Assembly: GCA_016235825.1 (NCBI GenBank)
Contig: JACRIL010000102.1
Span: 751 to 64,750, forward strand
DNA from: Planctomycetota bacterium
GTDB lineage: Bacteria > Planctomycetota > Phycisphaerae > SM23-33
Direction of reading: 5' to 3'
DNA length: 64,000 nt
The first letter of the stretch is position 1; each line of letters begins with the position of its first letter. The notes under the pieces were generated by a model. It ran no database searches and was not told where the DNA came from. It worked only from the letters and a program-made list of their open reading frames with translations. Of this stretch, positions 1 to 64,000 are shown piece by piece. The position numbers were made by a program, and so were the translations under genes.

Positions 1-292
1 GAATGATCTGGTCGGGCAGCAATTGCTTGTATCGGAAGGACTCGCCCATGTAACGCGGAGTGATGTAGACGAGATTTCCGACCCTGCAACTGATATTTCC
101 GCCCGCGGAATCCGACAGGTGCCTGTCATAGATAAGGCCGCCGATCTCCAGGATGGTGTTGCGGGGATTCTTCAGGCTGTGTCTGCACACCGCGCAGCTC
201 CCTGGCCGGGAAGGAATGGAGTTGGCGATCACCCGACGGACCACGTCCTCGATGAGATTTTGATTCATTGGATTGTTATTACTGGTTGTCAT
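1..292 (-). CDS. class II aldolase/adducin-family protein (FucA/MtnB-like), 5' part; runs off window start
   Basis: Minus-strand ATG at 292 preceded by GGAGAT RBS. Translation MTTSNNNPMNQNLIEDVVRRVIANS...SAGGNISCRVGNLVYITPRYMGE matches the N-terminal fold and GNxS(V/C)R motif of class II aldolases. Open to position 1 (partial). Confidence 0.7.
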   Translation of the reverse strand, partial: MTTSNNNPMNQNLIEDVVRRVIANSIPSRPGSCAVCRHSLKNPRNTILEIGGLIYDRHLSDSAGGNISCRVGNLVYITPRYMGESFRYKQLLPDQII

Positions 293-303
293 GTTTATCT
301 CCA

Positions 304-1617
304 TCATTTCAGGTCGAAGAGCTTTACCTGCCGGCCCTTCGTGTCTCCCCACAGGTCATAAGCGGCCTTGACCTCGGGTGAACTGTCCGCCATTTTCGCG
401 TAAGGAACGCCCTTAACCGCGGCGTCGATCACCTGCCGCATCGCCTTGGCGCCCAGGGTCGGGCCCATGGGGTGGCCGTGGATCGCTCCTCCGCATCCGA
501 TGATGCAGTCGATGCCCAGGTCCTCGACGACGGAATGCACGTTGCCGTTGTTGATGCCGCCGCCGGGCATGGGGAACGAGCGTTTGATGCTGCCGAACTC
601 GCAGGTCAGCGCGTTGGCGATCAACATGTGTTTTTCTCTGAAGAAATTGAATTTGCCGTAGGGGGAGGGATACACGACGATGTCCGCTCCGGCCAACCTG
701 GCCAGCTTTCCAAGGACCAGGTGCGAGCTCAGGCCGGAATAATGGGACTCGTAGAGCACGCCCGCGAAATCCAGGTGGGCAAGGATGGGCACGTTGATCT
801 CGGGGTCGTCGGCCAGGCTTTGCAGGACGGAATACCCGGCGGTCAGGAAGTTCAGCATGACCGCGTTGACGCCCATTTTGACCGCATTTTTCGCGTTCCG
901 GATGGCTTCCGTCGCGTTATTCGTCACATTCACCGTGAAAAGGGTGTGCTCGCCGGTCTCCCGAAATACCTTTTCCTCAGCCTTCATGTACAGCTCGACC
1001 CTTTTTGCCATTGGGCAGAATGGCGGATCCGCGATCAGCTCGTCGTCCTTGATAATGTCGACGCCGCCCAAAGCCGCCTGATAGAACAGTTTCGCTCCCA
1101 CCTCGGGCGTATATCCCGTGCACGGCTTGATCATGTTGTTCAGAAGCGGGCGACCTTGCACGCCTAAAATCTTTCGCACCCCTTCAACGCCGAACTTCGG
1201 GCCTTTGAACCCTTTCATGAAATAATCCGAAAATTTGAGGTCGAGCAGTTTCAGCCTGCCGCACATGGAGATGTTCCCGATGACCGTCGAGAGCAGCATG
1301 GGGATCTGGGAGCCGAAATTGACCTCCGGGTAAGCGACCTGCAGGACAAAGGACCTGCTTTCGACGCCTTTGGGGAGTTCGAACTCGTAGGCGGGCACTT
1401 CCAGGACGCTCACGACCTTGCCGCAGTACTTTTTCCTGATCTCGGCGGTTTCCTCCGGAACCTGGACCCATGTGCCCGTGGTCTGTTCCACGGCGAGGGC
1501 CGCCGCGAAAACATTGATATCCGTCGCAGGCGGCACTTCCACCAGGTAGGTCGCAATGGTGTAGTCGCCTTTTGAGGCCGTTTCAGGTGAAATGAAGAAC
1601 TGATCCAGGATTCCCAT
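304..1617 (-). CDS. RuBisCO large-subunit family protein, probable form IV RuBisCO-like protein (RLP)
   Basis: Carries the GGVDIIKDDE carbamylation-lysine motif, CGGAIHGHPMG (cf. GGGTLGHPWG) and MIKPCTGY (cf. TIKPKLGL; Lys177 equivalent replaced by Cys, typical of RLPs). Start chosen at the internal Met MGILDQ with an AAGGAAAG RBS, just downstream of the stop of the preceding gene. Confidence 0.85.
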   Translation of the reverse strand: MGILDQFFISPETASKGDYTIATYLVEVPPATDINVFAAALAVEQTTGTWVQVPEETAEIRKKYCGKVVSVLEVPAYEFELPKGVESRSFVLQVAYPEVNFGSQIPMLLSTVIGNISMCGRLKLLDLKFSDYFMKGFKGPKFGVEGVRKILGVQGRPLLNNMIKPCTGYTPEVGAKLFYQAALGGVDIIKDDELIADPPFCPMAKRVELYMKAEEKVFRETGEHTLFTVNVTNNATEAIRNAKNAVKMGVNAVMLNFLTAGYSVLQSLADDPEINVPILAHLDFAGVLYESHYSGLSSHLVLGKLARLAGADIVVYPSPYGKFNFFREKHMLIANALTCEFGSIKRSFPMPGGGINNGNVHSVVEDLGIDCIIGCGGAIHGHPMGPTLGAKAMRQVIDAAVKGVPYAKMADSSPEVKAAYDLWGDTKGRQVKLFDLK

Positions 1618-1648
1618 CGTTACTTTCCTTCTATCATGATGAACATTG

Positions 1649-2632
1649 TTATTTACAGATGGCCTCGCGCAGAAGCCTTGACGATTCCGTCGCATCGCCC
1701 TTTCGGATGACCTCGGCGATTCTGTCCAGCCCCATTTTCTCGAGCAGGCCCCTCAGGCCGTTGACCCAGGCGATGGATTCCTCGACCGCCCGCAGGCCGT
1801 TCTCCCGGTAGGGAAAGATGTCCAATGTGTAGTAATCGTCGTAACCCGTCCGATCGAGCCAGTACAGCATCTCGAGCGCCTCGATGGTGTGGACGGACCC
1901 GAACATCATGTCGTCGTCCCAGTCGCCGTAATTGTCGTTGATGTGGATGTAAAAAAGCCTTTTGCGCCCGCCGCTGTTGACCATCGCCACGGCTTCAGCG
2001 GGGTTTTCCTGTGCCGCCGAGGAATGTCCGCTGTCTATCAGGATTCCGACGTTGTCCCTGCCGATGGTGTCGACCAGCAGGACCGTGCGTGGCGCGTTGT
2101 TCGTGAAGATGTGCGTGCGCGGCTCTTTCTGCTTGTATTCCACGCAGATCTTGACGTCCTTCCTGTGGTCCGCGCACTGCCGGACGCCTTCGATGATCTG
2201 CTCCCACGCTTCGAGGTAATCGGCCTGGAAGGCATAATCGTATCCGTCCTGCCCGAGCCAGACGTCGACCTTGTCGCAGCCGACCCGCGCCGCCATGTCC
2301 ATGGACTTTTTAACCTCATCCGCGGCGGCCCTGCGGATCGACGCGTCCTTCGAAGTGAAGCTTCCTTTCCCCCATTTGGCTTGAGTCCAGAGGTCCGGCA
2401 CCATCATCGAAACCGCCAGCCCGGCGTTCTTCAGGCAGACGCTGATTTCATCAAAGTTTTTTTCGTTGACGTGCCAGTTTCCGACCAGCTCTATTCCCTT
2501 CAACTCCTTCACCTTCGACGCCAGGGCGATCATCTCCGGAACGGTCCTGTTTGTGCCGTAGCCCGACAGACAATACCGGTCTGCGCAAGAGCCGAATGGC
2601 GGGAGACACGCGCCGAACTTCAACTTTTTCAT
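1649..2632 (-). CDS. sugar phosphate isomerase/epimerase (xylose-isomerase-like TIM barrel)
   Basis: Full-length ORF with typical family composition (…IHINDNYGDWDDD…). Start taken at MKKLKF with an AGAGGA RBS. Tandem with and upstream of the RLP gene. Confidence 0.8.
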   Translation of the reverse strand: MKKLKFGACLPPFGSCADRYCLSGYGTNRTVPEMIALASKVKELKGIELVGNWHVNEKNFDEISVCLKNAGLAVSMMVPDLWTQAKWGKGSFTSKDASIRRAAADEVKKSMDMAARVGCDKVDVWLGQDGYDYAFQADYLEAWEQIIEGVRQCADHRKDVKICVEYKQKEPRTHIFTNNAPRTVLLVDTIGRDNVGILIDSGHSSAAQENPAEAVAMVNSGGRKRLFYIHINDNYGDWDDDMMFGSVHTIEALEMLYWLDRTGYDDYYTLDIFPYRENGLRAVEESIAWVNGLRGLLEKMGLDRIAEVIRKGDATESSRLLREAICK

Positions 2633-2839
2633 GCCTGTCCTCTTTGAATGTTTATTAAAAAAAGTGCAGAATTCTTTATGAATGATGAATGGCACATATC
2701 GCCAGCAGAATTGTGATTATCTCAAAGACGGCCGGAAATTCAAGCATAATTCGTTTTCCCTTGTTCATTTTCCCGGTTCTGCCGCTCCGAATTCGGCTGA
2801 GGCCTTGCCCGGCCCGGCCTGACCGGTGATAATCAGATT

Positions 2840-4030
2840 GTGAGCGAGGAGCGCCTTTTTATCGGGCTGTACAGCGGGCCTGCCGCCGACGGGATAGACG
2901 CGGCCCTGGCGTCCGTCGTCGGCGCCGGCGAGGCGATATCGGTCAGGCAGGTTTTGGCTATTCACCACGAATTGCCAGATCAGGCCCGCAGATGGGTCCT
3001 GATGTTCGGCGCCGGTCCGCGCGAACCCATGCCAAACCAGGGTCAGGCCGGCTCGCTGGGCCCGTCGGGCGTGGCGGTGGGTCTTGCCATGCTCGACCGC
3101 GACCTGGGCCAGGCATTCGCGTCGGCCGCCGAGGAACTGCTGGCCGCCGCTGACGTGCAGGCACAGGACGTCTCGGCCGTCGGCATGAGCGGCCAGGCCA
3201 TCGCGCACATCCCGCCCGACATATCCCGCCCGACGGGCGCGGGCCTGGAACTCGGCTGCCCGGCCATCGTGGCAAGAAAGATCGCCAGGCCGGTCGTCGC
3301 GGAATTTTCCAAATGCGACATCGCCGCAGGCGGACAGGGCGGGCCGATCTGTGCCTGGGCCGACTGGATACTCATGCGGCACGAGACGCTCAGCCGGGCC
3401 GTCGTCCATTTGGGCGGCATCGCCTCGCTGACCTTCGTGCCCGCCGCCGCACAGGCCTGCGATGTCGTGGCATGGGACGTCGGGCCGGGCACCTGCCTGC
3501 TGGACGACCTGGCCCACAAGCTGTTCAACAGGCCCTTCGACCACGACGGCGGCATCGCCTCGGCCGGCAAGGTCAACCCAGCCCTGCTCAACGAAATGAT
3601 GTCGCATCCTTACTTCCAGCTTCCGCCGCCCAAGACCACCAGCCGCAACGAATGGGGCGCATCGCACGTCTGGCGGGTGCTCAACGCCGCCCAAAAGCAC
3701 GCCTGCGACGGGGCCGATCTGCTGGCCACCGTAGCCGAATGTTCGGCGATGCTGATCGCAAAGGCCCTGGCCGGCCTGACCGAAAGGCCGCACGAGATAA
3801 TCCTCTCCGGCGGCGGGGCCATGAACATTTCGCTGGCGGGAAAAATCAGAAAGCTCATGTCCCCGTGCAGCACTTACACGGTCGAGCGATACGGTTGTGG
3901 CATCAGGTCGTACCGGGCCGTGTGCATGGCCGTCCTGGCCGCGGCAAGGCTCGACGGCATTCAGATATCCTGCCCCGCCGCCACAGGCTCGCCTGTCCCG
4001 GCAACCCTCGGTTCACTCACCCTGCCATGA
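2840..4030 (+). CDS. anmK: anhydro-N-acetylmuramic acid kinase
   Basis: GTG start. N-terminal LFIGLYSGPAADGIDAAL (cf. AnmK MSGTSxDGIDxAL) and C-terminal SGGGAMN motif. Confidence 0.85.
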   Translation: MSEERLFIGLYSGPAADGIDAALASVVGAGEAISVRQVLAIHHELPDQARRWVLMFGAGPREPMPNQGQAGSLGPSGVAVGLAMLDRDLGQAFASAAEELLAAADVQAQDVSAVGMSGQAIAHIPPDISRPTGAGLELGCPAIVARKIARPVVAEFSKCDIAAGGQGGPICAWADWILMRHETLSRAVVHLGGIASLTFVPAAAQACDVVAWDVGPGTCLLDDLAHKLFNRPFDHDGGIASAGKVNPALLNEMMSHPYFQLPPPKTTSRNEWGASHVWRVLNAAQKHACDGADLLATVAECSAMLIAKALAGLTERPHEIILSGGGAMNISLAGKIRKLMSPCSTYTVERYGCGIRSYRAVCMAVLAAARLDGIQISCPAATGSPVPATLGSLTLP

Positions 4031-4080
4031 TGATGCTTGTCGCAAATGGTCGACGACCGGAAGGCGGTTGATTTTCCCGG

Positions 4081-4192
4081 CACAACTGTTTTCAGCCCGC
4101 AGGGCGGCTGAAAGTAGCCCCGTCCGTAGCGCAGCGAAGGGCGGGGAAAAGGTTGCGCCGAGTTCAGAGTCCCTTGCGGGCGATTGAAATCG
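4081..4192. repeat. dispersed structured repeat, family C (small GCCCGCAGGGC hairpin + TGAAAGTAGCC + CCCCGTCC…GGGCGGGG hairpin + CCCTTGCGGGCGATTGAA)
   Basis: Homologous copies seen at 11681..11765 and 17360..17475, plus an inverted copy at 17476..17570. Related modules at 28290..28440 and 32195..32395. The CCCTTGCGGGCGATTGAA tail also appears near 20925. Confidence 0.7.
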
Positions 4193-4317
4193 GCATCATT
4201 CCCAAACCTTGTCCGGATCGAACCGCACGCCGTGCCGTTCGAGGAACTTCGAGGAATTCATCTTCAAAGGAAACAACCTTGTGATGGCCTGAATGGGATT
4301 CGTGGTATAATATCCTC

Positions 4318-4746
4318 ATGTCCCGGAGGCGAAAGATAACCTGGCTTGTCGTCCTGCTGGTCCTGGCCGGCGGCTCCGGCGGTTATTGCTGGTACTGGCG
4401 GTCCACCGCCGTCGACCGCAAGGTCCGCCAACTTGTCTACGAAGCCGCAGGATACCCGGACACAAGGACAGAAAGAATCCTCAGGAAAATGAAACTGGAT
4501 TTCCTGATCCGCGAAAAGCCAAAATCCAGAAGAGATGATGGAATGATGTTTTGGGAAGAGAGCGTTATAGTCAAGGAAATTGAAGCTATCGGTATTGCTG
4601 CCACACCAGAACTCCTTTCTATGCTTAAAGACGAGAATAACGATATACGCTATAAGGCTGCCGAATTCCTCGGTCGGATCAGAGACGCAAGGTCGATTGA
4701 ACCCTTGATACAGATACTGCAGACAGAACATGATTTAAAAGTTTGA
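4318..4746 (+). CDS. HEAT-repeat (PBS-lyase-type) protein, N-terminal part with TM anchor; ends at in-frame TGA
   Basis: N-terminal hydrophobic helix followed by HEAT-like repeats. Low-GC region. Same reading frame as the 4789..5415 ORF. Confidence 0.6.
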   Translation: MSRRRKITWLVVLLVLAGGSGGYCWYWRSTAVDRKVRQLVYEAAGYPDTRTERILRKMKLDFLIREKPKSRRDDGMMFWEESVIVKEIEAIGIAATPELLSMLKDENNDIRYKAAEFLGRIRDARSIEPLIQILQTEHDLKV

Positions 4747-4788
4747 AGATTTTTACCTTACGTTCTTAGTTGGTTTGGGGACAAAAGA

Positions 4789-5415
4789 GTGGTAGATCCG
4801 CTGATTATGGCAATGCAGAAGGATTCAGATTCAGAGGTTCGTTGCCACTCAGCTATCGCCCTCGCTAAACTTGGCGACAAAAGGGCGGTAGACCCGCTGA
4901 TCCGGGCAATGCGGAATGATTCAGATTCACAAGTACGTTGGTATTCAATTATTGCCCTTGATGAACTTGGTGACAAAAGAGCGGCTGTACCGTTGATAGA
5001 GATATTGCAGAAAAATGAAATAGGGTATGTCCGACGACATGCAGCTGAAGTCCTTGGGAAACTGGGCGACACAAGAGCATTAGAACCACTGATTGAGGCA
5101 ATGCAGAAGGATGCTGATAGGAATGTCCGATATGCTTCGGTAACAGCTCTTGGCAAACTGGGTGACAAAAAAGCTTTTGAGCCTCTCATGCAAGCTTTGG
5201 CAAAGGATAGGGATGAAGATCATTTTATTCAAGGATACGCGGCAGTCGCCCTTGGCGAACTTGGCGATCCTCGCGCATTAAATGCAGTTGAAGACGCATA
5301 TAAAAATGATTTTGACAAGACTTCGCATCAATTCTACGAGGCAGCGATAGCGAAGCTCAAGTCCGCCGCGACGAGGCCGGGGGAGGTTGGCACGCGGCCG
5401 GCGGGAAAACTATAA
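4789..5415 (+). CDS. HEAT-repeat protein, C-terminal continuation (same frame as 4318..4746)
   Basis: Five tandem repeats of the type AxxALGKLGDKRAVxPLIxAMxxDxDxxVR. Its 'start' is a GTG inside a repeat unit, 14 codons after the TGA. Confidence 0.6.
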   Translation: MVDPLIMAMQKDSDSEVRCHSAIALAKLGDKRAVDPLIRAMRNDSDSQVRWYSIIALDELGDKRAAVPLIEILQKNEIGYVRRHAAEVLGKLGDTRALEPLIEAMQKDADRNVRYASVTALGKLGDKKAFEPLMQALAKDRDEDHFIQGYAAVALGELGDPRALNAVEDAYKNDFDKTSHQFYEAAIAKLKSAATRPGEVGTRPAGKL

Positions 5416-5557
5416 TTCAGCAGATGGCCGGTTCAGGCAGGAACAATTCGAGTTCCTGCAGCAGCATGAGATTATCCGCGATCTGTCGAGCTACGGCACA
5501 TCGTGCGGGCGTCCATTCGTCAGGAGACCGCGGTTCTTCAAACCGCCTGATCGTGAA

Positions 5558-5665
5558 AGGAATGACATGAACGAATCGCCACAGAATGCAATGAAGAAGC
5601 TGAGGCTCAGCGGTATGAGCCGGACGCTGGATGTCCGGTCCAGTGTCGCCGAGCGGATCAAAACC
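5558..5665 (+). pseudogene. possible IS21-family IstB N-terminal remnant (35-codon ORF)
   Basis: AAAGGAA RBS 5 nt before the ATG. Peptide MNESPQNAMKKLRLSGMSRTLDV resembles the IstB N-terminus (…LKxLRLSGMxxxL…). Truncated by a stop after 35 codons. Adjacent to a low-GC island. Confidence 0.3.
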
Positions 5666-5685
5666 AGCCAATAGTTGTGGTTTTC

Positions 5686-6309
5686 TCAAAGCCCGACGAA
5701 GTTCCGCATGATTTGCAGGCCGGCCGACTGGCTTTTTTCGGGGTGAAACTGCGTGGCGAAGAGATTGCCCCTGCAAATCGAGGACGTGAAATTCAGGCCG
5801 TATTCCGTTTTCGTGCATACGACCGGCTCATCCCGCGGCACGACGTAATAGCTGTGGCAGAAATAGACGTACTGGCCGTCTTCCAGCCCGGCAAGAAATG
5901 GGCACGAGCCGTTCCATGATATCCGGTTCCAGCCCATATGAGGCACGGCAAGCCTTTGGCCGACCAGGCTGGAGAAATCAAAACGCACGACCTGCCCCGG
6001 AATGATGCCAAGCCCTGCGTGCCTGCCGTCCTCGAAAGAAACGTCGAACAGCAGTTGCAGACCCAGGCAGATGCCCAGAAACGGCGCGCCGCCGGAGGCC
6101 GCCTGAATCAGAGGCTTGTCGAACCCGGCCGATCGCAGCCGCCCGATCGCGTCGCGAAATGCACCGACGCCGGGCAGGACGATCTTTTCCGCCCCGGCCA
6201 GGCCGGCCGGCGAGGCGATTATCCGCGCATCGCCCCCGGCCCGCTGAAGCGCCTTCTGCACGCTTCGCAGATTGCCCATCCCGTAATCTATTATCGCTAT
6301 CCACGACAT
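5686..6309 (-). CDS. hisH: imidazole glycerol phosphate synthase, glutamine amidotransferase subunit
   Basis: MSWIAIIDYGMGNLRSV…GICLGLQLL…HMGWN…FHPEKS class I glutamine amidotransferase triad motifs. Confidence 0.9.
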   Translation of the reverse strand: MSWIAIIDYGMGNLRSVQKALQRAGGDARIIASPAGLAGAEKIVLPGVGAFRDAIGRLRSAGFDKPLIQAASGGAPFLGICLGLQLLFDVSFEDGRHAGLGIIPGQVVRFDFSSLVGQRLAVPHMGWNRISWNGSCPFLAGLEDGQYVYFCHSYYVVPRDEPVVCTKTEYGLNFTSSICRGNLFATQFHPEKSQSAGLQIMRNFVGL

Positions 6310-6414
6310 CTGAATTGCCCGGACCATTCCACAAACTCAAGGCCCACGGGTTTGATCGCCCGTGGGCCTGTGATGCGTTTTAAATTTTGCGACTTCGCGC
6401 CAACTCAGCGATGT

Positions 6415-7083
6415 CTATTTAATGACGACAATCTCGACCCTTCGGTTCTTGGACTTGTTGGCCTTGTCCAGCGGGTGATGCTCGCCCATGCCTATGGTCT
6501 CGATCCGGTCGGCCGCAACGCCCTGGCCGATGAGATACCGTGAAACAGCCATCGCGCGGTTAGCCGACAGGTCAAGGTTGTCCTGCCAGAGGTTCTTGGT
6601 CCTCTTTATCGGGTCGTTGTCGGTATGGCCGTAGATCAGGACGGTCTTGCCGGCGAATTTGCCTTTCAGATCGGCGGCGATCTTGTCGAGCTCCTTCTTG
6701 CCGGCGGCGGTCAGAGCGGCCTGGCCGGAGGAGAACAGCACGTCGCCCTCGAGACTCCGCTGCACGCCTGCGGCATGAGGCGACCAGCCTGTAGTGCCTT
6801 CATCCGGTCCCAGCGGTTTGGGTCCTTCGGGGGGTTTGTTCGCCAGTTGCGCCTTCAGGCTGGTATTCTCCGCCTGCAAACCGTCCCTTTCGGCCGTCGC
6901 GTTCAGAAGATCCTTTTTTGCGGCGATAAACTGATTCTCCATATTGGTCTTCGCGACAGACATCTTGTTATGATTCTCGGTCATTGCCGCGAGGTCCTTC
7001 TTTTCCTGCTCGCAGCAGCCTATCGAAGACAGGACGTTAACCGCCAACATCAGACCGGCACAGACCAGCGCCAACCGACTCAT
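6415..7083 (-). CDS. OmpA-family lipoprotein with coiled-coil linker
   Basis: Signal peptide with lipobox (LSSIGC), coiled-coil region, C-terminal OmpA-like peptidoglycan-binding domain (…NLDLSANRAMAVSRYL…GMGEHHP…NRRVEIV). Confidence 0.8.
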   Translation of the reverse strand: MSRLALVCAGLMLAVNVLSSIGCCEQEKKDLAAMTENHNKMSVAKTNMENQFIAAKKDLLNATAERDGLQAENTSLKAQLANKPPEGPKPLGPDEGTTGWSPHAAGVQRSLEGDVLFSSGQAALTAAGKKELDKIAADLKGKFAGKTVLIYGHTDNDPIKRTKNLWQDNLDLSANRAMAVSRYLIGQGVAADRIETIGMGEHHPLDKANKSKNRRVEIVVIK

Positions 7084-7235
7084 GAGTCGCTCCTTCTCGC
7101 AATATGCGATAAAATGCCTCGCTTCCCTGAACCGGAAAGCATGGATACCCCGGGATTATAACCACTTCATCGGCAAGACTAAAAGATTTTTTTAATGAGT
7201 TTGCGTAATGCCCGGCCGGGAAAAGCCGCTTGCAA

Positions 7236-7264
7236 TTGACCGGCGGCGGGGCGGCATGTAGAAT
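7236..7264 (+). promoter_or_regulatory. sigma70-like promoter (TTGACC-17-TAGAAT) upstream of hisI-trkH-trkA
   Basis: TTGACC at 7236..7241, 17-nt spacer, TAGAAT at 7259..7264. Confidence 0.45.
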
Positions 7265-7333
7265 CCGCGAGCGTCTGAAACCCCGCCGGCCGGCGCGATG
7301 CCGCGGCGGATCAACCGGCACAGGAGCAATCAG

Positions 7334-7735
7334 GTGAGCGATTTATCTGAAACAATTAAAGGACTCAAGTACGACTCGTCGGGTCTGATACCGGCGATCA
7401 TCGTCGATCACAGGACCAAACAGGTCCTGATGATGGCATGGATGAACCAGGCCAGCCTGTTGGACACGATCAACAGGGGCAAGACGCATTTCTGGTCGCG
7501 AAGCCGGCAGAAATACTGGATGAAGGGCGAGGAATCCGGCCACACGCAGGACGTCAAGGCGGTCTTCACCGACTGCGACATGGACGCCCTTGTCATCGAG
7601 GTCGAGCAGCACGGTGCGGCCTGCCACGAGGGCTACTGGTCGTGCTTCTACCGCAGGCTGACGCCGGACGGCCGGCTGGAGATAACAGGCAAGCCCCTGT
7701 TCGACCCCAAGGCCGTTTACAAGAATAAAAAGTAA
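7334..7735 (+). CDS. hisI: phosphoribosyl-AMP cyclohydrolase
   Basis: …WSRSRQKYWMKGEESGH…DCDMDALVIEVEQ…CHEGYWSCFYR HisI motifs. GTG start at 7334 with an AGGAGC RBS preferred over the upstream ATG at 7298 (same frame). Confidence 0.8.
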   Translation: MSDLSETIKGLKYDSSGLIPAIIVDHRTKQVLMMAWMNQASLLDTINRGKTHFWSRSRQKYWMKGEESGHTQDVKAVFTDCDMDALVIEVEQHGAACHEGYWSCFYRRLTPDGRLEITGKPLFDPKAVYKNKK

Positions 7736-7755
7736 GGCATCGGGATTTTTCAACC

Positions 7756-9672
7756 ATGTTCGCCTGGAACACGATAACACAGACATTTCGAGGCTCGCGA
7801 TGGCCGGTCATCGCGATGGATATGCTGGTTCTGTGCCTGAGCCTTGCGGCCGGCGCGGTTCTTGTCCTTTACCACGGCTTTCCCGGCCCCAATCCGCCGG
7901 TGGACCGCGACATGTTGGAATGGGCCGGCGGGATCATCGTGTTTTTCTACGTCGCCGACCGCATGGGCCGGCTGGCGATGGCCAGGCGAAGAAGGGAATA
8001 TTTCCGCGAGAACTGGGCCGATTACGCCCTGATTGCCCTTGCGGCGCTGGTGCTGATGATCGGCTGGCGTTTTTACGGCAACATCATATCGGCCGGCGCG
8101 CTCTACCTTATAATAACCCAGGCCTACATGCTGATCTCACTGATTCTTCAGGCCCTGAGCGTCAACCTTCGCGTCGCCGGCAAGATATCCAGTCCGATTC
8201 TGCTGCTGTTCGCCAGTTTCGCCGCCCTCTGCTTTGCCGGCGCGGGCCTGCTGATGCTTCCGGCCTCCATCGCGGGCAACTACGCGACGTGGCATTTCCC
8301 GGAGGCGCTTTTCACCGCAGTCAGCGCCGCCTGCGTAACCGGCCTGACTGTCACGGAAACCGGCAGCCGGTTCACGCCGTTCGGACAGGCGGTAATACTG
8401 ATACTCATCCAGTTGGGCGGGCTGGGCATAATGCTGTTCGGCACGATACTGGCGATGCTGGCGGGCAAGCGCATGTCGCTTCGCGGGGCCGACAACCTCA
8501 ACCAGATGCTCGGAGCCGAAGGCGTGGGACAGGTCGCGCGGGTGGGCGCGTTCATCATTGGGGTTACGCTGGCCATCGAGGCCGTCGGGGCGGTGCTGAT
8601 GTATCCGATGTTCGCCGCCCCGCAGGGCGCGCCCGGAATGGAACAGACCCCCGGTCCGGCACGGGCCGCCTGGGACAGCATATTCCACAGCGTCTCGGCC
8701 TTCTGCAACGCCGGATTCAGCACTTACGACGACGGCATCATGACCGGGGCCAGGGGCAGCCGCGTCGTCTGGTCGGAGGCCCTGCGGGATCACTGGCAGG
8801 TGCTGGGCGTGCTGGCCCCGCTGATCGTCCTGGGCGGGCTGGGGTTCCCGGTCCTTCAGGACGTCGGCAGATACTTCAAATCGCTCGCGTCCCGCTGTAT
8901 TCACTCGCTGAGGACAAAGACGGTCGGCAACAGCGCCGATCTGAGCCGGCCGGGCCTGTCGCTCCACTCGAACCTGGCGATAATGACCAGCCTGATACTT
9001 ATTGTGCTTGGGGCGGTGGTGTTCATGCTGGTCGAGCCGGGCCGGACCAGGCCGCGAACGTCGGAAGGCAACATGAGGCCCGACCCGCAGACCGCCTGGA
9101 TGCAGATGAGCGGCGGGGAACGGCTTCAGGCCGCGTATTTCCAATCCGTCTCCGCCAGGACCGCCGGTTTCAACACCATCGACTGCTCGGCCCTGTCAAA
9201 CGGCAGCAAGCTGTGGATGTGCTTCCTCATGGTGATCGGGGCCTGTCCGGCCGGCACGGGAGGCGGCATCAAGACCGTAACGTTCGCCATACTGATGCTG
9301 ATGATCTGGTCGGCCCTGAGGGGCAGAAACGAGGTCGAAGCGTACAAGCGGGCGATTCCGCAGGACGCCATCAGGCACGCGACCGTCCTGGGCCTGGTGT
9401 ACCTGCTGACGGCCGGAATTGTAACGATGGTGATGTGCACCATAATGTCAAAGGACAGCCTGATCGATGTTTTGTTCGAGTCGTGCAGCGCGCTGGGCAC
9501 GGTGGGGCTGTCAACCGGGATATCCATGCGGCTGGAGATGGCCGGCGAGTTCGTCCTGACGGCCGCCATGTTCCTCGGACGCATAGGGCCGATGGCCCTG
9601 GTGCTGGCCATTGCCGGACAGGCGGCAAAAGCGAAGTATGAATATCCCTGCCAAAATGTTATCATAGGATGA
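7756..9672 (+). CDS. trkH: TrkH/KtrB-family potassium uptake membrane protein
   Basis: Polytopic membrane protein with repeated selectivity-filter-like motifs (…TAGFNT…, …TGGGIKTVTF…). Confidence 0.8.
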   Translation: MFAWNTITQTFRGSRWPVIAMDMLVLCLSLAAGAVLVLYHGFPGPNPPVDRDMLEWAGGIIVFFYVADRMGRLAMARRRREYFRENWADYALIALAALVLMIGWRFYGNIISAGALYLIITQAYMLISLILQALSVNLRVAGKISSPILLLFASFAALCFAGAGLLMLPASIAGNYATWHFPEALFTAVSAACVTGLTVTETGSRFTPFGQAVILILIQLGGLGIMLFGTILAMLAGKRMSLRGADNLNQMLGAEGVGQVARVGAFIIGVTLAIEAVGAVLMYPMFAAPQGAPGMEQTPGPARAAWDSIFHSVSAFCNAGFSTYDDGIMTGARGSRVVWSEALRDHWQVLGVLAPLIVLGGLGFPVLQDVGRYFKSLASRCIHSLRTKTVGNSADLSRPGLSLHSNLAIMTSLILIVLGAVVFMLVEPGRTRPRTSEGNMRPDPQTAWMQMSGGERLQAAYFQSVSARTAGFNTIDCSALSNGSKLWMCFLMVIGACPAGTGGGIKTVTFAILMLMIWSALRGRNEVEAYKRAIPQDAIRHATVLGLVYLLTAGIVTMVMCTIMSKDSLIDVLFESCSALGTVGLSTGISMRLEMAGEFVLTAAMFLGRIGPMALVLAIAGQAAKAKYEYPCQNVIIG

Positions 9673-9675
9673 ATT

Positions 9676-10362
9676 ATGGAACGATTCGCAGTCATAGGAT
9701 TGGGCAGATTCGGCTCGCGGCTGGCGGAACTTCTTTCCATGGGCGGCGCGGAAGTGCTCGCCGTCGATAAAGAGCGGCCGCTGGTGGAAGAAGTGCGCGA
9801 CCGCGTTACGCTGGCCATCTGCATGGACAGCACCGACGAGGAGGCCATTCGCGCGCAGGGGATCGACAAGGTCGACGCCGCGATAGTCGGCATAGGCGAT
9901 AATTTCGAGGCCGCCGTGCTGACCACGGTTATCCTCAAGCAACTCGAGGTGCCGAGGATCATCGTCCGCGCCACCACCGACGTCCGGGCCGCCATCCTCC
10001 GCCGGATCGGGGCAGACGACATCGTCAATCCCGAGAACGAGTCGGCCGAACGCTGGCAAAGCAAACTGGCCGCCCCGGGCCTCATAGATCGCAGGGAACT
10101 GGCCGAGGGGTTCAGCCAGGTTCAGATCGCCGCGCCGGAAAGCTTCGTCGGCAAAACGCTCGAACAGCTTGAATTGCGCAAGAAATACCGGGTGAACATC
10201 ACAGCCATAAAAAGGCAGACCGAGGAAACCGGGTCCAAAGGCGCAAAAAAGACCAGAGATACCTTCCTATCCGTGCCGATGCCCGACGTCGTGATTCAAT
10301 CAGGCGATGTGCTGTTTATTATGGGCGCCGACGATGCCATCGCCGCACTGCCGGCGGAATAA
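9676..10362 (+). CDS. trkA: TrkA/KtrA potassium uptake regulatory protein (NAD-binding RCK domain)
   Basis: FAVIGLGRFGSRLA Rossmann motif plus C-terminal TrkA-C domain. 4 nt after trkH. Confidence 0.85.
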   Translation: MERFAVIGLGRFGSRLAELLSMGGAEVLAVDKERPLVEEVRDRVTLAICMDSTDEEAIRAQGIDKVDAAIVGIGDNFEAAVLTTVILKQLEVPRIIVRATTDVRAAILRRIGADDIVNPENESAERWQSKLAAPGLIDRRELAEGFSQVQIAAPESFVGKTLEQLELRKKYRVNITAIKRQTEETGSKGAKKTRDTFLSVPMPDVVIQSGDVLFIMGADDAIAALPAE

Positions 10363-10413
10363 AAAAGATTCATCCGACGTTCAAATGTTGCGAGAATTGG
10401 AGGTCACGCTGAT

Positions 10414-11625
10414 ATGCTATACCGCGTGCAACAACCGGGGAAGTCAATGTGGCATATCATTCCAATCCTTTTGAGTTTGGGATATTGTCTTACCGGATGT
10501 ACCGAGCCGGGCGATACTACGCCAAAAATGGACCTTCCGGACACGATCTTGGAGGCATGCCGACAGGAAAATCCTGATTTGCTCAAGCCGTATTTTGTCG
10601 GGCCGGAGGATTATGTTTTTCAAACAGAAGACAGTTGGTATGTCCCGCCGTCGACACCTGCGAATTCTGAGAAGGCGGCAGCGATCTGGACGGATGAGGT
10701 ACGAAAGGCAACCCTGCAATCTTTTAAGAAAGTATGCGACGACCTGAAGGATACCGGGATCGACCTAAAAAACGCCCGGATAACGCAGGCCAAAGTATAC
10801 TCTTCAAATGTATTTAATTTTCTTGCCGACTACAGCAAGGCGTTTCTTATAGGCGATATTTCTTGCGAGTTGGGCAACCCTCCATTCAAACGCTTTGTCG
10901 CGACTTTTGATGATTGGCTTGTAACTGAATTAAAACAGAATGATAAAGCCGCCTCGATATTCTGGATGGTTCGCAAGACGCCGCGCGGCCCCAGGCTTCT
11001 GGGTGGCGTATATCATTATTTCAACGGCCCAATTGATCGAGGCTTCGTTATGGGGACGACGATAGAGGAATATGGGAAAATAGGGTGGTATGGTTTACAG
11101 GAAGATTATCTCGGAATAGCCAGGATGATCGCTCAACGTGGAATTCCGATGGGGTTTTTCAGGATTGTCCAGCAGACCGGAGTGATCGATTGGGCCGAAA
11201 CTGAGCTGTCATATATTGTTTTGGAATTCCCCCAATCTTTACATGATGACCGCATCGACTCAATCTGGATTGAGGCAGGATACGTTGATGGCCGGATCGA
11301 ATTGACGGAAACGGGGCCGGGTACCCTTGTCTTCCAGGGAAGCCAAATGTTGCTGGATCTGGATATGGAATTCAAAGTGTCCATTACGCTCGATATAAAA
11401 AAAGAAGATGCCGAGAAGCCGCTGAATCAATTCTCGTCTATTCAGGCAAAAGACCGTTACAACCTCCGCAACTTCAAAAAGATATGCGATTCGCCGTTAA
11501 AATTCCGATCCCCTTCAAGAGAGTATATAAGTTATGGCAAGAAGGGAGGAATCATTTTTATCGACGAAAAAGCTTATAGCGTGGAGCTGGATGGCATGAT
11601 TTACAAGCGGGAAGACAAAGAATGA
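10414..11625 (+). CDS. hypothetical lipoprotein (low-GC island)
   Basis: Signal peptide with lipobox (…LSLGYCLTGC). Markedly lower GC than flanking DNA. No recognisable domain. Confidence 0.6.
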   Translation: MLYRVQQPGKSMWHIIPILLSLGYCLTGCTEPGDTTPKMDLPDTILEACRQENPDLLKPYFVGPEDYVFQTEDSWYVPPSTPANSEKAAAIWTDEVRKATLQSFKKVCDDLKDTGIDLKNARITQAKVYSSNVFNFLADYSKAFLIGDISCELGNPPFKRFVATFDDWLVTELKQNDKAASIFWMVRKTPRGPRLLGGVYHYFNGPIDRGFVMGTTIEEYGKIGWYGLQEDYLGIARMIAQRGIPMGFFRIVQQTGVIDWAETELSYIVLEFPQSLHDDRIDSIWIEAGYVDGRIELTETGPGTLVFQGSQMLLDLDMEFKVSITLDIKKEDAEKPLNQFSSIQAKDRYNLRNFKKICDSPLKFRSPSREYISYGKKGGIIFIDEKAYSVELDGMIYKREDKE

Positions 11626-11777
11626 GCTTTGCGGTTCTCGCCTAAAAAATATTTGATTGGGTATAGATCAGATTCTACAGGGCGTTTGAAAGTAGCACGG
11701 CCCCTGAGCGAAGCAGAACGGGGGAATGGTTGCACCAGGTTCTGAGTTCTTTGCGGATTCAGCGTAACCATGTTTAA

Positions 11778-11925
11778 GGCCCGCAGGGCCGGCAGATAGT
11801 AGCCCCGGGTGCAGCGAGTCCGCCGTCAGGCGGACGAAGCGCAACCCGGGGTATGATGGCCATTAAATGGATGCCTGAATATTCGCTCGCGACACGGCAG
11901 AAGAACCTGTATCAAGAAACACCCA
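11778..11925. repeat. dispersed structured repeat, family B (GGCCCGCAGGGCCGG + AGATAGTAGCC + CCCGGG…hairpin…CCCGGGG + conserved tail)
   Basis: About 150 bp homologous to 27913..28063 over its whole length. Immediately downstream of the family C copy at 11681..11765. Confidence 0.7.
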
Positions 11926-12273
11926 GCCAATGATTTTGGTCGGGGCATTTACCCATTAGGGTGGTAAACCATACTCGGTCAAGACTTGTCCGGCGAAGTC
12001 AGGTTAAGGTGTTATTTTTCTCTACAATCGACTAATTTTTCATCGAAAGATATTGGCCTGTGCGTTCCGGGATTTGGGATCATCTGCCGTGGCGTGATCG
12101 CACCTTTTGAAATGCTCTGAACGGCGACTATTCCCCGGGTTCCGCTGGGGCAACTGACCTGGCCGCCGCATCGCCATATCGGATGCCTCCGGGATGATTC
12201 GATCTTGCCAAGAGGGAAAAATGCGGGTAAAGACAATAGTTGAGCGGTTTTTCCGCATGACTGGAGCATACAG

Positions 12274-12636
12274 ATGCCGAAGATCGAGACATTCTCCAAC
12301 CCGCGTCCCCAAAGGGACTACATTATCAGGCACGTGGCGCCCGAGTTCACGTCGGTCTGCCCCAAGACCGGCCAGCCGGATTTCGGCACGATCGAGATCG
12401 AATACGTGGCCGGCCGGCTCTGCATGGAACTCAAGAGCCTCAAGTTGTACCTTCAGGGCTACCGCGGCGTCGGGGCTTTTTACGAGGACGTGGTCAACCG
12501 CATACTCGACGATCTTGCGGCGGCGTGCCGCCCGCGGTGGATGACCGTGATAGGCAAATTCGCGCCGCGGGGCGGGATGCACTCGATCATAACGGCCTCG
12601 TACTCGCCTGCCCGCCGGGCCAGGTCAAGGAAATAG
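12274..12636 (+). CDS. queF: NADPH-dependent 7-cyano-7-deazaguanine reductase (type I)
   Basis: [22 protein letters not shown]…E…LKLYL QueF signature, including the catalytic Cys. Confidence 0.9.
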
Positions 12637-12639
12637 GCC

Positions 12640-13782
12640 GTGCCGGTCCGACAAAGGCATCTGGTCCGTCTGCTCCTGCTGCCGGCGGCGTGTTTGATGG
12701 CCGGCGCCATCTTCAATCTCAACTGCCGGAAATCCGCCAGCAATGAAGTTCCGTCCAAAACCGCCGATTCCGCCGCCGCGACCAGACCTGACGGCGAACC
12801 GGTCCGCCTGTCCGCCCTGATCGAGCGGGTCATGGGATGCGACTGCCGGCTGACCGTGTATCTGCCGGCGGGCCAGGAAGGCCGGTTCGACGGGCTGGTT
12901 TCCGACGCGGCCGGGCAGTTGCAGAAGCTCGAGGGCCTGATGAGCATCTATCGCCCGCAGTCGGAGATTTCGGTCTTTAACGCGGCCCCCGCCGGCCGCG
13001 AGACGCCCTTTTCCGAGCCTGTCATGGCGATCATGCTCGCCAGCCGGAAATTCCACGAACAATCCGGCGGCACGTTCGACGTAACGTGCCTGCCGATCAT
13101 CGCCGCATGGCGCCAGGCCGGCAAGGCGGGCCAACTGCCCGACCGCGGCAAACTCGACGGCGCCGTCGCGCTGGCCGGCTGGAAAAAGATCACGCTCACC
13201 GAGCGCGGGGCGGTCAAGCTCGACGACCGGGCCGGCGTGGACCTGGGCGGGATAGCCAAAGGCTACGCGGTGGATCGCCTTGCCGAGTCGCTGATAAAGG
13301 CCGGCGTGCCGGCGGGCATGGTCGATCTGGGCGGCAGCAGCATACGATGTTTCGGCCGGCGGAGCGACGGCGCAAAATGGCGGATCGGGGTGCGAAATCC
13401 GTTCAATCCGCGCGGCGAACTGATGGGCGTGCTGGAAATTCAGGAAGGTTCGCTGAGCGTCAGCGGGAATTACGAGAAATTCATCGAGATCGCCGGCAAA
13501 CGGTACAGCCACATCGTCGATCCGCGAACGGGCGAAACTGCCGACAGGACGCCAAGCGCCGTCGTCGTCGCGCCCGACGCCATGACGGCCGAGGCCTGGT
13601 CCAAGCCGCTGAGCATTTTGGGCAAGGAAGGTTTCAAACTCATCCCGGCCGGCAGCGGCATCGAGGCGATGATCGTCGTCGGCGGGCCGGACAAACACGA
13701 AATCCTGTCAACGCCCGGCTTTGACCGGTTCATGTCCGTTGCGACCCGGCCGGAGACCGCCCCGGCCTCCCCGGAAAAATAA
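12640..13782 (+). CDS. apbE: FAD:protein FMN transferase
   Basis: GTG start. Signal/lipoprotein-like N-terminus. …GGIAKGYAVD…SGNYEKF…SHIVDPRTG… ApbE motifs. Confidence 0.85.
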   Translation: MPVRQRHLVRLLLLPAACLMAGAIFNLNCRKSASNEVPSKTADSAAATRPDGEPVRLSALIERVMGCDCRLTVYLPAGQEGRFDGLVSDAAGQLQKLEGLMSIYRPQSEISVFNAAPAGRETPFSEPVMAIMLASRKFHEQSGGTFDVTCLPIIAAWRQAGKAGQLPDRGKLDGAVALAGWKKITLTERGAVKLDDRAGVDLGGIAKGYAVDRLAESLIKAGVPAGMVDLGGSSIRCFGRRSDGAKWRIGVRNPFNPRGELMGVLEIQEGSLSVSGNYEKFIEIAGKRYSHIVDPRTGETADRTPSAVVVAPDAMTAEAWSKPLSILGKEGFKLIPAGSGIEAMIVVGGPDKHEILSTPGFDRFMSVATRPETAPASPEK

Positions 13783-13835
13783 GCCCGGACAGGGCGGCAC
13801 ATTTTACAACCCGTCGAAAAAATTCTTCGTCCCTC

Positions 13836-13864
13836 TTGGCAGGCGGCCGGCTGCGGCGTAGAAT
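13836..13864 (+). promoter_or_regulatory. sigma70-like promoter (TTGGCA-17-TAGAAT)
   Basis: TTGGCA at 13836..13841, 17-nt spacer, TAGAAT at 13859..13864. Same -10 hexamer as the hisI promoter. Confidence 0.4.
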
Positions 13865-13870
13865 ACAATA

Positions 13871-14088
13871 CGCTTCAGGGTTTCTGCCGTGTCCGACAGG
13901 CGGTTAGATTGAAAGGCCGATACGCCCGTTTCGGGAGGCAAGCGCGTGTTGCTCCGGCGACAGCCAGCCGCCCACTTGAAATAACGGGTCTTTCAAGCAG
14001 CCGCCACCGGCACAAAGGCGGACGCCCGGGCAATTTGGACGATGCACCTCTGTGCATCAGCCCACGGCTTGCCGTGGGCTTTTTTTTC
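13871..14088 (+). ncRNA. candidate small RNA (promoter-to-terminator transcription unit, identity unknown)
   Basis: Lies between the predicted promoter (13836..13864) and a strong intrinsic terminator. Contains several stable hairpins and no ORF with an RBS. Not matched by recall to RNase P, SRP, tmRNA or 6S consensus. Confidence 0.3.
14059..14087 (+). terminator. Rho-independent terminator
   Basis: AGCCCACGGCTTGCCGTGGGCT hairpin followed by TTTTTTT. Confidence 0.7.
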
Positions 14089-14190
14089 GCCTGGCTGTCG
14101 GAAACGGCAAACTCATTTGTGCGAAAACAGTTCTTGTGTTGCGGCCGGGGCGGGCTGTGGATATCATTCCCCGCCAAAGGGACATGAAAA

Positions 14191-15304
14191 ATGGCAGAAG
14201 CGTCGGCAGTCAAACAGGACATCGAAAACCTCAGCGCCCGGATCATCGCGACCCGGGACTCTCTTTGACCTGCCCGGCAAGCAAAAACGCCTGGGGGCCC
14301 TGGAAGAGCAGATGTCCGGGGCGAATTTCTGGTCGAACCAGGAATCGGCCCAGAAGGTCGTGGCGGAACTCAAGGCTCTCAAGGGCGTTCTGAGTCCGAT
14401 AGCCGACCTGACCCGCCGCATGGACGACCTGAAGGTTCTGCACGAGCTGGCCGTCGAGGCCGCCAGCGACCAGGACCTGCAGGACGCCGCTCGCGAGGCC
14501 GGTGAACTGGCGGCCGAACTCGACCGCATCGAACTGAAAACCATGCTCTCCGGGCCGCACGACGCCGGCGGATGCTTTTTCTCCATCCACGCCGGGGCTG
14601 GCGGGACCGAAAGCTGCGACTGGGCCTCGATGCTCTTTCGGATGTACCTGCGATTCTTCGAGCGGGCGGGCTTTTCCGTCGAGGAGGTGGACCGCGTCGA
14701 CGGCGAGGAGGCCGGCATCCGCTCGACAACCCTCCGCGTAACCGGCCCATATGCTTATGGATATCTTTCATGCGAGCGCGGCGTGCACCGGCTGGTCCGC
14801 ATCAGCCCCTTTAATGCGCAGGGCAAGAGGCAGACCAGTTTCGCATCGGTCGACGTGCTGCCGGAACTGGCCGATGTGGAAATCCAGATCGACTGGCAAA
14901 ATGATGTGCGCGAGGACACCTACTGCGCCAGCGGGGCCGGCGGCCAGCACGTCAACAAAACGGCCAGCGCCGTGCGGCTGGTGCACACCCCGACGGGCAT
15001 CGTCGCGGCCTGCCAGAACGAGCGGAGCCAGCACAAGAACCGCGCCACCGCCCGCAGCATGCTGATGGCCAAGCTCTTCCAGCGCGAACAGGCCAAACGC
15101 GACGCCGATCTGGCCAAACTCTACGGAGACAAGGGCGAGATCGCCTTCGGCTACCAGATCCGGTCATATGTGCTGTACCCATACCAGCTCGTCCGCGACG
15201 AGCGTACCGATCTGAAAAGCCCACGAACCGACAAGATACTCGACGGCGACATCCAGGAATTCATCGACGCCTACCTGCGCCACCGCCTGACGGCCAAAAA
15301 ATAA
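14191..15304 (+). CDS. prfB: peptide chain release factor 2, with programmed +1 ribosomal frameshift
   Basis: Frame-0 ORF MAEASAVKQDIENLSARIIATRDSL ends at in-frame TGA (14266..14268) within CTT TGA C. The +1 frame continues DLPGKQKRLGALEEQ… through the SPF/GGQ release-factor domains to 15304. Classic prfB autoregulatory site. Confidence 0.9.
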
Positions 15305-15319
15305 TTCCTCATCGAAGCA

Positions 15320-15495
15320 GCTTCACAGTCGGTGGCACCCTCAAGCGAAACGAAGTGAAGCTTGGGGGTGGAGTTTTTGAAGGCATCAATAAAAATAACC
15401 AGCACCCCCAAACTCCGCTTCCGGCTTTGCCCCTGCTTCGCTGAAGCTTCGCAGGGCTGCGCCGGACAAGCCGCTTCGTTTGAGGGTGCCACCGG
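15320..15495. mobile_element. MITE-like element with ~25-bp terminal inverted repeats (GGTGGCACCCTCAAGCGAAACGAAG…CTTCGTTTGAGGGTGCCACC)
   Basis: Perfect TIRs seen directly. A second copy in opposite orientation at 28115..28262 matches along its whole ~150 bp. No coding capacity. Confidence 0.65.
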
Positions 15496-15535
15496 ATTTG
15501 CGGGCATTGGAAAATTATCTATCGACGGGAGCGTC

Positions 15536-16573
15536 TCATGGATACAGGACGGCCTTGATTGCCTGGCGGGTTTCGAGTGCGTCGAAGGCCTTGTCCCACT
15601 GGGCAAGGGGCAGCCGGTGCGTGATGATCTTTTCCAGGCCCGCGTGCTGGCGCTGCAGTATCTTAAGAGTCCTCAGCCAGGACGAGCGGCTGGAGGTGCA
15701 GGAAAAGATTATTCGCAGCGCGCTGAGCACGCCGGTGTTGAAGTCAAACGGGATGGTCCGGCCGGGCGCGATCCCCAACGCCACGAATCTGCCGTCCTTG
15801 CGGAGCAGGCTTAGCCCCTTGTTTATCGCATCGGGCGAGCCGGAGCAGTCCACCACGCAGTCAGCCTTTCGTCGACCGGCAATGCGCTCCAGCGCCGCCG
15901 ACAGGTCGTCCTCCGGCGTCGCCACGGCTGACGCGCCCAGTTCCGCGGCCAGGTCCAGCCTCCGCCTTCCCCTGCCGGTCGGGGCCACGCACAGAATGTT
16001 CTTCACGCCGGAATCCTTCATCGCAACCAGCGTGAGCAGACCGATGGATCCCATGCCAAACACGACGACGGCGTCATCTGGCGCGATTGCGCCGCGTTCC
16101 AGGCATCCGTAAACGCAGACCGCGATCGGCTCTGCCAGCGCGGCAACTTCAAGACTCACGCCGTCGGGTATTTTGTGAAGCAGGTCGGATGCGACAACAA
16201 TTGACTCGGCATAGACGCCTTGCGAGGCCCATCCCGGCGGCCGCTTGGATGGGCAAAATTCATAATGACCGCTGCGGCACATCTCGCACCGGCCGCACTT
16301 TCCGACGGCCAGCTCGCACACCACGCGATCTCCGCGCGCAAACCCCTGAACGGCCCGACCAACTTCCTCAACGACGCCGCTGAATTCGTGCCCGACCACG
16401 TTCCCGTCGGGCATCTGCATCGCCCCGTGCAGGACGTGCACGTCGGAGGCGCATACGCCGACCGCCGTTATCCGGATCTTGACGTCACCAGGATTTTGCA
16501 GTTGAGGTTCCGCGAAATCTTCCAACCGGAAAAAGGCCTTGCCGTCTCGCGTGTGTTTTACGACCGCCTTCAC
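15536..16573 (-). CDS. zinc-dependent alcohol dehydrogenase family (threonine/sorbitol dehydrogenase-like, MDR)
   Basis: GHEFSGVVEEVG…C…GxCxxC structural-zinc motif and Rossmann VVFGMGSIG. GTG start MKAVVKH with a GAGGAG RBS. 4-nt overlap with the upstream SDR gene. Confidence 0.8.
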   Translation of the reverse strand: MKAVVKHTRDGKAFFRLEDFAEPQLQNPGDVKIRITAVGVCASDVHVLHGAMQMPDGNVVGHEFSGVVEEVGRAVQGFARGDRVVCELAVGKCGRCEMCRSGHYEFCPSKRPPGWASQGVYAESIVVASDLLHKIPDGVSLEVAALAEPIAVCVYGCLERGAIAPDDAVVVFGMGSIGLLTLVAMKDSGVKNILCVAPTGRGRRRLDLAAELGASAVATPEDDLSAALERIAGRRKADCVVDCSGSPDAINKGLSLLRKDGRFVALGIAPGRTIPFDFNTGVLSALRIIFSCTSSRSSWLRTLKILQRQHAGLEKIITHRLPLAQWDKAFDALETRQAIKAVLYP

Positions 16574-17286
16574 CGCCACTCCTCGAACATGGCGGGCATC
16601 GCCAGCAGTTGAACGTGGCCATTGGGCGGGGCGGCCAGCATGAACAGCACGGCCCTGGCCACGTCGCGCGGGTCCAGCATCTCGTCGATATTCGGCGAGC
16701 CGGCCGCTTCGTGCAGCGGCGTCCTCGTCGAGCCGGGACACAGGCAGCCGACCCGGATGCCGTGCGGCTTTAGTTCCAGGTGCAGGTTCCGCGACAGGCC
16801 GACGATCGCCCACTTGCTGGAGGCGTAGGCCGAGGCGTCGGGCATGCCCGACTTGAGGGCCGACATAGACGCCACGTTCACGATAATTCCGGCCTTGCGC
16901 TCGATCATATGGCGAGCGACCGCCTGGATCGCCAGGAAAGTGCCCTTCACGTTGACATCGTAGATCAGGTCCCAGAATTCCTCGCTCATGGCCATCAGAC
17001 CGCACCAGCGCGACGCGCCCGCGCAATTCACCAGACCGTCAATCTTTCCTGCCCGGCGGGCAAAGGCGTCCGCCGCCTCCCGGACGGCCCGGCCGTCGCG
17101 GATATCGCCGCAATAGCAGAAAAAGCCCGGCCCCATCCGGTCGAGCTGCCCGCGATCATTGGAAAACACGCCGACCGTCGCGCCGCACTCGCGGAGCATC
17201 GTGCTGACGGCCAGGCCGATGCCGCTGCTGCCGCCGGTTACCAGCACAGCCTTGCCTGCAAGTTTTTCTTTGAACATGCGAGTCAA
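16570..17286 (-). CDS. SDR-family oxidoreductase
   Basis: VLVTGGSSGIGLA…NCAG…YASSKWA classic short-chain dehydrogenase motifs. Confidence 0.85.
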   Translation of the reverse strand: MTRMFKEKLAGKAVLVTGGSSGIGLAVSTMLRECGATVGVFSNDRGQLDRMGPGFFCYCGDIRDGRAVREAADAFARRAGKIDGLVNCAGASRWCGLMAMSEEFWDLIYDVNVKGTFLAIQAVARHMIERKAGIIVNVASMSALKSGMPDASAYASSKWAIVGLSRNLHLELKPHGIRVGCLCPGSTRTPLHEAAGSPNIDEMLDPRDVARAVLFMLAAPPNGHVQLLAMPAMFEEWR

Positions 17287-17359
17287 CCTTTTTTATTTTT
17301 CAATCTTCATCCAAAAACGCGGTTGAATATTGTTCAGATTTCGTGGTGGACAAGTCCAT

Positions 17360-17570
17360 CCTGTCAGCCCGTTAGGGCGTTTGCCAGTAGCCCCGTCCCG
17401 GAGTGAAGCGGAGGGCGGGGTATCCGGCGTCATACAATTCGAGCCCCTTGCGGGCGATTGAATGCAAAGATCCTTCCCAGGGTTTCGCTTCATCCGCCTG
17501 AAGGCGGACTTCGCTCCACTCTGGGCTACTATCAAACGCCATCTGTCGGGCTGAAAACAACTGTTCCAGG
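17360..17570. repeat. head-to-head pair of family C repeats
   Basis: 17360..17475 is co-linear with 4081..4192. 17476..17570 is the reverse complement of the CTGTTTTCAGCCCG…AGTAGCC…hairpin module. Confidence 0.65.
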
Positions 17571-17615
17571 CAAAATGCTCGAATCCTGCTCGCATAACAT
17601 GAGCCTTTTAGATTC

Positions 17616-18386
17616 TCAGACGGAAACATCCGGCGCCAGGGCGAATCCGCCGTCCAGGCGGACCAGGCTTCCCGTCATGTATGATGCGTCGTCGCCGGCC
17701 AGAAACGCCGTGAGCCTGGCTGCCTCGGCGGATTCACCTGCCCGGCCCAGCGGAATCGTTCGGGCGACCCGTGCGGCGATCATCTCGGGCGAGTAGAATT
17801 CGCGTTCGCCCTCGGTGTCGAACCAGCCCAGGATGATCCCATTGACTCGTATGCGGTCCTTCGCGCAGGCCACGGCAAGATGCCTGACCATGTGATTCAG
17901 CGCCGCCTTGGTCAGCGCGTAGGCGAAGGCCGTCGGGTTCACCAACTCGCCCTGGTTGGAGCTGTGGATCACGATGCTTCCGCCGCCCCCGGCGGCCCGG
18001 CGGGCGCCGATGAACAGCCTGGCCAGCCGAAAGTTGCCCATGACGTTGATCCGGAACGTCCGCTCCATCAGTTCAAGGTCGGTCTGATCGACCGTCGCCT
18101 TCTTCTGGTAGGCGGCATTGAGCACCAGCGAATCAATCGGGCCGTCGGCTGTCGCTCGCGCCCACATTGATTCAACCGCCCCGCCGTCGCCCATATCGGC
18201 CCTGGCCAGTTCGGCCCGGCCGCCCGCGGCGCGGATGGCATCGCGGGTCTCGGCGGCGGCCTGGTCGTTGCTGGCGTAGTTGACGAAGACCGTGGCGCCC
18301 CGCGAGGCCAGCAGTTCCGCGCAGGCCCGGCCGATGCCCCGGCTGCCGCCGGTTATCAGAACGCGCTTGTTTTTCCAGTCAGCCAT
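17616..18386 (-). CDS. SDR-family oxidoreductase
   Basis: VLITGGSRGIGRA…NAA…YALTKAA motifs. Confidence 0.85.
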   Translation of the reverse strand: MADWKNKRVLITGGSRGIGRACAELLASRGATVFVNYASNDQAAAETRDAIRAAGGRAELARADMGDGGAVESMWARATADGPIDSLVLNAAYQKKATVDQTDLELMERTFRINVMGNFRLARLFIGARRAAGGGGSIVIHSSNQGELVNPTAFAYALTKAALNHMVRHLAVACAKDRIRVNGIILGWFDTEGEREFYSPEMIAARVARTIPLGRAGESAEAARLTAFLAGDDASYMTGSLVRLDGGFALAPDVSV

Positions 18387-18643
18387 TCCCGGATTAACCT
18401 CCGTCCGGGTTCGCCCCGGACGCCGGATGATATTGTATGTATTTCCGCGGATTCAACAAGCCGCCGCGCCGATCTCGTCGCTCTGGAAGCGGGCAATCGC
18501 CGGCGCCGGCCGGATTCGTTCCTGAGGGGATGTCCCTGAAAAATAGTGTATTCCGCGATTAAAACGGTATAATGCCGGCCTGCGTTTCCCCACGCGCCAT
18601 TTTGAACGGGCCGGCCTTTCCCGGCCCTGGAAAGGAGAACAAC

Positions 18644-19489
18644 ATGTACGTCGCGGTTCACAGTTGGAGTTTTCGCGAGCGTTTCAAGCAGGACAAGTCT
18701 TTCAACATCTTCCAGGCCATGGACATCGCCGCCAGGGCTGGGTTCAAGGGCATGGAGATCATGACGGGCAAGGCCAACATGCCGGTTGCCGACATAGGCG
18801 CCGACACAGTCGAGGGATTGAAGAAGGTCCTGGATTACGCGAAGAAATGCGGGCTGAAAATCCACAGCTACGCCACTTTCAACGACTTCGCCTACGTCAA
18901 GGACGAGACCTGGCGGCTGGCGAACATCGAGTACATCAAGAAGTGGCTGGGGCTGGCCGGCGATACCGGCGTGCCCAACATCCGCATGCTCACCGGCTAT
19001 TACGTAGAGGGCGAGGACCGCAAACGCCTTGAGGACATGACCCTCAAGGGGATCGAGGAATGCATTCCTGTGGCCGAGAAGGCCGGCGTGAACATGGCCA
19101 TCGAGAACCACAACTCGATCTTCATGAAGGGCGATGAGATCGCGGGGCTGATCAAACGTTTCGGCAGCAAACGTCTGACGGCCTGCCCAGACCCGTCGAA
19201 CGGCTGCCCCAAATTTTTCGACCCGGCCTGCACGCCGGAGGCACGCGACGGCGTCTACGAGAATCTCAAGGTCATGGCCCCTTACGCCACCGCCTCGCAC
19301 CTGAAGATTCGCGGCTTTAATCCCGACGGTTCGCTCCTGGGCTGGGACATGCCGCGTCTGCTGGGAATCTACCGCAAGGCGGGCTTCGACGGCTCGCTCA
19401 CATTCGAGTCTATCGTGGACGGCGACCTGATTGCCCCGCTGGCAAAGGCCCGCGAGGTGGTCGAGAAGGCCATCGCCGCGTCCGCATAA
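18644..19489 (+). CDS. sugar phosphate isomerase/epimerase (xylose-isomerase-like TIM barrel)
   Basis: Start at MYVAVHSW with a GGAAAGGAGAA RBS. Family-typical composition. TATAAT-like box at 18573. Confidence 0.8.
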   Translation: MYVAVHSWSFRERFKQDKSFNIFQAMDIAARAGFKGMEIMTGKANMPVADIGADTVEGLKKVLDYAKKCGLKIHSYATFNDFAYVKDETWRLANIEYIKKWLGLAGDTGVPNIRMLTGYYVEGEDRKRLEDMTLKGIEECIPVAEKAGVNMAIENHNSIFMKGDEIAGLIKRFGSKRLTACPDPSNGCPKFFDPACTPEARDGVYENLKVMAPYATASHLKIRGFNPDGSLLGWDMPRLLGIYRKAGFDGSLTFESIVDGDLIAPLAKAREVVEKAIAASA

Positions 19490-19502
19490 AAGGAACATAT
19501 CC

Positions 19503-20603
19503 ATGAGCGAGAAGAAAACTACCGGCGCGGTCATCGGCTGCGGCTCGATAAGCAAGATGCACCTGGGCTGCATGAAGGAGGCCGGATATCGCATCGGCGT
19601 GCTGTGCGACGTGGACGCCGGCCGGGCCGAGCAGATGAAACGTGACTTCGGCGACGAGCGGACCAGAGTCGTCACCAGTTTTGAAGAGGCCATCAGGGAC
19701 GCCGACGTGGACGTTGTGTCCGTCCTGACGCCGCCGGTGTTTCACGCCGGGCAGACCGTGGCCGCGCTCAACGCCGGAAAGTTCGTCTATTGCGAAAAGC
19801 CGGTGGTGCGAACCCTCAAGGAGTTCGACGCCATCTTCGCGGCCGAAAAATCGTCCGGCAAAGGCGCCTACTTCACGCCCGGCCGGATGCGAGGCGGCGA
19901 CACCCCGACCGTCCGGCAGTACGTCAACGACGGAGAATTCGGCGACATTTATCGCGTCGAGAGCAAGCACTGGCGGATGCGCGGCCGCAGCGGAGTGGAC
20001 ACGGGGCCGCACTGGTTCGCCGACAGCCAAAAGGCACTGGGCGGCATACTCGCCGACATGGGGCTGTACTTCATGGACCGGGCGTTCCACCTGACCGGCT
20101 GGCCGAAGATAACATCCGTCTCGGCCGTTACGTTCCGGCCGTTCCCCTACGACCTGCCGAGCGATGTCCCTTACGACGTGGAGGAGCACGCCCTGATTAT
20201 GGCCCGCACGGAAGGCAAGCTCACCTTCACCTTCGAGCTGGCGAACATGGCATATTTCGACGACTGGACCACCAACACCCTCATGATGCTGGGCAACAAG
20301 GGCGGCATGCACCTGCGGTCCGGCAGGACGGAGGAGTTCCGCTTCCTCACCGAAAAAGGCGCCCCCGGCAGATACATCGAGCACCGCATCAACTGGAAGG
20401 AAGGAAGAAAGACCGACACCATCATCTACGAGGAACTCGCCGCCGCTGTCCGCGGCACGGGCCAGGTCAAAACCGCCACCAGCAGCCGGGAGGCCCTGGT
20501 CCTGCACGAGGTAATGGCCATGACGTACATGTCCTCGCACAATCGCCGCGAAATCCGGCCCGAAGATCTCGACCAAAACGCCAATATCTTTATAAAGGCG
20601 TAA
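19503..20603 (+). CDS. Gfo/Idh/MocA-family oxidoreductase
   Basis: N-terminal AVIGCGSISKMH Rossmann motif and EKP motif (CEKPVV). Confidence 0.85.
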   Translation: MSEKKTTGAVIGCGSISKMHLGCMKEAGYRIGVLCDVDAGRAEQMKRDFGDERTRVVTSFEEAIRDADVDVVSVLTPPVFHAGQTVAALNAGKFVYCEKPVVRTLKEFDAIFAAEKSSGKGAYFTPGRMRGGDTPTVRQYVNDGEFGDIYRVESKHWRMRGRSGVDTGPHWFADSQKALGGILADMGLYFMDRAFHLTGWPKITSVSAVTFRPFPYDLPSDVPYDVEEHALIMARTEGKLTFTFELANMAYFDDWTTNTLMMLGNKGGMHLRSGRTEEFRFLTEKGAPGRYIEHRINWKEGRKTDTIIYEELAAAVRGTGQVKTATSSREALVLHEVMAMTYMSSHNRREIRPEDLDQNANIFIKA

Positions 20604-20643
20604 ACCAGTCACATATTTAGCACAAAATCAAGGGTGAGATATT

Positions 20644-20892
20644 ATGGAATGGACCGCGGAGATTATGACGGATCCTGCTCGGGATCATGAATTACACGTG
20701 GAACTCAGGCAAGATGAACTGTATCGCGCCCGTATCTATCAGGATGAACAAGGCAAAATACAATTGCAATTGTACGATGGAAAACCTGGAATATTACCTG
20801 TGGAATGGCTGACAGGAATTATTGATGGATTCAAAAATGATTTGCGGACCTCCGGCCAAAGCCGCATCAATAAAAATGGCGCCAATCCATGA
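20644..20892 (+). CDS. hypothetical protein (low-GC island)
   Basis: AAGGGTGAG RBS. 82 aa. No recognisable domain. Confidence 0.5.
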   Translation: MEWTAEIMTDPARDHELHVELRQDELYRARIYQDEQGKIQLQLYDGKPGILPVEWLTGIIDGFKNDLRTSGQSRINKNGANP

Positions 20893-20971
20893 TGCTTTTA
20901 CAAGTTAATGGATGCGAACTTTCTGGAGCCCTTTGGGCGATTGAAATGTATGGAAAGGAAAGGGATAAATA

Positions 20972-21808
20972 ATGGCTGGACAATCCACACAGATAGCGTT
21001 GTTTAAGGGCAAAGAAATCAGAAAAACAATTCACAATAATGAATGGTGGTTTTCGATAATTGATATTGTTGAGGCATTAACGGATTCAGGACGGCCTCGC
21101 AAATATTGGAGCGATTTGAAGAAAAAGCTCGTAAAAGAGGGCTATTCTGAAGTGTCCGAAAAAATCGGACAGTTGAAATTGATTTCGCCGGATGGGAAAT
21201 CCAGAACAACGGATTGTGCGGATACTGAGACGGTTTTCCGGATAATCCAGACAATACCCTCTCCCAAAGCCGAGCCGTTCAAGCGCTGGCTGGCCAAGGT
21301 CGGCTATGAACGCATTGCGGAAATAGAAGACCCTGAACTGGCGACCAAACGTGCCCGCGCGATATACAAGGCCAAGGGATATCCGGACGACTGGATCGAA
21401 AAGCGCATGCGGTCCATCGCCATTCGCGAGGAATTGACGGACGAATGGAAAAATCGGGGCGTCGCCGAGCAAAAAGATTACGCCATTCTCACAGCCGAAA
21501 TATCCAAGGCCGCTTTCGGCGTAACACCTTCGGAATACAAGAGGCTCAAAGGCCTCGAACGCCAGAATCTGCGCGACCACATGAACGACCTTGAGCTGAT
21601 TTTTTCAATGTTGGGCGAGGCCGCCACTACCGAAATCACCCGTAACCGCGACACGCAGGGATTTGATGAAAATAAGCGGGCCGCGGTAGATGGCGGTTCA
21701 GTCGCGGGAAATGCCAGAAAAGAACTGGAGGCAAAGTCAGGTAAAAAAGTGGTCTCCCGCCAAAATTATCTGCCGGAAAAAGCGGCAAAGAGGCTTCCGA
21801 AAAAATAA
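20972..21808 (+). CDS. DinD-like DNA-damage-inducible protein (Bro-N-like N-terminal domain)
   Basis: N-terminal …EIRKTIHNNEWWFSIIDIVEAL…YWSDLKKKL and central …RDHMNDLELIFSMLGEAAT recall E. coli DinD (…EIRHYGTEGQEFWSARELAPLL…, …LDHMGSTELAANLF…). Low GC, AAGGGA RBS. Confidence 0.7.
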   Translation: MAGQSTQIALFKGKEIRKTIHNNEWWFSIIDIVEALTDSGRPRKYWSDLKKKLVKEGYSEVSEKIGQLKLISPDGKSRTTDCADTETVFRIIQTIPSPKAEPFKRWLAKVGYERIAEIEDPELATKRARAIYKAKGYPDDWIEKRMRSIAIREELTDEWKNRGVAEQKDYAILTAEISKAAFGVTPSEYKRLKGLERQNLRDHMNDLELIFSMLGEAATTEITRNRDTQGFDENKRAAVDGGSVAGNARKELEAKSGKKVVSRQNYLPEKAAKRLPKK

Positions 21809-22101
21809 AACGGCTCATGGCGGCGGTCCATGCGTTGTCCAAGTCGGGGACTTGCGGAAATGGAAGACAAGTATTATGAGATCATGAACGATGCCGCTTC
21901 GGCCATGGATGCCGGCAATCTGACCGCCGCGCTGGGCATGCTCGACCAGCTCGTCGCCGCAAAGAGCTACGGCCCGCTTGCTCATCTTTTCCGCGCGGAG
22001 ATTCTTCTTCGGGCGGGTGGCGTGGCCGGTTTTATGCCAAATGGACTTTTTTCAACAGACTTGGGGTGTAAAAACAACGGATGAAAAGGTATTATTCGGC
22101 C

Positions 22102-23409
22102 ATGAATATGAGGCGAGACAAATCGGTTCGAGCGTTCGGCCGGGCGTGCAAGGTATTGGTGGGGGGGGTGGATTCGCCGGTGCGAGCGTTTGCGGCGGTG
22201 GGGGGCGGGCCGGCGTTTATCGAGCGGGCGGCCGGGCCGTTTGTTTACGATCTGGACGGCAATCGTTACATAGATTACGTCGGGACGTGGGGGCCGGCGA
22301 TCCTGGGCCATGCGCATCCGGCGGCGGTGGGGGCCATCGCGTCAGCGGTCCGGCGCGGCAGCAGCTTCGGCGCGCCCTGCCAGGCCGAGACGCGGCTTGC
22401 GACGCTCATCTGCCGGGCCTTCGGGTCGGTCAAAAAGGTGCGATTCGTCTCCAGCGGGACCGAGGCGGTGATGACGGCGGTGCGTCTGGCCCGCGGGGCG
22501 ACGGGGCGGGACAAGATAATCAAGTTCGCCGGATGCTATCACGGACATTCTGACGCCCTGCTCGTTGCGGCCGGCAGCGGGGCGACGACGCTGGGAATAC
22601 CGAGCAGCGCGGGCGTGCCGGCCGGGGCGGCAAGAGACACGCTGACCGCGCCGTACAACGATCCCGATGCGGTCGGGCGGCTGCTGAAAAAATTCCGCGG
22701 CAAGGTCGCGGCGGTGCTGGTCGAGCCGGCGGCGGGCAATATGGGCGTGGTCGCGCCGGCGAAAGGTTTCCTGAGCGGCCTGCGGAAACTGTGCGACAGG
22801 CACGGCGCGCTGCTAATCTTCGACGAGGTGATGACGGGCTTTCGGCTCGCACGCGGCGGGGCGCAGGAACTCTACGGCGTTCGGGCCGACATCACTACCT
22901 TGGGCAAGATCATAGGCGGCGGCATGCCGGTCGGGGCGGTCGGCGGGCCGGCCAAGATAATGGACAATCTCGCCCCGCTGGGCAGGGTGTACCAGGCCGG
23001 GACGCTCTCGGGCAATCCGGTCGCTATGGCCGCCGGCATCGCGACGCTGGAACTGCTGCAAAACAGGCGGGTTTACGCCGACATCGAGCGGGCGGGCCGG
23101 CGGCTTGAAACAGGCTTGCTCCGTGCGGCTGCCAGTGCCGGCCTGCGGGGCAAAATCTGCGTCAATCGCGTCGGCAGCATGATGACGGTTTTCTTCCGCG
23201 GGCCTCCGGTCCGCAACTACGCCGACGCCACAGGCTCCAACATCCGCGCCTTCGCCGAATTCTTCCACGCCATGGCCGATCAGGGCATTTATCTGCCGCC
23301 CAGCCAGTACGAGGCGTGGTTCATCTCGGCCCGCCACGGCCCGGCCTTGATAGATCGGACGATTCGCTCGGCGACAAAGGCCTTTACCCGAGCCGCCAGA
23401 TTGATGTAA
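22102..23409 (+). CDS. hemL: glutamate-1-semialdehyde 2,1-aminomutase
   Basis: GGVDSPVRAF, class-III aminotransferase fold, PLP lysine context (TLGKIIGGGMPVGA). Confidence 0.9.
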   Translation: MNMRRDKSVRAFGRACKVLVGGVDSPVRAFAAVGGGPAFIERAAGPFVYDLDGNRYIDYVGTWGPAILGHAHPAAVGAIASAVRRGSSFGAPCQAETRLATLICRAFGSVKKVRFVSSGTEAVMTAVRLARGATGRDKIIKFAGCYHGHSDALLVAAGSGATTLGIPSSAGVPAGAARDTLTAPYNDPDAVGRLLKKFRGKVAAVLVEPAAGNMGVVAPAKGFLSGLRKLCDRHGALLIFDEVMTGFRLARGGAQELYGVRADITTLGKIIGGGMPVGAVGGPAKIMDNLAPLGRVYQAGTLSGNPVAMAAGIATLELLQNRRVYADIERAGRRLETGLLRAAASAGLRGKICVNRVGSMMTVFFRGPPVRNYADATGSNIRAFAEFFHAMADQGIYLPPSQYEAWFISARHGPALIDRTIRSATKAFTRAARLM

Positions 23410-23486
23410 AATCCAACATGTCGGCCCGGCGGGGCTGGCGGAAGCATATCCGCCCGGCCGATAACATAAAGGAAGGTCGAACGACT

Positions 23487-24197
23487 ATGCCAAACGAGAC
23501 GGTATGCAAGCAGCATCTGGATGCGTTCCGGACTGCCAAGATCGCCAAGAATGTTATGTTCGGCCTGCTGCTGCTGGTGATGCTGGCCCAGATCGCCGGA
23601 TTCGCCCTGGTTTACTTCTTCGACGTGATCGACTATGCCCCGGAGCTCCAGAACAGGCTCTCAGCCAGGGCGGCGCCGACAAGCATGCCGGCCGTCCCGC
23701 CCGCGGCTAACGTGGAAGTCCGGGCCGGCGAGATTTACCTGCTGCTCAAGTGGGGCCTGCACGTCAGCCGGATGCTGGCGTTTTTCTGCAGCATCCTGTT
23801 CTGCCTTGTCCTGCTGCTGTACGTCAACCTGTCGATTGTAAGCCGCCTGGGCGACATGGCGGGATTCATCAGCGCTTTCTTCTGGTCGCTGGTGCTCCTG
23901 GCCGTTCTGATGCCGTGGTACAAGCTGTTTCCGACCGAACTGGCCCAGGGAGCGCTGTTCAATCTGGAAGACCTTATAGAGCAGACCCGCAACGTGAAGA
24001 ATTCCTGGACGGCCGGCCGGGCCATTCCGCCTGAGCAGTTGATTCTCTATTTCACGCGGTTTGCGGCCTATCCGCTTTTCGCCCTGATCGTGCTGCTGGT
24101 CTGCCAGTGCCGGTTCATGCACGGCTACAAGCCGATCGGACAGCTTGTCCGAGGCCAGTCGGACGAACCGACGACCCAGGCTGGGGTTTCGCTTTAG
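23487..24197 (+). CDS. hypothetical polytopic membrane protein
   Basis: AAGGAAGG RBS. 4 predicted TM helices. No recognisable motif. Confidence 0.6.
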   Translation: MPNETVCKQHLDAFRTAKIAKNVMFGLLLLVMLAQIAGFALVYFFDVIDYAPELQNRLSARAAPTSMPAVPPAANVEVRAGEIYLLLKWGLHVSRMLAFFCSILFCLVLLLYVNLSIVSRLGDMAGFISAFFWSLVLLAVLMPWYKLFPTELAQGALFNLEDLIEQTRNVKNSWTAGRAIPPEQLILYFTRFAAYPLFALIVLLVCQCRFMHGYKPIGQLVRGQSDEPTTQAGVSL

Positions 24198-24228
24198 GCG
24201 TCTCCCCGGCCCCGGATGGAACCAACAA

Positions 24229-25131
24229 ATGCCCGCCAGAACAGCCAATCCGGGATCCCAGAGAGCGACGAAAATCGCGAGATTCTGCGCGTTGGCGGCG
24301 ATGGGTTTTTCTCTGCCGGGCTGTCCGCCGCCTTATGGCCCGAATTCCAATCCCGCGGCCCAGACCCGCCCGGGCGACGAATCGCCGGGAGCCCGGGAGG
24401 ACGGCGGCGAGCGGTCGAAGATCGCCGCGGGGCAGGGCTTCCTCTTCGAGATAGTGCTCAAGACCACCGTCGTCGAGGCGCCGGCCGGGACGATCAGCTC
24501 GTCGGAGGACATCTGGAGCTACGTTGACGAGGAACCTGTCAGCGGGCGGGCGTCGGGCCTGCTGGGCAGGAACGGAATTCGCGCCGGCGTCGGGCCCAGC
24601 GAGAATTGGCCTCGGGTTGCCGCGGTCCTGAATCGACTGGCGGGCAAGCCCCTGAGACATTCGATAAGCACCGTCTTTCCGGGCGACAGGACCTCGCTGC
24701 CGGCCGTCGTTTACGACCAGCCTCAGACCATTTTCATGTTCCGCGGCGACCTGACGCTCATGGGGGCCGACTACCCGGCCGGGGAATACTCATTCAATCT
24801 GGCCGCATGGCTCGACCAGGACGACCCGGGCCGCCTGATACTGGCTTTCTGTCCGAAGGCGGTCTCGGCCAAACGCGAGTCGCAGTTCGTCCCGGGGCCG
24901 CATGGAATGGAGATGATAACCCGTCCGGCGGAGCACATCCTGGACCAGACGGCCTTCAATCTGGCCATGAGGTCCGGAGAATTTCTCGTGATAGGCCCCG
25001 GCTGGCAGGCGGCCAGGTCCGACAGCATCGGCGGGGTCTTTTTCACCCGCAAAACGAATGACATTCGCATGGAGACCGTTTACATTATTGTGCCGGAGAT
25101 AAAAGCCCGTCCGATTCAGCGCGGGGGCTGA
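24229..25131 (+). CDS. hypothetical lipoprotein
   Basis: Signal peptide with lipobox (AMGFSLPGC). Co-directional, 31 nt after the membrane protein gene. Confidence 0.55.
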   Translation: MPARTANPGSQRATKIARFCALAAMGFSLPGCPPPYGPNSNPAAQTRPGDESPGAREDGGERSKIAAGQGFLFEIVLKTTVVEAPAGTISSSEDIWSYVDEEPVSGRASGLLGRNGIRAGVGPSENWPRVAAVLNRLAGKPLRHSISTVFPGDRTSLPAVVYDQPQTIFMFRGDLTLMGADYPAGEYSFNLAAWLDQDDPGRLILAFCPKAVSAKRESQFVPGPHGMEMITRPAEHILDQTAFNLAMRSGEFLVIGPGWQAARSDSIGGVFFTRKTNDIRMETVYIIVPEIKARPIQRGG

Positions 25132-25170
25132 CAGGCCCGATCGGGCCGGCCGGCGCAAAAACCAGAAAAT

Positions 25171-26283
25171 ATGACCGGACAACCGAATCAGACAGGCCTG
25201 CCGGCGGATTCCTTCTGCCGCCAGTTGTTCCAGAATGTCCAGGTCGCCCTGGTCGCGGTGGACGCCGATTTCAACGTTACATGCTGCAACCAGACGGCGA
25301 GCATGCTTCTGGCCGTTGCGCCGCTCGACGCTGTAGGCAGGCCCGTCCACCAGCTCGTGCCCGAGAATTGCAGGAACCTGCTGGACAAGATGCTCCGTCG
25401 CGCGATGGCCCGGCGCGAGCCGGCGCAGTTTGACATGTCAATTCCGCTGCCGGACTCGCAAACCAGATGCCTGATGGCTGTGCTGTCGCCCATCCGCGAC
25501 GACCAGGACAGGGATGTCGGCGCGGCGATCTGGCTGGCGGACCGCACGGAAAGCAGGCGGATGGCCGAGCGGCTGGCAGCGGCTGACCGCATGGCCGCCA
25601 TCGCCGCCTTCGCAGGCGGGGTGGCTCATCACTTCAACAATATAATGGGCGCCATAACAACGTCGGTCGATCACGCCCTGACCAGCGGCGACTATTCGGC
25701 CATGCGCAAGGCTCTTCAGATAGCCGCCGACGGGACCGCGCGGGCCGCGAGGATAACGCAGGCGATGCTGGCCTTCGCCGAGCGCGACAGCAGGCGGTCC
25801 GAGCCGGCCGACTGCGCCGAGATACTGATAAACTTCTCCCGGCTGATCGAAAGGCCTCTGGCCAAGCGCAACATAAAGCTCGCGCTCGATCTCAAGCCGA
25901 CGCCCCCGGTCCGGCTGGACAGCAACCGTATGCACCAGATTCTGGGCAACCTGCTGACCAACGCCGAGGAGGCCATGCCGGCCGGCGGGCAGATTTCGCT
26001 CGGTCTGGACGCCGCCGGAGACGAGATCGTCGTTACCTTCGCCGACACCGGCTGCGGCATCAGGCCCGAACATCTCGGAAAGATATTCCAGCCGTTCTTC
26101 ACGACCAAAGGTCCGCTCCACGGCGGCAGCCAGAACAATCCGGGGCTGGGCCTGGCCATGGTGCACGGCATGGTCATGGACATGGGCGGAAGAATATTCG
26201 TCGAGTCCGAGCCGGACAGAGGCGCGAAGTTCTCCATGTTCTTCCCCGTCCGGCCCCGGCCCGCCGGCATGGAAGAAGACTGA
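25171..26283 (+). CDS. PAS-domain sensor histidine kinase
   Basis: H-box AAFAGGVAHHFNNIMGAI, N/G boxes (LTNAEEAMP…, GCGIRPEHLGKIFQPFFTTK…GLGLAMVHG). Confidence 0.8.
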   Translation: MTGQPNQTGLPADSFCRQLFQNVQVALVAVDADFNVTCCNQTASMLLAVAPLDAVGRPVHQLVPENCRNLLDKMLRRAMARREPAQFDMSIPLPDSQTRCLMAVLSPIRDDQDRDVGAAIWLADRTESRRMAERLAAADRMAAIAAFAGGVAHHFNNIMGAITTSVDHALTSGDYSAMRKALQIAADGTARAARITQAMLAFAERDSRRSEPADCAEILINFSRLIERPLAKRNIKLALDLKPTPPVRLDSNRMHQILGNLLTNAEEAMPAGGQISLGLDAAGDEIVVTFADTGCGIRPEHLGKIFQPFFTTKGPLHGGSQNNPGLGLAMVHGMVMDMGGRIFVESEPDRGAKFSMFFPVRPRPAGMEED

Positions 26284-26309
26284 CCGCGGCGAGGAACGTT
26301 CATCCTGCA

Positions 26310-27668
26310 ATGGCGGCATCGAAGGAAAATCGCGGCGATGCACCTCCGGAAAGGCTCAGGCCCAAACGTATCCTGCTGGAGTGCACATGGACATATCTTC
26401 ACGAGATCAACACCGGCATCGCCAGGGTGGTTCGCGGGATAGTCCGGAACGCACCGCAACTCTGCGAGCAATACGGAATTGCATGCCAGCCCGTGATCAT
26501 CCGGGCGGACGGATTTCAGGCCGTCGGCTCTTTGCCATCTGCCGGGTCCGGCCCGGCCGGCGGCATGGAAAAAAAGATAATCTCCCTGATCTCGCGGGCG
26601 GCCGGGACAGCGCCTGGCTTCAATTATTTTCTGACGCGGACTTCCCCGGGCCGCTTCATCCTGAAGCTGGGCGGCGGCATCGTGAAAACGGCTAAGGAGA
26701 TCGTCTTGTCGCTACTGCCTCGCGGCGGGCACGTCGAAGTTTCGCCCGACGATCTTGTCGTCATGCTCGATTCAAGCTGGAAGGCGTGCCCCTGGGATTA
26801 CATCGCCCGGCTCAGAAAAAATGGGGCCGTCGTCGCCGCCGTTCTTTACGACATGCTGCCCGTCCGGTTTCCCGGCTCCTTTTATCCGGACCTTGTGGAT
26901 GTCTACCGGAATTGGCTGTCGCGCGCGTGCGGGCATCACGATTTCTTCATGGCGATATCGGGCGCTACCCGCGACGATTTTCTCCGCTACATGAGCAAAA
27001 ACACGGGTTCGCCGCGGGCGCCCCGCGTGGAGGTCTTTCCGCTGGGCGCGGACTTGCATGGCAGTTTGGCGTCGGGCGCGGTCCGGCCGGTTTTTCAGGA
27101 TGTATTCCGCGGCGGAAGCAGGCCGTTCCTGATAGTCTGCACCCTGGAGCCGCGGAAAAACCACGCGTTTCTGCTGGACGCCTTCGACCTGGCCTGGAAG
27201 GAGGGCGTCGACGCCCGGCTGGTGATCGTCGGGAAGATCGGCTGGATGTGCGAGCCGCTCGTCGAGCGAATAAGAAAACATCCGCAATTCGGCCGGAACC
27301 TTTTCATGTTCAACGACGCCGGCGACGCCGAGGTCGCCTTCGCTTACGAAAATGCCCGGGCAATGGTCTTCCCTTCGGTAGCCGAGGGGTTCGGCCTGCC
27401 GATCATCGAATCGCTCAGCCGCGGGCTGCCCGTTCTGGCCAGCGACATCCCGGTTCATCGGGAGGTCGGCGGGCAGTATTGCACTTATTTTTCCCTCTTC
27501 TCGCCCCGCGAACTTGCGGATTTATTGATCCGATGCCTCAAGCAGGAAAATTTTCTGAAAGCCCCGCCGCCGGGACAGTTCAAATGGACGACCTGGCAGG
27601 AAAGCACGCGGATGTTTCTGGAAAAAATCCTGCGGGTCTGGGCGGAGAAGAAGGCCGGCCAGGCGTAG
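26310..27668 (+). CDS. glycosyltransferase, GT4 family
   Basis: C-terminal EGFGLPIIESLSRGLPVLASDIP motif of retaining GT-B enzymes. Confidence 0.8.
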   Translation: MAASKENRGDAPPERLRPKRILLECTWTYLHEINTGIARVVRGIVRNAPQLCEQYGIACQPVIIRADGFQAVGSLPSAGSGPAGGMEKKIISLISRAAGTAPGFNYFLTRTSPGRFILKLGGGIVKTAKEIVLSLLPRGGHVEVSPDDLVVMLDSSWKACPWDYIARLRKNGAVVAAVLYDMLPVRFPGSFYPDLVDVYRNWLSRACGHHDFFMAISGATRDDFLRYMSKNTGSPRAPRVEVFPLGADLHGSLASGAVRPVFQDVFRGGSRPFLIVCTLEPRKNHAFLLDAFDLAWKEGVDARLVIVGKIGWMCEPLVERIRKHPQFGRNLFMFNDAGDAEVAFAYENARAMVFPSVAEGFGLPIIESLSRGLPVLASDIPVHREVGGQYCTYFSLFSPRELADLLIRCLKQENFLKAPPPGQFKWTTWQESTRMFLEKILRVWAEKKAGQA

Positions 27669-27912
27669 CATGGGCGTCTCGCCCATGAGCATCACGGCCG
27701 TCCCGGCCGTGGCTTTTGTTGTTTTCCTGACTTTTCAGGGGCAAGACTTGTCCGGCGCAGCATTTGCGAAGCCGAAAGCACAGTGCGGGACATTGGGCGG
27801 TACAGCCTGCTTGCAGGCTGTGTAGCATAGTGCAAACAAATCGAGGCACCCGCGCGTGGCGACAGGTAAATCCCAATTCCCCCTACCTTGCGAATTCCGT
27901 GTCGCCGCGGTT

Positions 27913-28063
27913 GAGGCCCGACGGGCCGGAAGATAGTAGCCCCAGGTGAAGCGGAGGACGGCGGCAACCGTCCGAAGCGCAACCTGGGGACAGATCGTCA
28001 TTAAATAAGTTTCCAAATCTCCGTTTGCGCCACGGCAGAAGCGGCAGAATTTTTGAATACCAC
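27913..28063. repeat. family B repeat (second copy)
   Basis: Co-linear with 11778..11925. Confidence 0.7.
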
Positions 28064-28114
28064 GTCCAATGAGAATGGCCAATTCATTGTTCTGTTGCTG
28101 CAAAGGATAAATGC

Positions 28115-28262
28115 GGCAGGCGGCGCCCTCAAACGAAGCGGCTTGTCCGGCGTAGTCTTGACGAAGCCGGAAGCAGAGTTTGGGGTGCCGGTTAATTTAT
28201 TGACGCCTTCAAAAACTTCACCCCCAAGCTTCACTTCGTTTCGCTTGAGGGTGCCACCGGCC
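28115..28262. mobile_element. MITE-like element, second copy (inverted relative to 15320..15495)
   Basis: Reverse complement matches the 15320..15495 element essentially end to end, including the TIRs. Confidence 0.65.
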
Positions 28263-28289
28263 AATGCATCGACCAGGATCATTGGCCGG

Positions 28290-28440
28290 GGCATTTGAAA
28301 GTCAAGCCCCGTCTGCCGGCGGCGGGATCGAAAATTTGAAACTTCATCGGATGGAGGTTTTCCCCGGGTTTCGCTTCGTCCGCCTGACGGCGGACTGCGT
28401 TGCACCCGGGGCTACTTTCTGCCGGCTCTTCGAGCCTTCA
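28290..28440. repeat. composite repeat (family C-like head plus inverted family B core)
   Basis: CATTTGAAAGTCAAGCCCCGTC…GGCGGGA followed by the reverse complement of AGTAGCCCCGGGTGCA…CGGACGAAGCGAAACCCGGGG. Confidence 0.55.
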
Positions 28441-28668
28441 AACTGGTCGCACTGGACTTGCAAGGTATTGCTGTCCTTCTGAAAATTCATGCAATGAGAC
28501 AAAACCGGGACCGAAATTGTACGGAGAAACTGCTTCTGCCCGACGAATTCTCCCGCAATCGATCCATTGCCGGTTTCTGCCGGTGGCCGTAAAGCGTTAA
28601 ACAGGAGGTTGCTATTCCGCAGGATCACGTCTCATTCACCGCGTTTTTGGGAGGGGAACCAAAAAAGA

Positions 28669-29616
28669 CTATCCGCCGCAGAGAAATTGGTCGTCCTGTC
28701 GGGTGAAGATTATCCTCTCGCGTGGAACCTTTGAGATGTCAAAGACGGCGGACAGTTCCCCGATGGACGCGTCGCGTCTGCGGTCGATGATTCCGGACCA
28801 GAAGGCCAGCAGGCCGAGGATTCTTTCAGGAGATACGCCGCGCGAGCGGTAGTATTCCAGTCTGGTGTCGCCGTGCCGTTTGGCCAGGCGTTTTCCATCG
28901 GGTCCGACCACCAGAGGCAGATGCCAGTGCGCAGGCTGAGGCGACAGGCCCAGCAGGCGCCGGAGATGAATCTGCCTTGCTGCCGATTCCAACAGGTCGT
29001 CGCCCCGGACAATCGCATCCACGCCGGCCTGCGAGTCGTCGACGACCACGGCGAGCTGGTAGGCGGCCAGGCCGTCAGTCTTGAAGATGACGAAGTCGCC
29101 GCAGGTCTTGGCAAGGTTATAGGTTTTCACGCTCGCGAAACGGTCGGCGACTGCTATCGGCTCATTCGTTACGCGGACCCGCCATGCGACGGGCCTGCCT
29201 GTCGCGGCGGCATCGCTGGCGTCGCGAAATCGGCCGCGGCACGTGCCGGGATACGCCTCGGCGGCGTCATCCTCGTGCGGCGCTCCGCCGGCCTGCCGGA
29301 TGTCCTTTCGGCTGCACACGCACGGGTACGCCCATCCGGATTTTATCAGCGATTCCAGCGCGGAGCGATAAAATTCCGCACGCTGCGATTGATAGACGAC
29401 CGGCGTTTCCCACGTCAGGCCCAGCCAGGCCAATTCGTCCAGCATTTTCCGGTCGCTGCCCTTTTTCACCCGTGGGCCGTCGAGGTCCTCAACCCGCATG
29501 AGCACCCGCCAGCCGTACCGCCGGGCTAAAAGCCAGTTGACGAGAAACGTCCGGGCGTTGCCCAGGTGCAGCGCTCCGGTCGGAGATGGCGCCAGTCTTG
29601 TGATGCTCTCGGGCAT
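28669..29616 (-). CDS. gluQ: glutamyl-Q tRNA(Asp) synthetase
   Basis: RLAPSPTGALHLGNARTFLVNW HIGH-type motif of the truncated GluRS paralogue, ~315 aa. Confidence 0.85.
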   Translation of the reverse strand: MPESITRLAPSPTGALHLGNARTFLVNWLLARRYGWRVLMRVEDLDGPRVKKGSDRKMLDELAWLGLTWETPVVYQSQRAEFYRSALESLIKSGWAYPCVCSRKDIRQAGGAPHEDDAAEAYPGTCRGRFRDASDAAATGRPVAWRVRVTNEPIAVADRFASVKTYNLAKTCGDFVIFKTDGLAAYQLAVVVDDSQAGVDAIVRGDDLLESAARQIHLRRLLGLSPQPAHWHLPLVVGPDGKRLAKRHGDTRLEYYRSRGVSPERILGLLAFWSGIIDRRRDASIGELSAVFDISKVPRERIIFTRQDDQFLCGG

Positions 29617-29634
29617 GATCGTGCGAACCTCGAA

Positions 29635-30552
29635 TCAGTCGGCCTCCGGCGGGGCGGACGAAGCGCCTTTGGGCGAATCGCCTTGGGGCACAGCGGGCGA
29701 GCCGGCCTTAGGCGCGGCAGTCCGCCGGCGGATAAGCCGTATCAACAGGATCAGGGCGACGCCGGCCGCCACGCCGATCGCCAGACCGACGACCAGCCAT
29801 ATCCACGGGTGAGTCTGGTCGGGGCGGCAAAGAACCGGAATCGGATCGGGCGGACTGTCGATCGCGCCGAGCGCCACGAGTTCCTGGGCGATGCCCGGCA
29901 GGTTCGCGTTGAGATAGTCTGCCAGAACCTGGTGCTTATCGGGATCCCATCCATATGACCGCAATTCCGTGTAAGTCTCGTCCGGATTTTTCTTCTCGAC
30001 CAGCAGGCGGTACGCGGCGATTACTCCGCCGGTGCGGTGCGTGCCGGCGCTGCAATGCACGAGCACGGGCCTGCCCGCCCTGACGGCCTTGACGATTTGG
30101 GCGACGGCCCGCGCGTAAGCCCGTCTGCCGTCGCGAACCGGCTGTGTGCTGGCCTTGCCATCATCTCCGGGCTGAATGCCCGGCGTGCCGTTGCCCTTGA
30201 ACGCGAAACGGATCATCTCGATCCCCAATTCCCTGGCTATCTCGTCCTCGGCCGCCTGCTGGGGGTCGTTGGCGTCGAACGCGTTAAGCGAAATAATGAC
30301 CTTGATATTGTGCTGCTGAAGCGCCTGCCTGATAAGCGATGGGTGAATCTGGCCGGCGCGATAGATTTTGCCCGGCTCGACGATGCCCCAGTTTTTCGGG
30401 CAGGTCCGCGGGCCAAGATATCCTTGCCAGAAAAAGAATCCTCCGGCGCACAGGCCGATAAAAACCAGCCCGGCCCAGCACCACCAGGGGATCAGAAATT
30501 TGCCTATTTTCAAATCCAGCTTCGCCATCGCCCCAGTATAGCGGTTTTTCAT
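29635..30552 (-). CDS. membrane-anchored protein-tyrosine/dual-specificity phosphatase
   Basis: CX5R P-loop VHCSAGTHRTGG. N-terminal and C-terminal TM segments. Start uncertain (Met at 30552 or 30528). Confidence 0.65.
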   Translation of the reverse strand: MKNRYTGAMAKLDLKIGKFLIPWWCWAGLVFIGLCAGGFFFWQGYLGPRTCPKNWGIVEPGKIYRAGQIHPSLIRQALQQHNIKVIISLNAFDANDPQQAAEDEIARELGIEMIRFAFKGNGTPGIQPGDDGKASTQPVRDGRRAYARAVAQIVKAVRAGRPVLVHCSAGTHRTGGVIAAYRLLVEKKNPDETYTELRSYGWDPDKHQVLADYLNANLPGIAQELVALGAIDSPPDPIPVLCRPDQTHPWIWLVVGLAIGVAAGVALILLIRLIRRRTAAPKAGSPAVPQGDSPKGASSAPPEAD

Positions 30553-30637
30553 GCAATAAAACAATCGGCCCGGGCGTTCGGAAAAACGGAAGCAGGAACC
30601 ATAAAGGTTGCAGAGACCATTTTCAGGAGAAAACATC

Positions 30638-31519
30638 ATGGAAACGGGCACAAAAACAGCGATTATCGGGATTGCGGCGGCCATGGCCATTTCCGCGTTC
30701 GGCGGCCTTGCACTGGCGGATGGCCAGCAAAAAATCAACCAAAATTACCTCGACCTGTACGACAGGGACCGGTTTGACGCCGCCGACGCCGACCACAACG
30801 GCCTTCTGACGGTCGATGAATTGCAGGACGCCCAGAAGGAGTTTGAATTCTATCGTGACAATGACAGGTTCCGCAGCGCCGACGCCAACGGCGACGGCAT
30901 GCTGTCGCTGGACGAATGCAAGGCGCAGCGAAGGCAGGAGATCGAGCATCGCAACAAGCTGGAAAAGCAGATCCTTGAAGACCTCCGGAAAAGGCATCCC
31001 GGCGCCGACTTCACGAATATCGGGTGGCTCAAGGACCATCCGGAAGTGCTGGCGCAACTGATCGGCAACTCCACGTGGCTGGACGAAAACCCTCAGGCCG
31101 CCCGCAAGCTCTGGGAAAACCGCGAATGGCTGGCCGAGCATCCGGACTGCGCAAAGGCCATTTTCGCCAACCGGCGGTGGCTGTATGAGAATCCTGATAT
31201 CGCGGAAAAACTGCTCGAAAACAAAAAGTGGATCTTTAACAATCCGGAAGTCGCGAAGGAAGTTTTCGCCAATCGCCTGTGGCTCAGGGCGCATCCGGAG
31301 TTCGCCAAGGAACTGTACGGCAACCGGGAATGGCTGGCCAAACACTCCGCCGCCGCGCATGTGGTCTATAACAACGCCGATTTCGTGAAGAACCATCCGG
31401 AACTTGCCAAGTTCGCCGTGGAGCAGCGGGCGGCAGGCAAGGTTGCCGCCCAGAAAGCCAACGTGTCCAGACCCGCGGTCCAGAAAGCCGCCGCCGCCGC
31501 GAAAGCCAACGGAAAATAA
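30638..31519 (+). CDS. secreted EF-hand calcium-binding protein with eight tandem ~13-aa repeats
   Basis: AGGAGA RBS. Signal peptide. Two canonical EF loops (DADHNGLLTVDE, DANGDGMLSLDE). Repeats of the form WLxEHPxxAKxxFxNRx from about 31030 to 31400. Confidence 0.75.
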   Translation: METGTKTAIIGIAAAMAISAFGGLALADGQQKINQNYLDLYDRDRFDAADADHNGLLTVDELQDAQKEFEFYRDNDRFRSADANGDGMLSLDECKAQRRQEIEHRNKLEKQILEDLRKRHPGADFTNIGWLKDHPEVLAQLIGNSTWLDENPQAARKLWENREWLAEHPDCAKAIFANRRWLYENPDIAEKLLENKKWIFNNPEVAKEVFANRLWLRAHPEFAKELYGNREWLAKHSAAAHVVYNNADFVKNHPELAKFAVEQRAAGKVAAQKANVSRPAVQKAAAAAKANGK

Positions 31520-31538
31520 TCGGCGGCAGGACGGGGTA

Positions 31539-32099
31539 TCATGGATTCAGGGGCTGGTCGCTCTGGTCTTCCTTGAGCAGGTCGGCGAGGGTCTGCTCGT
31601 CCCGCGAGGCGTCGAGTTTAGCAGCGGCGGGAGATTCGATGGCTTCAATGCCCGAGATGGTGTCGGAAAACTTTCCGCCGACCGGGCCTGATGTGTCATC
31701 CTTGGCGATCGCCAGGCCGACCGACGAGGCCAGTATCGCCCGCGGCATGCCGTTGACCTGGAGGATAAGCGTGAAAGGCCCCAGCGTCAGTTTGTCGCCA
31801 GCCTTCATCCACGCCTCGCGGATCTTCCTGCCGTTCAGAAACGTCCCGTTGGACGAGCCCAGGTCCTTGAGCTTGATCCGGTTGTCCTCCTCCAGTGCGA
31901 TTTCGCAGTGATAGCGCGAGATGCTCTTGCTGAGGACACGCAGGCCGCAGTCGTCGGCCCGGCCGATCACGATGCTCTCCGTGACGGGGAATTCCGCCCG
32001 TTTGCCGTCGGAACTGAAGCGTATCAGTTTGACTTCCATAAGACCGATGTCCTGGTTGCCTATCCGGATAGGCACTGGTATCTGCCTGTATAATATCAT
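31539..32099 (-). CDS. FHA-domain protein
   Basis: …IGRADDCGLRV…SISRYHCEI…DLGSSNGTFLNG FHA motifs (GR…S…H…NGT). Confidence 0.8.
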   Translation of the reverse strand: MILYRQIPVPIRIGNQDIGLMEVKLIRFSSDGKRAEFPVTESIVIGRADDCGLRVLSKSISRYHCEIALEEDNRIKLKDLGSSNGTFLNGRKIREAWMKAGDKLTLGPFTLILQVNGMPRAILASSVGLAIAKDDTSGPVGGKFSDTISGIEAIESPAAAKLDASRDEQTLADLLKEDQSDQPLNP

Positions 32100-32194
32100 C
32101 TTCGGCCTGTTTGGTTAATAATGAATCCTGAATTCGGGGCGGAATCCATAAATCCTTTTCAGATGGGCAACAGATGTTCCATATCTCGCCGGTT

Positions 32195-32395
32195 CGGAGC
32201 AACCGATTCGCAGGCTCGAAGAGCCGGTAGACAGTAGCCGTAGGCGTAAGCCTACGGTACGGATTGCTCCAGGATAAAGAGCCTCGGAGAGGCGACAGAA
32301 ATTTCTGAAAGTCTGTGCCGCCTCGTCGAGGCTCAAATCATAATGGGCCTGAATTCCGGAGGCTTACGCCTCCGGCTACTCTCTTCCAACCCTTC
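32195..32395. repeat. inverted pair of AGTAGCC + GTAA-tetraloop hairpin modules
   Basis: GACAGTAGCCGTAGGCGTAAGCCTACGG (+) and the reverse complement of GAGAGTAGCCGGAGGCGTAAGCCTCCGG, with GAAAGTCTG between. Confidence 0.55.
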
Positions 32396-32520
32396 GGGTT
32401 TGGACTTTCGACTTCAATGGTTGAACTTATGCGGCAAAGGGTTATTATGGCCAAAATCATGAATACCAACCTGCTTTGTTACGGCGACAATTTTGACGGG
32501 CAGGGAAAAGGCAAATCGCA

Positions 32521-32844
32521 ATGCAATGCCATTTGGCGGACAAGAAGCCGCTGACGGTGCCGGACCTTCAGGCCCTCCAGATGGTCCGGTCGATATACGA
32601 GTCGAGCCATCACTCGGTCTGGATCAGCCGCTGCGGCCAGTGCGGGCAGCTCTACGCCGTCTGCTTCGACGAGGATGTGGACTGGGAGCAGGGCAACGAC
32701 AAATGCTGGAATTTTTATGTGCCGATAGAGTCTTGTGATATCCCGCCGATCGAGGCTGACACCACTCAAATATCGGCCCTGATGCAGTGCCGGCCGTTCA
32801 TCACCTGGGCGCCGGGCGACAACATTTACTGGACGACGAAATGA
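32521..32844 (+). CDS. hypothetical small Cys-rich protein
   Basis: 107-aa ORF with seven Cys, including a CGQCGQ motif. Weak RBS. No recognisable domain. Confidence 0.35.
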   Translation: MQCHLADKKPLTVPDLQALQMVRSIYESSHHSVWISRCGQCGQLYAVCFDEDVDWEQGNDKCWNFYVPIESCDIPPIEADTTQISALMQCRPFITWAPGDNIYWTTK

Positions 32845-33063
32845 CAGCCATGAACATCCTTTTGATCACGTTCGACTCGACGAAGACGCGGCCCTGTCGG
32901 CGTTCGGCAACACGTTTTGCCGCGCGCCCAATATTGACCACCTCGCGGGCGATGCGGACGGCCGCATGATGGATGAAAATATGAAGAAATCTTTCCAAGT
33001 CAACAGGGGCGCAGGTCCGATAAAATATCAGAGGCGGACCGACAGGTCCGCCTGACGGAGCCA

Positions 33064-34542
33064 ATGGCAGAACCGGCACAGATTGAGACGATCGAGACGC
33101 CCAACCCTCGCCCGATGACGCGATGGTTCACGGGGGGGTTGCTTTTTATGGCGGTGCTGCTGCCGCTGCTGTTTCTGGTTTCGGTGCGGCCGGAGCACTT
33201 GGGCGGCGTGCTGATGGCCTATCTGAATTGCCTGGTCATCTCGCTCATGTGCGTCTACCTGGTCCGCAAGTGCAGTCTCCAGGCGATTGTGCCGGTCCTG
33301 TTCCTGGGATTTTTCGCCATGTCCTGGCCTCTGCCGATAATCCATCTGGCCATCGCCGAACCCGATTCGGCTTACGAGACGCTCTACAGCACGTATTCGC
33401 ACCAGGGAAACCAGGTCCATTTCCAGTTTGTCCTGCTGATCTTCCTGTTCTTTTTCATGCTGGGCGTGCTGCCGTTCGTGGGGCATCGCAAGACGACGGT
33501 GCCGGGGATCGAGGACCGCGTATCGCCCGAATCGGCCAGGGCGATGGCGTCGCTGGTCTCGATTGTGGCAATCTTCATGATCTCCCTGCACATTTTCACG
33601 CAGGTTTTCCCGATCTCCTCGGCCCTGAATTACCTGGCACAGGGGGCCTTTCTTTACCTTGTCGGGCTGTTCATAACGTCCGGCGCGCTGTTCATGTATA
33701 TGTCGCGCCTGGCCCTGATGATCCTGCTGGGCATCCTTGCCTGTGCGGCTGGCGTGTACATGATAGGCAACGCCCGGTCCTGGGCTTTTTATCCGTTTTT
33801 CGGGCTGGCGATAGGGTTCATGTTCCTCACCGCCGTCAGCCAGAAGATAAAACTGGGGCTGCTGCTGCTTATCATCGCGGTCTTTCCGGTCGTGCTGGTC
33901 ATAACCAACACCACCCGCGAGGTGCTGGGCGACGTCGGCTTCAAGGACCTCGGGATGCGGTGGCAGGCGATGGGCCAGTGGAAGGACGTGCTGGCCCAGG
34001 GTTCGACCGGCGCCAGGTCGTCAACGAGGCTTTTCTGCGAGGCTTCGCATCTGATAGTAACGACCACGCCGGACACGAGGGATTATATCGGTTTCGACCC
34101 GTACCGGTTCATGACGACTCTCGTCAGCCGGCTGTTCATCCCCGGCGTGATATCCAGCCGCGCCGACTATACCAACACGGAGATACTTCCCACGTACGGC
34201 ATAGAAATCACCGAGACCTCGTCGGTGCCGATAGGCATAATCGGATCGTTCTGGGTGCTGGGCGGGATGATCCCGCTGATATTCGGCGCTCTGGCGACGG
34301 GGGCGATAATCGGCCTGTGCGCCAGGGCGATCGGCAATTATGAGAATGTCTCGCCGCTGAAGGCCCTGTTCGTGCTGTCGGTGCTGGCGCCGCAGCTTTT
34401 CGAGGCTCCGCTGTCCGATATCATTTCGCTGGCGAAGTTCCTGCTCTGGCGGATGGTCGCCGCATTGATACTGTATAATGTGTTTTTAGGCGGGCTGATC
34501 GGCGACACCGGCCGGTCCGAACCCGCGGTCCACCCGGCCTAG
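33064..34542 (+). CDS. polytopic membrane protein, probable O-antigen/oligosaccharide polymerase (Wzy-like)
   Basis: 10+ TM helices with a large periplasmic loop. Located at the head of a glycan-biosynthesis gene run. Assignment by context and architecture only. Confidence 0.55.
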   Translation: MAEPAQIETIETPNPRPMTRWFTGGLLFMAVLLPLLFLVSVRPEHLGGVLMAYLNCLVISLMCVYLVRKCSLQAIVPVLFLGFFAMSWPLPIIHLAIAEPDSAYETLYSTYSHQGNQVHFQFVLLIFLFFFMLGVLPFVGHRKTTVPGIEDRVSPESARAMASLVSIVAIFMISLHIFTQVFPISSALNYLAQGAFLYLVGLFITSGALFMYMSRLALMILLGILACAAGVYMIGNARSWAFYPFFGLAIGFMFLTAVSQKIKLGLLLLIIAVFPVVLVITNTTREVLGDVGFKDLGMRWQAMGQWKDVLAQGSTGARSSTRLFCEASHLIVTTTPDTRDYIGFDPYRFMTTLVSRLFIPGVISSRADYTNTEILPTYGIEITETSSVPIGIIGSFWVLGGMIPLIFGALATGAIIGLCARAIGNYENVSPLKALFVLSVLAPQLFEAPLSDIISLAKFLLWRMVAALILYNVFLGGLIGDTGRSEPAVHPA

Positions 34543-34602
34543 CGGACCGGGAATTCGGCAGAGACGAAAGGATGCGCTGGCGACTCTGGAGAAGATGGCC
34601 GC

Positions 34603-35334
34603 ATGAAAGACTGGAAACAGCGTTTGTATGACAATTACATCTCGACCGGGCAAGCCGGAACGGGTATCAATCGGCAGACCGGCCTGAATATCGGCGATTA
34701 TCCCTACTTTTCCAGACTCATCAGGAAACACCTGCCGGACAGGAAAGACATTGCCATTCTTGATTTGGCCTGCGGACATGGAGCATTGATATACTGCCTG
34801 AAGAAACTCGGTTATTGCAATCTTGAAGGAGTTGATATTTCACCGCAGCAGGTGGCTTTGGCGCATGAATCAGGGTTAAGAGAAATCAGATGCCAGGACA
34901 TGATGGATTTTCTGAAAGACAAAGTAAACGCTTTTGATGTCATCTTTTTGATGGACATTCTTGAACATTTGAGCAAAGTCGAGCTTTGCGATTGCCTGGA
35001 TCAAGTCAGTAAATCGCTGACAGCAAATGGAATGGTTGTAATACATGTTCCCAACGCGGAAGGAATATTCGGGATGAGGATCCGCTACGGGGATGTGACA
35101 CACGAGAACTGTTTCACCCCGCAGTCAATCAGACAGGCATTAAGAGTCTGCGGCATCCATAGCGTGGAATGTTTTGAAGACAAGCCCCTTATTCATGGTT
35201 TAAAAAGCTTATTCAGGTATATTTTATGGGTGCTGTTGACAGCGCCATTTCGCTTGTTGTTGGCTGCGGAGACTGGAACTACCGGGCAGGTTCTTTCCCA
35301 GAATATGTTGGTCGTTGCAAGGAAATTTGCCTGA
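34603..35334 (+). CDS. class I SAM-dependent methyltransferase
   Basis: ILDLACGHGALIY motif I. ~240 aa. Confidence 0.8.
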   Translation: MKDWKQRLYDNYISTGQAGTGINRQTGLNIGDYPYFSRLIRKHLPDRKDIAILDLACGHGALIYCLKKLGYCNLEGVDISPQQVALAHESGLREIRCQDMMDFLKDKVNAFDVIFLMDILEHLSKVELCDCLDQVSKSLTANGMVVIHVPNAEGIFGMRIRYGDVTHENCFTPQSIRQALRVCGIHSVECFEDKPLIHGLKSLFRYILWVLLTAPFRLLLAAETGTTGQVLSQNMLVVARKFA

Positions 35335-35363
35335 CATGGCGGGAATACGGCAGAGACAAAAGC

Positions 35364-37268
35364 ATGTGCGGGATAGCCGGCATAATAACGAAGGACGCCC
35401 CGGCGGCGGAGTCGGCGCTGGCGAAGATGGGCGATACCCAGCGCCATCGCGGGCCTGACGATGCCGGGCGGGTCGTCCTGCCGTTCGGGCGGGCGAGCCT
35501 GGGGCTGGGCCATCGCAGGCTGGCGATACTCGATCTCTCGCCGGCCGGCCATCAGCCGATGGTCTGCCCGACGACCGGCAACGTCATCGTCTTCAACGGC
35601 GAGATATACAATTATTTGCGTCTGCGGCGTGAGCTTGCCGATATGGGCCAGCGATTTGCCGGCAGCAGCGACACCGAGGTGCTGCTGCACGCGCTGGGCC
35701 GCTGGGGGCCGGAATGTCTCGCCCGGCTGGAAGGGATGTTCGCCCTGGCGTTTTACGACGCACGGGCGGGCAGGCTGATTTTGGCCCGCGATCCCATGGG
35801 CATCAAGCCGCTCTACGTGGCGGCAGGCCGCGAGCAATTCGCATTCGCCAGCGAGATAGGCGCGCTGTTGGCGGCCGGGCTGACAGACCGGCAGATCGAC
35901 CCGGTTGGCCTGGAAAGTTTTCTGGCTTACGGGTCTGTGCAGGAACCGGCCACGTTTTTCAAGGACGTCAAAGCATTTCCGCCGGGTTGCCGGCAGGAGT
36001 TCACGGCCCAAGGCGATTCGTGGAGGGCGCAGCCGCCGGTGAAACACTGGTTTTTCCCTCGCCGCGACGACCGGGCGGGCGGGGGCGACCTGCCGGAGGC
36101 AATACGATCTACTCTCGATCAGGCCGTCGCAGATCATCTCGTCAGCGACGTGCCGGTCGGGGTGTTCCTGTCGGCCGGGCTGGACAGCTCGACCATCGCC
36201 GCGCTGGCGAAAAAGCACAGCCCGGACCTGCGGGCATACACCGTCGGCTTTTCGGGCCGGCGCGGCAAAAGCGAGAGCGGACCGGCGGCCCAAACGGCGA
36301 TGTCGCTGGGCATGAGACACGAACTGATCGAACTTTCCGCCGAACAGGCGCTGGCCGACTGCGGATGCTGGCTTGAACATATCGACCAGCCGTCAATCGA
36401 CGGGCTGAACACGTACATCATCAGCAAGGCCGTCCGATCGGCCGGGATTGTGGTGGCCCTGTCGGGTCTGGGCGGCGACGAACTGTTCGGCGGATACTCC
36501 ACGTTCTTTCGCGCACCGTTAATCGCCCGCGCGGGAGAGATCGCCGGGGAGCTTGGCCGGCCGGCCGCCAAAGCGTTCATCGCGATGTTGTCCGCGGTAA
36601 TGCCACAGTATCGCAGGCACAAATTCCTTGACACGCCGCTGTCCGGCGGCCTGATGGCTGCGTATCTGCATTGCAGGCGTGTGTTCAGCGAAGACAGCCT
36701 GGCCAGGCTTGGCCTGAAGGGATCGGCCTGCGCGGACGGCCGGCGACATCTGCCGCGCGAGGCCGAGACGAGCATCGAGATTGATCCGGCCGATGGAGTC
36801 TGGACGGTCAGCATGCTGGAGTCGCGTCTGTACATGCGGAACACGCTGCTGCGCGACGCCGACGCGAACGGCATGGCCCACGGGTTGGAGATTCGCGTGC
36901 CGATGCTCGACCGGCGGATGCTGGACCTGATGCTTCCGCTGCCCGGCCGCACCAGGCTGCCCAACGGCAGGCCGAACAAATTTCTGCTGCGCTCTGCGAT
37001 GGCCGACCTGCTCGACCGCCGGCTGCTGGGGCGGCCCAAGACCGGCTTCGCCCTGCCGATAGACGCCTGGATGCGAACCTCGATGCGGCCGCTCTGCCGC
37101 GATGCGATAACGTCGCTGAAATCATCAGGCCTGCTCGATCCGCGGGGCATCGAGGCGATCTGGCGGGAGTTCATCGACAACCCGGCCAACACCCGGTGGT
37201 GCGAACCGCTGGGACTGGTGGTCCTGGGTTTGTATCTGGATAAGATCAGGGCCATAAGACTATTATGA
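35364..37268 (+). CDS. asnB: asparagine synthase (glutamine-hydrolysing) family amidotransferase
   Basis: MCGIAG N-terminal nucleophile, SGGLDSS PP-loop, full-length ~630 aa. Confidence 0.85.
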   Translation: MCGIAGIITKDAPAAESALAKMGDTQRHRGPDDAGRVVLPFGRASLGLGHRRLAILDLSPAGHQPMVCPTTGNVIVFNGEIYNYLRLRRELADMGQRFAGSSDTEVLLHALGRWGPECLARLEGMFALAFYDARAGRLILARDPMGIKPLYVAAGREQFAFASEIGALLAAGLTDRQIDPVGLESFLAYGSVQEPATFFKDVKAFPPGCRQEFTAQGDSWRAQPPVKHWFFPRRDDRAGGGDLPEAIRSTLDQAVADHLVSDVPVGVFLSAGLDSSTIAALAKKHSPDLRAYTVGFSGRRGKSESGPAAQTAMSLGMRHELIELSAEQALADCGCWLEHIDQPSIDGLNTYIISKAVRSAGIVVALSGLGGDELFGGYSTFFRAPLIARAGEIAGELGRPAAKAFIAMLSAVMPQYRRHKFLDTPLSGGLMAAYLHCRRVFSEDSLARLGLKGSACADGRRHLPREAETSIEIDPADGVWTVSMLESRLYMRNTLLRDADANGMAHGLEIRVPMLDRRMLDLMLPLPGRTRLPNGRPNKFLLRSAMADLLDRRLLGRPKTGFALPIDAWMRTSMRPLCRDAITSLKSSGLLDPRGIEAIWREFIDNPANTRWCEPLGLVVLGLYLDKIRAIRLL

Positions 37269-37389
37269 ACCGGACTGATTTTTTCGTGGCACGGGCATCT
37301 TGCCCGTGTGTTCCATGGGCGTCTCGCCCATGCACGTTCGCAGCTTCTCACGGCCGGGACGGCTGTGCCACGAATTTATTGGGGCGATA

Positions 37390-38634
37390 ATGAATCGGAC
37401 CGGTTCTCTGAAAATTGTCCACACGATAACGTCTATCGCGTCATCGACCGGCGGGCCGGCCAGGTCGGTCGTCGGGTTGTGCGAGGCGCTGGCCCGGCAG
37501 GGACATCGGCCGGCGATCTGCACGCAGGATACAACTGAATCGCTTGGTCCGGATTTTCCGGCCGACCCGTCGGTAGCGGTAATCAGATCGCGATGTATGT
37601 TCGTCCGTCCGCTGCGGCTGGCCGTTCCGGTCGGGTACGGCAGGGCGCTCGATTCGGCATGCGGCAGAGCCGACGTCCTGCATTCACACGGGCTGTGGGA
37701 GCCGATCAATTATCTTGCGGCACGGACGGCAGCCCGGCTGAAAATTCCGCACGTGATTTCGCCTCGCGGTTCTTTGCAGCAGGCTGCGCTGCGAAGGTCC
37801 GGCTGGAAAAAGGCCGTCGCGGGCGCCGTTTTCGCCCGGCGCACCCTTGCGTCGGCGGATTGCATCCACGCGGCCTCGATGCTGGAGGCGCGGCACGCGG
37901 CGATGTACCAGCCGCATGCGCGGGCGATAGCGGTTGTGCCCAACGGCCTGGACCTGGCTGAATATCAGGACTGCGACGAGGATCGCGGCAGGCAAATTCT
38001 CGAGGTCCGCTGGCCGGAGATGAAGGGCAGGCGAATCGTCCTGTTTCTCGGCCGGCTGCACCCGCACAAGGGAACGGTCGAACTCATCGAGGCCTGGGCG
38101 GAATTGACGCGGACCGCCGCCGGGCATGATCGCGATTGGCTGCTCGTGCTGGCCGGGCCAGACCAGGACGGCCACGCCGCGCAGCTCCGCCGCAGGCTGG
38201 CGGACCTTGGCGCGGCGGACAGCGTCGTCTTTACGGGCCAGGTTGCGGGTCAGGAAAAGCTCGCCCTGCTGGCCGCGTGCCGGTTTCTCGTGCTGCCCAG
38301 CGCCAGCGAGAACTTCGGGCTGGCCGCGGCCGAGGCGCTCGCGTCCGCCCGGCCGGTCGTGGTCAACGAGTCTTCGCCCTGGCAGGAGCTTGAACAGACC
38401 GGCTGCGGACTGGTCGCCGTCGGGCGGCCAGGAGGGTCGCTGCGCGAGTGCGTCAGCCGGATGATGTCGATGCCAGACGCCGGCCTGGCGGAAATGGGCC
38501 GGTCGGGCAGAAAATTTGTGCAGGACCGTTTCGCATGGCAGACGGTAGCGGAACAGATGATCGCCCTTTATGATTGGCTGGCCCGCGACGGCCCCAGGCC
38601 GGCGTTCGTCTATCGTCCGCCCGAACTGGTTTGA
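37390..38634 (+). CDS. glycosyltransferase, GT4 family
   Basis: Start at MNRTGSLKIVHT. GT-B fold with C-terminal E…NFGLAAAEALASARPVV motif. Confidence 0.8.
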   Translation: MNRTGSLKIVHTITSIASSTGGPARSVVGLCEALARQGHRPAICTQDTTESLGPDFPADPSVAVIRSRCMFVRPLRLAVPVGYGRALDSACGRADVLHSHGLWEPINYLAARTAARLKIPHVISPRGSLQQAALRRSGWKKAVAGAVFARRTLASADCIHAASMLEARHAAMYQPHARAIAVVPNGLDLAEYQDCDEDRGRQILEVRWPEMKGRRIVLFLGRLHPHKGTVELIEAWAELTRTAAGHDRDWLLVLAGPDQDGHAAQLRRRLADLGAADSVVFTGQVAGQEKLALLAACRFLVLPSASENFGLAAAEALASARPVVVNESSPWQELEQTGCGLVAVGRPGGSLRECVSRMMSMPDAGLAEMGRSGRKFVQDRFAWQTVAEQMIALYDWLARDGPRPAFVYRPPELV

Positions 38635-38732
38635 AGGCTGCACAAAACCCGCCGGAGCAGGCTTTTAATATTACGCCTGCGAAGTTGTAATTTTAATCTT
38701 TGTCATTTTTCTGCTGTTAAAATGATATGAAA

Positions 38733-38816
38733 CATCCCCCTGCTGGCGCAGGGGGCTTTATGATCGGTTCGCCGACGGATTTGTTTTAAAGCCCCGCATG
38801 TAAATGCGGGGATGCC
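38733..38816. repeat. paired hairpin repeats, family D (CCCCCTGCTGGCGCAGGGGGCTTTATGA and AAAGCCCCGCATGTAAATGCGGGGATGC)
   Basis: The same two hairpins recur at 62343..62371 and 61971..61998, both just upstream of gene starts. GTAA/GTTA tetraloops. Confidence 0.65.
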
Positions 38817-38857
38817 GCGTTGAAATTCGAGAGTATGTTTCCAGCGGAGAAGAAATA

Positions 38858-41002
38858 ATGCCTGTCAACGTCTCTTCAAAACGGAGAATTTTCATACGCA
38901 TATTGGCGATACTGCTGATGCTGCTGGTTGGGTCGGCTTATTGTGAATTCGTCCGAAGTTATACCATGACACAGCCGATGCCGGACCTGGCGACCTACAG
39001 AGCGGTGATAGTTGCAACGACAGTCGCCGTTCTTTGCTTTGTAATATTCGTGGCACTTCTGGCGGCCCGGCTGATCCGCCCTGACCATCCGGCGGGCCGG
39101 AATTTTCCGCCCGAATTTTATGCCGCCCTGGAAAGCTCCGGGCATATCCTCTACAAGTACGACGTTCAGAAAAACCATTTTGAATATATCAGCCCGAACG
39201 TGCGGGAAATACTCGGCTTCGCCCCCGAATACTTCAACGGAAAATCTTTCGACGAACTGTCGCAGGGTATTCATCCGGAAGACAGGCTCATGCTTCAGAA
39301 GTTCCTGGAAGGGGGTGCCGCAGCGCATAAGGGCGGCGCGGCAACCGCGGCGGTCGAATACCGGCGAATGACCGCCGACGGGCGATATTGCTGGGTCGCG
39401 GATCGGTGCAATCTTCATTTCGACAATGCCGGCCGGCTGACCGCCATAGTCGGCTCGATGTATGACATAACCCGTCGCAAGGAAGACCAGTTGAAGATCG
39501 GCGAACTGCAGGGCCGCCACAGGGACCTTTTTGAGAGCATCGGCGACGCTATTTTCATCGGCGACGGCGGCGGGCGGTTCCTCGACGTGAATCCCGCCGC
39601 GTGCCGGCAGCTCGGCTGCGACAGGCGGGAATTGCTGAATATGGCGGTTCAGGACATTATTCCACCCCAGGAGATGGGCACGCTGGGCAGGACGATGGAT
39701 GCCGTGCTCAAAACGGGCAAGGCCGAACTGGAGTCGGTCCACGTCCGCAAGGACGGCGTCCGCGTCCCGGTCGAACTGCGGATCAGCCTGATCGATTACG
39801 CCGGCAAGCCCGCGTTTCTGGCCGTCGCCCGCGACATAACCGATCGCAGGGCGGCGCAGGAGGCGGTCAGGCAGAGCGAAGAAAGATACAGGCAACTGAT
39901 CGAGACCGCCTACGAGGGCGTGGCGGTGATAGGACAAGACAAATTCCTGTTCGCCAACGAAAGCACATCCAGAATTTCCGGCTACAGCGTGCAGGAACTC
40001 GCCGGCATGCACCCCATGGAAATAATTCATCCGGAAGACCGTGAAATGGTCCGCAAATATCATGATGACAGACTTGCGGGTCTGCCTGCCCCGTCGCGTT
40101 ATGAATTTCAGCTTGTGCGAAAGGACGGCCAGGTCGTTTGGGTCCACATTTCCGCGATAAAGATAAACTGGCAGGGCCAGCCCGCCTCGCTGGGACTGCT
40201 GCTGGACGTAACAGACCTCATAAACGCGCAGGACGCCCTCCAGAAGGGACAGGAATATCTCGAAAAGCGGGTCAAGGAAAGGACCGCCGAACTGGCCCGC
40301 GCCAACCGCGAATTGGAGGCCGAGATAGAGGAGCGGCGCAGGATGGAGCGGATACTGCAGGATGTCCGGCGCACGCTGCTCGTCGCGCGGGAAGACGAGC
40401 GCCGGCAGGTCGCCATGGACCTGCACGACTCGATCGGACAGAAGGTGATCGCCATGAATCTTTCGCTGCAATCCATTCTGGCCGGGAAAAGCAGCCTGGG
40501 CGACGGCCCGGTCGGCCGGACGCTTTCGGACCTGGCCGGAAACTGCACGTCGCTGATCCGCGAGATCAGGCAGATATCGCACGGGCTGTATCCGCCTACG
40601 CTCGAATCGCTGGGCCTGGCAAACGCCCTGGCGCAGATGATCCATGACGCCCAGGCGGCCGGCAGGATACGGCTGGACTGCCCGGGCGATCTCCAGCGGA
40701 TGCGGCTTGCGCCGCGGCAGGAAATTCAGCTTTTTCGCATAGCCCAGGAGGCCCTGGCCAACGCGCTCAAGCACAGCCAGGCCGGGCACGTTATCCTGAG
40801 CCTGGCCCGGAAGGACGACAGGATCATCCTGGCGGTGTCGGATGACGGAAAAGGTTTCGATCCCGGCGGCACGGCCGGCGGAATGGGCCTCAATACCATG
40901 CGCGACCGGGCGCAGAGCTGCGGCGGGGCGCTGCGGATCGACTCGACGCCGGGCCGGACGGTCATAGAGGCCGAGGTCCCGGCGAACGTCAGCGATTATT
41001 GA
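38858..41002 (+). CDS. multi-PAS sensor histidine kinase, HisKA_3 (NarL-type partner) family
   Basis: GGAGAAG RBS. N-terminal TM helices, three or four PAS/PAC modules, coiled coil, H-box DLHDSIGQKVIAMN, HATPase_c (…GMGLNTMRDRAQSCGGAL…). No response regulator gene adjacent. Confidence 0.8.
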   Translation: MPVNVSSKRRIFIRILAILLMLLVGSAYCEFVRSYTMTQPMPDLATYRAVIVATTVAVLCFVIFVALLAARLIRPDHPAGRNFPPEFYAALESSGHILYKYDVQKNHFEYISPNVREILGFAPEYFNGKSFDELSQGIHPEDRLMLQKFLEGGAAAHKGGAATAAVEYRRMTADGRYCWVADRCNLHFDNAGRLTAIVGSMYDITRRKEDQLKIGELQGRHRDLFESIGDAIFIGDGGGRFLDVNPAACRQLGCDRRELLNMAVQDIIPPQEMGTLGRTMDAVLKTGKAELESVHVRKDGVRVPVELRISLIDYAGKPAFLAVARDITDRRAAQEAVRQSEERYRQLIETAYEGVAVIGQDKFLFANESTSRISGYSVQELAGMHPMEIIHPEDREMVRKYHDDRLAGLPAPSRYEFQLVRKDGQVVWVHISAIKINWQGQPASLGLLLDVTDLINAQDALQKGQEYLEKRVKERTAELARANRELEAEIEERRRMERILQDVRRTLLVAREDERRQVAMDLHDSIGQKVIAMNLSLQSILAGKSSLGDGPVGRTLSDLAGNCTSLIREIRQISHGLYPPTLESLGLANALAQMIHDAQAAGRIRLDCPGDLQRMRLAPRQEIQLFRIAQEALANALKHSQAGHVILSLARKDDRIILAVSDDGKGFDPGGTAGGMGLNTMRDRAQSCGGALRIDSTPGRTVIEAEVPANVSDY

Positions 41003-42155
41003 AGAGCGACTCATACAGCCGCTCAATCCGCTCGACCATTACGCGCCAGTCGAAGATGGTCCGGCATTTTTCGCGGCCTGCGGCGCCGAGTTGCTGCCGC
41101 AGTTGCGGCGAGGCTGTGAGTTTCTCAATCGCCGCGGCCAGGCCCGCAACGTCGCGCGGGGCAAGCAGCACGCCCGTGGTCTCGTCGATTACTTCTCTCG
41201 CGCCGTCGACGTCAAAGCTGACGACCGGCCGGGCGGCGAGCATCGCCTGCGGTATCGCCCTTGCAAGACCCTCGCGGAGCGAGCAGTGGATAACGATATC
41301 GCTGGCGTGCATGACGGCCGGGATCAGGTCGGGCGCCAGCAGACCGGTCAGATGGAATCGGTCGGACAGGTCCGACCGGGCGATTGCGGCCTTTATCTGC
41401 CCGGCAAGCCAGCCGTCGCCGACAAAACAGAAATGCACCCGCCTGTCGGCGATCCGCCGGGCCGCCTCGAGGATGAAGTCGTGGCCTTTGAGTTCCGCAA
41501 GGCGCGAGACCTGCGCAATCAAAATGGCGTCTGCCGGCAGATTGAGCGACTCGCGGAACCTGTCCGCCCCGGCCGGCCGGATCATGTACGGCTCGACCTC
41601 CATCCCGCTGTAGATAGTCGTGTATTGCCGCCGCTGGCCCACGCCTGCCGCAAGGGCCTGATTCGTCATCGCGTCGGCCACGCTGATTATCGCGTCGCTT
41701 TGCCGGGCGGCGCGCCGTTCGAGCGCCGTGAATAAAAAATTGGCCAGCGGATTCTGATACGGATGAAACGCCAGGCCGTGGATTGTGTGAACGATCCGCA
41801 CCCGCGGACCGCCGGGCCTGCTCCGAACATCATGCGCCGCCTGCCTGCCCAAAATGCCCGCCTTCGACGAATGAGTGTGAATGATGTCCGGGCGAAGCTC
41901 GCCGATCAGCCTCGCCAGCGCCCGATACGCCGCAAGGTCCTCACCGGGCGAGATCTGCCTGACCAGCGGCGGCAGTTCGACGTACCGGTATCCGCCGCCG
42001 CGCGCCCGACCGACGAGCCTGCCCTCCGGCCCGACCGTAGGGCCGCTCACGAGAATAACCTCGTGCCCGCGTGCGCAGAGACCCTCACAGCTCAGGATCG
42101 TGTTTTCCTGAGCGCCGCCCACTATCAGCCGGGTTATCACGTGGCATATCCGCAT
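40989..42155 (-). CDS. glycosyltransferase, GT4 family
   Basis: MRICHVITRLIVGGAQEN N-terminus and GT-B C-terminal domain. Convergent with the kinase gene (14-nt overlap). Confidence 0.8.
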   Translation of the reverse strand: MRICHVITRLIVGGAQENTILSCEGLCARGHEVILVSGPTVGPEGRLVGRARGGGYRYVELPPLVRQISPGEDLAAYRALARLIGELRPDIIHTHSSKAGILGRQAAHDVRSRPGGPRVRIVHTIHGLAFHPYQNPLANFLFTALERRAARQSDAIISVADAMTNQALAAGVGQRRQYTTIYSGMEVEPYMIRPAGADRFRESLNLPADAILIAQVSRLAELKGHDFILEAARRIADRRVHFCFVGDGWLAGQIKAAIARSDLSDRFHLTGLLAPDLIPAVMHASDIVIHCSLREGLARAIPQAMLAARPVVSFDVDGAREVIDETTGVLLAPRDVAGLAAAIEKLTASPQLRQQLGAAGREKCRTIFDWRVMVERIERLYESLFNNR

Positions 42156-42353
42156 TGCAGCACATCGCCTGTCGGCGATAATTATTCTTCAGATCGGCTT
42201 GTTAAGCCAGAGTTTTTCTGTTTTGCCGGATCGCGGGTGTAAGAGCCTGTCCGAATAACTACGATGGACTGCGGGGCATTCTGTTCGGGACTCAAAATTT
42301 ATCAGGTAAAAGTTCTGCCTGCCGGTTTATTTTAAAATTTTTCCATTTTTCAG

Positions 42354-42382
42354 TTGACAATAATGTACGAACTGAACATAAT
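42354..42382 (+). promoter_or_regulatory. sigma70-like promoter (TTGACA-17-CATAAT), implying a near-leaderless deoR transcript
   Basis: TTGACA at 42354..42359, CATAAT at 42377..42382. ATG of the regulator gene at 42391. Confidence 0.4.
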
Positions 42383-42390
42383 ATAACATT

Positions 42391-43170
42391 ATGCCCAGAA
42401 GCGCCGCACAAGCCGTCGCCCGCCGCCGCGAGCTGGTGAATATACTGGCCCGCAGGCAGAGCCTCAGCATCGCCGATGCGGCGGGCCGTTTCGGCGTCAA
42501 CGGGATGACGATCCGGCGGGATATGAAGATGCTTCAGGACTCCGGCGCGGTCCTGCGCTGCTACGGCGGGGCGGTGGCGGCGCAGAGGATCACGTTTGAA
42601 TTCGCCTTCGACGAGCGGCGCCGCAGCCGGCTGGCCGAGAAACGGCGGATCGGCAGGGCGGCAGCCGGGCTGATCGGGGACGGTCAGACCGCTTTTCTCG
42701 ACACGGGCACGACGACGCTGGAGGTCGCGCGGGCCATCGTGGCGCGAGGCATCGCCTGCCGGATAGCGACTAGCAGCCTCGTAATCGCCAGTGAGCTGTG
42801 GGGGCGAGAGCAGATCGAACTGGTTCTTTTGGGCGGACAGGTGCGGCGGGGCAGCCCCGACCTGGTAGGCCCGGGCACGGAATTGATGCTGGACAAGCTG
42901 AGCGCCGATTTCGCCTTTTTGGGCAGCGAAGGCCTGGACGTGGCCCGCGGCAGCTTTGCAGACGATCCTCTGGCGGCGCAGGTGGCAGGCCACATGGCGG
43001 CCAATGCGAAGAAAACGGTCGTGGTCGCCGATCACTCCAAGCTTGGCAAGGTCGGCTCGGTGCAATACCTGCCGGTCGGCGACATGGATGTGCTGGTTAC
43101 CGATAAGGCAGCCCCGGCAGAGATCGTCGCGGCCCTGCGACGAAACAAAGTAAAGGTTGTCGTAGTTTAA
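42391..43170 (+). CDS. DeoR/GlpR-family transcriptional regulator
   Basis: N-terminal HTH (…LSIADAAGRFGVNGMTIRRDM…) plus C-terminal sugar-phosphate-binding domain. Confidence 0.85.
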   Translation: MPRSAAQAVARRRELVNILARRQSLSIADAAGRFGVNGMTIRRDMKMLQDSGAVLRCYGGAVAAQRITFEFAFDERRRSRLAEKRRIGRAAAGLIGDGQTAFLDTGTTTLEVARAIVARGIACRIATSSLVIASELWGREQIELVLLGGQVRRGSPDLVGPGTELMLDKLSADFAFLGSEGLDVARGSFADDPLAAQVAGHMAANAKKTVVVADHSKLGKVGSVQYLPVGDMDVLVTDKAAPAEIVAALRRNKVKVVVV

Positions 43171-43201
43171 AAATTCCAGTTTGACATATCAGGAGCCTTT
43201 T

Positions 43202-44011
43202 ATGGATGGACGCGAAATTAGGTTGAAGCGGCTGATGGGCAGCGGCAGAAGCGTTGTAATCGCCATCGACCACGGGCTTTTTGACGGGCCCATTGAGGCG
43301 ATGGAAGACCTGCCGGCGACCGCGGCGAAGATCAACCCAGTCGTAGACGCGGTGCTGCTGGCCCCGGGGATGCTGCGACACTGCTTCCCCGTCTTTGCCG
43401 ATCAGAAGCGGCCGCTTGCGGTTGTTCGGCTGAACTGGAACACCGTTTATTGCTTCCATTGGAAGTACACGCAGGCACACAGCGTCGAGGCGTACGGCGT
43501 CGAAGACGCCCTGCGGGAAGGCATGGACATAGCCCTGGTGTCGCTGACGCTGCAGACCGGCAGCGAGGATCGCGACGCGGCCAACGTGGAAATCTTCAGC
43601 CGGCTGACAAACCAGGCGCACAGGCTGGGCATCCCGGTCATAGGCGAGTATTTCCCCACGCGGCACGGCGAATTGTCACCTGAGCAACTGCACGAAAGCG
43701 TATTGGCCGGCAGCCGCATAGTGGCCGAACTGGGGGCAGACTCTATCAAGACATTCAACACGTGCAGATTTGCCGAGGTCGTGCGCGCCTGTCCGGTTCC
43801 GGTCCTGGGGCTGGGGGCGGAAAAGCTGCCGACGCCCAAGGCGGCTCTGGAACTGGCCGCCAGTGAAGTCGCTGCCGGCGCGGCCGGCGTGGTTTTCGGA
43901 CGCAACGCCATTCAGGTGGAAAATCCGTTCGCGTTTCAGGCCGCTTTATGCGACGTGGTAAGGAAAGGAGCGCAGGCAGATGAAGCCGTCCGCAAATACA
44001 ACATCGGCTGA
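43202..44011 (+). CDS. class I aldolase, DhnA/FbaB (archaeal-type) family
   Basis: AGGAGC RBS. ~270 aa TIM barrel with the family-typical …AIDHG… and Schiff-base lysine context (…DSIKT…). Confidence 0.7.
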   Translation: MDGREIRLKRLMGSGRSVVIAIDHGLFDGPIEAMEDLPATAAKINPVVDAVLLAPGMLRHCFPVFADQKRPLAVVRLNWNTVYCFHWKYTQAHSVEAYGVEDALREGMDIALVSLTLQTGSEDRDAANVEIFSRLTNQAHRLGIPVIGEYFPTRHGELSPEQLHESVLAGSRIVAELGADSIKTFNTCRFAEVVRACPVPVLGLGAEKLPTPKAALELAASEVAAGAAGVVFGRNAIQVENPFAFQAALCDVVRKGAQADEAVRKYNIG

Positions 44012-45392
44012 GTATCTCGGTTTCGAGGACGTTGCCTACGATCGCGACTGGTGCCGCGCAGACCTGTCGCAGGTGCCCAATGTGATTGTCAAACCGCCCG
44101 GCCCCAAGAGCAAAAAGATGCACGACGCCACGAAACGCGTCTACAAGGGTCTTTCGGGGCAGGTCAAGTTGTTCCCGGTCTGCTTCAGCGAGGGCAAAGG
44201 CGTAACCCTGACCGACGTGGACGGCAACACATACCTGGATTTTTCCAGCGGCATCTACGTTACAACGCTGGGGCATTGCCATCCCAAGATCAGCGCCGCC
44301 GTCGCCCACTGGGCCGGCCGGCTGATGAACTGCCACGACTTCACCACGCCGGTCAAAGAGGCTCTCATGGCCAAGTTGGTCGATGTCATGCCGGGCGACC
44401 TCAACGGCGTGCAGCTTTACGACAGCGGGACTGTGGCGGTGGAGGCCGGGCTTCGCATCTGCCGGGCGGCGACGGGCAAAACGGAATTCCTCTCGTGCTT
44501 CATGGATTTCCACGGCAAGAGCCTGGGGGCGGTTTCCTGCGGCCGCATGAACGGCATGTACGCCTCGACCCGCATGCCGGGCTTTTACATGCTTCCGCGG
44601 CCGGACACCTACCGGCCGCTCTGGACGAGAGCCGACGGCACGCTCGACACCGAGGCATACCTGGAATTCTACGACAAGGCAATTGTGGATGGCACCACCG
44701 GCCAGGTCGCCGCGTTCGTGCTCGAGCCGATCCAAGGCTGGGGCGGCACGATCATCCCGCCGGACGATTTCTTCCCCAAGCTCCGGAAATTCTGCGACGA
44801 GCGAAAAATCCTGCTGATGGCCGACGAAGTTCTGACCGGCACCGGCCGCACCGGCCAGTGGCTGTGCATGCAGAATTGGAACGTCCTGCCGGACGTGGTT
44901 GCGCTGGGCAAGGGGTTCGGCAACGGCTTCCCGGTTACGGCGTGCATAGTCCGCGAAGGCATCAAGGAAAACTTCGAGAAGATCAGCGCATCGAGCAGTT
45001 ACGGCGGCAACCCGATGGCCTGCGCGGCGACCCTGGCGAGCCTTCAGGTGATCGAGGAGGAAAATCTGCTCGAAAACGCCCGCCACCTCGGCGCGATTGC
45101 CCTCAAACGCATGGAACAGATGAAGGCCCGGCACAAGATCATCGGCGACGTGCGGGCCAAAGGTTGCCTGATGGGGATCGAACTGGTCAAGGACCGCAAG
45201 ACCAAGGCGCCTTTCGACGAGGCCGGCAGAATGGTTTACGCCAAGGCATTCGAGAGAGGCCTGGCGTGGATACCGGCCGGCCACATATTGAGGCTCAGCC
45301 CTCCGATCATCATGAACGATGACGAACTGCTCAAAGGCCTGAACATCATCGACGAGGCGATAGGCGAGACGGAAAAGGAGATGGGATACTGA
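43980..45392 (+). CDS. class III (ornithine/GABA-type) PLP-dependent aminotransferase
   Basis: …DFSSGIYVTTLGHCHP…LLMADEVLTGTGRTG… and the PLP lysine in a T/SxxKxxG context (ALGKGFGNG). Confidence 0.85.
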   Translation: MKPSANTTSAEYLGFEDVAYDRDWCRADLSQVPNVIVKPPGPKSKKMHDATKRVYKGLSGQVKLFPVCFSEGKGVTLTDVDGNTYLDFSSGIYVTTLGHCHPKISAAVAHWAGRLMNCHDFTTPVKEALMAKLVDVMPGDLNGVQLYDSGTVAVEAGLRICRAATGKTEFLSCFMDFHGKSLGAVSCGRMNGMYASTRMPGFYMLPRPDTYRPLWTRADGTLDTEAYLEFYDKAIVDGTTGQVAAFVLEPIQGWGGTIIPPDDFFPKLRKFCDERKILLMADEVLTGTGRTGQWLCMQNWNVLPDVVALGKGFGNGFPVTACIVREGIKENFEKISASSSYGGNPMACAATLASLQVIEEENLLENARHLGAIALKRMEQMKARHKIIGDVRAKGCLMGIELVKDRKTKAPFDEAGRMVYAKAFERGLAWIPAGHILRLSPPIIMNDDELLKGLNIIDEAIGETEKEMGY

Positions 45393-46534
45393 TGAGGACC
45401 GTCCGCTTTGGAATAATCGGCTGCGGTCTGATGGGGCGAGAGTTCGCCAGTGCCGCCGCCCGCTGGTGCCACCTGCCGGAGATGAAGGTCCGGCCCCAGA
45501 TCGTCGCCGTCTGTGACGCCAAACCCGAGCCGATGGAATGGTTCAGTCAAAATTTTCCGTCCATAAAACTGGCGACGACCGACTACCGGCAGATACTGGC
45601 CGATGAGTCCGTGGAGGCGGTGTACTGCGCCGTGCCGCACAACCAGCACAAGGATGTTTACTGCGACATCCTCGCGGCCGGCAAGCATCTCATGGGCGAA
45701 AAGCCCTTTGGCATCGACAAGCTCGCCAACGACGCGATCAACGCAGCCATAGCCGCGCATCCCGGCCTGCTGGTGCGGTGCAGCAGCGAGTTCCCGTTTT
45801 TTCCCGGCGCCCAGCGGATCGCCAGGATGCTGGATGCCGGGGCGTTCGGAAAGATAATTGAAGTCGCCGGCGGCCTGCTCCACTCGTCGGACCTGGACCT
45901 CGACAAGCCCATCAACTGGAAGCGGATGATCGAGTTCAACGGCGAATACGGATGCATGGGCGACCTGGGGATGCACGCCTGCCATTTTCCATTCAGGGCC
46001 GGCTTCATTCCTCGCAACGTCCGGGCCATCCTCAGCAAGATCGTAACCGAGCGCCCGGACGGCAAGGGCGGGCGCGCGGCCTGCCTGACGTGGGACAACG
46101 CCACGCTTTTCTGCGAGGCCGCCGAAAGCCCGGACGCCGACGGATTCCCGCTTGCGCTCAAGACGCACCGGATTGCGCCGGGCGAGACAGACACGTGGTA
46201 CATTGAAATCCTGGGCGCGAAGATGTCGGCGAGGTTCTCGACCAAGAATCCGCGCCGGCTGGAGGTGATGGAATACCGCAACGGCGTGCAGGCCTGGCAG
46301 CAGATAGACACCGGGCAGGACACGGCCTTCAAGACCATCACCGGCTCGATCTTCGAGTTCGGATTCTCCGACGCGATACTCCAGATGTGGGCGGCGTTCC
46401 TGCACGAGCTGGCCGAAGGCAGACCGGCGGGGCGTTTCGCCGGATGCGCCACGCCGCAGGAGGCGGCGCTGAGCCACAGGCTCTTTACCGCCGCCCTGGA
46501 ATCGCATAAAAATCACGCGACGGTTGCGTTATAA
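45392..46534 (+). CDS. Gfo/Idh/MocA-family oxidoreductase
   Basis: VRFGIIGCGLMGREF Rossmann motif and GEKP motif. Confidence 0.85.
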   Translation: MRTVRFGIIGCGLMGREFASAAARWCHLPEMKVRPQIVAVCDAKPEPMEWFSQNFPSIKLATTDYRQILADESVEAVYCAVPHNQHKDVYCDILAAGKHLMGEKPFGIDKLANDAINAAIAAHPGLLVRCSSEFPFFPGAQRIARMLDAGAFGKIIEVAGGLLHSSDLDLDKPINWKRMIEFNGEYGCMGDLGMHACHFPFRAGFIPRNVRAILSKIVTERPDGKGGRAACLTWDNATLFCEAAESPDADGFPLALKTHRIAPGETDTWYIEILGAKMSARFSTKNPRRLEVMEYRNGVQAWQQIDTGQDTAFKTITGSIFEFGFSDAILQMWAAFLHELAEGRPAGRFAGCATPQEAALSHRLFTAALESHKNHATVAL

Positions 46535-46544
46535 AGGATGGCAA

Positions 46545-47951
46545 ATGGCGGAACGACGACCACGAGTTGGATTGCTAGGCCTGATGCTGGAACTTTACGA
46601 CACGCTTGCGCCGCAGTTGCGTGCAGATCGCGAGAACTGGGTCCGCGCAAGCCTGCTGCCGGCGCTGGCGCCCGCGGCCGACGTGGAATTCCGTAGGGCC
46701 GTGGCGTCGGCAGCCGACATCCGCGCGGAGATCGGCCATTTCGTCGAGGCAAAGGTTGACGCGGTTCTTGTGGTCTGCCTGTCGTATTCACCCAGCCTGA
46801 ACACGGCCGAGCCGCTGGCCCGCTGCGGCCTGCCGGTGATCGTCTGGAATACCCAGGAACTCTGGGCCGTGGATGAAAACTACGGCCCGGCGGAGCTTAC
46901 GGCCAATCACGGCGTGCACGGCACGCAGGACCTCTGCAGCGTGCTGACGCGGATGGGCGCGGCGTTTGAATATGTAACCAGCCATGTCCGCGACGGCCGG
47001 GCTACGTCGGAACTGGGCCGATTCTTCAACGCCGCTGCGGCAGCGACCGATCTACGTCGGTTGCGAGTGGGGCTGCTTGGGTACGCATTCCCCGGCATGG
47101 GCGATTTCGCCATCGAGCCTTCGCGATTCACAGCAACGCTGGGGCCGACAGTCTGCCCGCTGACGGTCGATGAATACATCCGCCGAGCCGCCTCGGCCGC
47201 CGAGTCGGATGTGCAGGCCATGGTCGACGACTACCGCCGCAGTTACGACCTTGCCGTCGATCTGGCGCCGGCCGATCTGGATGCTACTGCGCGGGCCGAG
47301 CTCGCCCTGCGGGGCATGGTCGCCGACAACAAACTGGACGCGATTACTTACCAATTCCTGGCTTTCGGCGAAGACGAACGGACCGAGACCGTCCCGTTCG
47401 TCGCCGCCAGCCGAATGATGAGCGAGGGCGTTGGCTTCGGCGGAGAGGGCGACGTCATCGGGGCCGCCGGGGCGTGGCTGCTGCACCGGCTCTGCCCGCC
47501 CGCCACGTTCAGCGAGATATTCACCATCGACTTCGCCGGCAACAGCCTGCTGATGAGCCACATGGGCGAGGCCAACGTCGCCATGATTGAACAGGGGCGC
47601 AAGGCGAACATGGTCGCCCGGCCGTCGCCGATTACGCGGACCCGCAAGCGGCAACTGGCGCTGCGGTGGAGTTTCCGGCCCGGCCCGGCGACCCTGTTTG
47701 CATTGGTTCAGGGGCCGGGCGGGCGATGGCGATTCATCGTCAGCAAAGTTGGCATCGTGCCTTTTGAGCCTCGGCCGACGCTGGCCGTGCCGCAGTTCAA
47801 GATATTGCCGGCACCCGGCGACGTGCGCGGCTGGCTGACCCGCTATGCAAAGGCTGGCGGACCACACCACAACGCCGTCTGTCTCGGCGACGCACGCGAG
47901 CAACTCCTCGCCGTCGCGAGGCTCGTCGGCGCAGAACTGGTCGAGGTATAA
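46545..47951 (+). CDS. L-arabinose/L-fucose isomerase-family sugar isomerase
   Basis: AAGGA RBS. ~470 aa. N-terminal RVGLLG…, central …EGDVIGAAGAWLLH… and C-terminal fucose-isomerase-like domain by composition. Family assignment at moderate confidence. Confidence 0.6.
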   Translation: MAERRPRVGLLGLMLELYDTLAPQLRADRENWVRASLLPALAPAADVEFRRAVASAADIRAEIGHFVEAKVDAVLVVCLSYSPSLNTAEPLARCGLPVIVWNTQELWAVDENYGPAELTANHGVHGTQDLCSVLTRMGAAFEYVTSHVRDGRATSELGRFFNAAAAATDLRRLRVGLLGYAFPGMGDFAIEPSRFTATLGPTVCPLTVDEYIRRAASAAESDVQAMVDDYRRSYDLAVDLAPADLDATARAELALRGMVADNKLDAITYQFLAFGEDERTETVPFVAASRMMSEGVGFGGEGDVIGAAGAWLLHRLCPPATFSEIFTIDFAGNSLLMSHMGEANVAMIEQGRKANMVARPSPITRTRKRQLALRWSFRPGPATLFALVQGPGGRWRFIVSKVGIVPFEPRPTLAVPQFKILPAPGDVRGWLTRYAKAGGPHHNAVCLGDAREQLLAVARLVGAELVEV

Positions 47952-47954
47952 CGC

Positions 47955-57130: not shown

Positions 57131-57766
57131 ATGGCAAGAGACGCGAAATTGATCAGCATCATAGGCCCGCCGGCGTGCGGCAAGACGACGCTGGCGCGGG
57201 CGTTGGCGGAAAAGCTGGGGGCGAGGTTGATTCTGGAGGATTTTCAGGGAAATCCGTTTTTAGCCGCGGCGTTCGGCGGCGACCGCTCGGCCAGGCTGCC
57301 GGCGCAGATTTATTTTCTGGCCTCGCGCGTCGCGCAGCTCGATGGCTCGCGCTGGCCGGCCGAAGGGCTTTGCGTGAGCGACTACGGATTCTGCCAGGAC
57401 GCCATCTACGCCCGCAAACTGCTTGCCGGGGATGAACTGGCGCTTTATCTTCGTATGGCCGGCCTGGTTGCCGGCATGGTCCGCCGGCCGGATGCGATTA
57501 TCGCGCTGGATGCCCGTGCCGAAACGCTCATGGATCGGATAGCCAAGCGTGGCAGGCCGCACGAAAAGGCGTTCGACAGGCCTTTCCTTGAAGATATGAA
57601 AAAGGCATATAATGATCTGAAGATCGACGCCGGCGTGCCGGTCGTCAGGGTCGATTGCGATGCGACGGATATTCGCCGGCCTGACGCGCTGGATGAGATC
57701 GCAAAGCGGATGTCTTCTGAAATAGGGAAATGTTTGCGAATGACATGGAAACGATCAAGACAATAA
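57131..57766 (+). CDS. deoxynucleoside kinase
   Basis: P-loop IIGPPACGKTTLARAL, dNK-family size and ERS-like region. Confidence 0.8.
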   Translation: MARDAKLISIIGPPACGKTTLARALAEKLGARLILEDFQGNPFLAAAFGGDRSARLPAQIYFLASRVAQLDGSRWPAEGLCVSDYGFCQDAIYARKLLAGDELALYLRMAGLVAGMVRRPDAIIALDARAETLMDRIAKRGRPHEKAFDRPFLEDMKKAYNDLKIDAGVPVVRVDCDATDIRRPDALDEIAKRMSSEIGKCLRMTWKRSRQ

Positions 57767-58596
57767 AAGCTATGCGGGAGTCGGTCGCCGCGGCGAGAAG
57801 GGCCGGCAAGAAGATCGGCTTTGTGCCGACGATGGGCGCCCTGCATGAGGGACATGCGAGTTTGGTGGACGCGGCAAGGGCGTCGTGCGGGTGGGTTGCC
57901 GTCAGCATATTCGTCAATCCGATCCAGTTCGCCCCGACGGAGGACCTTGCCAGCTACCCGCACCCTCTGGAAAAAGACCTCGAGCTGTGCCGTGCCCGCG
58001 GCGCAGATGTCGTCTTCGTGCCGGACGTTAACGAGATGTACCCGCCGGATCGGCCCCGCCTGACGGATGTCAGCATTCGCGAGCTTGGCGACGCGCTCTG
58101 CGGGCGCAGCAGGCCGGGACATTTCACCGGCGTTTGCACCGTGGTGGCCAAGCTGCTCAACATCGTTGGGCCGGACAAACTTTTTCTTGGCGCCAAGGAT
58201 TACCAGCAGGCCACGATCCTGCGGCGGATGATCCTGGACCTTGATTATCCCGTCGATGCGGTCGTCTGTCCGACGGTCCGCGAGTCGGACGGGCTGGCTA
58301 TGTCCAGCAGAAACGCCTACCTTTCGGCCGGGGAACGTGGGCAGGCGCCGGCCCTGCACGGCTCGCTGCTGCTTGCGGCGGAGATGATCCGCAAGTCGCG
58401 TCCGCCGGCCGAACAGGTAGTCGCGGCCATGAAGGAATTTATCACCGCCCGTGCGCCGGCCGGAAAGATCGACTACATCCAGATATGCGACAGCGAAAGC
58501 CTGCGGGACGTGCCGGAAACCCGCGGCCTGGTCCTCGTCGCCCTAGCCGTGCGATTCGACAAGGCAAGGCTCATCGATAATATCGTTGTGGAATAA
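57745..58596 (+). CDS. panC: pantoate--beta-alanine ligase
   Basis: …IGFVPTMGALHEGHASLV… HIGH-class motif. Start METIKTIKAMR aligns with the PanC N-terminus (MxIIxTIxxLR). Confidence 0.9.
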   Translation: METIKTIKAMRESVAAARRAGKKIGFVPTMGALHEGHASLVDAARASCGWVAVSIFVNPIQFAPTEDLASYPHPLEKDLELCRARGADVVFVPDVNEMYPPDRPRLTDVSIRELGDALCGRSRPGHFTGVCTVVAKLLNIVGPDKLFLGAKDYQQATILRRMILDLDYPVDAVVCPTVRESDGLAMSSRNAYLSAGERGQAPALHGSLLLAAEMIRKSRPPAEQVVAAMKEFITARAPAGKIDYIQICDSESLRDVPETRGLVLVALAVRFDKARLIDNIVVE

Positions 58597-58695
58597 AACA
58601 GGGTATTTTTATAGAATCAGAGTTTGCTGCTGTATTCCGAATGGTCGGTCAATTACGATCATATATTCAAATCCTTTTTAAAAGGCAAATAACAG

Positions 58696-59055
58696 ATGTT
58701 CTTGAAAGTACTGCGAGCCAAGCTGCACCGGGCGGTGGTAACCGACGCTCACGTCGATTACGTCGGCTCGATCACCATTGACAAGCTGCTGCTGGATGCT
58801 TCGGGCATTTTACCCGGGGAGTGCGTGCTGGTGGCCGACCTGACCGACGGCGAGCGGTTTGAGACGTACGTGATAGAAGGCCCGGCCGGGAGCGGAACGA
58901 TCCGCATAAACGGCGCAGCCGCAAGGCTTGTGGACGTGGGCGACAAGGTGATAGTGATGGCCTTCGCCTACGCCGAGCCCAAGGAGGCCGCCGCCATAAA
59001 ACCCAACATCGTCCTGCTGGACGAAAAAAACAGGATAACGCAGGTGAAGAAATAG
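58696..59055 (+). CDS. panD: aspartate 1-decarboxylase
   Basis: MFLKVLRAKLHRAVVTDAHVDYVGSITID… including the Gly-Ser self-cleavage site. Confidence 0.9.
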   Translation: MFLKVLRAKLHRAVVTDAHVDYVGSITIDKLLLDASGILPGECVLVADLTDGERFETYVIEGPAGSGTIRINGAAARLVDVGDKVIVMAFAYAEPKEAAAIKPNIVLLDEKNRITQVKK

Positions 59056-59076
59056 CCTGCCCCCTCCATCGGCCCG

Positions 59077-60498
59077 ATGCGTCAGATCATAATAGATTTC
59101 GGAACGGTCAACATATTCGGGTGGCACGCCGCGCTGAGGATATACGGCTACGGGCTGATGCTGGTGCTTGGCTTCCTGACGGCCATCCTGATCGGCCAGC
59201 GGCGGGCCAGGCGGTGCGGTGAAAATCCCGAAACTCTCACCCAATGCGGCATAATCGCACTGGTAGGCGGGGTGCTGGGCGCGAGGATCGCCTACGTTAT
59301 CGAGCAGGCGATAAAGCATCCGGAAATGTCGCCCAAGTCGCTGCTGGACATCGTGGACGTAACGTCCGGCGGGCTGATCTATTTCGGCGGACTCATCCTG
59401 GCGATGCTGCTGGTGCTTGTTTACCTGTTCGCCAAGCGCCTGCCGGTTCGCCGATACCTGGATATTCTTGCGCCCAGCCTGATGATCGGTCTGGCGTTCG
59501 GGCGGGCCGGCTGCCTGCTCAACGGCTGCTGCTACGGCGGGCTCTGCGACGCCCACTGGCCTCTCGCACAGACGTTCCCGATGTATTCCAAACCGCTGCT
59601 GAATCTCTCGGGCAACGGCGGGCCTTTCGTCGAAGGGCAGGGAATGTGCCCGTCTTACGCGGACCAATATCGCAACGGCACGGTCAAACCCGACGAACGG
59701 CTCGTCAACCGTTTCGTAAGCGTTCCGTCCGTCCTGCCCGGCGGCAAAAAAGTTCCGCTGCCGCTGGTTCTGTCTGTCGGCGAGTTTCACGGCCGGCTTT
59801 ATACGGACCAGTTGACGACGATGCTCGCCTCGCCGGAGGAGGCCAGGTCGGCCTTCGTCAGGCTCGCCGGCTCTCCGGAGGCCAGGCTCGACGAGCAGAC
59901 GTGGCAAAAAGATTTGGCCCGCGGCGACGGCTTTCTGCGCGGCAGCGAGCAGTGGAACGAGGCCGCGGCGTTCGACAGCGACCACAACGGCAGGCTGAGC
60001 TTCGACGAGGCATGGAAATATCTTCAGACCAGGCTTCAACTGACAACGGACAAATTCGACGCTGACGGCGACTGGAAGTTGAATGACGCCGAACGGACCG
60101 CGGCGAATGAATATCTCCAGGCAGACCTGAATGCGATAGCCTCCGATCAGCACACGCTGCCTGTCAGGCCGGCCCAGGCGCTGGGGATAATCAACGCCCT
60201 GCTCCTGGCGTGCCTGCTGGCGGCGTACGGGCGGCGGCGCACCCGCGAGGGACAAGTCTTCGCCATGATGCTTATCCTGTATCCGATTACGCGGTTTCTT
60301 GAGGAGCTGGTCCGCGCCGACAATCCGCACAATCTGCTTGCCGGCGTGCTGACCCATAATCAGTACACTTCCATTGCATTACTGGCACTGGGCGTTATCA
60401 TGATGATGCGGCTGAGGCGTCTGGGGCCCTCGTGCGGGCCGGGCTGGACGCAACGGCTGGAACTTGCGGCCCAGGACCGCGGGCAAAAGCGCGGCTGA
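59077..60498 (+). CDS. lgt: prolipoprotein diacylglyceryl transferase with a ~190-aa insertion carrying EF-hand-like loops
   Basis: Lgt signature GRAGCLLNGCCYG and N-terminal TM core. Insertion contains DSDHNGRLSFDE (canonical 12-residue EF loop) and DADGDWKLNDAE. Confidence 0.8.
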   Translation: MRQIIIDFGTVNIFGWHAALRIYGYGLMLVLGFLTAILIGQRRARRCGENPETLTQCGIIALVGGVLGARIAYVIEQAIKHPEMSPKSLLDIVDVTSGGLIYFGGLILAMLLVLVYLFAKRLPVRRYLDILAPSLMIGLAFGRAGCLLNGCCYGGLCDAHWPLAQTFPMYSKPLLNLSGNGGPFVEGQGMCPSYADQYRNGTVKPDERLVNRFVSVPSVLPGGKKVPLPLVLSVGEFHGRLYTDQLTTMLASPEEARSAFVRLAGSPEARLDEQTWQKDLARGDGFLRGSEQWNEAAAFDSDHNGRLSFDEAWKYLQTRLQLTTDKFDADGDWKLNDAERTAANEYLQADLNAIASDQHTLPVRPAQALGIINALLLACLLAAYGRRRTREGQVFAMMLILYPITRFLEELVRADNPHNLLAGVLTHNQYTSIALLALGVIMMMRLRRLGPSCGPGWTQRLELAAQDRGQKRG

Positions 60499-60529
60499 AA
60501 ATTTTTAACGGAATTCAGGGAGGACTCAA

Positions 60530-61954
60530 ATGCCTGAGAATCTTCGGAGGTTGTCGATGTCGGCGGCGGCGATGATGCTGGCGCTGCCGGCCGGGTTATT
60601 CGCACAGCCGGACCAGCCGGCGGGACAGAACGTCTCGGCGGCGCTGGCCCTGGCGGCCCAGAAGGCCGCCAAATCCCTCGCCGTCGTCGACTGCACCATC
60701 ACCGACGAGCCGGGCCAGACCAGACAGATGTTGGGGCCGGGAGCCTGCATCGACGCAAAAGGCGTACTCATGACCTACGCGATCGACCCGGTGGTGCAGC
60801 CCGACAAGATCACAAAAATCGAGATCGTCCTGCCCGGCCAGCAGGGCAAGCGGCTGGCGGCGAAGTTGCTGGGCATAGATCCCCTTTCGGGCCTGAGCTT
60901 CGTCCAGGCGACCGACAAATACGACTGGCAGGCGCTGGAGCAGGACCGTCAGGTGCAGATCGCTCCGGGCCGGCTTGTAACATCCGCCGGGCCCATGATG
61001 TCCGAGGCGGGTTTCCCGGTCTATCTCGGGGCGGCATGGGTGTCTGTGGAACTGCGGGCGCCGGGCAGACTGGCGATGGTAACCGGCGGATCGCTCTGCT
61101 CGGCCGGGTCGCCCGTGTTCGATTCGGCGGGGAAAATGATAGGGCTGGTCGGCCCGCAGAAATATCTGCCGGTCGATCTGGCAAGCGGGCAGGGCGAGGC
61201 GACGGTGGCCCTCCGCGGCCAGGCGCAGACCGTCTGGTTTATGCCGATTGCGGAGCTCGCCTATATTCTTGACAACATTCCAACCGACGGCAGGCAGCGG
61301 AGGCCCGCCTGGATAGGCGCGGCGAGGTTCGAGACCGTGGGCAAAGACTACGCCGCAATCCTCAAGCTGGGCAAACCCGGCGTGATGATCGACCAGGTGA
61401 TACCGGGCGACGCGGCCGACAAGGCCAGCCTGAAAAACCGCGATGTAATAATCGGCGTGGAAGGCAAGGACATCGAGTCATTCTCCGGCGATCTGATAAC
61501 CGCCTCGAACCTGGCCAGGATGTTCAACATCATGCCGGTCGGCGGAAAGGTCAAGCTGACCGTCATGGACGGGGCCACCAGCAAGGTCAGGGACGTTGAA
61601 TTGACCCTGACCGTCATGCCCGTCCTGCCGGGCGAGGCAAGGCGCTACGTCAGCCTGCCGCTTGGCTTTGCCGCAAGGGAAAAGGTTCCGCTGGACAGGT
61701 TTCTGGACAAAAGCCCGACGGCCGATACCGCCGGACTGGTCGTGCTCGAGGTCGTAGATCGCGGGCTGGCAGCACTGTCGGGCCTGGCCGCCGGAGACGT
61801 CATTGTCTCCGTGGGCGACAAGAACATCCTTACGGTCCAGGCCCTCAAGCAGGCCATCGACGATGCCGCCGGAGCAAGGCCGCCCCAGGACATCAAGCTC
61901 ATCATCCGCCGCGGAAACCAGGGACTGACCGTTACCATCCAGCCGCCCAGATGA
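60530..61954 (+). CDS. HtrA-like secreted protein with two PDZ domains (trypsin fold, possibly degenerate catalytic triad)
   Basis: Signal peptide, GGSLCSAGSPVFDSAGKMIGL resembling the GNSGGPL serine box, two PDZ segments (…GVMIDQVIPGDAADKASL…, …GLVVLEVVDRGLAALSGLAAGDVI…). No clear His-box. Confidence 0.55.
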   Translation: MPENLRRLSMSAAAMMLALPAGLFAQPDQPAGQNVSAALALAAQKAAKSLAVVDCTITDEPGQTRQMLGPGACIDAKGVLMTYAIDPVVQPDKITKIEIVLPGQQGKRLAAKLLGIDPLSGLSFVQATDKYDWQALEQDRQVQIAPGRLVTSAGPMMSEAGFPVYLGAAWVSVELRAPGRLAMVTGGSLCSAGSPVFDSAGKMIGLVGPQKYLPVDLASGQGEATVALRGQAQTVWFMPIAELAYILDNIPTDGRQRRPAWIGAARFETVGKDYAAILKLGKPGVMIDQVIPGDAADKASLKNRDVIIGVEGKDIESFSGDLITASNLARMFNIMPVGGKVKLTVMDGATSKVRDVELTLTVMPVLPGEARRYVSLPLGFAAREKVPLDRFLDKSPTADTAGLVVLEVVDRGLAALSGLAAGDVIVSVGDKNILTVQALKQAIDDAAGARPPQDIKLIIRRGNQGLTVTIQPPR

Positions 61955-62029
61955 CGGCGCCGCATATTTTTAAAGCCCCGCATGTTAATGCGGGGATGCT
62001 GTTGTGATTTAGAGTCCCTAATGCTCTGT

Positions 62030-62300
62030 TGAAAAGCTTTGTTTAGCCCGATTCATCGGGCTTGGGTTGTTTGACAGGCCCCCGCTTTAGCGGGGGTAAA
62101 TGGCGGCGAAACGTCTTCTTTTTTTGTCTTGTAATGTGTCGGTTTGTCAGATTGGGACGATTTAGCACCGGAATATACTATTATGCTTGAACATAATAAA
62201 ATATCACAAAATAAAACAAGCGAAATGCCTCATCGCTGAACCCCCGCTGAAGCGGGGGCCTGTTACACGACACAGGCAGATCGGTGTGGCTTTTCAAGAG
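62030..62300. mobile_element. MITE-like element: AT-rich core flanked by imperfect ~60-bp inverted repeats ending in CAGGCCCCCGCTT(T/C)AGCGGGGGT hairpins
   Basis: Left arm TTGAAAAGC…CAGGCCCCCGCTTTAGCGGGGGT. Right arm reverse-complements to TTGAAAAGC…CAGGCCCCCGCTTCAGCGGGGGT. Core 62110..62230 is about 70% AT with a promoter-like TTGAAC…TAAAAT. Confidence 0.4.
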
Positions 62301-62385
62301 AGCATTTGGAACTCTTAAATAATAACACACGTCCCCCTGCTCGCGCAGGGGGCTTTATGAATCTTACATCAGAAAGGAACAGGCA

Positions 62386-63126
62386 ATGGAACAGGCAGAC
62401 ATTCAGAATCGGATCGAGGAACTTTCAGGCAGGCTGGACAGGCTGGCGGCGAAGAACCGCAGGCTGCGGCTGATCGGCGTGGGCCTGGGCGCATGCCTTG
62501 CCGCGGCGGTGGCGTTTCACTTCGCATCGGCCGGGCCGCTGGCCGTCGCGCAGGAAAAGGCCGAGCCGGGACCGGTCAAGGCGACCAGCTTCCAGGTCGT
62601 GGATGACTCGGGCAAACTGATGGCCGAGCTTAAATCCAAGGACAAATCCGCCACCCTGGCACTGATGGGTTCCGAAGGCAAGCCCAGGCTGATTTTGGTC
62701 GGCGGGGACAATCCCGGCGTGCTGGCTCTCGATCAGGACGGAACCACCCGCGCTATATTCGGCTACGAAAAGAAGTCGGGCCCGCTCATAGTTTTGAAGG
62801 ATTCCAAAAACAACAATCGCCTTGTCATGGGCGGGGACGACAAGTCGATGAGCCTGGTCCTGCTGTCGCCTGAAAAGAAGAACAGGCTTATTGTTTCGGG
62901 CGCCGACGCCCCCGCCGTGCTCATGTGCGACGAGAACGCCACGCCCAGGACGATTGTCGGGTTCGAGGGCAAGTCCGGGCCGTTCATGGCGCTGCGGGAT
63001 GAGAACGGCAAGAACCGAATGGTAGCCGCCTTCGGCGGAAACACGATCGGCTACTCTGTGCTGGACGAGGACGGCAAGCCGGTCTGGACGTCCAAGTCGG
63101 AGAAATCCGAGAAGACCGACAAGTAA
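62386..63126 (+). CDS. hypothetical protein with N-terminal TM/coiled-coil segment and ~5 internal ~35-aa repeats
   Basis: AAAGGAA RBS. Repeats of the form …GKxRLxLxGxDxPxVLxLxDxxGxxR…. Confidence 0.6.
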   Translation: MEQADIQNRIEELSGRLDRLAAKNRRLRLIGVGLGACLAAAVAFHFASAGPLAVAQEKAEPGPVKATSFQVVDDSGKLMAELKSKDKSATLALMGSEGKPRLILVGGDNPGVLALDQDGTTRAIFGYEKKSGPLIVLKDSKNNNRLVMGGDDKSMSLVLLSPEKKNRLIVSGADAPAVLMCDENATPRTIVGFEGKSGPFMALRDENGKNRMVAAFGGNTIGYSVLDEDGKPVWTSKSEKSEKTDK

Positions 63127-63138
63127 GCGGCCTGCCCG

Positions 63139-64000
63139 ATGAGACGCCAGGCCTCCGCCATACTACTGGTTTTCTGGCCGGCGCTTCTGCACGGCGCCCC
63201 GCCGGCGGACGCGCTGGCGGCGGGCGAATCGCCGGATTCCCTGGCCGCCGGCTGTCTGCGTCAGGCCGCCAACGATCTTGTCTTCGGCCGGCCCGATCAG
63301 AGATCGCGGGCAGGCAGGATAGCCGCCTTCGCCGCCATGGCATACCGGCTGAGTCCCGACGACCCGGCGAGCCTGAGGCTGCTGGCCGACGTGCTCGAAA
63401 CACAGGGCGATTACGCCCGGTCCGCCGATATCCTGGAAAAACTGCTCGCTCAGAACTCGCGGGACCACGCGCTGGGGCTGCACTGGATAAAGCAGTCGCT
63501 GGCCGCCAGGGAGACCGCCGAAAAACGCCTGGAATTTCTCCAGTCGGCGGCGAATCGCCCGGACCTGAGCGATCCGCTGCGAGCCGAGGCAGCCGCGGGC
63601 ATCGGCCGGATTCGCGTGGGACAGGGTCTTTTCGACGAGGCCCGCAAGGCCTACGACGAGGCCCTGCGGCTGGACGGGCTTTGCCCGTCGGCCCTTGCGG
63701 GCAGGCTGGCCGCGGATGAAAAACCCTCGGCGGTCCTCAAGGCCACGGTCCTGATCGGCCTGGTGCGGGGGAATCCGCTGGCCGTCGGGGCGGCTTGGGA
63801 CCTTGCGGTGCTGCTGGGAAACCTGGGGCTGCACGACGCCTCGCTGGAGATTTTCGACTTCGTCTGGCAGATGTCGGCAAAGGACGCTGCCGCCCTGCCG
63901 CCCGGCCAGATGGCCGTGCAATATCTTAACGCCCTGCTCGACGCCGGCAAGGCCGCCCATGCGGCCGGAATTTTTGAGCCGATAGCCGGCAAGTTCAAGG
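63139..64000 (+). CDS. TPR-repeat protein, secreted; 3' end beyond window
   Basis: ATG at 63139. Signal peptide (LLVFWPALLHGAPPA). TPR-like helical repeats. Open to position 64000 (partial). Confidence 0.6.
   Translation, partial: MRRQASAILLVFWPALLHGAPPADALAAGESPDSLAAGCLRQAANDLVFGRPDQRSRAGRIAAFAAMAYRLSPDDPASLRLLADVLETQGDYARSADILEKLLAQNSRDHALGLHWIKQSLAARETAEKRLEFLQSAANRPDLSDPLRAEAAAGIGRIRVGQGLFDEARKAYDEALRLDGLCPSALAGRLAADEKPSAVLKATVLIGLVRGNPLAVGAAWDLAVLLGNLGLHDASLEIFDFVWQMSAKDAAALPPGQMAVQYLNALLDAGKAAHAAGIFEPIAGKFK

Follow-up and report, generated by a model that had tools for sequence, protein, structure and literature searches.

A three-gene operon at the start of the DNA analysed here, a 64,000-nucleotide stretch of a Planctomycetota bacterium contig (the window), encodes a RuBisCO-like protein (RLP) between a xylose-isomerase-like TIM barrel and a class II aldolase/adducin-family protein. 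The account we favour, at a probability of roughly 0.45, is that this operon serves a phosphorylative sugar catabolism resembling those of rhamnose and fucose, into which the RLP is set as an additional step after the kinase and before the aldolase. It draws on gene identities, gene spacing, active-site residues and the conserved synteny of a kinase in related loci; from these sequence features we infer in what order the steps run, that the RLP enolises its substrate, that this substrate has a deoxy or hydrophobic tail, and that aldol cleavage follows. The best reading of the RLP substrate is a monophosphorylated, probably deoxy, ketose, and an RLP acting as an extra step in a rhamnose/fucose-style route is probably so far undescribed.

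All three genes lie on the minus strand at the positions given in an initial annotation of this DNA, and the intergenic spacers are 31 and 11 nt (10-30 nt in that annotation). The TIM-barrel gene comes first (1649..2632; 327 aa; PF01261, E=1.5e-28), followed by the RLP gene (304..1617; MBI5723859.1), whose product has 437 residues and not the 438 first reported, and by the 5' part of the aldolase-family gene (1..292; 97 codons in the window; MBI5723858.1). The rest of this last gene is contained in a 4.8-kb Logan contig that is 100% identical to the window over 4345 bp, reaches 481 nt past the window start and ends 32 nt 3' of the aldolase-family stop codon; the full gene encodes 246 aa, with about 449 nt of it lying outside the window. 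Upstream of the TIM-barrel gene lies a 207-nt divergent intergenic region (2633..2839), which probably holds the operon promoter, and then a divergently oriented AnmK-family kinase gene (2840..4030) that the initial annotation had left unmentioned. A promoter scan of the intergenic region yielded a single sigma-70-like match per strand (that of the minus strand at 2743..2716), the level found in shuffled sequence, and promoter and terminator matches overall were no commoner than expected by chance. Because an Rfam search of positions 1..5000 matched no riboswitch or other RNA, this interval appears to hold neither a SAM riboswitch nor any other. Judged by gene order, the adjacency of isomerase, RLP and aldolase genes is not mere chance, since a Latescibacterota metagenome-assembled genome (MAG) carries matching genes in identical order, with a kinase gene inserted.

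The RLP matches both the catalytic TIM-barrel domain PF00016 (E=2.9e-49; 168.4 bits, cut-off 30.1) and the N-terminal domain PF02788 (E=1.4e-10; 41.8 bits, cut-off 20.7) above their gathering scores, and by these matches it belongs to the RuBisCO large-subunit superfamily. Searched against solved RLP structures (E=1e-89), its nearest relative is MtnW of G. kaustophilus (2oek; 304 bits, roughly 45% identity). Its signature in RuBisCO numbering reads E60, T65, W66, N123, K175, C177, K201, D203, E204, H294, L295, V327, K334, P379, G381, G403 and G404, so that 13 of the 17 scored sites carry the residue found in true RuBisCOs within the same alignment. The metal/carbamate triad K201/D203/E204 is kept, as are K175, H294 and the P1-phosphate residues T65, G381, G403 and G404; the replacements are Cys for K177, Leu for R295, Val for H327 and Pro for S379. 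The motifs GGVDIIKDDE and IKPCTG, noted at the outset, are both present. A single active-site signature is common to the best 120 of 120 homologues (53-100% identity), and clade-wide R295 is replaced by Leu or Met, H327 by Val and S379 by Pro.

R295, H327 and S379 bind the distal phosphate in established RuBisCO structures. Their hydrophobic replacement, together with the intact P1 site, suggests that the substrate bears a single phosphate and ends in an apolar group. MtnW, whose substrate carries a methylthio tail, has Pro, Leu and Pro at 295, 327 and 379, a change comparable to that of the clade. We predict that the RLP is a Mg2+- and carbamyl-Lys-dependent enolising isomerase or epimerase for a monophosphorylated keto-sugar. 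The earlier assignment to form IV, with K201/D203/E204 and K175 kept and Cys at 177, holds, and on its residues the protein is no carboxylase; the NCBI name of MBI5723859.1, 'ribulose 1,5-bisphosphate carboxylase', finds no support in this residue analysis. Cys at 177, which had been read as a sign of form IV RLPs, occurs in several RLP groups and is no clade marker.

Position 123 is Asn in the RLP and in the best 120 of 120 homologues, and Lys in 2oek and MtnW-like representatives. The latter residue is Lys98 of MtnW (G. kaustophilus numbering), reportedly the catalytic base of that enzyme (Imker et al. 2007). In a neighbour-joining tree MtnW falls in a separate clade from the RLP, and the branch of short RLPs that includes 3qfw, presumably R. 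palustris RLP1, is separate too. The position of the RLP relative to the classical IV-clade names is given by proxies: PDB matches, NCBIfam models and our own tree.

The TIM-barrel protein had been described as a sugar-phosphate isomerase. Instead, it resembles aldose-ketose isomerases of free sugars: among solved structures it matches 3ktc best (206 bits; deposition name 'Xylose isomerase'), and of the NCBIfam models those for xylose isomerase (98 bits) and L-rhamnose isomerase (68 bits) come first, each far under cut-off. It keeps most of the xylose-isomerase metal and catalytic positions, namely E181, K183, H220, D255 and D257, with Asp in place of E217 and His in place of D245. The protein is probably metal-dependent and takes a free sugar as its substrate, either as an aldose-ketose isomerase or as an epimerase. 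On this evidence the cluster includes an aldose-ketose isomerase gene, as rhamnose/fucose-type routes do, albeit one encoding neither a XylA nor a RhaI equivalog. Homologues with 52-68% identity are widespread and adjoin RhaB-like FGGY kinases, rhaM mutarotases or another RLP. One that is 66% identical is surrounded by genes for rhaM mutarotases and sugar ABC transporters, a setting that hints at a deoxy sugar.

The aldolase-family fragment in the window matches PF00596 under the gathering score (E=0.006), and the full 246-aa protein matches it at E=4.3e-29. The Zn ligands of FucA are kept (His135, His137 and the His in 'PKHG'), as is the equivalent of Glu73, the His triad and Glu of rhamnose/fucose-type class II (Zn) aldolases as far as alignment can tell. 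At the position of FucA Tyr113 the window protein has Asp, and these aldolase-family proteins as a group have Asp or Glu. The top NCBIfam match, PRK06357, is a 'hypothetical protein' (128 bits, cut-off 216); scores with the FucA models are 54-68 bits where 250-400 would be required, and the AraD model is also far under its cut-off. The protein is probably a Zn-dependent aldolase, though it may instead be a dehydratase or epimerase, and residues and models together single out no one role among aldolase, dehydratase, epimerase and decarboxylase.

No kinase gene is seen in the visible part of the operon within the window. The AnmK-family gene was considered as the missing sugar kinase and rejected: it is divergent from the operon, AnmK models match it over its full length, and it does not occur in the orthologous loci. 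The sole FGGY gene in the window lies about 46 kb from the operon within another cluster, and a search with the orthologous rhamnulokinase-family kinase as query returned no protein from the window's own 74-kb contig among its best 120 matches.

Orthologous loci add this kinase, and in doing so back the earlier suggestion of a new RLP-dependent carbohydrate pathway. An FGGY sugar kinase lies no more than 6 kb from the RLP in about 85 of approximately 170 related loci, and clustering of open reading frames places a kinase directly upstream of the RLP in 43. The Latescibacterota locus reads isomerase (65% identical), kinase, RLP (71%) and aldolase (52%); its kinase scores 385 bits against a cut-off of 528 with the rhamnulokinase model TIGR02627 and is 42-49% identical to annotated rhamnulokinases. 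Another locus (L176) reads rhamnulokinase-family kinase, RLP and aldolase. Most kinase-RLP loci contain no class II aldolase-family gene, so the RLP would most simply act on the kinase product. The closest clade (71-72% identity to the RLP) comprises five or six known loci; a JGI metagenome scan added no relative above 62% identity. Partners vary within it: one locus has a PfkB kinase alone, 5 nt upstream of the RLP, and another (L175) a His_Phos_1 phosphatase.

In the proposed pathway, the TIM barrel would convert a free aldose, probably deoxy or otherwise rare, to the 2-ketose, and a sugar kinase would then yield the ketose phosphate; this enzyme is a rhamnulokinase-family FGGY protein in the orthologous loci and is not visible in the window. 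The RLP would enolise the ketose phosphate by means of carbamylated Lys190, Mg2+ on Asp192/Glu193, Lys164 and His281, and reprotonation would give either an epimer or an isomer with a shifted carbonyl. This RLP product would then be cleaved by the class II aldolase-family enzyme, presumably to DHAP and an aldehyde. Several points count against this proposal: the operon's kinase is not visible, the closest clade is small and two of its loci have other partners, sequence assigns the aldolase-family protein to no one activity, and other clades with the same signature have quite different neighbours, adjoining PEP_hydrolase/UPF0261/ComB genes or a class III aminotransferase.

Among the closest known parallels to this scheme are the rhamnose and fucose routes (RhaA/RhaI-RhaB-RhaD; FucI-FucK-FucA) and the DHAP shunt (DrdK/MtnK-DrdI/MtnA-DrdA/Ald2; PMC6079011). 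The likeness is one of logic and in part of families, namely a TIM-barrel isomerase, a kinase of the FGGY type (here known from the orthologous loci) and a FucA/DrdA-like aldolase that keeps the His triad and Glu. Here, unlike in those routes, an RLP step would separate the kinase from the aldolase, and none of the three partners reaches an equivalog cut-off. For the action of the RLP itself, the best analogy is probably the DeepYkr protein of R. rubrum and R. palustris, a 5-methylthioribulose-1-phosphate 1,3-isomerase of the MTA-isoprenoid shunt (PMC5893883), which enolises an apolar-tailed ketose-1-phosphate and reprotonates it as the carbonyl-shifted isomer. The two are nonetheless distinct: the RLP scores 122 bits against 3qfw, a short RLP of the approximately 370-aa type, as compared with 237 bits for a short-clade member, and no cupin methylsulfurylase was seen near the RLP.

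The acid-sugar RLP pathways (D-apiose OiaX/OiaT; tetronate OtnK/OtnI/OtnC) likewise place an RLP within a carbohydrate cluster with TIM-barrel and class II aldolase-family proteins, and the initial annotation had drawn on this analogy. It is not borne out: the TIM barrel scores 24 bits against a cut-off of 325 with the OxoTetrIsom model, the aldolase-family protein 51 against 250 with that for OtnC, and the RLP 172 against 700 with the OiaX equivalog model. The kinases here are FGGY or PfkB, a DUF1537 kinase is absent from every Pfam-annotated locus, and dehydrogenase and lactonase are absent as well.

An alternative that we regard as unlikely, while leaving it an appreciable share of probability, is a module modelled on methionine salvage but serving another sugar: the aldolase-family protein would be an MtnB-like dehydratase that makes a 2,3-diketo phosphate from a ketose-1-phosphate, which the RLP would then tautomerise, as MtnW does, before a phosphatase acts. 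MtnW is the nearest relative of the RLP that is both characterised and solved, and in Bacillus it works in one pathway with MtnB, itself a class II aldolase-family member (PMC6302742). PDB matches of the aldolase-family protein include the putative MtnB-like 2irp from Aquifex, with the same Glu. Phosphatases also occur near related RLPs (ComB-type genes in about 35 loci, and the His_Phos_1 gene of L175), which recalls the pairing of MtnW with MtnX. However, the Lys98 position is occupied by Asn throughout the homologues described above, and these aldolase-family proteins score 45-51 bits with the MtnB model, whose cut-off is 137 (45 bits for the window protein). The lack of a class II aldolase-family gene in most kinase-RLP loci further suggests that the RLP generally needs no upstream dehydratase.

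Chemistry at a carboxyl group, in which the RLP would act as a decarboxylase, transcarboxylase or carboxylase on a monophosphorylated keto-sugar or keto-acid in the manner of the apiose RLPs or RuBisCO, seems improbable. N123, K334 and its partner E60 contact the CO2 adduct in RuBisCO. All three, which MtnW and Photo-type RLPs are without, are kept in the RLP alongside K175, K201, D203, E204 and H294. Against this, K177 is lost, the score with the OiaX model is low, the neighbours are neutral-sugar enzymes, and genes for acid sugars (dehydrogenase, lactonase, DUF1537 kinase) appear in no annotated locus. Since only K177 and the three distal-phosphate residues are changed, the site resembles that of RuBisCO minus the distal-phosphate pocket, and CO2 chemistry could conceivably occur there. 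That the RLP carboxylates, decarboxylates or transcarboxylates a kinase-supplied, monophosphorylated, apolar-tailed ketose is, if anything, slightly more doubtful still; if true, it would be a second natural carboxylase-type reaction in the RuBisCO fold, widespread in anaerobes.

We give very little credence to genuine methionine salvage, with the RLP as MtnW and the aldolase-family protein as MtnB. MtnW NF007095 is the best NCBIfam match of the RLP at 387.9 bits, slightly below its cut-off of 409, JGI annotates many homologues as '2,3-diketo-5-methylthiopentyl-1-phosphate enolase', and a class II aldolase-family gene adjoins the RLP as it does MtnW. The RLP and MtnW (IV-YkrW; G. kaustophilus 2OEK, B. 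subtilis 2ZVI) further share the fold, the K175/K201/D203/E204/H294 core and a hydrophobic distal-phosphate site. The RLP differs from MtnW in having Asn instead of Lys98, Cys instead of Met at 177, Lys instead of Ser at 334 and Glu instead of Gly at 60, and in genomic setting, where sugar-type enzymes take the place of methionine-salvage neighbours. The second MtnW model, TIGR03332, is also under cut-off (346.5 against 513.6), and the tree separates the two proteins. Methionine salvage uses an eIF-2B-type isomerase and an APH-type kinase, whereas here the RLP is accompanied by a xylose-isomerase-like TIM barrel and, in orthologous loci, by a kinase of the rhamnulokinase family. MtnA, MtnK, MtnX, MtnB and MtnD are absent from the Pfam-annotated loci, and positions 1..5000 hold no SAM riboswitch match. 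Finally, a bona fide RuBisCO, as the NCBI name and the Pfam RuBisCO_large domains would have it, has a vanishingly small chance, since the full catalytic and RuBP-binding residue set is broken at K177, R295, H327 and S379, the first and third of which the initial annotation had named as diagnostic, the form III model TIGR03326 (249 bits, cut-off 497), NF003252 (250, cut-off 438) and the form II model NF010002 (120, cut-off 489) are all missed by far, and the neighbours within 4 kb are the TIM barrel, the class II aldolase-family gene and the AnmK-family kinase, with no small subunit or phosphoribulokinase among them.

The RLP clade is large, spans phyla and carries one invariant signature. A word-index search in which 8000 candidates were scored gave at least 2724 matches at E<=1e-30, and each of two public collections holds more than 500 loci; members occur in Firmicutes, Chloroflexi, Caldisericota, Planctomycetes, Latescibacterota and Bathyarchaeota. 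Ideas on the function of the RuBisCO ancestor come mainly from RLPs, and to our knowledge no more than a handful of RLP reactions have been described. Our literature search found no published function for the clade, nor any paper pairing 'RuBisCO-like' with FGGY, UPF0261 or PEP hydrolase; one study that touches the clade labels its function unknown (PMC7325909). In metagenome reconstructions the names 'ribulose 1,5-bisphosphate carboxylase' and 'DK-MTP-1-P enolase' would wrongly imply carbon fixation or methionine salvage. The window operon and its Latescibacterota orthologue form a compact set of three to four genes that is directly clonable.

A more distant RLP appears to have converged independently on the same isomerase and kinase partners. 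In an Opitutaceae MAG (L174), a gene of the same isomerase family (56% identical to that of the window) and a kinase of the matching rhamnulokinase-like family lie beside an RLP that differs in being only 32% identical to ours and in keeping K177. Downstream of it are an acetoin/2-oxoacid-dehydrogenase-like E1/E2 set and, in place of a class II aldolase, an aldolase of the DeoC/LacD family.

Three tightly spaced ORFs, all on the minus strand, lie within positions 1..2695 of the window, and their Pfam matches confirm the arrangement proposed in the initial annotation, in which a RuBisCO-like protein (RLP) gene sits between a class II aldolase-family gene and a TIM-barrel isomerase gene. The isomerase gene (1649..2632, minus strand) encodes a xylose-isomerase-like TIM barrel of 327 aa (PF01261, E=1.5e-28), and the RLP gene (304..1617, minus strand) encodes both RuBisCO large-chain domains (PF00016, E=2.9e-49; PF02788, E=1.4e-10). 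The latter gene had been correctly placed, but its product is 437 aa rather than 438 aa long; the tight spacing was likewise borne out, although the spacers measure 31 nt and 11 nt instead of 10-30 nt. Translation of 1..292 (minus strand) gives 97 residues, the N-terminal part of a protein of the class II aldolase/adducin family. A Logan contig, identical to the window across 4345 bp and reaching 481 nt past its start, completes this gene to 246 aa (PF00596, E=4.3e-29). The NCBI source entry is a 'Planctomycetes bacterium' MAG, where the RLP (MBI5723859.1) is named 'ribulose 1,5-bisphosphate carboxylase' and the aldolase-family protein is MBI5723858.1. No kinase gene was found in the visible part of the RLP operon; the cognate kinase may lie beyond the window start or elsewhere in the genome, or may be absent.

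No riboswitch was found around the operon, and the 207-nt intergenic spacer upstream of the isomerase gene has no more promoter-like matches than shuffled sequence. Divergent from the isomerase gene, and 207 nt from it, is a gene of the AnmK (anhydro-N-acetylmuramic acid kinase) family (2840..4030, plus strand), whose product matches PF03702 from end to end but reaches no NCBIfam AnmK equivalog cut-off (289 bits versus 387 at best). This gene is missing from the orthologous RLP loci and so probably has no connection with the operon.

Among solved structures, the nearest relatives of the window RLP are the methionine-salvage enolases (MtnW) of G. kaustophilus (2oek, 304 bits), B. subtilis (2zvi) and B. 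cereus (3fk4), followed by a Chlorobium RLP (211 bits) and form III RuBisCOs (about 190-200 bits), and the NCBIfam ranking agrees with this order. The cut-offs of both MtnW NCBIfam models were missed (387.9 versus 409; 346.5 versus 513.6), and scores against the form III, form II and OiaX models were all far under cut-off. Short RLPs represented by 3qfw, which we take to be the R. palustris/R. rubrum DeepYkr type, score 122 bits to the window RLP, as opposed to 237 bits inside their own group.

We mapped 17 catalytic and substrate-binding positions by alignment, using RuBisCO numbering. The window RLP reads E60 T65 W66 N123 K175 C177 K201 D203 E204 H294 L295 V327 K334 P379 G381 G403 G404, whereas the pattern in the aligned true RuBisCOs is ETWNKKKDEHRHK(A/S)GGG. 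The differences fall at K177 and at three distal-phosphate residues, which are now hydrophobic; in established RuBisCO structures, these three hold the distal phosphate. The full RuBisCO catalytic set, earlier named as the sign of a carboxylase, is therefore not present, and the Cys previously reported at the Lys177 equivalent was seen again. Since K177 is lost and the distal-phosphate site is apolar, carboxylation of RuBP, as judged from these residues, is ruled out, in line with the absence of CO2 fixation suggested initially, and a monophosphate with an apolar end is indicated as the probable substrate. MtnW reads G-T-W-K-K-M-K-D-E-H-P-L-S-P-A-G-G at the 17 positions. Its catalytic Lys98 (G. 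kaustophilus numbering) is Asn in the window RLP, and it lacks E60 and K334, both of which the window RLP keeps; an identification as MtnW was rejected because of these residues.

In a distance-based neighbor-joining tree, built without support values, the window RLP and five relatives at 71-72% identity formed a tight clade (A), sampled from very few loci, with a Firmicutes-type group (B) as its sister and a Chloroflexi/Caldisericota group (C) branching nearby. MtnW, Photo-like RLPs, short RLPs and true RuBisCOs all fell outside the A/B/C region. The window RLP signature was found in 120 of the 120 best database matches (53-100% identity), including an invariant Cys177, a residue that is also present in other RLP groups.

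To describe gene neighborhoods, about 170 loci were gathered, 80 of them in GTDB species genomes, 80 in JGI metagenomes and a few through exact look-ups; neighbors within 6 kb of the RLP were counted both with tblastn, using seed proteins, and by ORF clustering. This revealed three contexts. Context A, which includes the window locus, comprises the RLPs at 71-72% identity. In a Latescibacterota MAG (L005), an isomerase (65% identity to that of the window), an FGGY kinase, the RLP (MFH1006735.1) and a class II aldolase-family gene (52%) form a module flanked by outer-membrane-type proteins. A second locus (L176) encodes an FGGY kinase (69% to that of L005), the RLP and an aldolase (78% to that of L005), in a third (L086) a PfkB kinase precedes the RLP by 5 nt, and in a fourth (L175) the RLP is followed by a His_Phos_1 phosphatase. 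The context-A FGGY kinase is a rhamnulokinase family member, judging by 42-49% identity to annotated rhamnulokinases, the NCBI name 'rhamnulokinase family protein' and a TIGR02627 score of 385 bits, under the equivalog cut-off of 528.

Context B (RLPs at 56-63% identity; Thermacetogenium, Moorella, Syntrophomonadaceae and Ignavibacteriales; about 54 loci) has the order GlpP antiterminator, RLP, PEP_hydrolase-like gene, ComB-type phosphatase, UPF0261 and a second PEP_hydrolase-like gene. Examples are Thermacetogenium phaeum (L002, 9067..15252) and Neomoorella thermoacetica (L004, 7807..15706), with about 50 further loci; their clusters encode the GlpP-type antiterminator, two PEP_hydrolase-like TIM barrels (PF09370), UPF0261 (PF06792) and a ComB-type 2-phosphosulfolactate phosphatase, and RLPs of this type have an active-site signature identical to that of the window RLP. 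In context C (RLPs at 53-57% identity, from Chloroflexi, Caldisericota, Tepidanaerobacter and other taxa), the RLP has an adjoining xylulokinase-like FGGY kinase, often with a HemL-like class III aminotransferase or saccharopine-dehydrogenase-like gene. Overall, an FGGY kinase lies within 6 kb of the RLP in about 85 of the roughly 170 loci, and directly upstream of it in 43 by ORF clustering.

The best solved match of the window isomerase is 3ktc, deposited as 'Xylose isomerase' (206 bits), as against about 75 bits for classical xylose isomerases and about 30 bits for L-rhamnose isomerases; most two-metal-site and catalytic positions are kept. Homologs at 52-68% identity are common. One adjoins an FGGY gene on another contig, and a Mahellales metagenome contig (L171, 5531..9391) has two isomerase-family paralogs interleaved with two rhaM mutarotase genes, along with a number of PF01208 (URO-D-like) genes and two sets of sugar ABC transporter genes. 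In the window aldolase-family protein, the three histidines that bind Zn in FucA are retained, as is the equivalent of FucA Glu73. At 46 bits each, S. pneumoniae FucA and 6btd are about equally distant from it; the latter, whose deposited name is 'Fuculose phosphate aldolase', is presumably the B. thuringiensis 5-deoxyribulose-1-phosphate aldolase DrdA. Tyr113 of FucA is replaced by Asp in the window protein and by Glu in its orthologs. Because the putative MtnB-like protein 2irp shares the Glu73 equivalent, an aldolase role and a dehydratase or epimerase role are not separable by sequence alone.

The module of the window, seen in full in L005, shares its isomerase, 1-kinase and class II aldolase architecture with the L-rhamnose and L-fucose pathways and the DHAP shunt, and has the RLP as an extra step. 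RLPs and RuBisCO have one primary act in common: assisted by Mg2+ and a carbamate, they enolise a keto-sugar phosphate beside the phosphorylated carbon. The MtnW and DeepYkr reactions have been described (PMC5893883, PMC6302742). In the window RLP the enolisation machinery and near-phosphate site are predicted to be intact and the far-phosphate site apolar; sugar kinases lie directly beside the RLP across the clade, and most kinase-RLP loci lack an aldolase-family gene. On these grounds, the most economical reading, with a probability of about 0.45, is that the RLP acts as an epimerase or isomerase on the kinase product, ahead of aldolase cleavage. It would act on a ketose phosphate, probably with a deoxy or otherwise apolar tail, and yield an epimer or an isomer with a shifted carbonyl as the substrate for cleavage by the class II aldolase-family enzyme.

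The main rival, an order resembling methionine salvage in which the aldolase-family protein dehydrates and the RLP then tautomerises, would fit the phosphatase genes beside related RLPs, but the missing Lys98 and the many kinase-RLP loci without an aldolase-family gene argue against it, and we regard it as unlikely. Carboxyl-group chemistry, which the kept N123, K334 and E60 would favor, is more doubtful still. True methionine salvage, the pathway of the nearest solved relatives, is highly improbable with the residues that set this RLP apart from MtnW, and a true RuBisCO can practically be discounted.

An RLP of a different clade occurs in an apparent operon of an Opitutaceae MAG (JAQTYQ010000015.1; L174, 5064..13072), in the order RLP, rhamnulokinase-like FGGY kinase, isomerase (56% identity to that of the window), E2/E1alpha/E1beta of the 2-oxoacid/acetoin-dehydrogenase type and DeoC/LacD aldolase, with a divergent AraC regulator upstream. 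This RLP keeps K175, N123 and KDDE and, unlike the window RLP with its Cys, also K177. The two RLPs are only 32% identical and yet accompany the same isomerase and kinase families; two distinct lineages have therefore been recruited beside them, which independently supports the idea that isomerase, kinase and RLP are functionally linked. The cluster may represent another undescribed RLP pathway, and its E1/E2 genes suggest that a methyl-ketone (acyloin) product may be cleaved.

That an RLP can serve as the enolising enzyme of a sugar-phosphate pathway is already known; what appears to be new, as read from the genes, is an uncharacterised RLP clade in an undescribed rhamnose-like operon architecture. 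Our literature search found no paper in which an RLP is tied to FGGY kinases or to an operon of the isomerase-RLP-aldolase type, and a 2020 paper gives the functions of Moorella- and Planctomycetes-type RLPs as unknown (PMC7325909).

Elsewhere in the window, a second sugar-type cluster (42391..50489, plus strand), with no RLP gene, encodes a DeoR regulator, a DeoC/LacD aldolase, a class III aminotransferase, a GFO/IDH/MocA oxidoreductase, an AraA-like isomerase and an 844-aa protein in which an FGGY kinase is fused to an Amidohydro_2 domain. Chloroflexi-type RLPs, too, usually have an FGGY kinase and a class III aminotransferase as partners. Four stretches (4001..6000, 10001..12000, 20001..22000 and 52001..54000) have 50-55% G+C, compared with about 60-64% over most of the window, and may be acquired islands; the first contains HEAT-repeat-like ORFs (4318..5415) and the second a 403-aa ORF without obvious family (10414..11625).

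Follow-up and report, generated by a model that had tools for sequence, protein, structure and literature searches.

The Acido-Lenti-1 motif was described in Acidobacteria and Lentisphaerae, where it is sometimes found near group II introns, and was rated as probably RNA and not cis-regulatory (Weinberg et al., 2010, PMC2864571). Rfam has listed it since 2010 as a small RNA without an assigned function (RF01687; entry type Gene; sRNA), and it is as such an already known, catalogued but unexplained bacterial element. The RF01687 seed consists of 87 sequences, 70 of them unique, and the element is multi-copy: about a dozen seed copies come from Koribacter versatilis, those of Lentisphaera araneosa are arranged in tandem runs at 74-200 nt spacing and in inverted pairs, and Rhodopirellula and Geobacter are represented as well. 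A second group of elements with a similar appearance are the GTAG-tagged REPs, in which one end of a short, imperfect and GC-rich palindrome carries an unpaired GTAG (GYAG/GTRG; Nunvar 2010; Di Nocera 2013, PMC3733652).

Here, we analysed a 64-kb stretch of DNA, referred to as the window throughout, from a Planctomycetota metagenome-assembled genome (MAG). It belongs to a contig of 74 kb, and exact matches to its proteins are MBI5723861, MBI5723867, MBI5723887 and MBI5723903, each bearing the name 'Planctomycetes bacterium'. A first-pass annotation, made from the sequence alone, had described in this window a dispersed structured repeat with two families, B and C, which it could not assign to a named family.

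Nine copies of one hairpin module in the window

The window has a GC content of 60% and contains nine copies of one module, which are distributed over five intergenic regions. Read on the strand that carries the tag GTAG (the GTAG strand), the module begins with a small hairpin, P2 (4-6 bp with a GNA loop), followed by a conserved 12-nt linker, GGNAGAWA-GTAG, which ends in the tag, and by a GC-rich hairpin, P1. In its canonical form, P1 is an 8-bp GC-rich hairpin with a GNRA loop and directly follows the tag. About 20 nt 3' of P1 lies another small hairpin, P2b; Verrucomicrobiota copies have the same arrangement, which also shows up in partial model matches beside many modules. The five intergenic regions are:

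4031-4317, between AnmK and a HEAT-repeat gene, holds B1
11626-12273, between a 403-aa ORF and QueF, holds B3 and C1
17287-17615, between two short-chain dehydrogenase genes, holds B2 and C4
27669-28668, between a glycosyltransferase gene and GluQ-RS, holds C2 and C3
32100-32520, between an FHA-domain gene and a 107-aa ORF, holds A1 and A2

A hand-written descriptor (the tag, an arbitrary 7-bp stem and an arbitrary small hairpin) matched 58 sites in the window and 69-112 in shuffled sequences and was too permissive, and a covariance model, R1, was therefore used instead. R1 represents the GTAG strand and was built from 26 gapless canonical modules, two from the window and 24 from other genomes. 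Gapless sequences were chosen in place of a MAFFT alignment of 49 modules, in which 5-bp and 6-bp P2 hairpins fell into different registers. The copies and their parts are given below, with scores from R1:

4093..4148, + strand, B1 core module (37.2 bits, E 6.5e-9)
4095-4105, + strand, P2 of B1, GCCC-GCA-GGGC
4114-4117, + strand, GTAG tag of B1
4118-4146, + strand, P1 of B1, CCCCGTCC / 13-nt tip / GGGCGGGG, one T.G wobble on the GTAG strand
4167..4189, + strand, tail of B1, a P2b-like small hairpin (CCC-TTGC-GGG) and the linker CGATTGAAA
11681..11765, + strand, B3, a degenerate B-type copy truncated at its 5' end, with one half of P2 missing and GTAGCA in place of the usual tag
11776..11853, + strand, C1 core module (40.2 bits at 11776-11811; DNA-fold z -5.0)
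11778-11790, + strand, P2 of C1
11799-11802, + strand, GTAG tag of C1
11803-11851, + strand, P1 of C1 with the inserted inner hairpin GTCCGCC-GTCA-GGCGGAC
17365..17422, + strand, B2 core module (22.4 bits, E 1e-4)
17367-17378, + strand, P2 of B2
17387-17390, + strand, GTAG tag of B2
17391-17420, + strand, P1 of B2
17443-17455, + strand, tail hairpin of B2
17476..17553, - strand, C4, a degenerate C-type module (9.1 bits)
17529-17526, - strand, GTAG tag of C4
17525-17476, - strand, P1 of C4
27913..27989, + strand, C2 core module (36.2 bits at 27913-27959)
27915-27927, + strand, P2 of C2
27936-27939, + strand, GTAG tag of C2
27940-27989, + strand, P1 of C2 with the inner hairpin GGACGG..CCGTCC, unlike that of C1 in sequence
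28362..28438, - strand, C3 core module, the inverted partner of C2 (39.4 bits at 28403-28438)
32211..32259, + strand, A1, canonical module with 8-bp P1 and GTAA loop (66.4 bits)
32354..32402, - strand, A2, canonical module and inverted partner of A1 (63.2 bits)
32279-32309, + strand, and 32308-32334, - strand, two inverted P2b hairpins with linkers in the centre of the A1/A2 doublet

Seven solid copies were detected with R1 in the window, with E-values ranging from 1e-4 down to 1e-17, and the two P2b hairpins in the centre of A1/A2 gave partial matches of 22.2 and 13.6 bits. The degenerate copy B3 was missed by the model and detected by BLAST only (75% identity to B1 over 81 nt); its tail leads straight into C1, around which C-type similarity spans approximately 11751-11960. 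C4 is 84-86% identical to C1 and C3 over 58 nt. The box RWAGTAGCC occurs six times in the window, compared with 0.53 expected occurrences, and none of 100 shuffles reached six. At least eight copies had been listed in the first-pass annotation, and every one of them is present at or near the place where it was reported, with the amendment that what had been taken as one copy at 32195..32395 is in fact two canonical copies in inverted orientation. Also in agreement with that annotation, which had placed the repeats exclusively in intergenic DNA, all nine copies are flanked by ORFs whose GC3 signature is that of coding sequence, a signature lacking in the ORFs that overlap the repeats. The copies are 70-88% identical to each other and their flanks are unrelated, indicating that they are old dispersed copies and not the product of a local duplication; with differences of 12-30%, there is no sign of recent movement.

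The repeats belong to the Acido-Lenti-1 family

A search of Rfam, which had been suggested together with the first description of the repeats, gave the family its name. The Acido-Lenti-1 model (RF01687) matched A2 at 32356-32401 on the + strand with 47.6 bits and A1 at 32212-32257 on the - strand with 43.9 bits, both above the gathering score of 37. Three further copies scored below this threshold (C1, 30.4 bits; C2, 25.6 bits; C3, 25.4 bits), and for B1, B2, B3 and C4 no match to the RF01687 covariance model was obtained in the window. In the model alignments, the A copies show the RF01687 layout of an 8-bp hairpin, a 12-nt linker starting with GGCUA and a 5-bp hairpin, and the B and C copies keep this layout with the first hairpin enlarged. 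The Rfam consensus (8-bp hairpin, GGCUA plus 7 nt, 5-bp hairpin) is the reverse complement of the module as it is read on the GTAG strand. We are therefore highly confident that the repeats in this Planctomycetota MAG belong to the Acido-Lenti-1 family and include variants with an enlarged P1. CRISPR-DR46, c-di-GMP-I-GGC and the remaining sub-threshold Rfam matches scored far under their thresholds and were dismissed.

Families B and C do not represent separate elements; they consist of this module with additional sequence, in many cases another hairpin, inserted into the P1 tip. This tip measures 13-14 nt in the B copies and about 33 nt in the C copies, where it forms a further hairpin. Enlarged tips are also common elsewhere: among the matches listed, the P1 loop is 4 nt long in 66 of 134 full metagenome modules and up to 31 nt in the remainder, and C1 is 75-82% identical to four metagenome loci across the entire expanded P1. 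Both hairpins form in every window copy upon folding, and with DNA parameters the GTAG strand gave z-scores of -2.9 to -5.8 in six of seven copies and of -1.2 in B2. The tag GTAG directly abuts P1 in eight of the nine window copies; in the degenerate copy B3, CA comes after the tag and the stem has a shifted position. Among the 134 new modules, the tag is GTAG in 103, ATAG in 19 and TTAG in 4, 79 of these having been retrieved with a GTAG-bearing pattern. In the Rfam seed, GTAG is present in only 5 of 70 sequences; the first G is not conserved and YAG is general. The small hairpin that the first-pass annotation had considered common to all copies is indeed kept as a structure, but its sequence is not fixed (GCCC/GGGC, GGCCC/GGGCC, GGCTC/GAGCC, AACCC/GGGTT). 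Similarly, the conserved tails reported there do recur, also in other phyla, but are better described as a third small hairpin with its linker, namely P2b.

The stems covary and fold better on the strand opposite to that annotated in Rfam

Compensatory changes had already been proposed for the window copies, and these are real: CCCCGGGT/ACCCGGGG in one copy corresponds to CCCCAGGT/ACCTGGGG in another, and the inner hairpin at the tip of P1 differs completely between two copies and is nevertheless paired in both (GTCCGCC..GGCGGAC versus GGACGG..CCGTCC). In a model-fitted alignment of 140 distinct modules, standard pairs occupy 98.8% of the cells and 11 of the 13 pairs have changes on both sides, amounting to 228 cells. 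None of 500 shuffles matched the observed covariation values, and sliding the partners against each other reduced pairing to 34-65%. As an alignment of this kind leans toward structure, we also used a separate test that is free of this bias, based on loci retrieved with a pattern in which nothing is specified beyond the linker, the tag and the 5' half of P1. Among the matches listed, an exact P1 complement was present within 75 nt in 83 of 117 usable sites, and a perfect 5-bp P2 was found at the right distance in 85 of the 117, with at least ten different stem sequences. Both the alignment and the pattern-retrieved loci hence show that pairing is kept by compensatory change.

Several observations bear on the question of which strand is structured. 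On the strand annotated in Rfam, the non-Watson-Crick stem pairs of the RF01687 seed are 38 A.C and 8 G.U, which is equivalent to 38 G.U and 8 A.C on the GTAG strand, counts that are not independent as they come mostly from two positions and from related copies. A weak bias in the same direction is seen in the new modules (14 G.T versus 5 A.C on the GTAG strand), and B1 and B2 have one T.G pair each on this strand. Folding energies computed with RNA parameters favour the GTAG strand by 2-7 kcal/mol in all nine window copies; with DNA parameters, this strand is favoured in six of seven. Read on the GTAG strand, 62 of the 66 P1 tetraloops are of the GNRA type (GTAA 33, GTGA 15, GCGA 7, GCAA 5, GGAA 1, GGGA 1) and the P2 loops are mostly GNA (GGA, GAA, GCA, GTA). 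GNRA and GNA loops are stable in RNA and, as minihairpins of the d(GCGAAGC) type, in single-stranded DNA, and they hence mark the strand and not the molecule. Taken together, the structured strand is probably the opposite of the one annotated in Rfam.

Homologous modules are found in several phyla

Using a 19-nt linker/tag pattern, we retrieved 34 stretches from species-representative genomes, a number close to chance expectation. Inspected site by site together with the predicted fold, 17 of the 34 were judged to contain the full two-hairpin module, and these are clustered: a single Terriglobia MAG accounts for ten of them and a single Verrucomicrobia MAG for four, and two further Verrucomicrobiota MAGs and a Bryobacterales MAG contain one each. 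A related linker/tag pattern retrieved at least 120 stretches from metagenomes. Among the matches listed, model R1 gave 159 + 48 = 207 matches with E <= 1e-3 in 155 loci from MAGs and metagenomes; the positive loci come from Verrucomicrobiota, Terriglobia and Bryobacterales MAGs as well as from metagenomes. As a negative control, R1 was run on 19 viral contigs that share a 15-base linker/tag pattern; it found no module in them, and these viral sequences were set aside as chance matches. The repeats are thus not confined to the window, and this spread across MAGs and metagenomes, together with the covarying stems, bears out the initial view of a dispersed structured repeat family. The 12-nt linker, GGNAGAWAGTAG, shows almost no variation among Planctomycetota, Verrucomicrobiota, Acidobacteriota and Lentisphaerota. 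Conservation extends over a unit of about 330 nt, which contains an inverted doublet, in one Terriglobia MAG; in an alignment of eight copies from Terriglobia, similarity fades gradually and the ends of the element are not sharp.

Modules form inverted doublets outside genes

A neighbour within 400 nt was found for 109 of 190 full modules, the other 81 being unpaired. In 47 of 55 neighbouring pairs, the two modules are inverted with the tags pointing outward and the P1 hairpins facing each other, mostly with gaps of 77-133 nt. The window contains three such doublets, B2/C4, which are 53 nt apart, C2/C3 and A1/A2, the last of which folds as one long hairpin in a single strand (-61 kcal/mol, z -7.4). 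An unrelated MITE-like insert is present at 28119-28259, in the spacer between C2 and C3.

According to a GC3-based gene call, 105 of 109 units are located outside genes. Twelve units lie between co-directional, eight between convergent and two between divergent genes. Single modules between co-directional genes have no orientation bias, with four in sense and three in antisense. No promoter-like or terminator-like site was detected at any of the window copies, and the same scan recovered both for the 6S RNA gene that is also encoded in the window (13878-14028, with a promoter at 13836-13864 and a terminator at 14059-14080).

Search for an associated transposase

No Y1/RAYT gene was detected in the window by tblastn with E. 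coli RayT (from NC_000913). Using a Terriglobales Y1_Tnp as a query in addition to E. coli RayT, we extended the search to the window plus 174 loci, or about 1.07 Mb. Three Y1-like ORFs (those of loci L067 and L124, and a relic in L061) were identified within 0.68 Mb of module-bearing metagenome DNA, and no Y1-like ORF flanked by modules was found in the ~1.07 Mb, where a gene present once or twice per genome, compared with hundreds of modules, is easily missed. A database search with E. coli RayT returned enterobacterial relatives only and no transposases from PVC bacteria or Acidobacteriota.

Each of the three ORFs was considered as the module transposase and rejected. The Y1_Tnp gene in the module-bearing locus L067 has ends of its own, which form a different double hairpin; in L067 and its homologue L177, these ends consist of an inverted GTGTCAG and GGCACGAC-TTTA-GTCGTGCC, followed after ~22 nt by GGGC-TTTA-GCCC. 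Ends of the L067 type are conserved in a 70%-identical homologue that has no modules within 10 kb. The RAYT-like ORF L124 is flanked by ~112-nt tandem repeats of another family. Lastly, L061 contains a relic of a RAYT C-terminus at a distance of 650 nt from a module; most homologues of this relic are short fragments, and no modules were found at three loci of its relatives.

Discussion

On balance, we lean towards the view that the repeats in the window form a single extragenic, REP/REPIN-like palindromic family, which carries the core of Acido-Lenti-1 on the opposite strand and would be mobilised by an HUH enzyme. That they are extragenic palindromic repeats of the REP/REPIN type rather than a set of sRNA genes is likely. 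The first-pass annotation had named both options, REP/BIME-like elements or a small-RNA family. The extragenic location, the GTAG beside a palindrome and the inverted doublets speak for the former, and the latter is less supported since the copies have no promoter or terminator, occur in both orientations and fold better on the strand opposite to that in Rfam. We use the term REP to describe a likeness and not an established membership, as the searches of ~1.07 Mb did not reveal a tyrosine transposase associated with the modules.

We speculate that the elements are non-autonomous REP/REPIN-like DNA, and that the hairpins of the GTAG strand form in single-stranded DNA, from which the elements would be copied or moved. 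An HUH tyrosine transposase (RAYT or IS200-IS605 kind), acting in trans, could recognise the hairpins by their tag and stem; mobilisation by such an enzyme via single-stranded hairpins is what we infer. When a module is transcribed within a neighbouring mRNA, its hairpins may double as passive 3' structures. Such a passive role at the RNA level in flanking transcripts would be a second one and is compatible with the data.

Other explanations have to account for the same structures. It is rather doubtful, although far from implausible, that the modules are primarily cis-acting RNA structures in untranslated regions, such as 3' exonuclease barriers, intercistronic stabilisers or insulators between convergent genes, whose fold is kept by selection of the host for a function in the mRNA, whatever first spread the elements. 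The preference for co-directional (12) and convergent (8) over divergent (2) contexts would fit this well, as would the GNRA loops and G.U wobbles and the ability of doublets to give a hairpin whichever strand is transcribed; E. coli REPs are also known to stabilise upstream mRNA (PMC3733652). However, single modules lack a sense bias (4 versus 3), no U-tract follows the hairpins, and a passive hairpin would not need the 12-nt single-stranded linker that is kept across phyla. GNA and GNRA loops are stable in ssDNA too, so that they do not tell RNA and DNA apart. Very unlikely, in our opinion, is the interpretation under which Rfam files Acido-Lenti-1, namely independent small-RNA genes with their own promoter that act in trans. 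Matches above the Rfam threshold and strong covariation are in line with it, as is the rating of the motif as probably RNA and not cis-regulatory (Weinberg et al., 2010, PMC2864571). Nine copies within 64 kb and dozens per genome in the seed, the inverted doublets and the use of both orientations are difficult to reconcile with small-RNA genes, and so are 38 A.C mismatches against 8 G.U pairs on the annotated strand and the lack of promoter- or terminator-like sites at the copies, in a window whose 6S RNA gene has both.

We consider it just as improbable that the elements are classical MITEs, that is, deletion derivatives of a DDE insertion sequence in which the arms of the doublet represent terminal inverted repeats and which duplicate their target site as they move by cut-and-paste. 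In favour of this, the doublets form long imperfect palindromes (200-330 nt) and the window does hold an unrelated MITE-like element, but many modules are single or in tandem (B1, B3-C1; 81 of 190 unpaired), what is conserved is a hairpin structure with a subterminal tag and not a terminal sequence, and no transposase with module ends was seen. Practically no weight has to be given to hairpins that arose by chance or to a local segmental duplication limited to this contig. Apart from the window being GC-rich (60%), nothing points in this direction, and the R1 E-values of 1e-4 down to 1e-17, the box count of 6 versus 0.53 expected and the presence of homologues in other phyla and many metagenomes, with flanks that are not shared between copies, all contradict this. 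One might also speculate that the module does not depend on a RAYT at all. In that case, which we regard as unlikely, the linker would be the putative site of a conserved protein acting on ssDNA or RNA, and the half-unit with its three hairpins would represent a new class of structured element that has been misfiled as an sRNA on the wrong strand. If true, candidates for the linker protein would include a host factor or a mobilising enzyme of another kind.

Returning to the REP/REPIN-like interpretation, the window and approximately 200 related copies indicate that Acido-Lenti-1 is a dispersed, doublet-forming palindromic repeat, of which a large share of copies, namely those with an enlarged P1 like B and C, escape the Rfam model. 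This affects annotation, as Acido-Lenti-1 sites should not be called sRNA genes. It would also extend elements of the REP/REPIN type into the PVC group and the Acidobacteriota, with an unusual half-unit of three hairpins and a conserved linker. The finding by itself does not open a new kind of biology; its main value lies in re-reading the strand and the nature of an Rfam family and in recording variants that its model misses.

Comparison with known elements

The module shares with Acido-Lenti-1 an 8-bp hairpin with a 4-nt loop, a 5-bp hairpin with a 3-nt loop and a 12-nt linker with GGCUA, and both are multi-copy with no fixed gene association. They differ in that Rfam describes an sRNA on the strand opposite to the best-folding one, and in that the family was reported for Acidobacteria and Lentisphaerae, its seed also including two sequences from Rhodopirellula, whereas the copies reported here are from a Planctomycetota MAG. 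In contrast to the Rfam model, the P1 tips of the B and C copies in the window are 9-30 nt larger, which leaves them below threshold, and neither the doublet organisation nor the P2b hairpin is part of the Rfam description. Bacterial MITEs such as Correia and ERIC are likewise short, non-coding, dispersed, largely palindromic and intergenic, but their defining features are terminal inverted repeats and the target-site duplications that a DDE transposase generates; single half-units are common here.

The double-palindromic terminal repeats that belong to tyrosine transposases of acidobacteria ('TIRYT'; Di Nocera et al., 2013, PMC3733652), as seen in L067 and L177, match the layout of the P1-P2b half of the module: a tag (..CAG) is followed by an 8-bp stem with a 4-nt loop, ~22 nt and a 4-bp small hairpin, and in both cases the copies are inverted with the tags outermost. 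They differ in their unrelated sequence, in having no P2 outside the tag and in enclosing a Y1_Tnp gene, while the doublets of the window enclose only ~100 nt. The parallel between these Terriglobales Y1 ends and P1-P2b supports the idea that the modules may work like such ends, as distinct from being members of the same family.

Compared with GTAG-tagged REPs, the half-units in the window carry two extra small hairpins (P2 and P2b) and the 12-nt conserved linker, the first base of the tag is variable across the wider Acido-Lenti-1 family, and no RAYT gene flanked by modules was found in ~1.07 Mb of module-bearing DNA. The stems are also unlike the Opitutus GTAG-18 stem, as back-translated by us from the intragenic-REP peptides of PMC3733652. 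The likeness to GTAG-tagged REPs, BIMEs and REPINs (PMC3733652) lies in the organisation of the elements: in both, GTAG is located directly 5' of a GC-rich imperfect palindrome, the elements are multi-copy and extragenic, and inverted doublets can fold back into one long hairpin. Both also show G.T pairs on one strand and are found preferentially between co-directional or convergent genes.

Other repeats and structured elements in the window

In addition to the modules of the Acido-Lenti-1 family (Rfam RF01687), the window contains several further repeats and one structured RNA gene:

15330-15493 and 28119-28259: MITE-like element of ~164 nt, two inverted copies
38736-38815 and 61971-62362: two intergenic regions, each with the same two additional small hairpin repeats
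13878-14028 (+): 6S RNA gene (Rfam RF00013, 49.2 bits)

The MITE-like element has the terminal inverted repeats GGTGGCACCCTCAAGCGAAACGAAG ... CTTCGTTTGAGGGTGCCACC, and its two copies are 79% identical overall and 97% identical along one 64-nt stretch. The second copy lies in the spacer of the C2/C3 doublet, an inverted pair of modules; the element itself is unrelated to the Acido-Lenti-1 modules. The small hairpin repeats, AAAGCCCCGCATGT(A/T)AATGCGGGGATGC and TCCCCCTGCT(G/C)GCGCAGGGGGCTTTATGA, match only the part of our covariance model that describes the GC-rich hairpin P1, and are found without the small hairpin P2 and without the linker. At 62060-62277, a 140-nt AT-rich stretch is located between the inverted GC-rich hairpins GGCCCCCGCTTTAGCGGGGGT and ACCCCCGCTGAAGCGGGGGCC; this site also gives a weak match to CRISPR-DR46, which scores 29.7 bits where the threshold is 50 and is not a credible hit.

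The 6S RNA gene has its own sigma-70-like promoter (13836-13864) and intrinsic terminator (14059-14080). Four tandem 96-nt coding repeats with 60-78% identity (4775-5158) are found on the coding strand directly downstream of ORF 4318-4746. We take them to be putative HEAT / PBS-lyase-type coding repeats, where the match to these families is that of the neighbouring ORF.

Transposase-like genes and genes bracketed by modules

Transposase-like genes were found at loci outside the window, among them:

L067, 3525-4190 (-): Y1_Tnp (PF01797) gene, Terriglobales
L177, 10001-10525 (+): Y1_Tnp (PF01797) gene, Terriglobales, L067 homologue
L124, 2411-2779 (-), in the region 2150-3120: RAYT-like ORF, 122 aa

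The two Y1_Tnp genes are highly conserved, with at least 120 relatives at 66-91% identity in the matches listed. At their borders, both have an inverted double hairpin that is itself conserved and reads GTGTCAG-GGCACGAC-TTTA-GTCGTGCC ... GGGC-TTTA-GCCC; in L067, the gene separates the two cytochrome bd subunit genes. The RAYT-like ORF of L124 has on both sides tandem structured repeats of ~112 nt (CTGGAGGGATGCCGGCCTCGGCATCCGCGG...), which are a different repeat family from the Acido-Lenti-1 modules. Fragments of one RAYT type (MPEHVHLL ... EKLRYIHRNPVKRGL) make up many short ORFs of 36-86 aa in public data (proteins P0241-P0328), and a gene of this type at L178 (3762-4255), broken by a frameshift, is flanked by the hairpins CCCCAGAGTTGG-CGTAGTT-CCAACTCTGGGG.

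In a Verrucomicrobia MAG, inverted modules spaced 575-740 nt apart (L022 6599-7439 and L023 2637-3308) bracket no transposase but instead small genes, namely a membrane-like ORF of 152 aa and a Cys-rich one of 111 aa.

A minihairpin core in enlarged P1 tips

Enlarged P1 tips, and adjoining repeats of Terriglobia contigs, repeatedly carry GAGCGAAGCGA(G/A)-type motifs:

L045, ~3990-4040: GAGCGAAGCGA(G/A)-type motifs
A5, e.g. L076 and L131: motifs of this type in P1 tips

Their core is GCGAAGC, a known and very stable DNA minihairpin.
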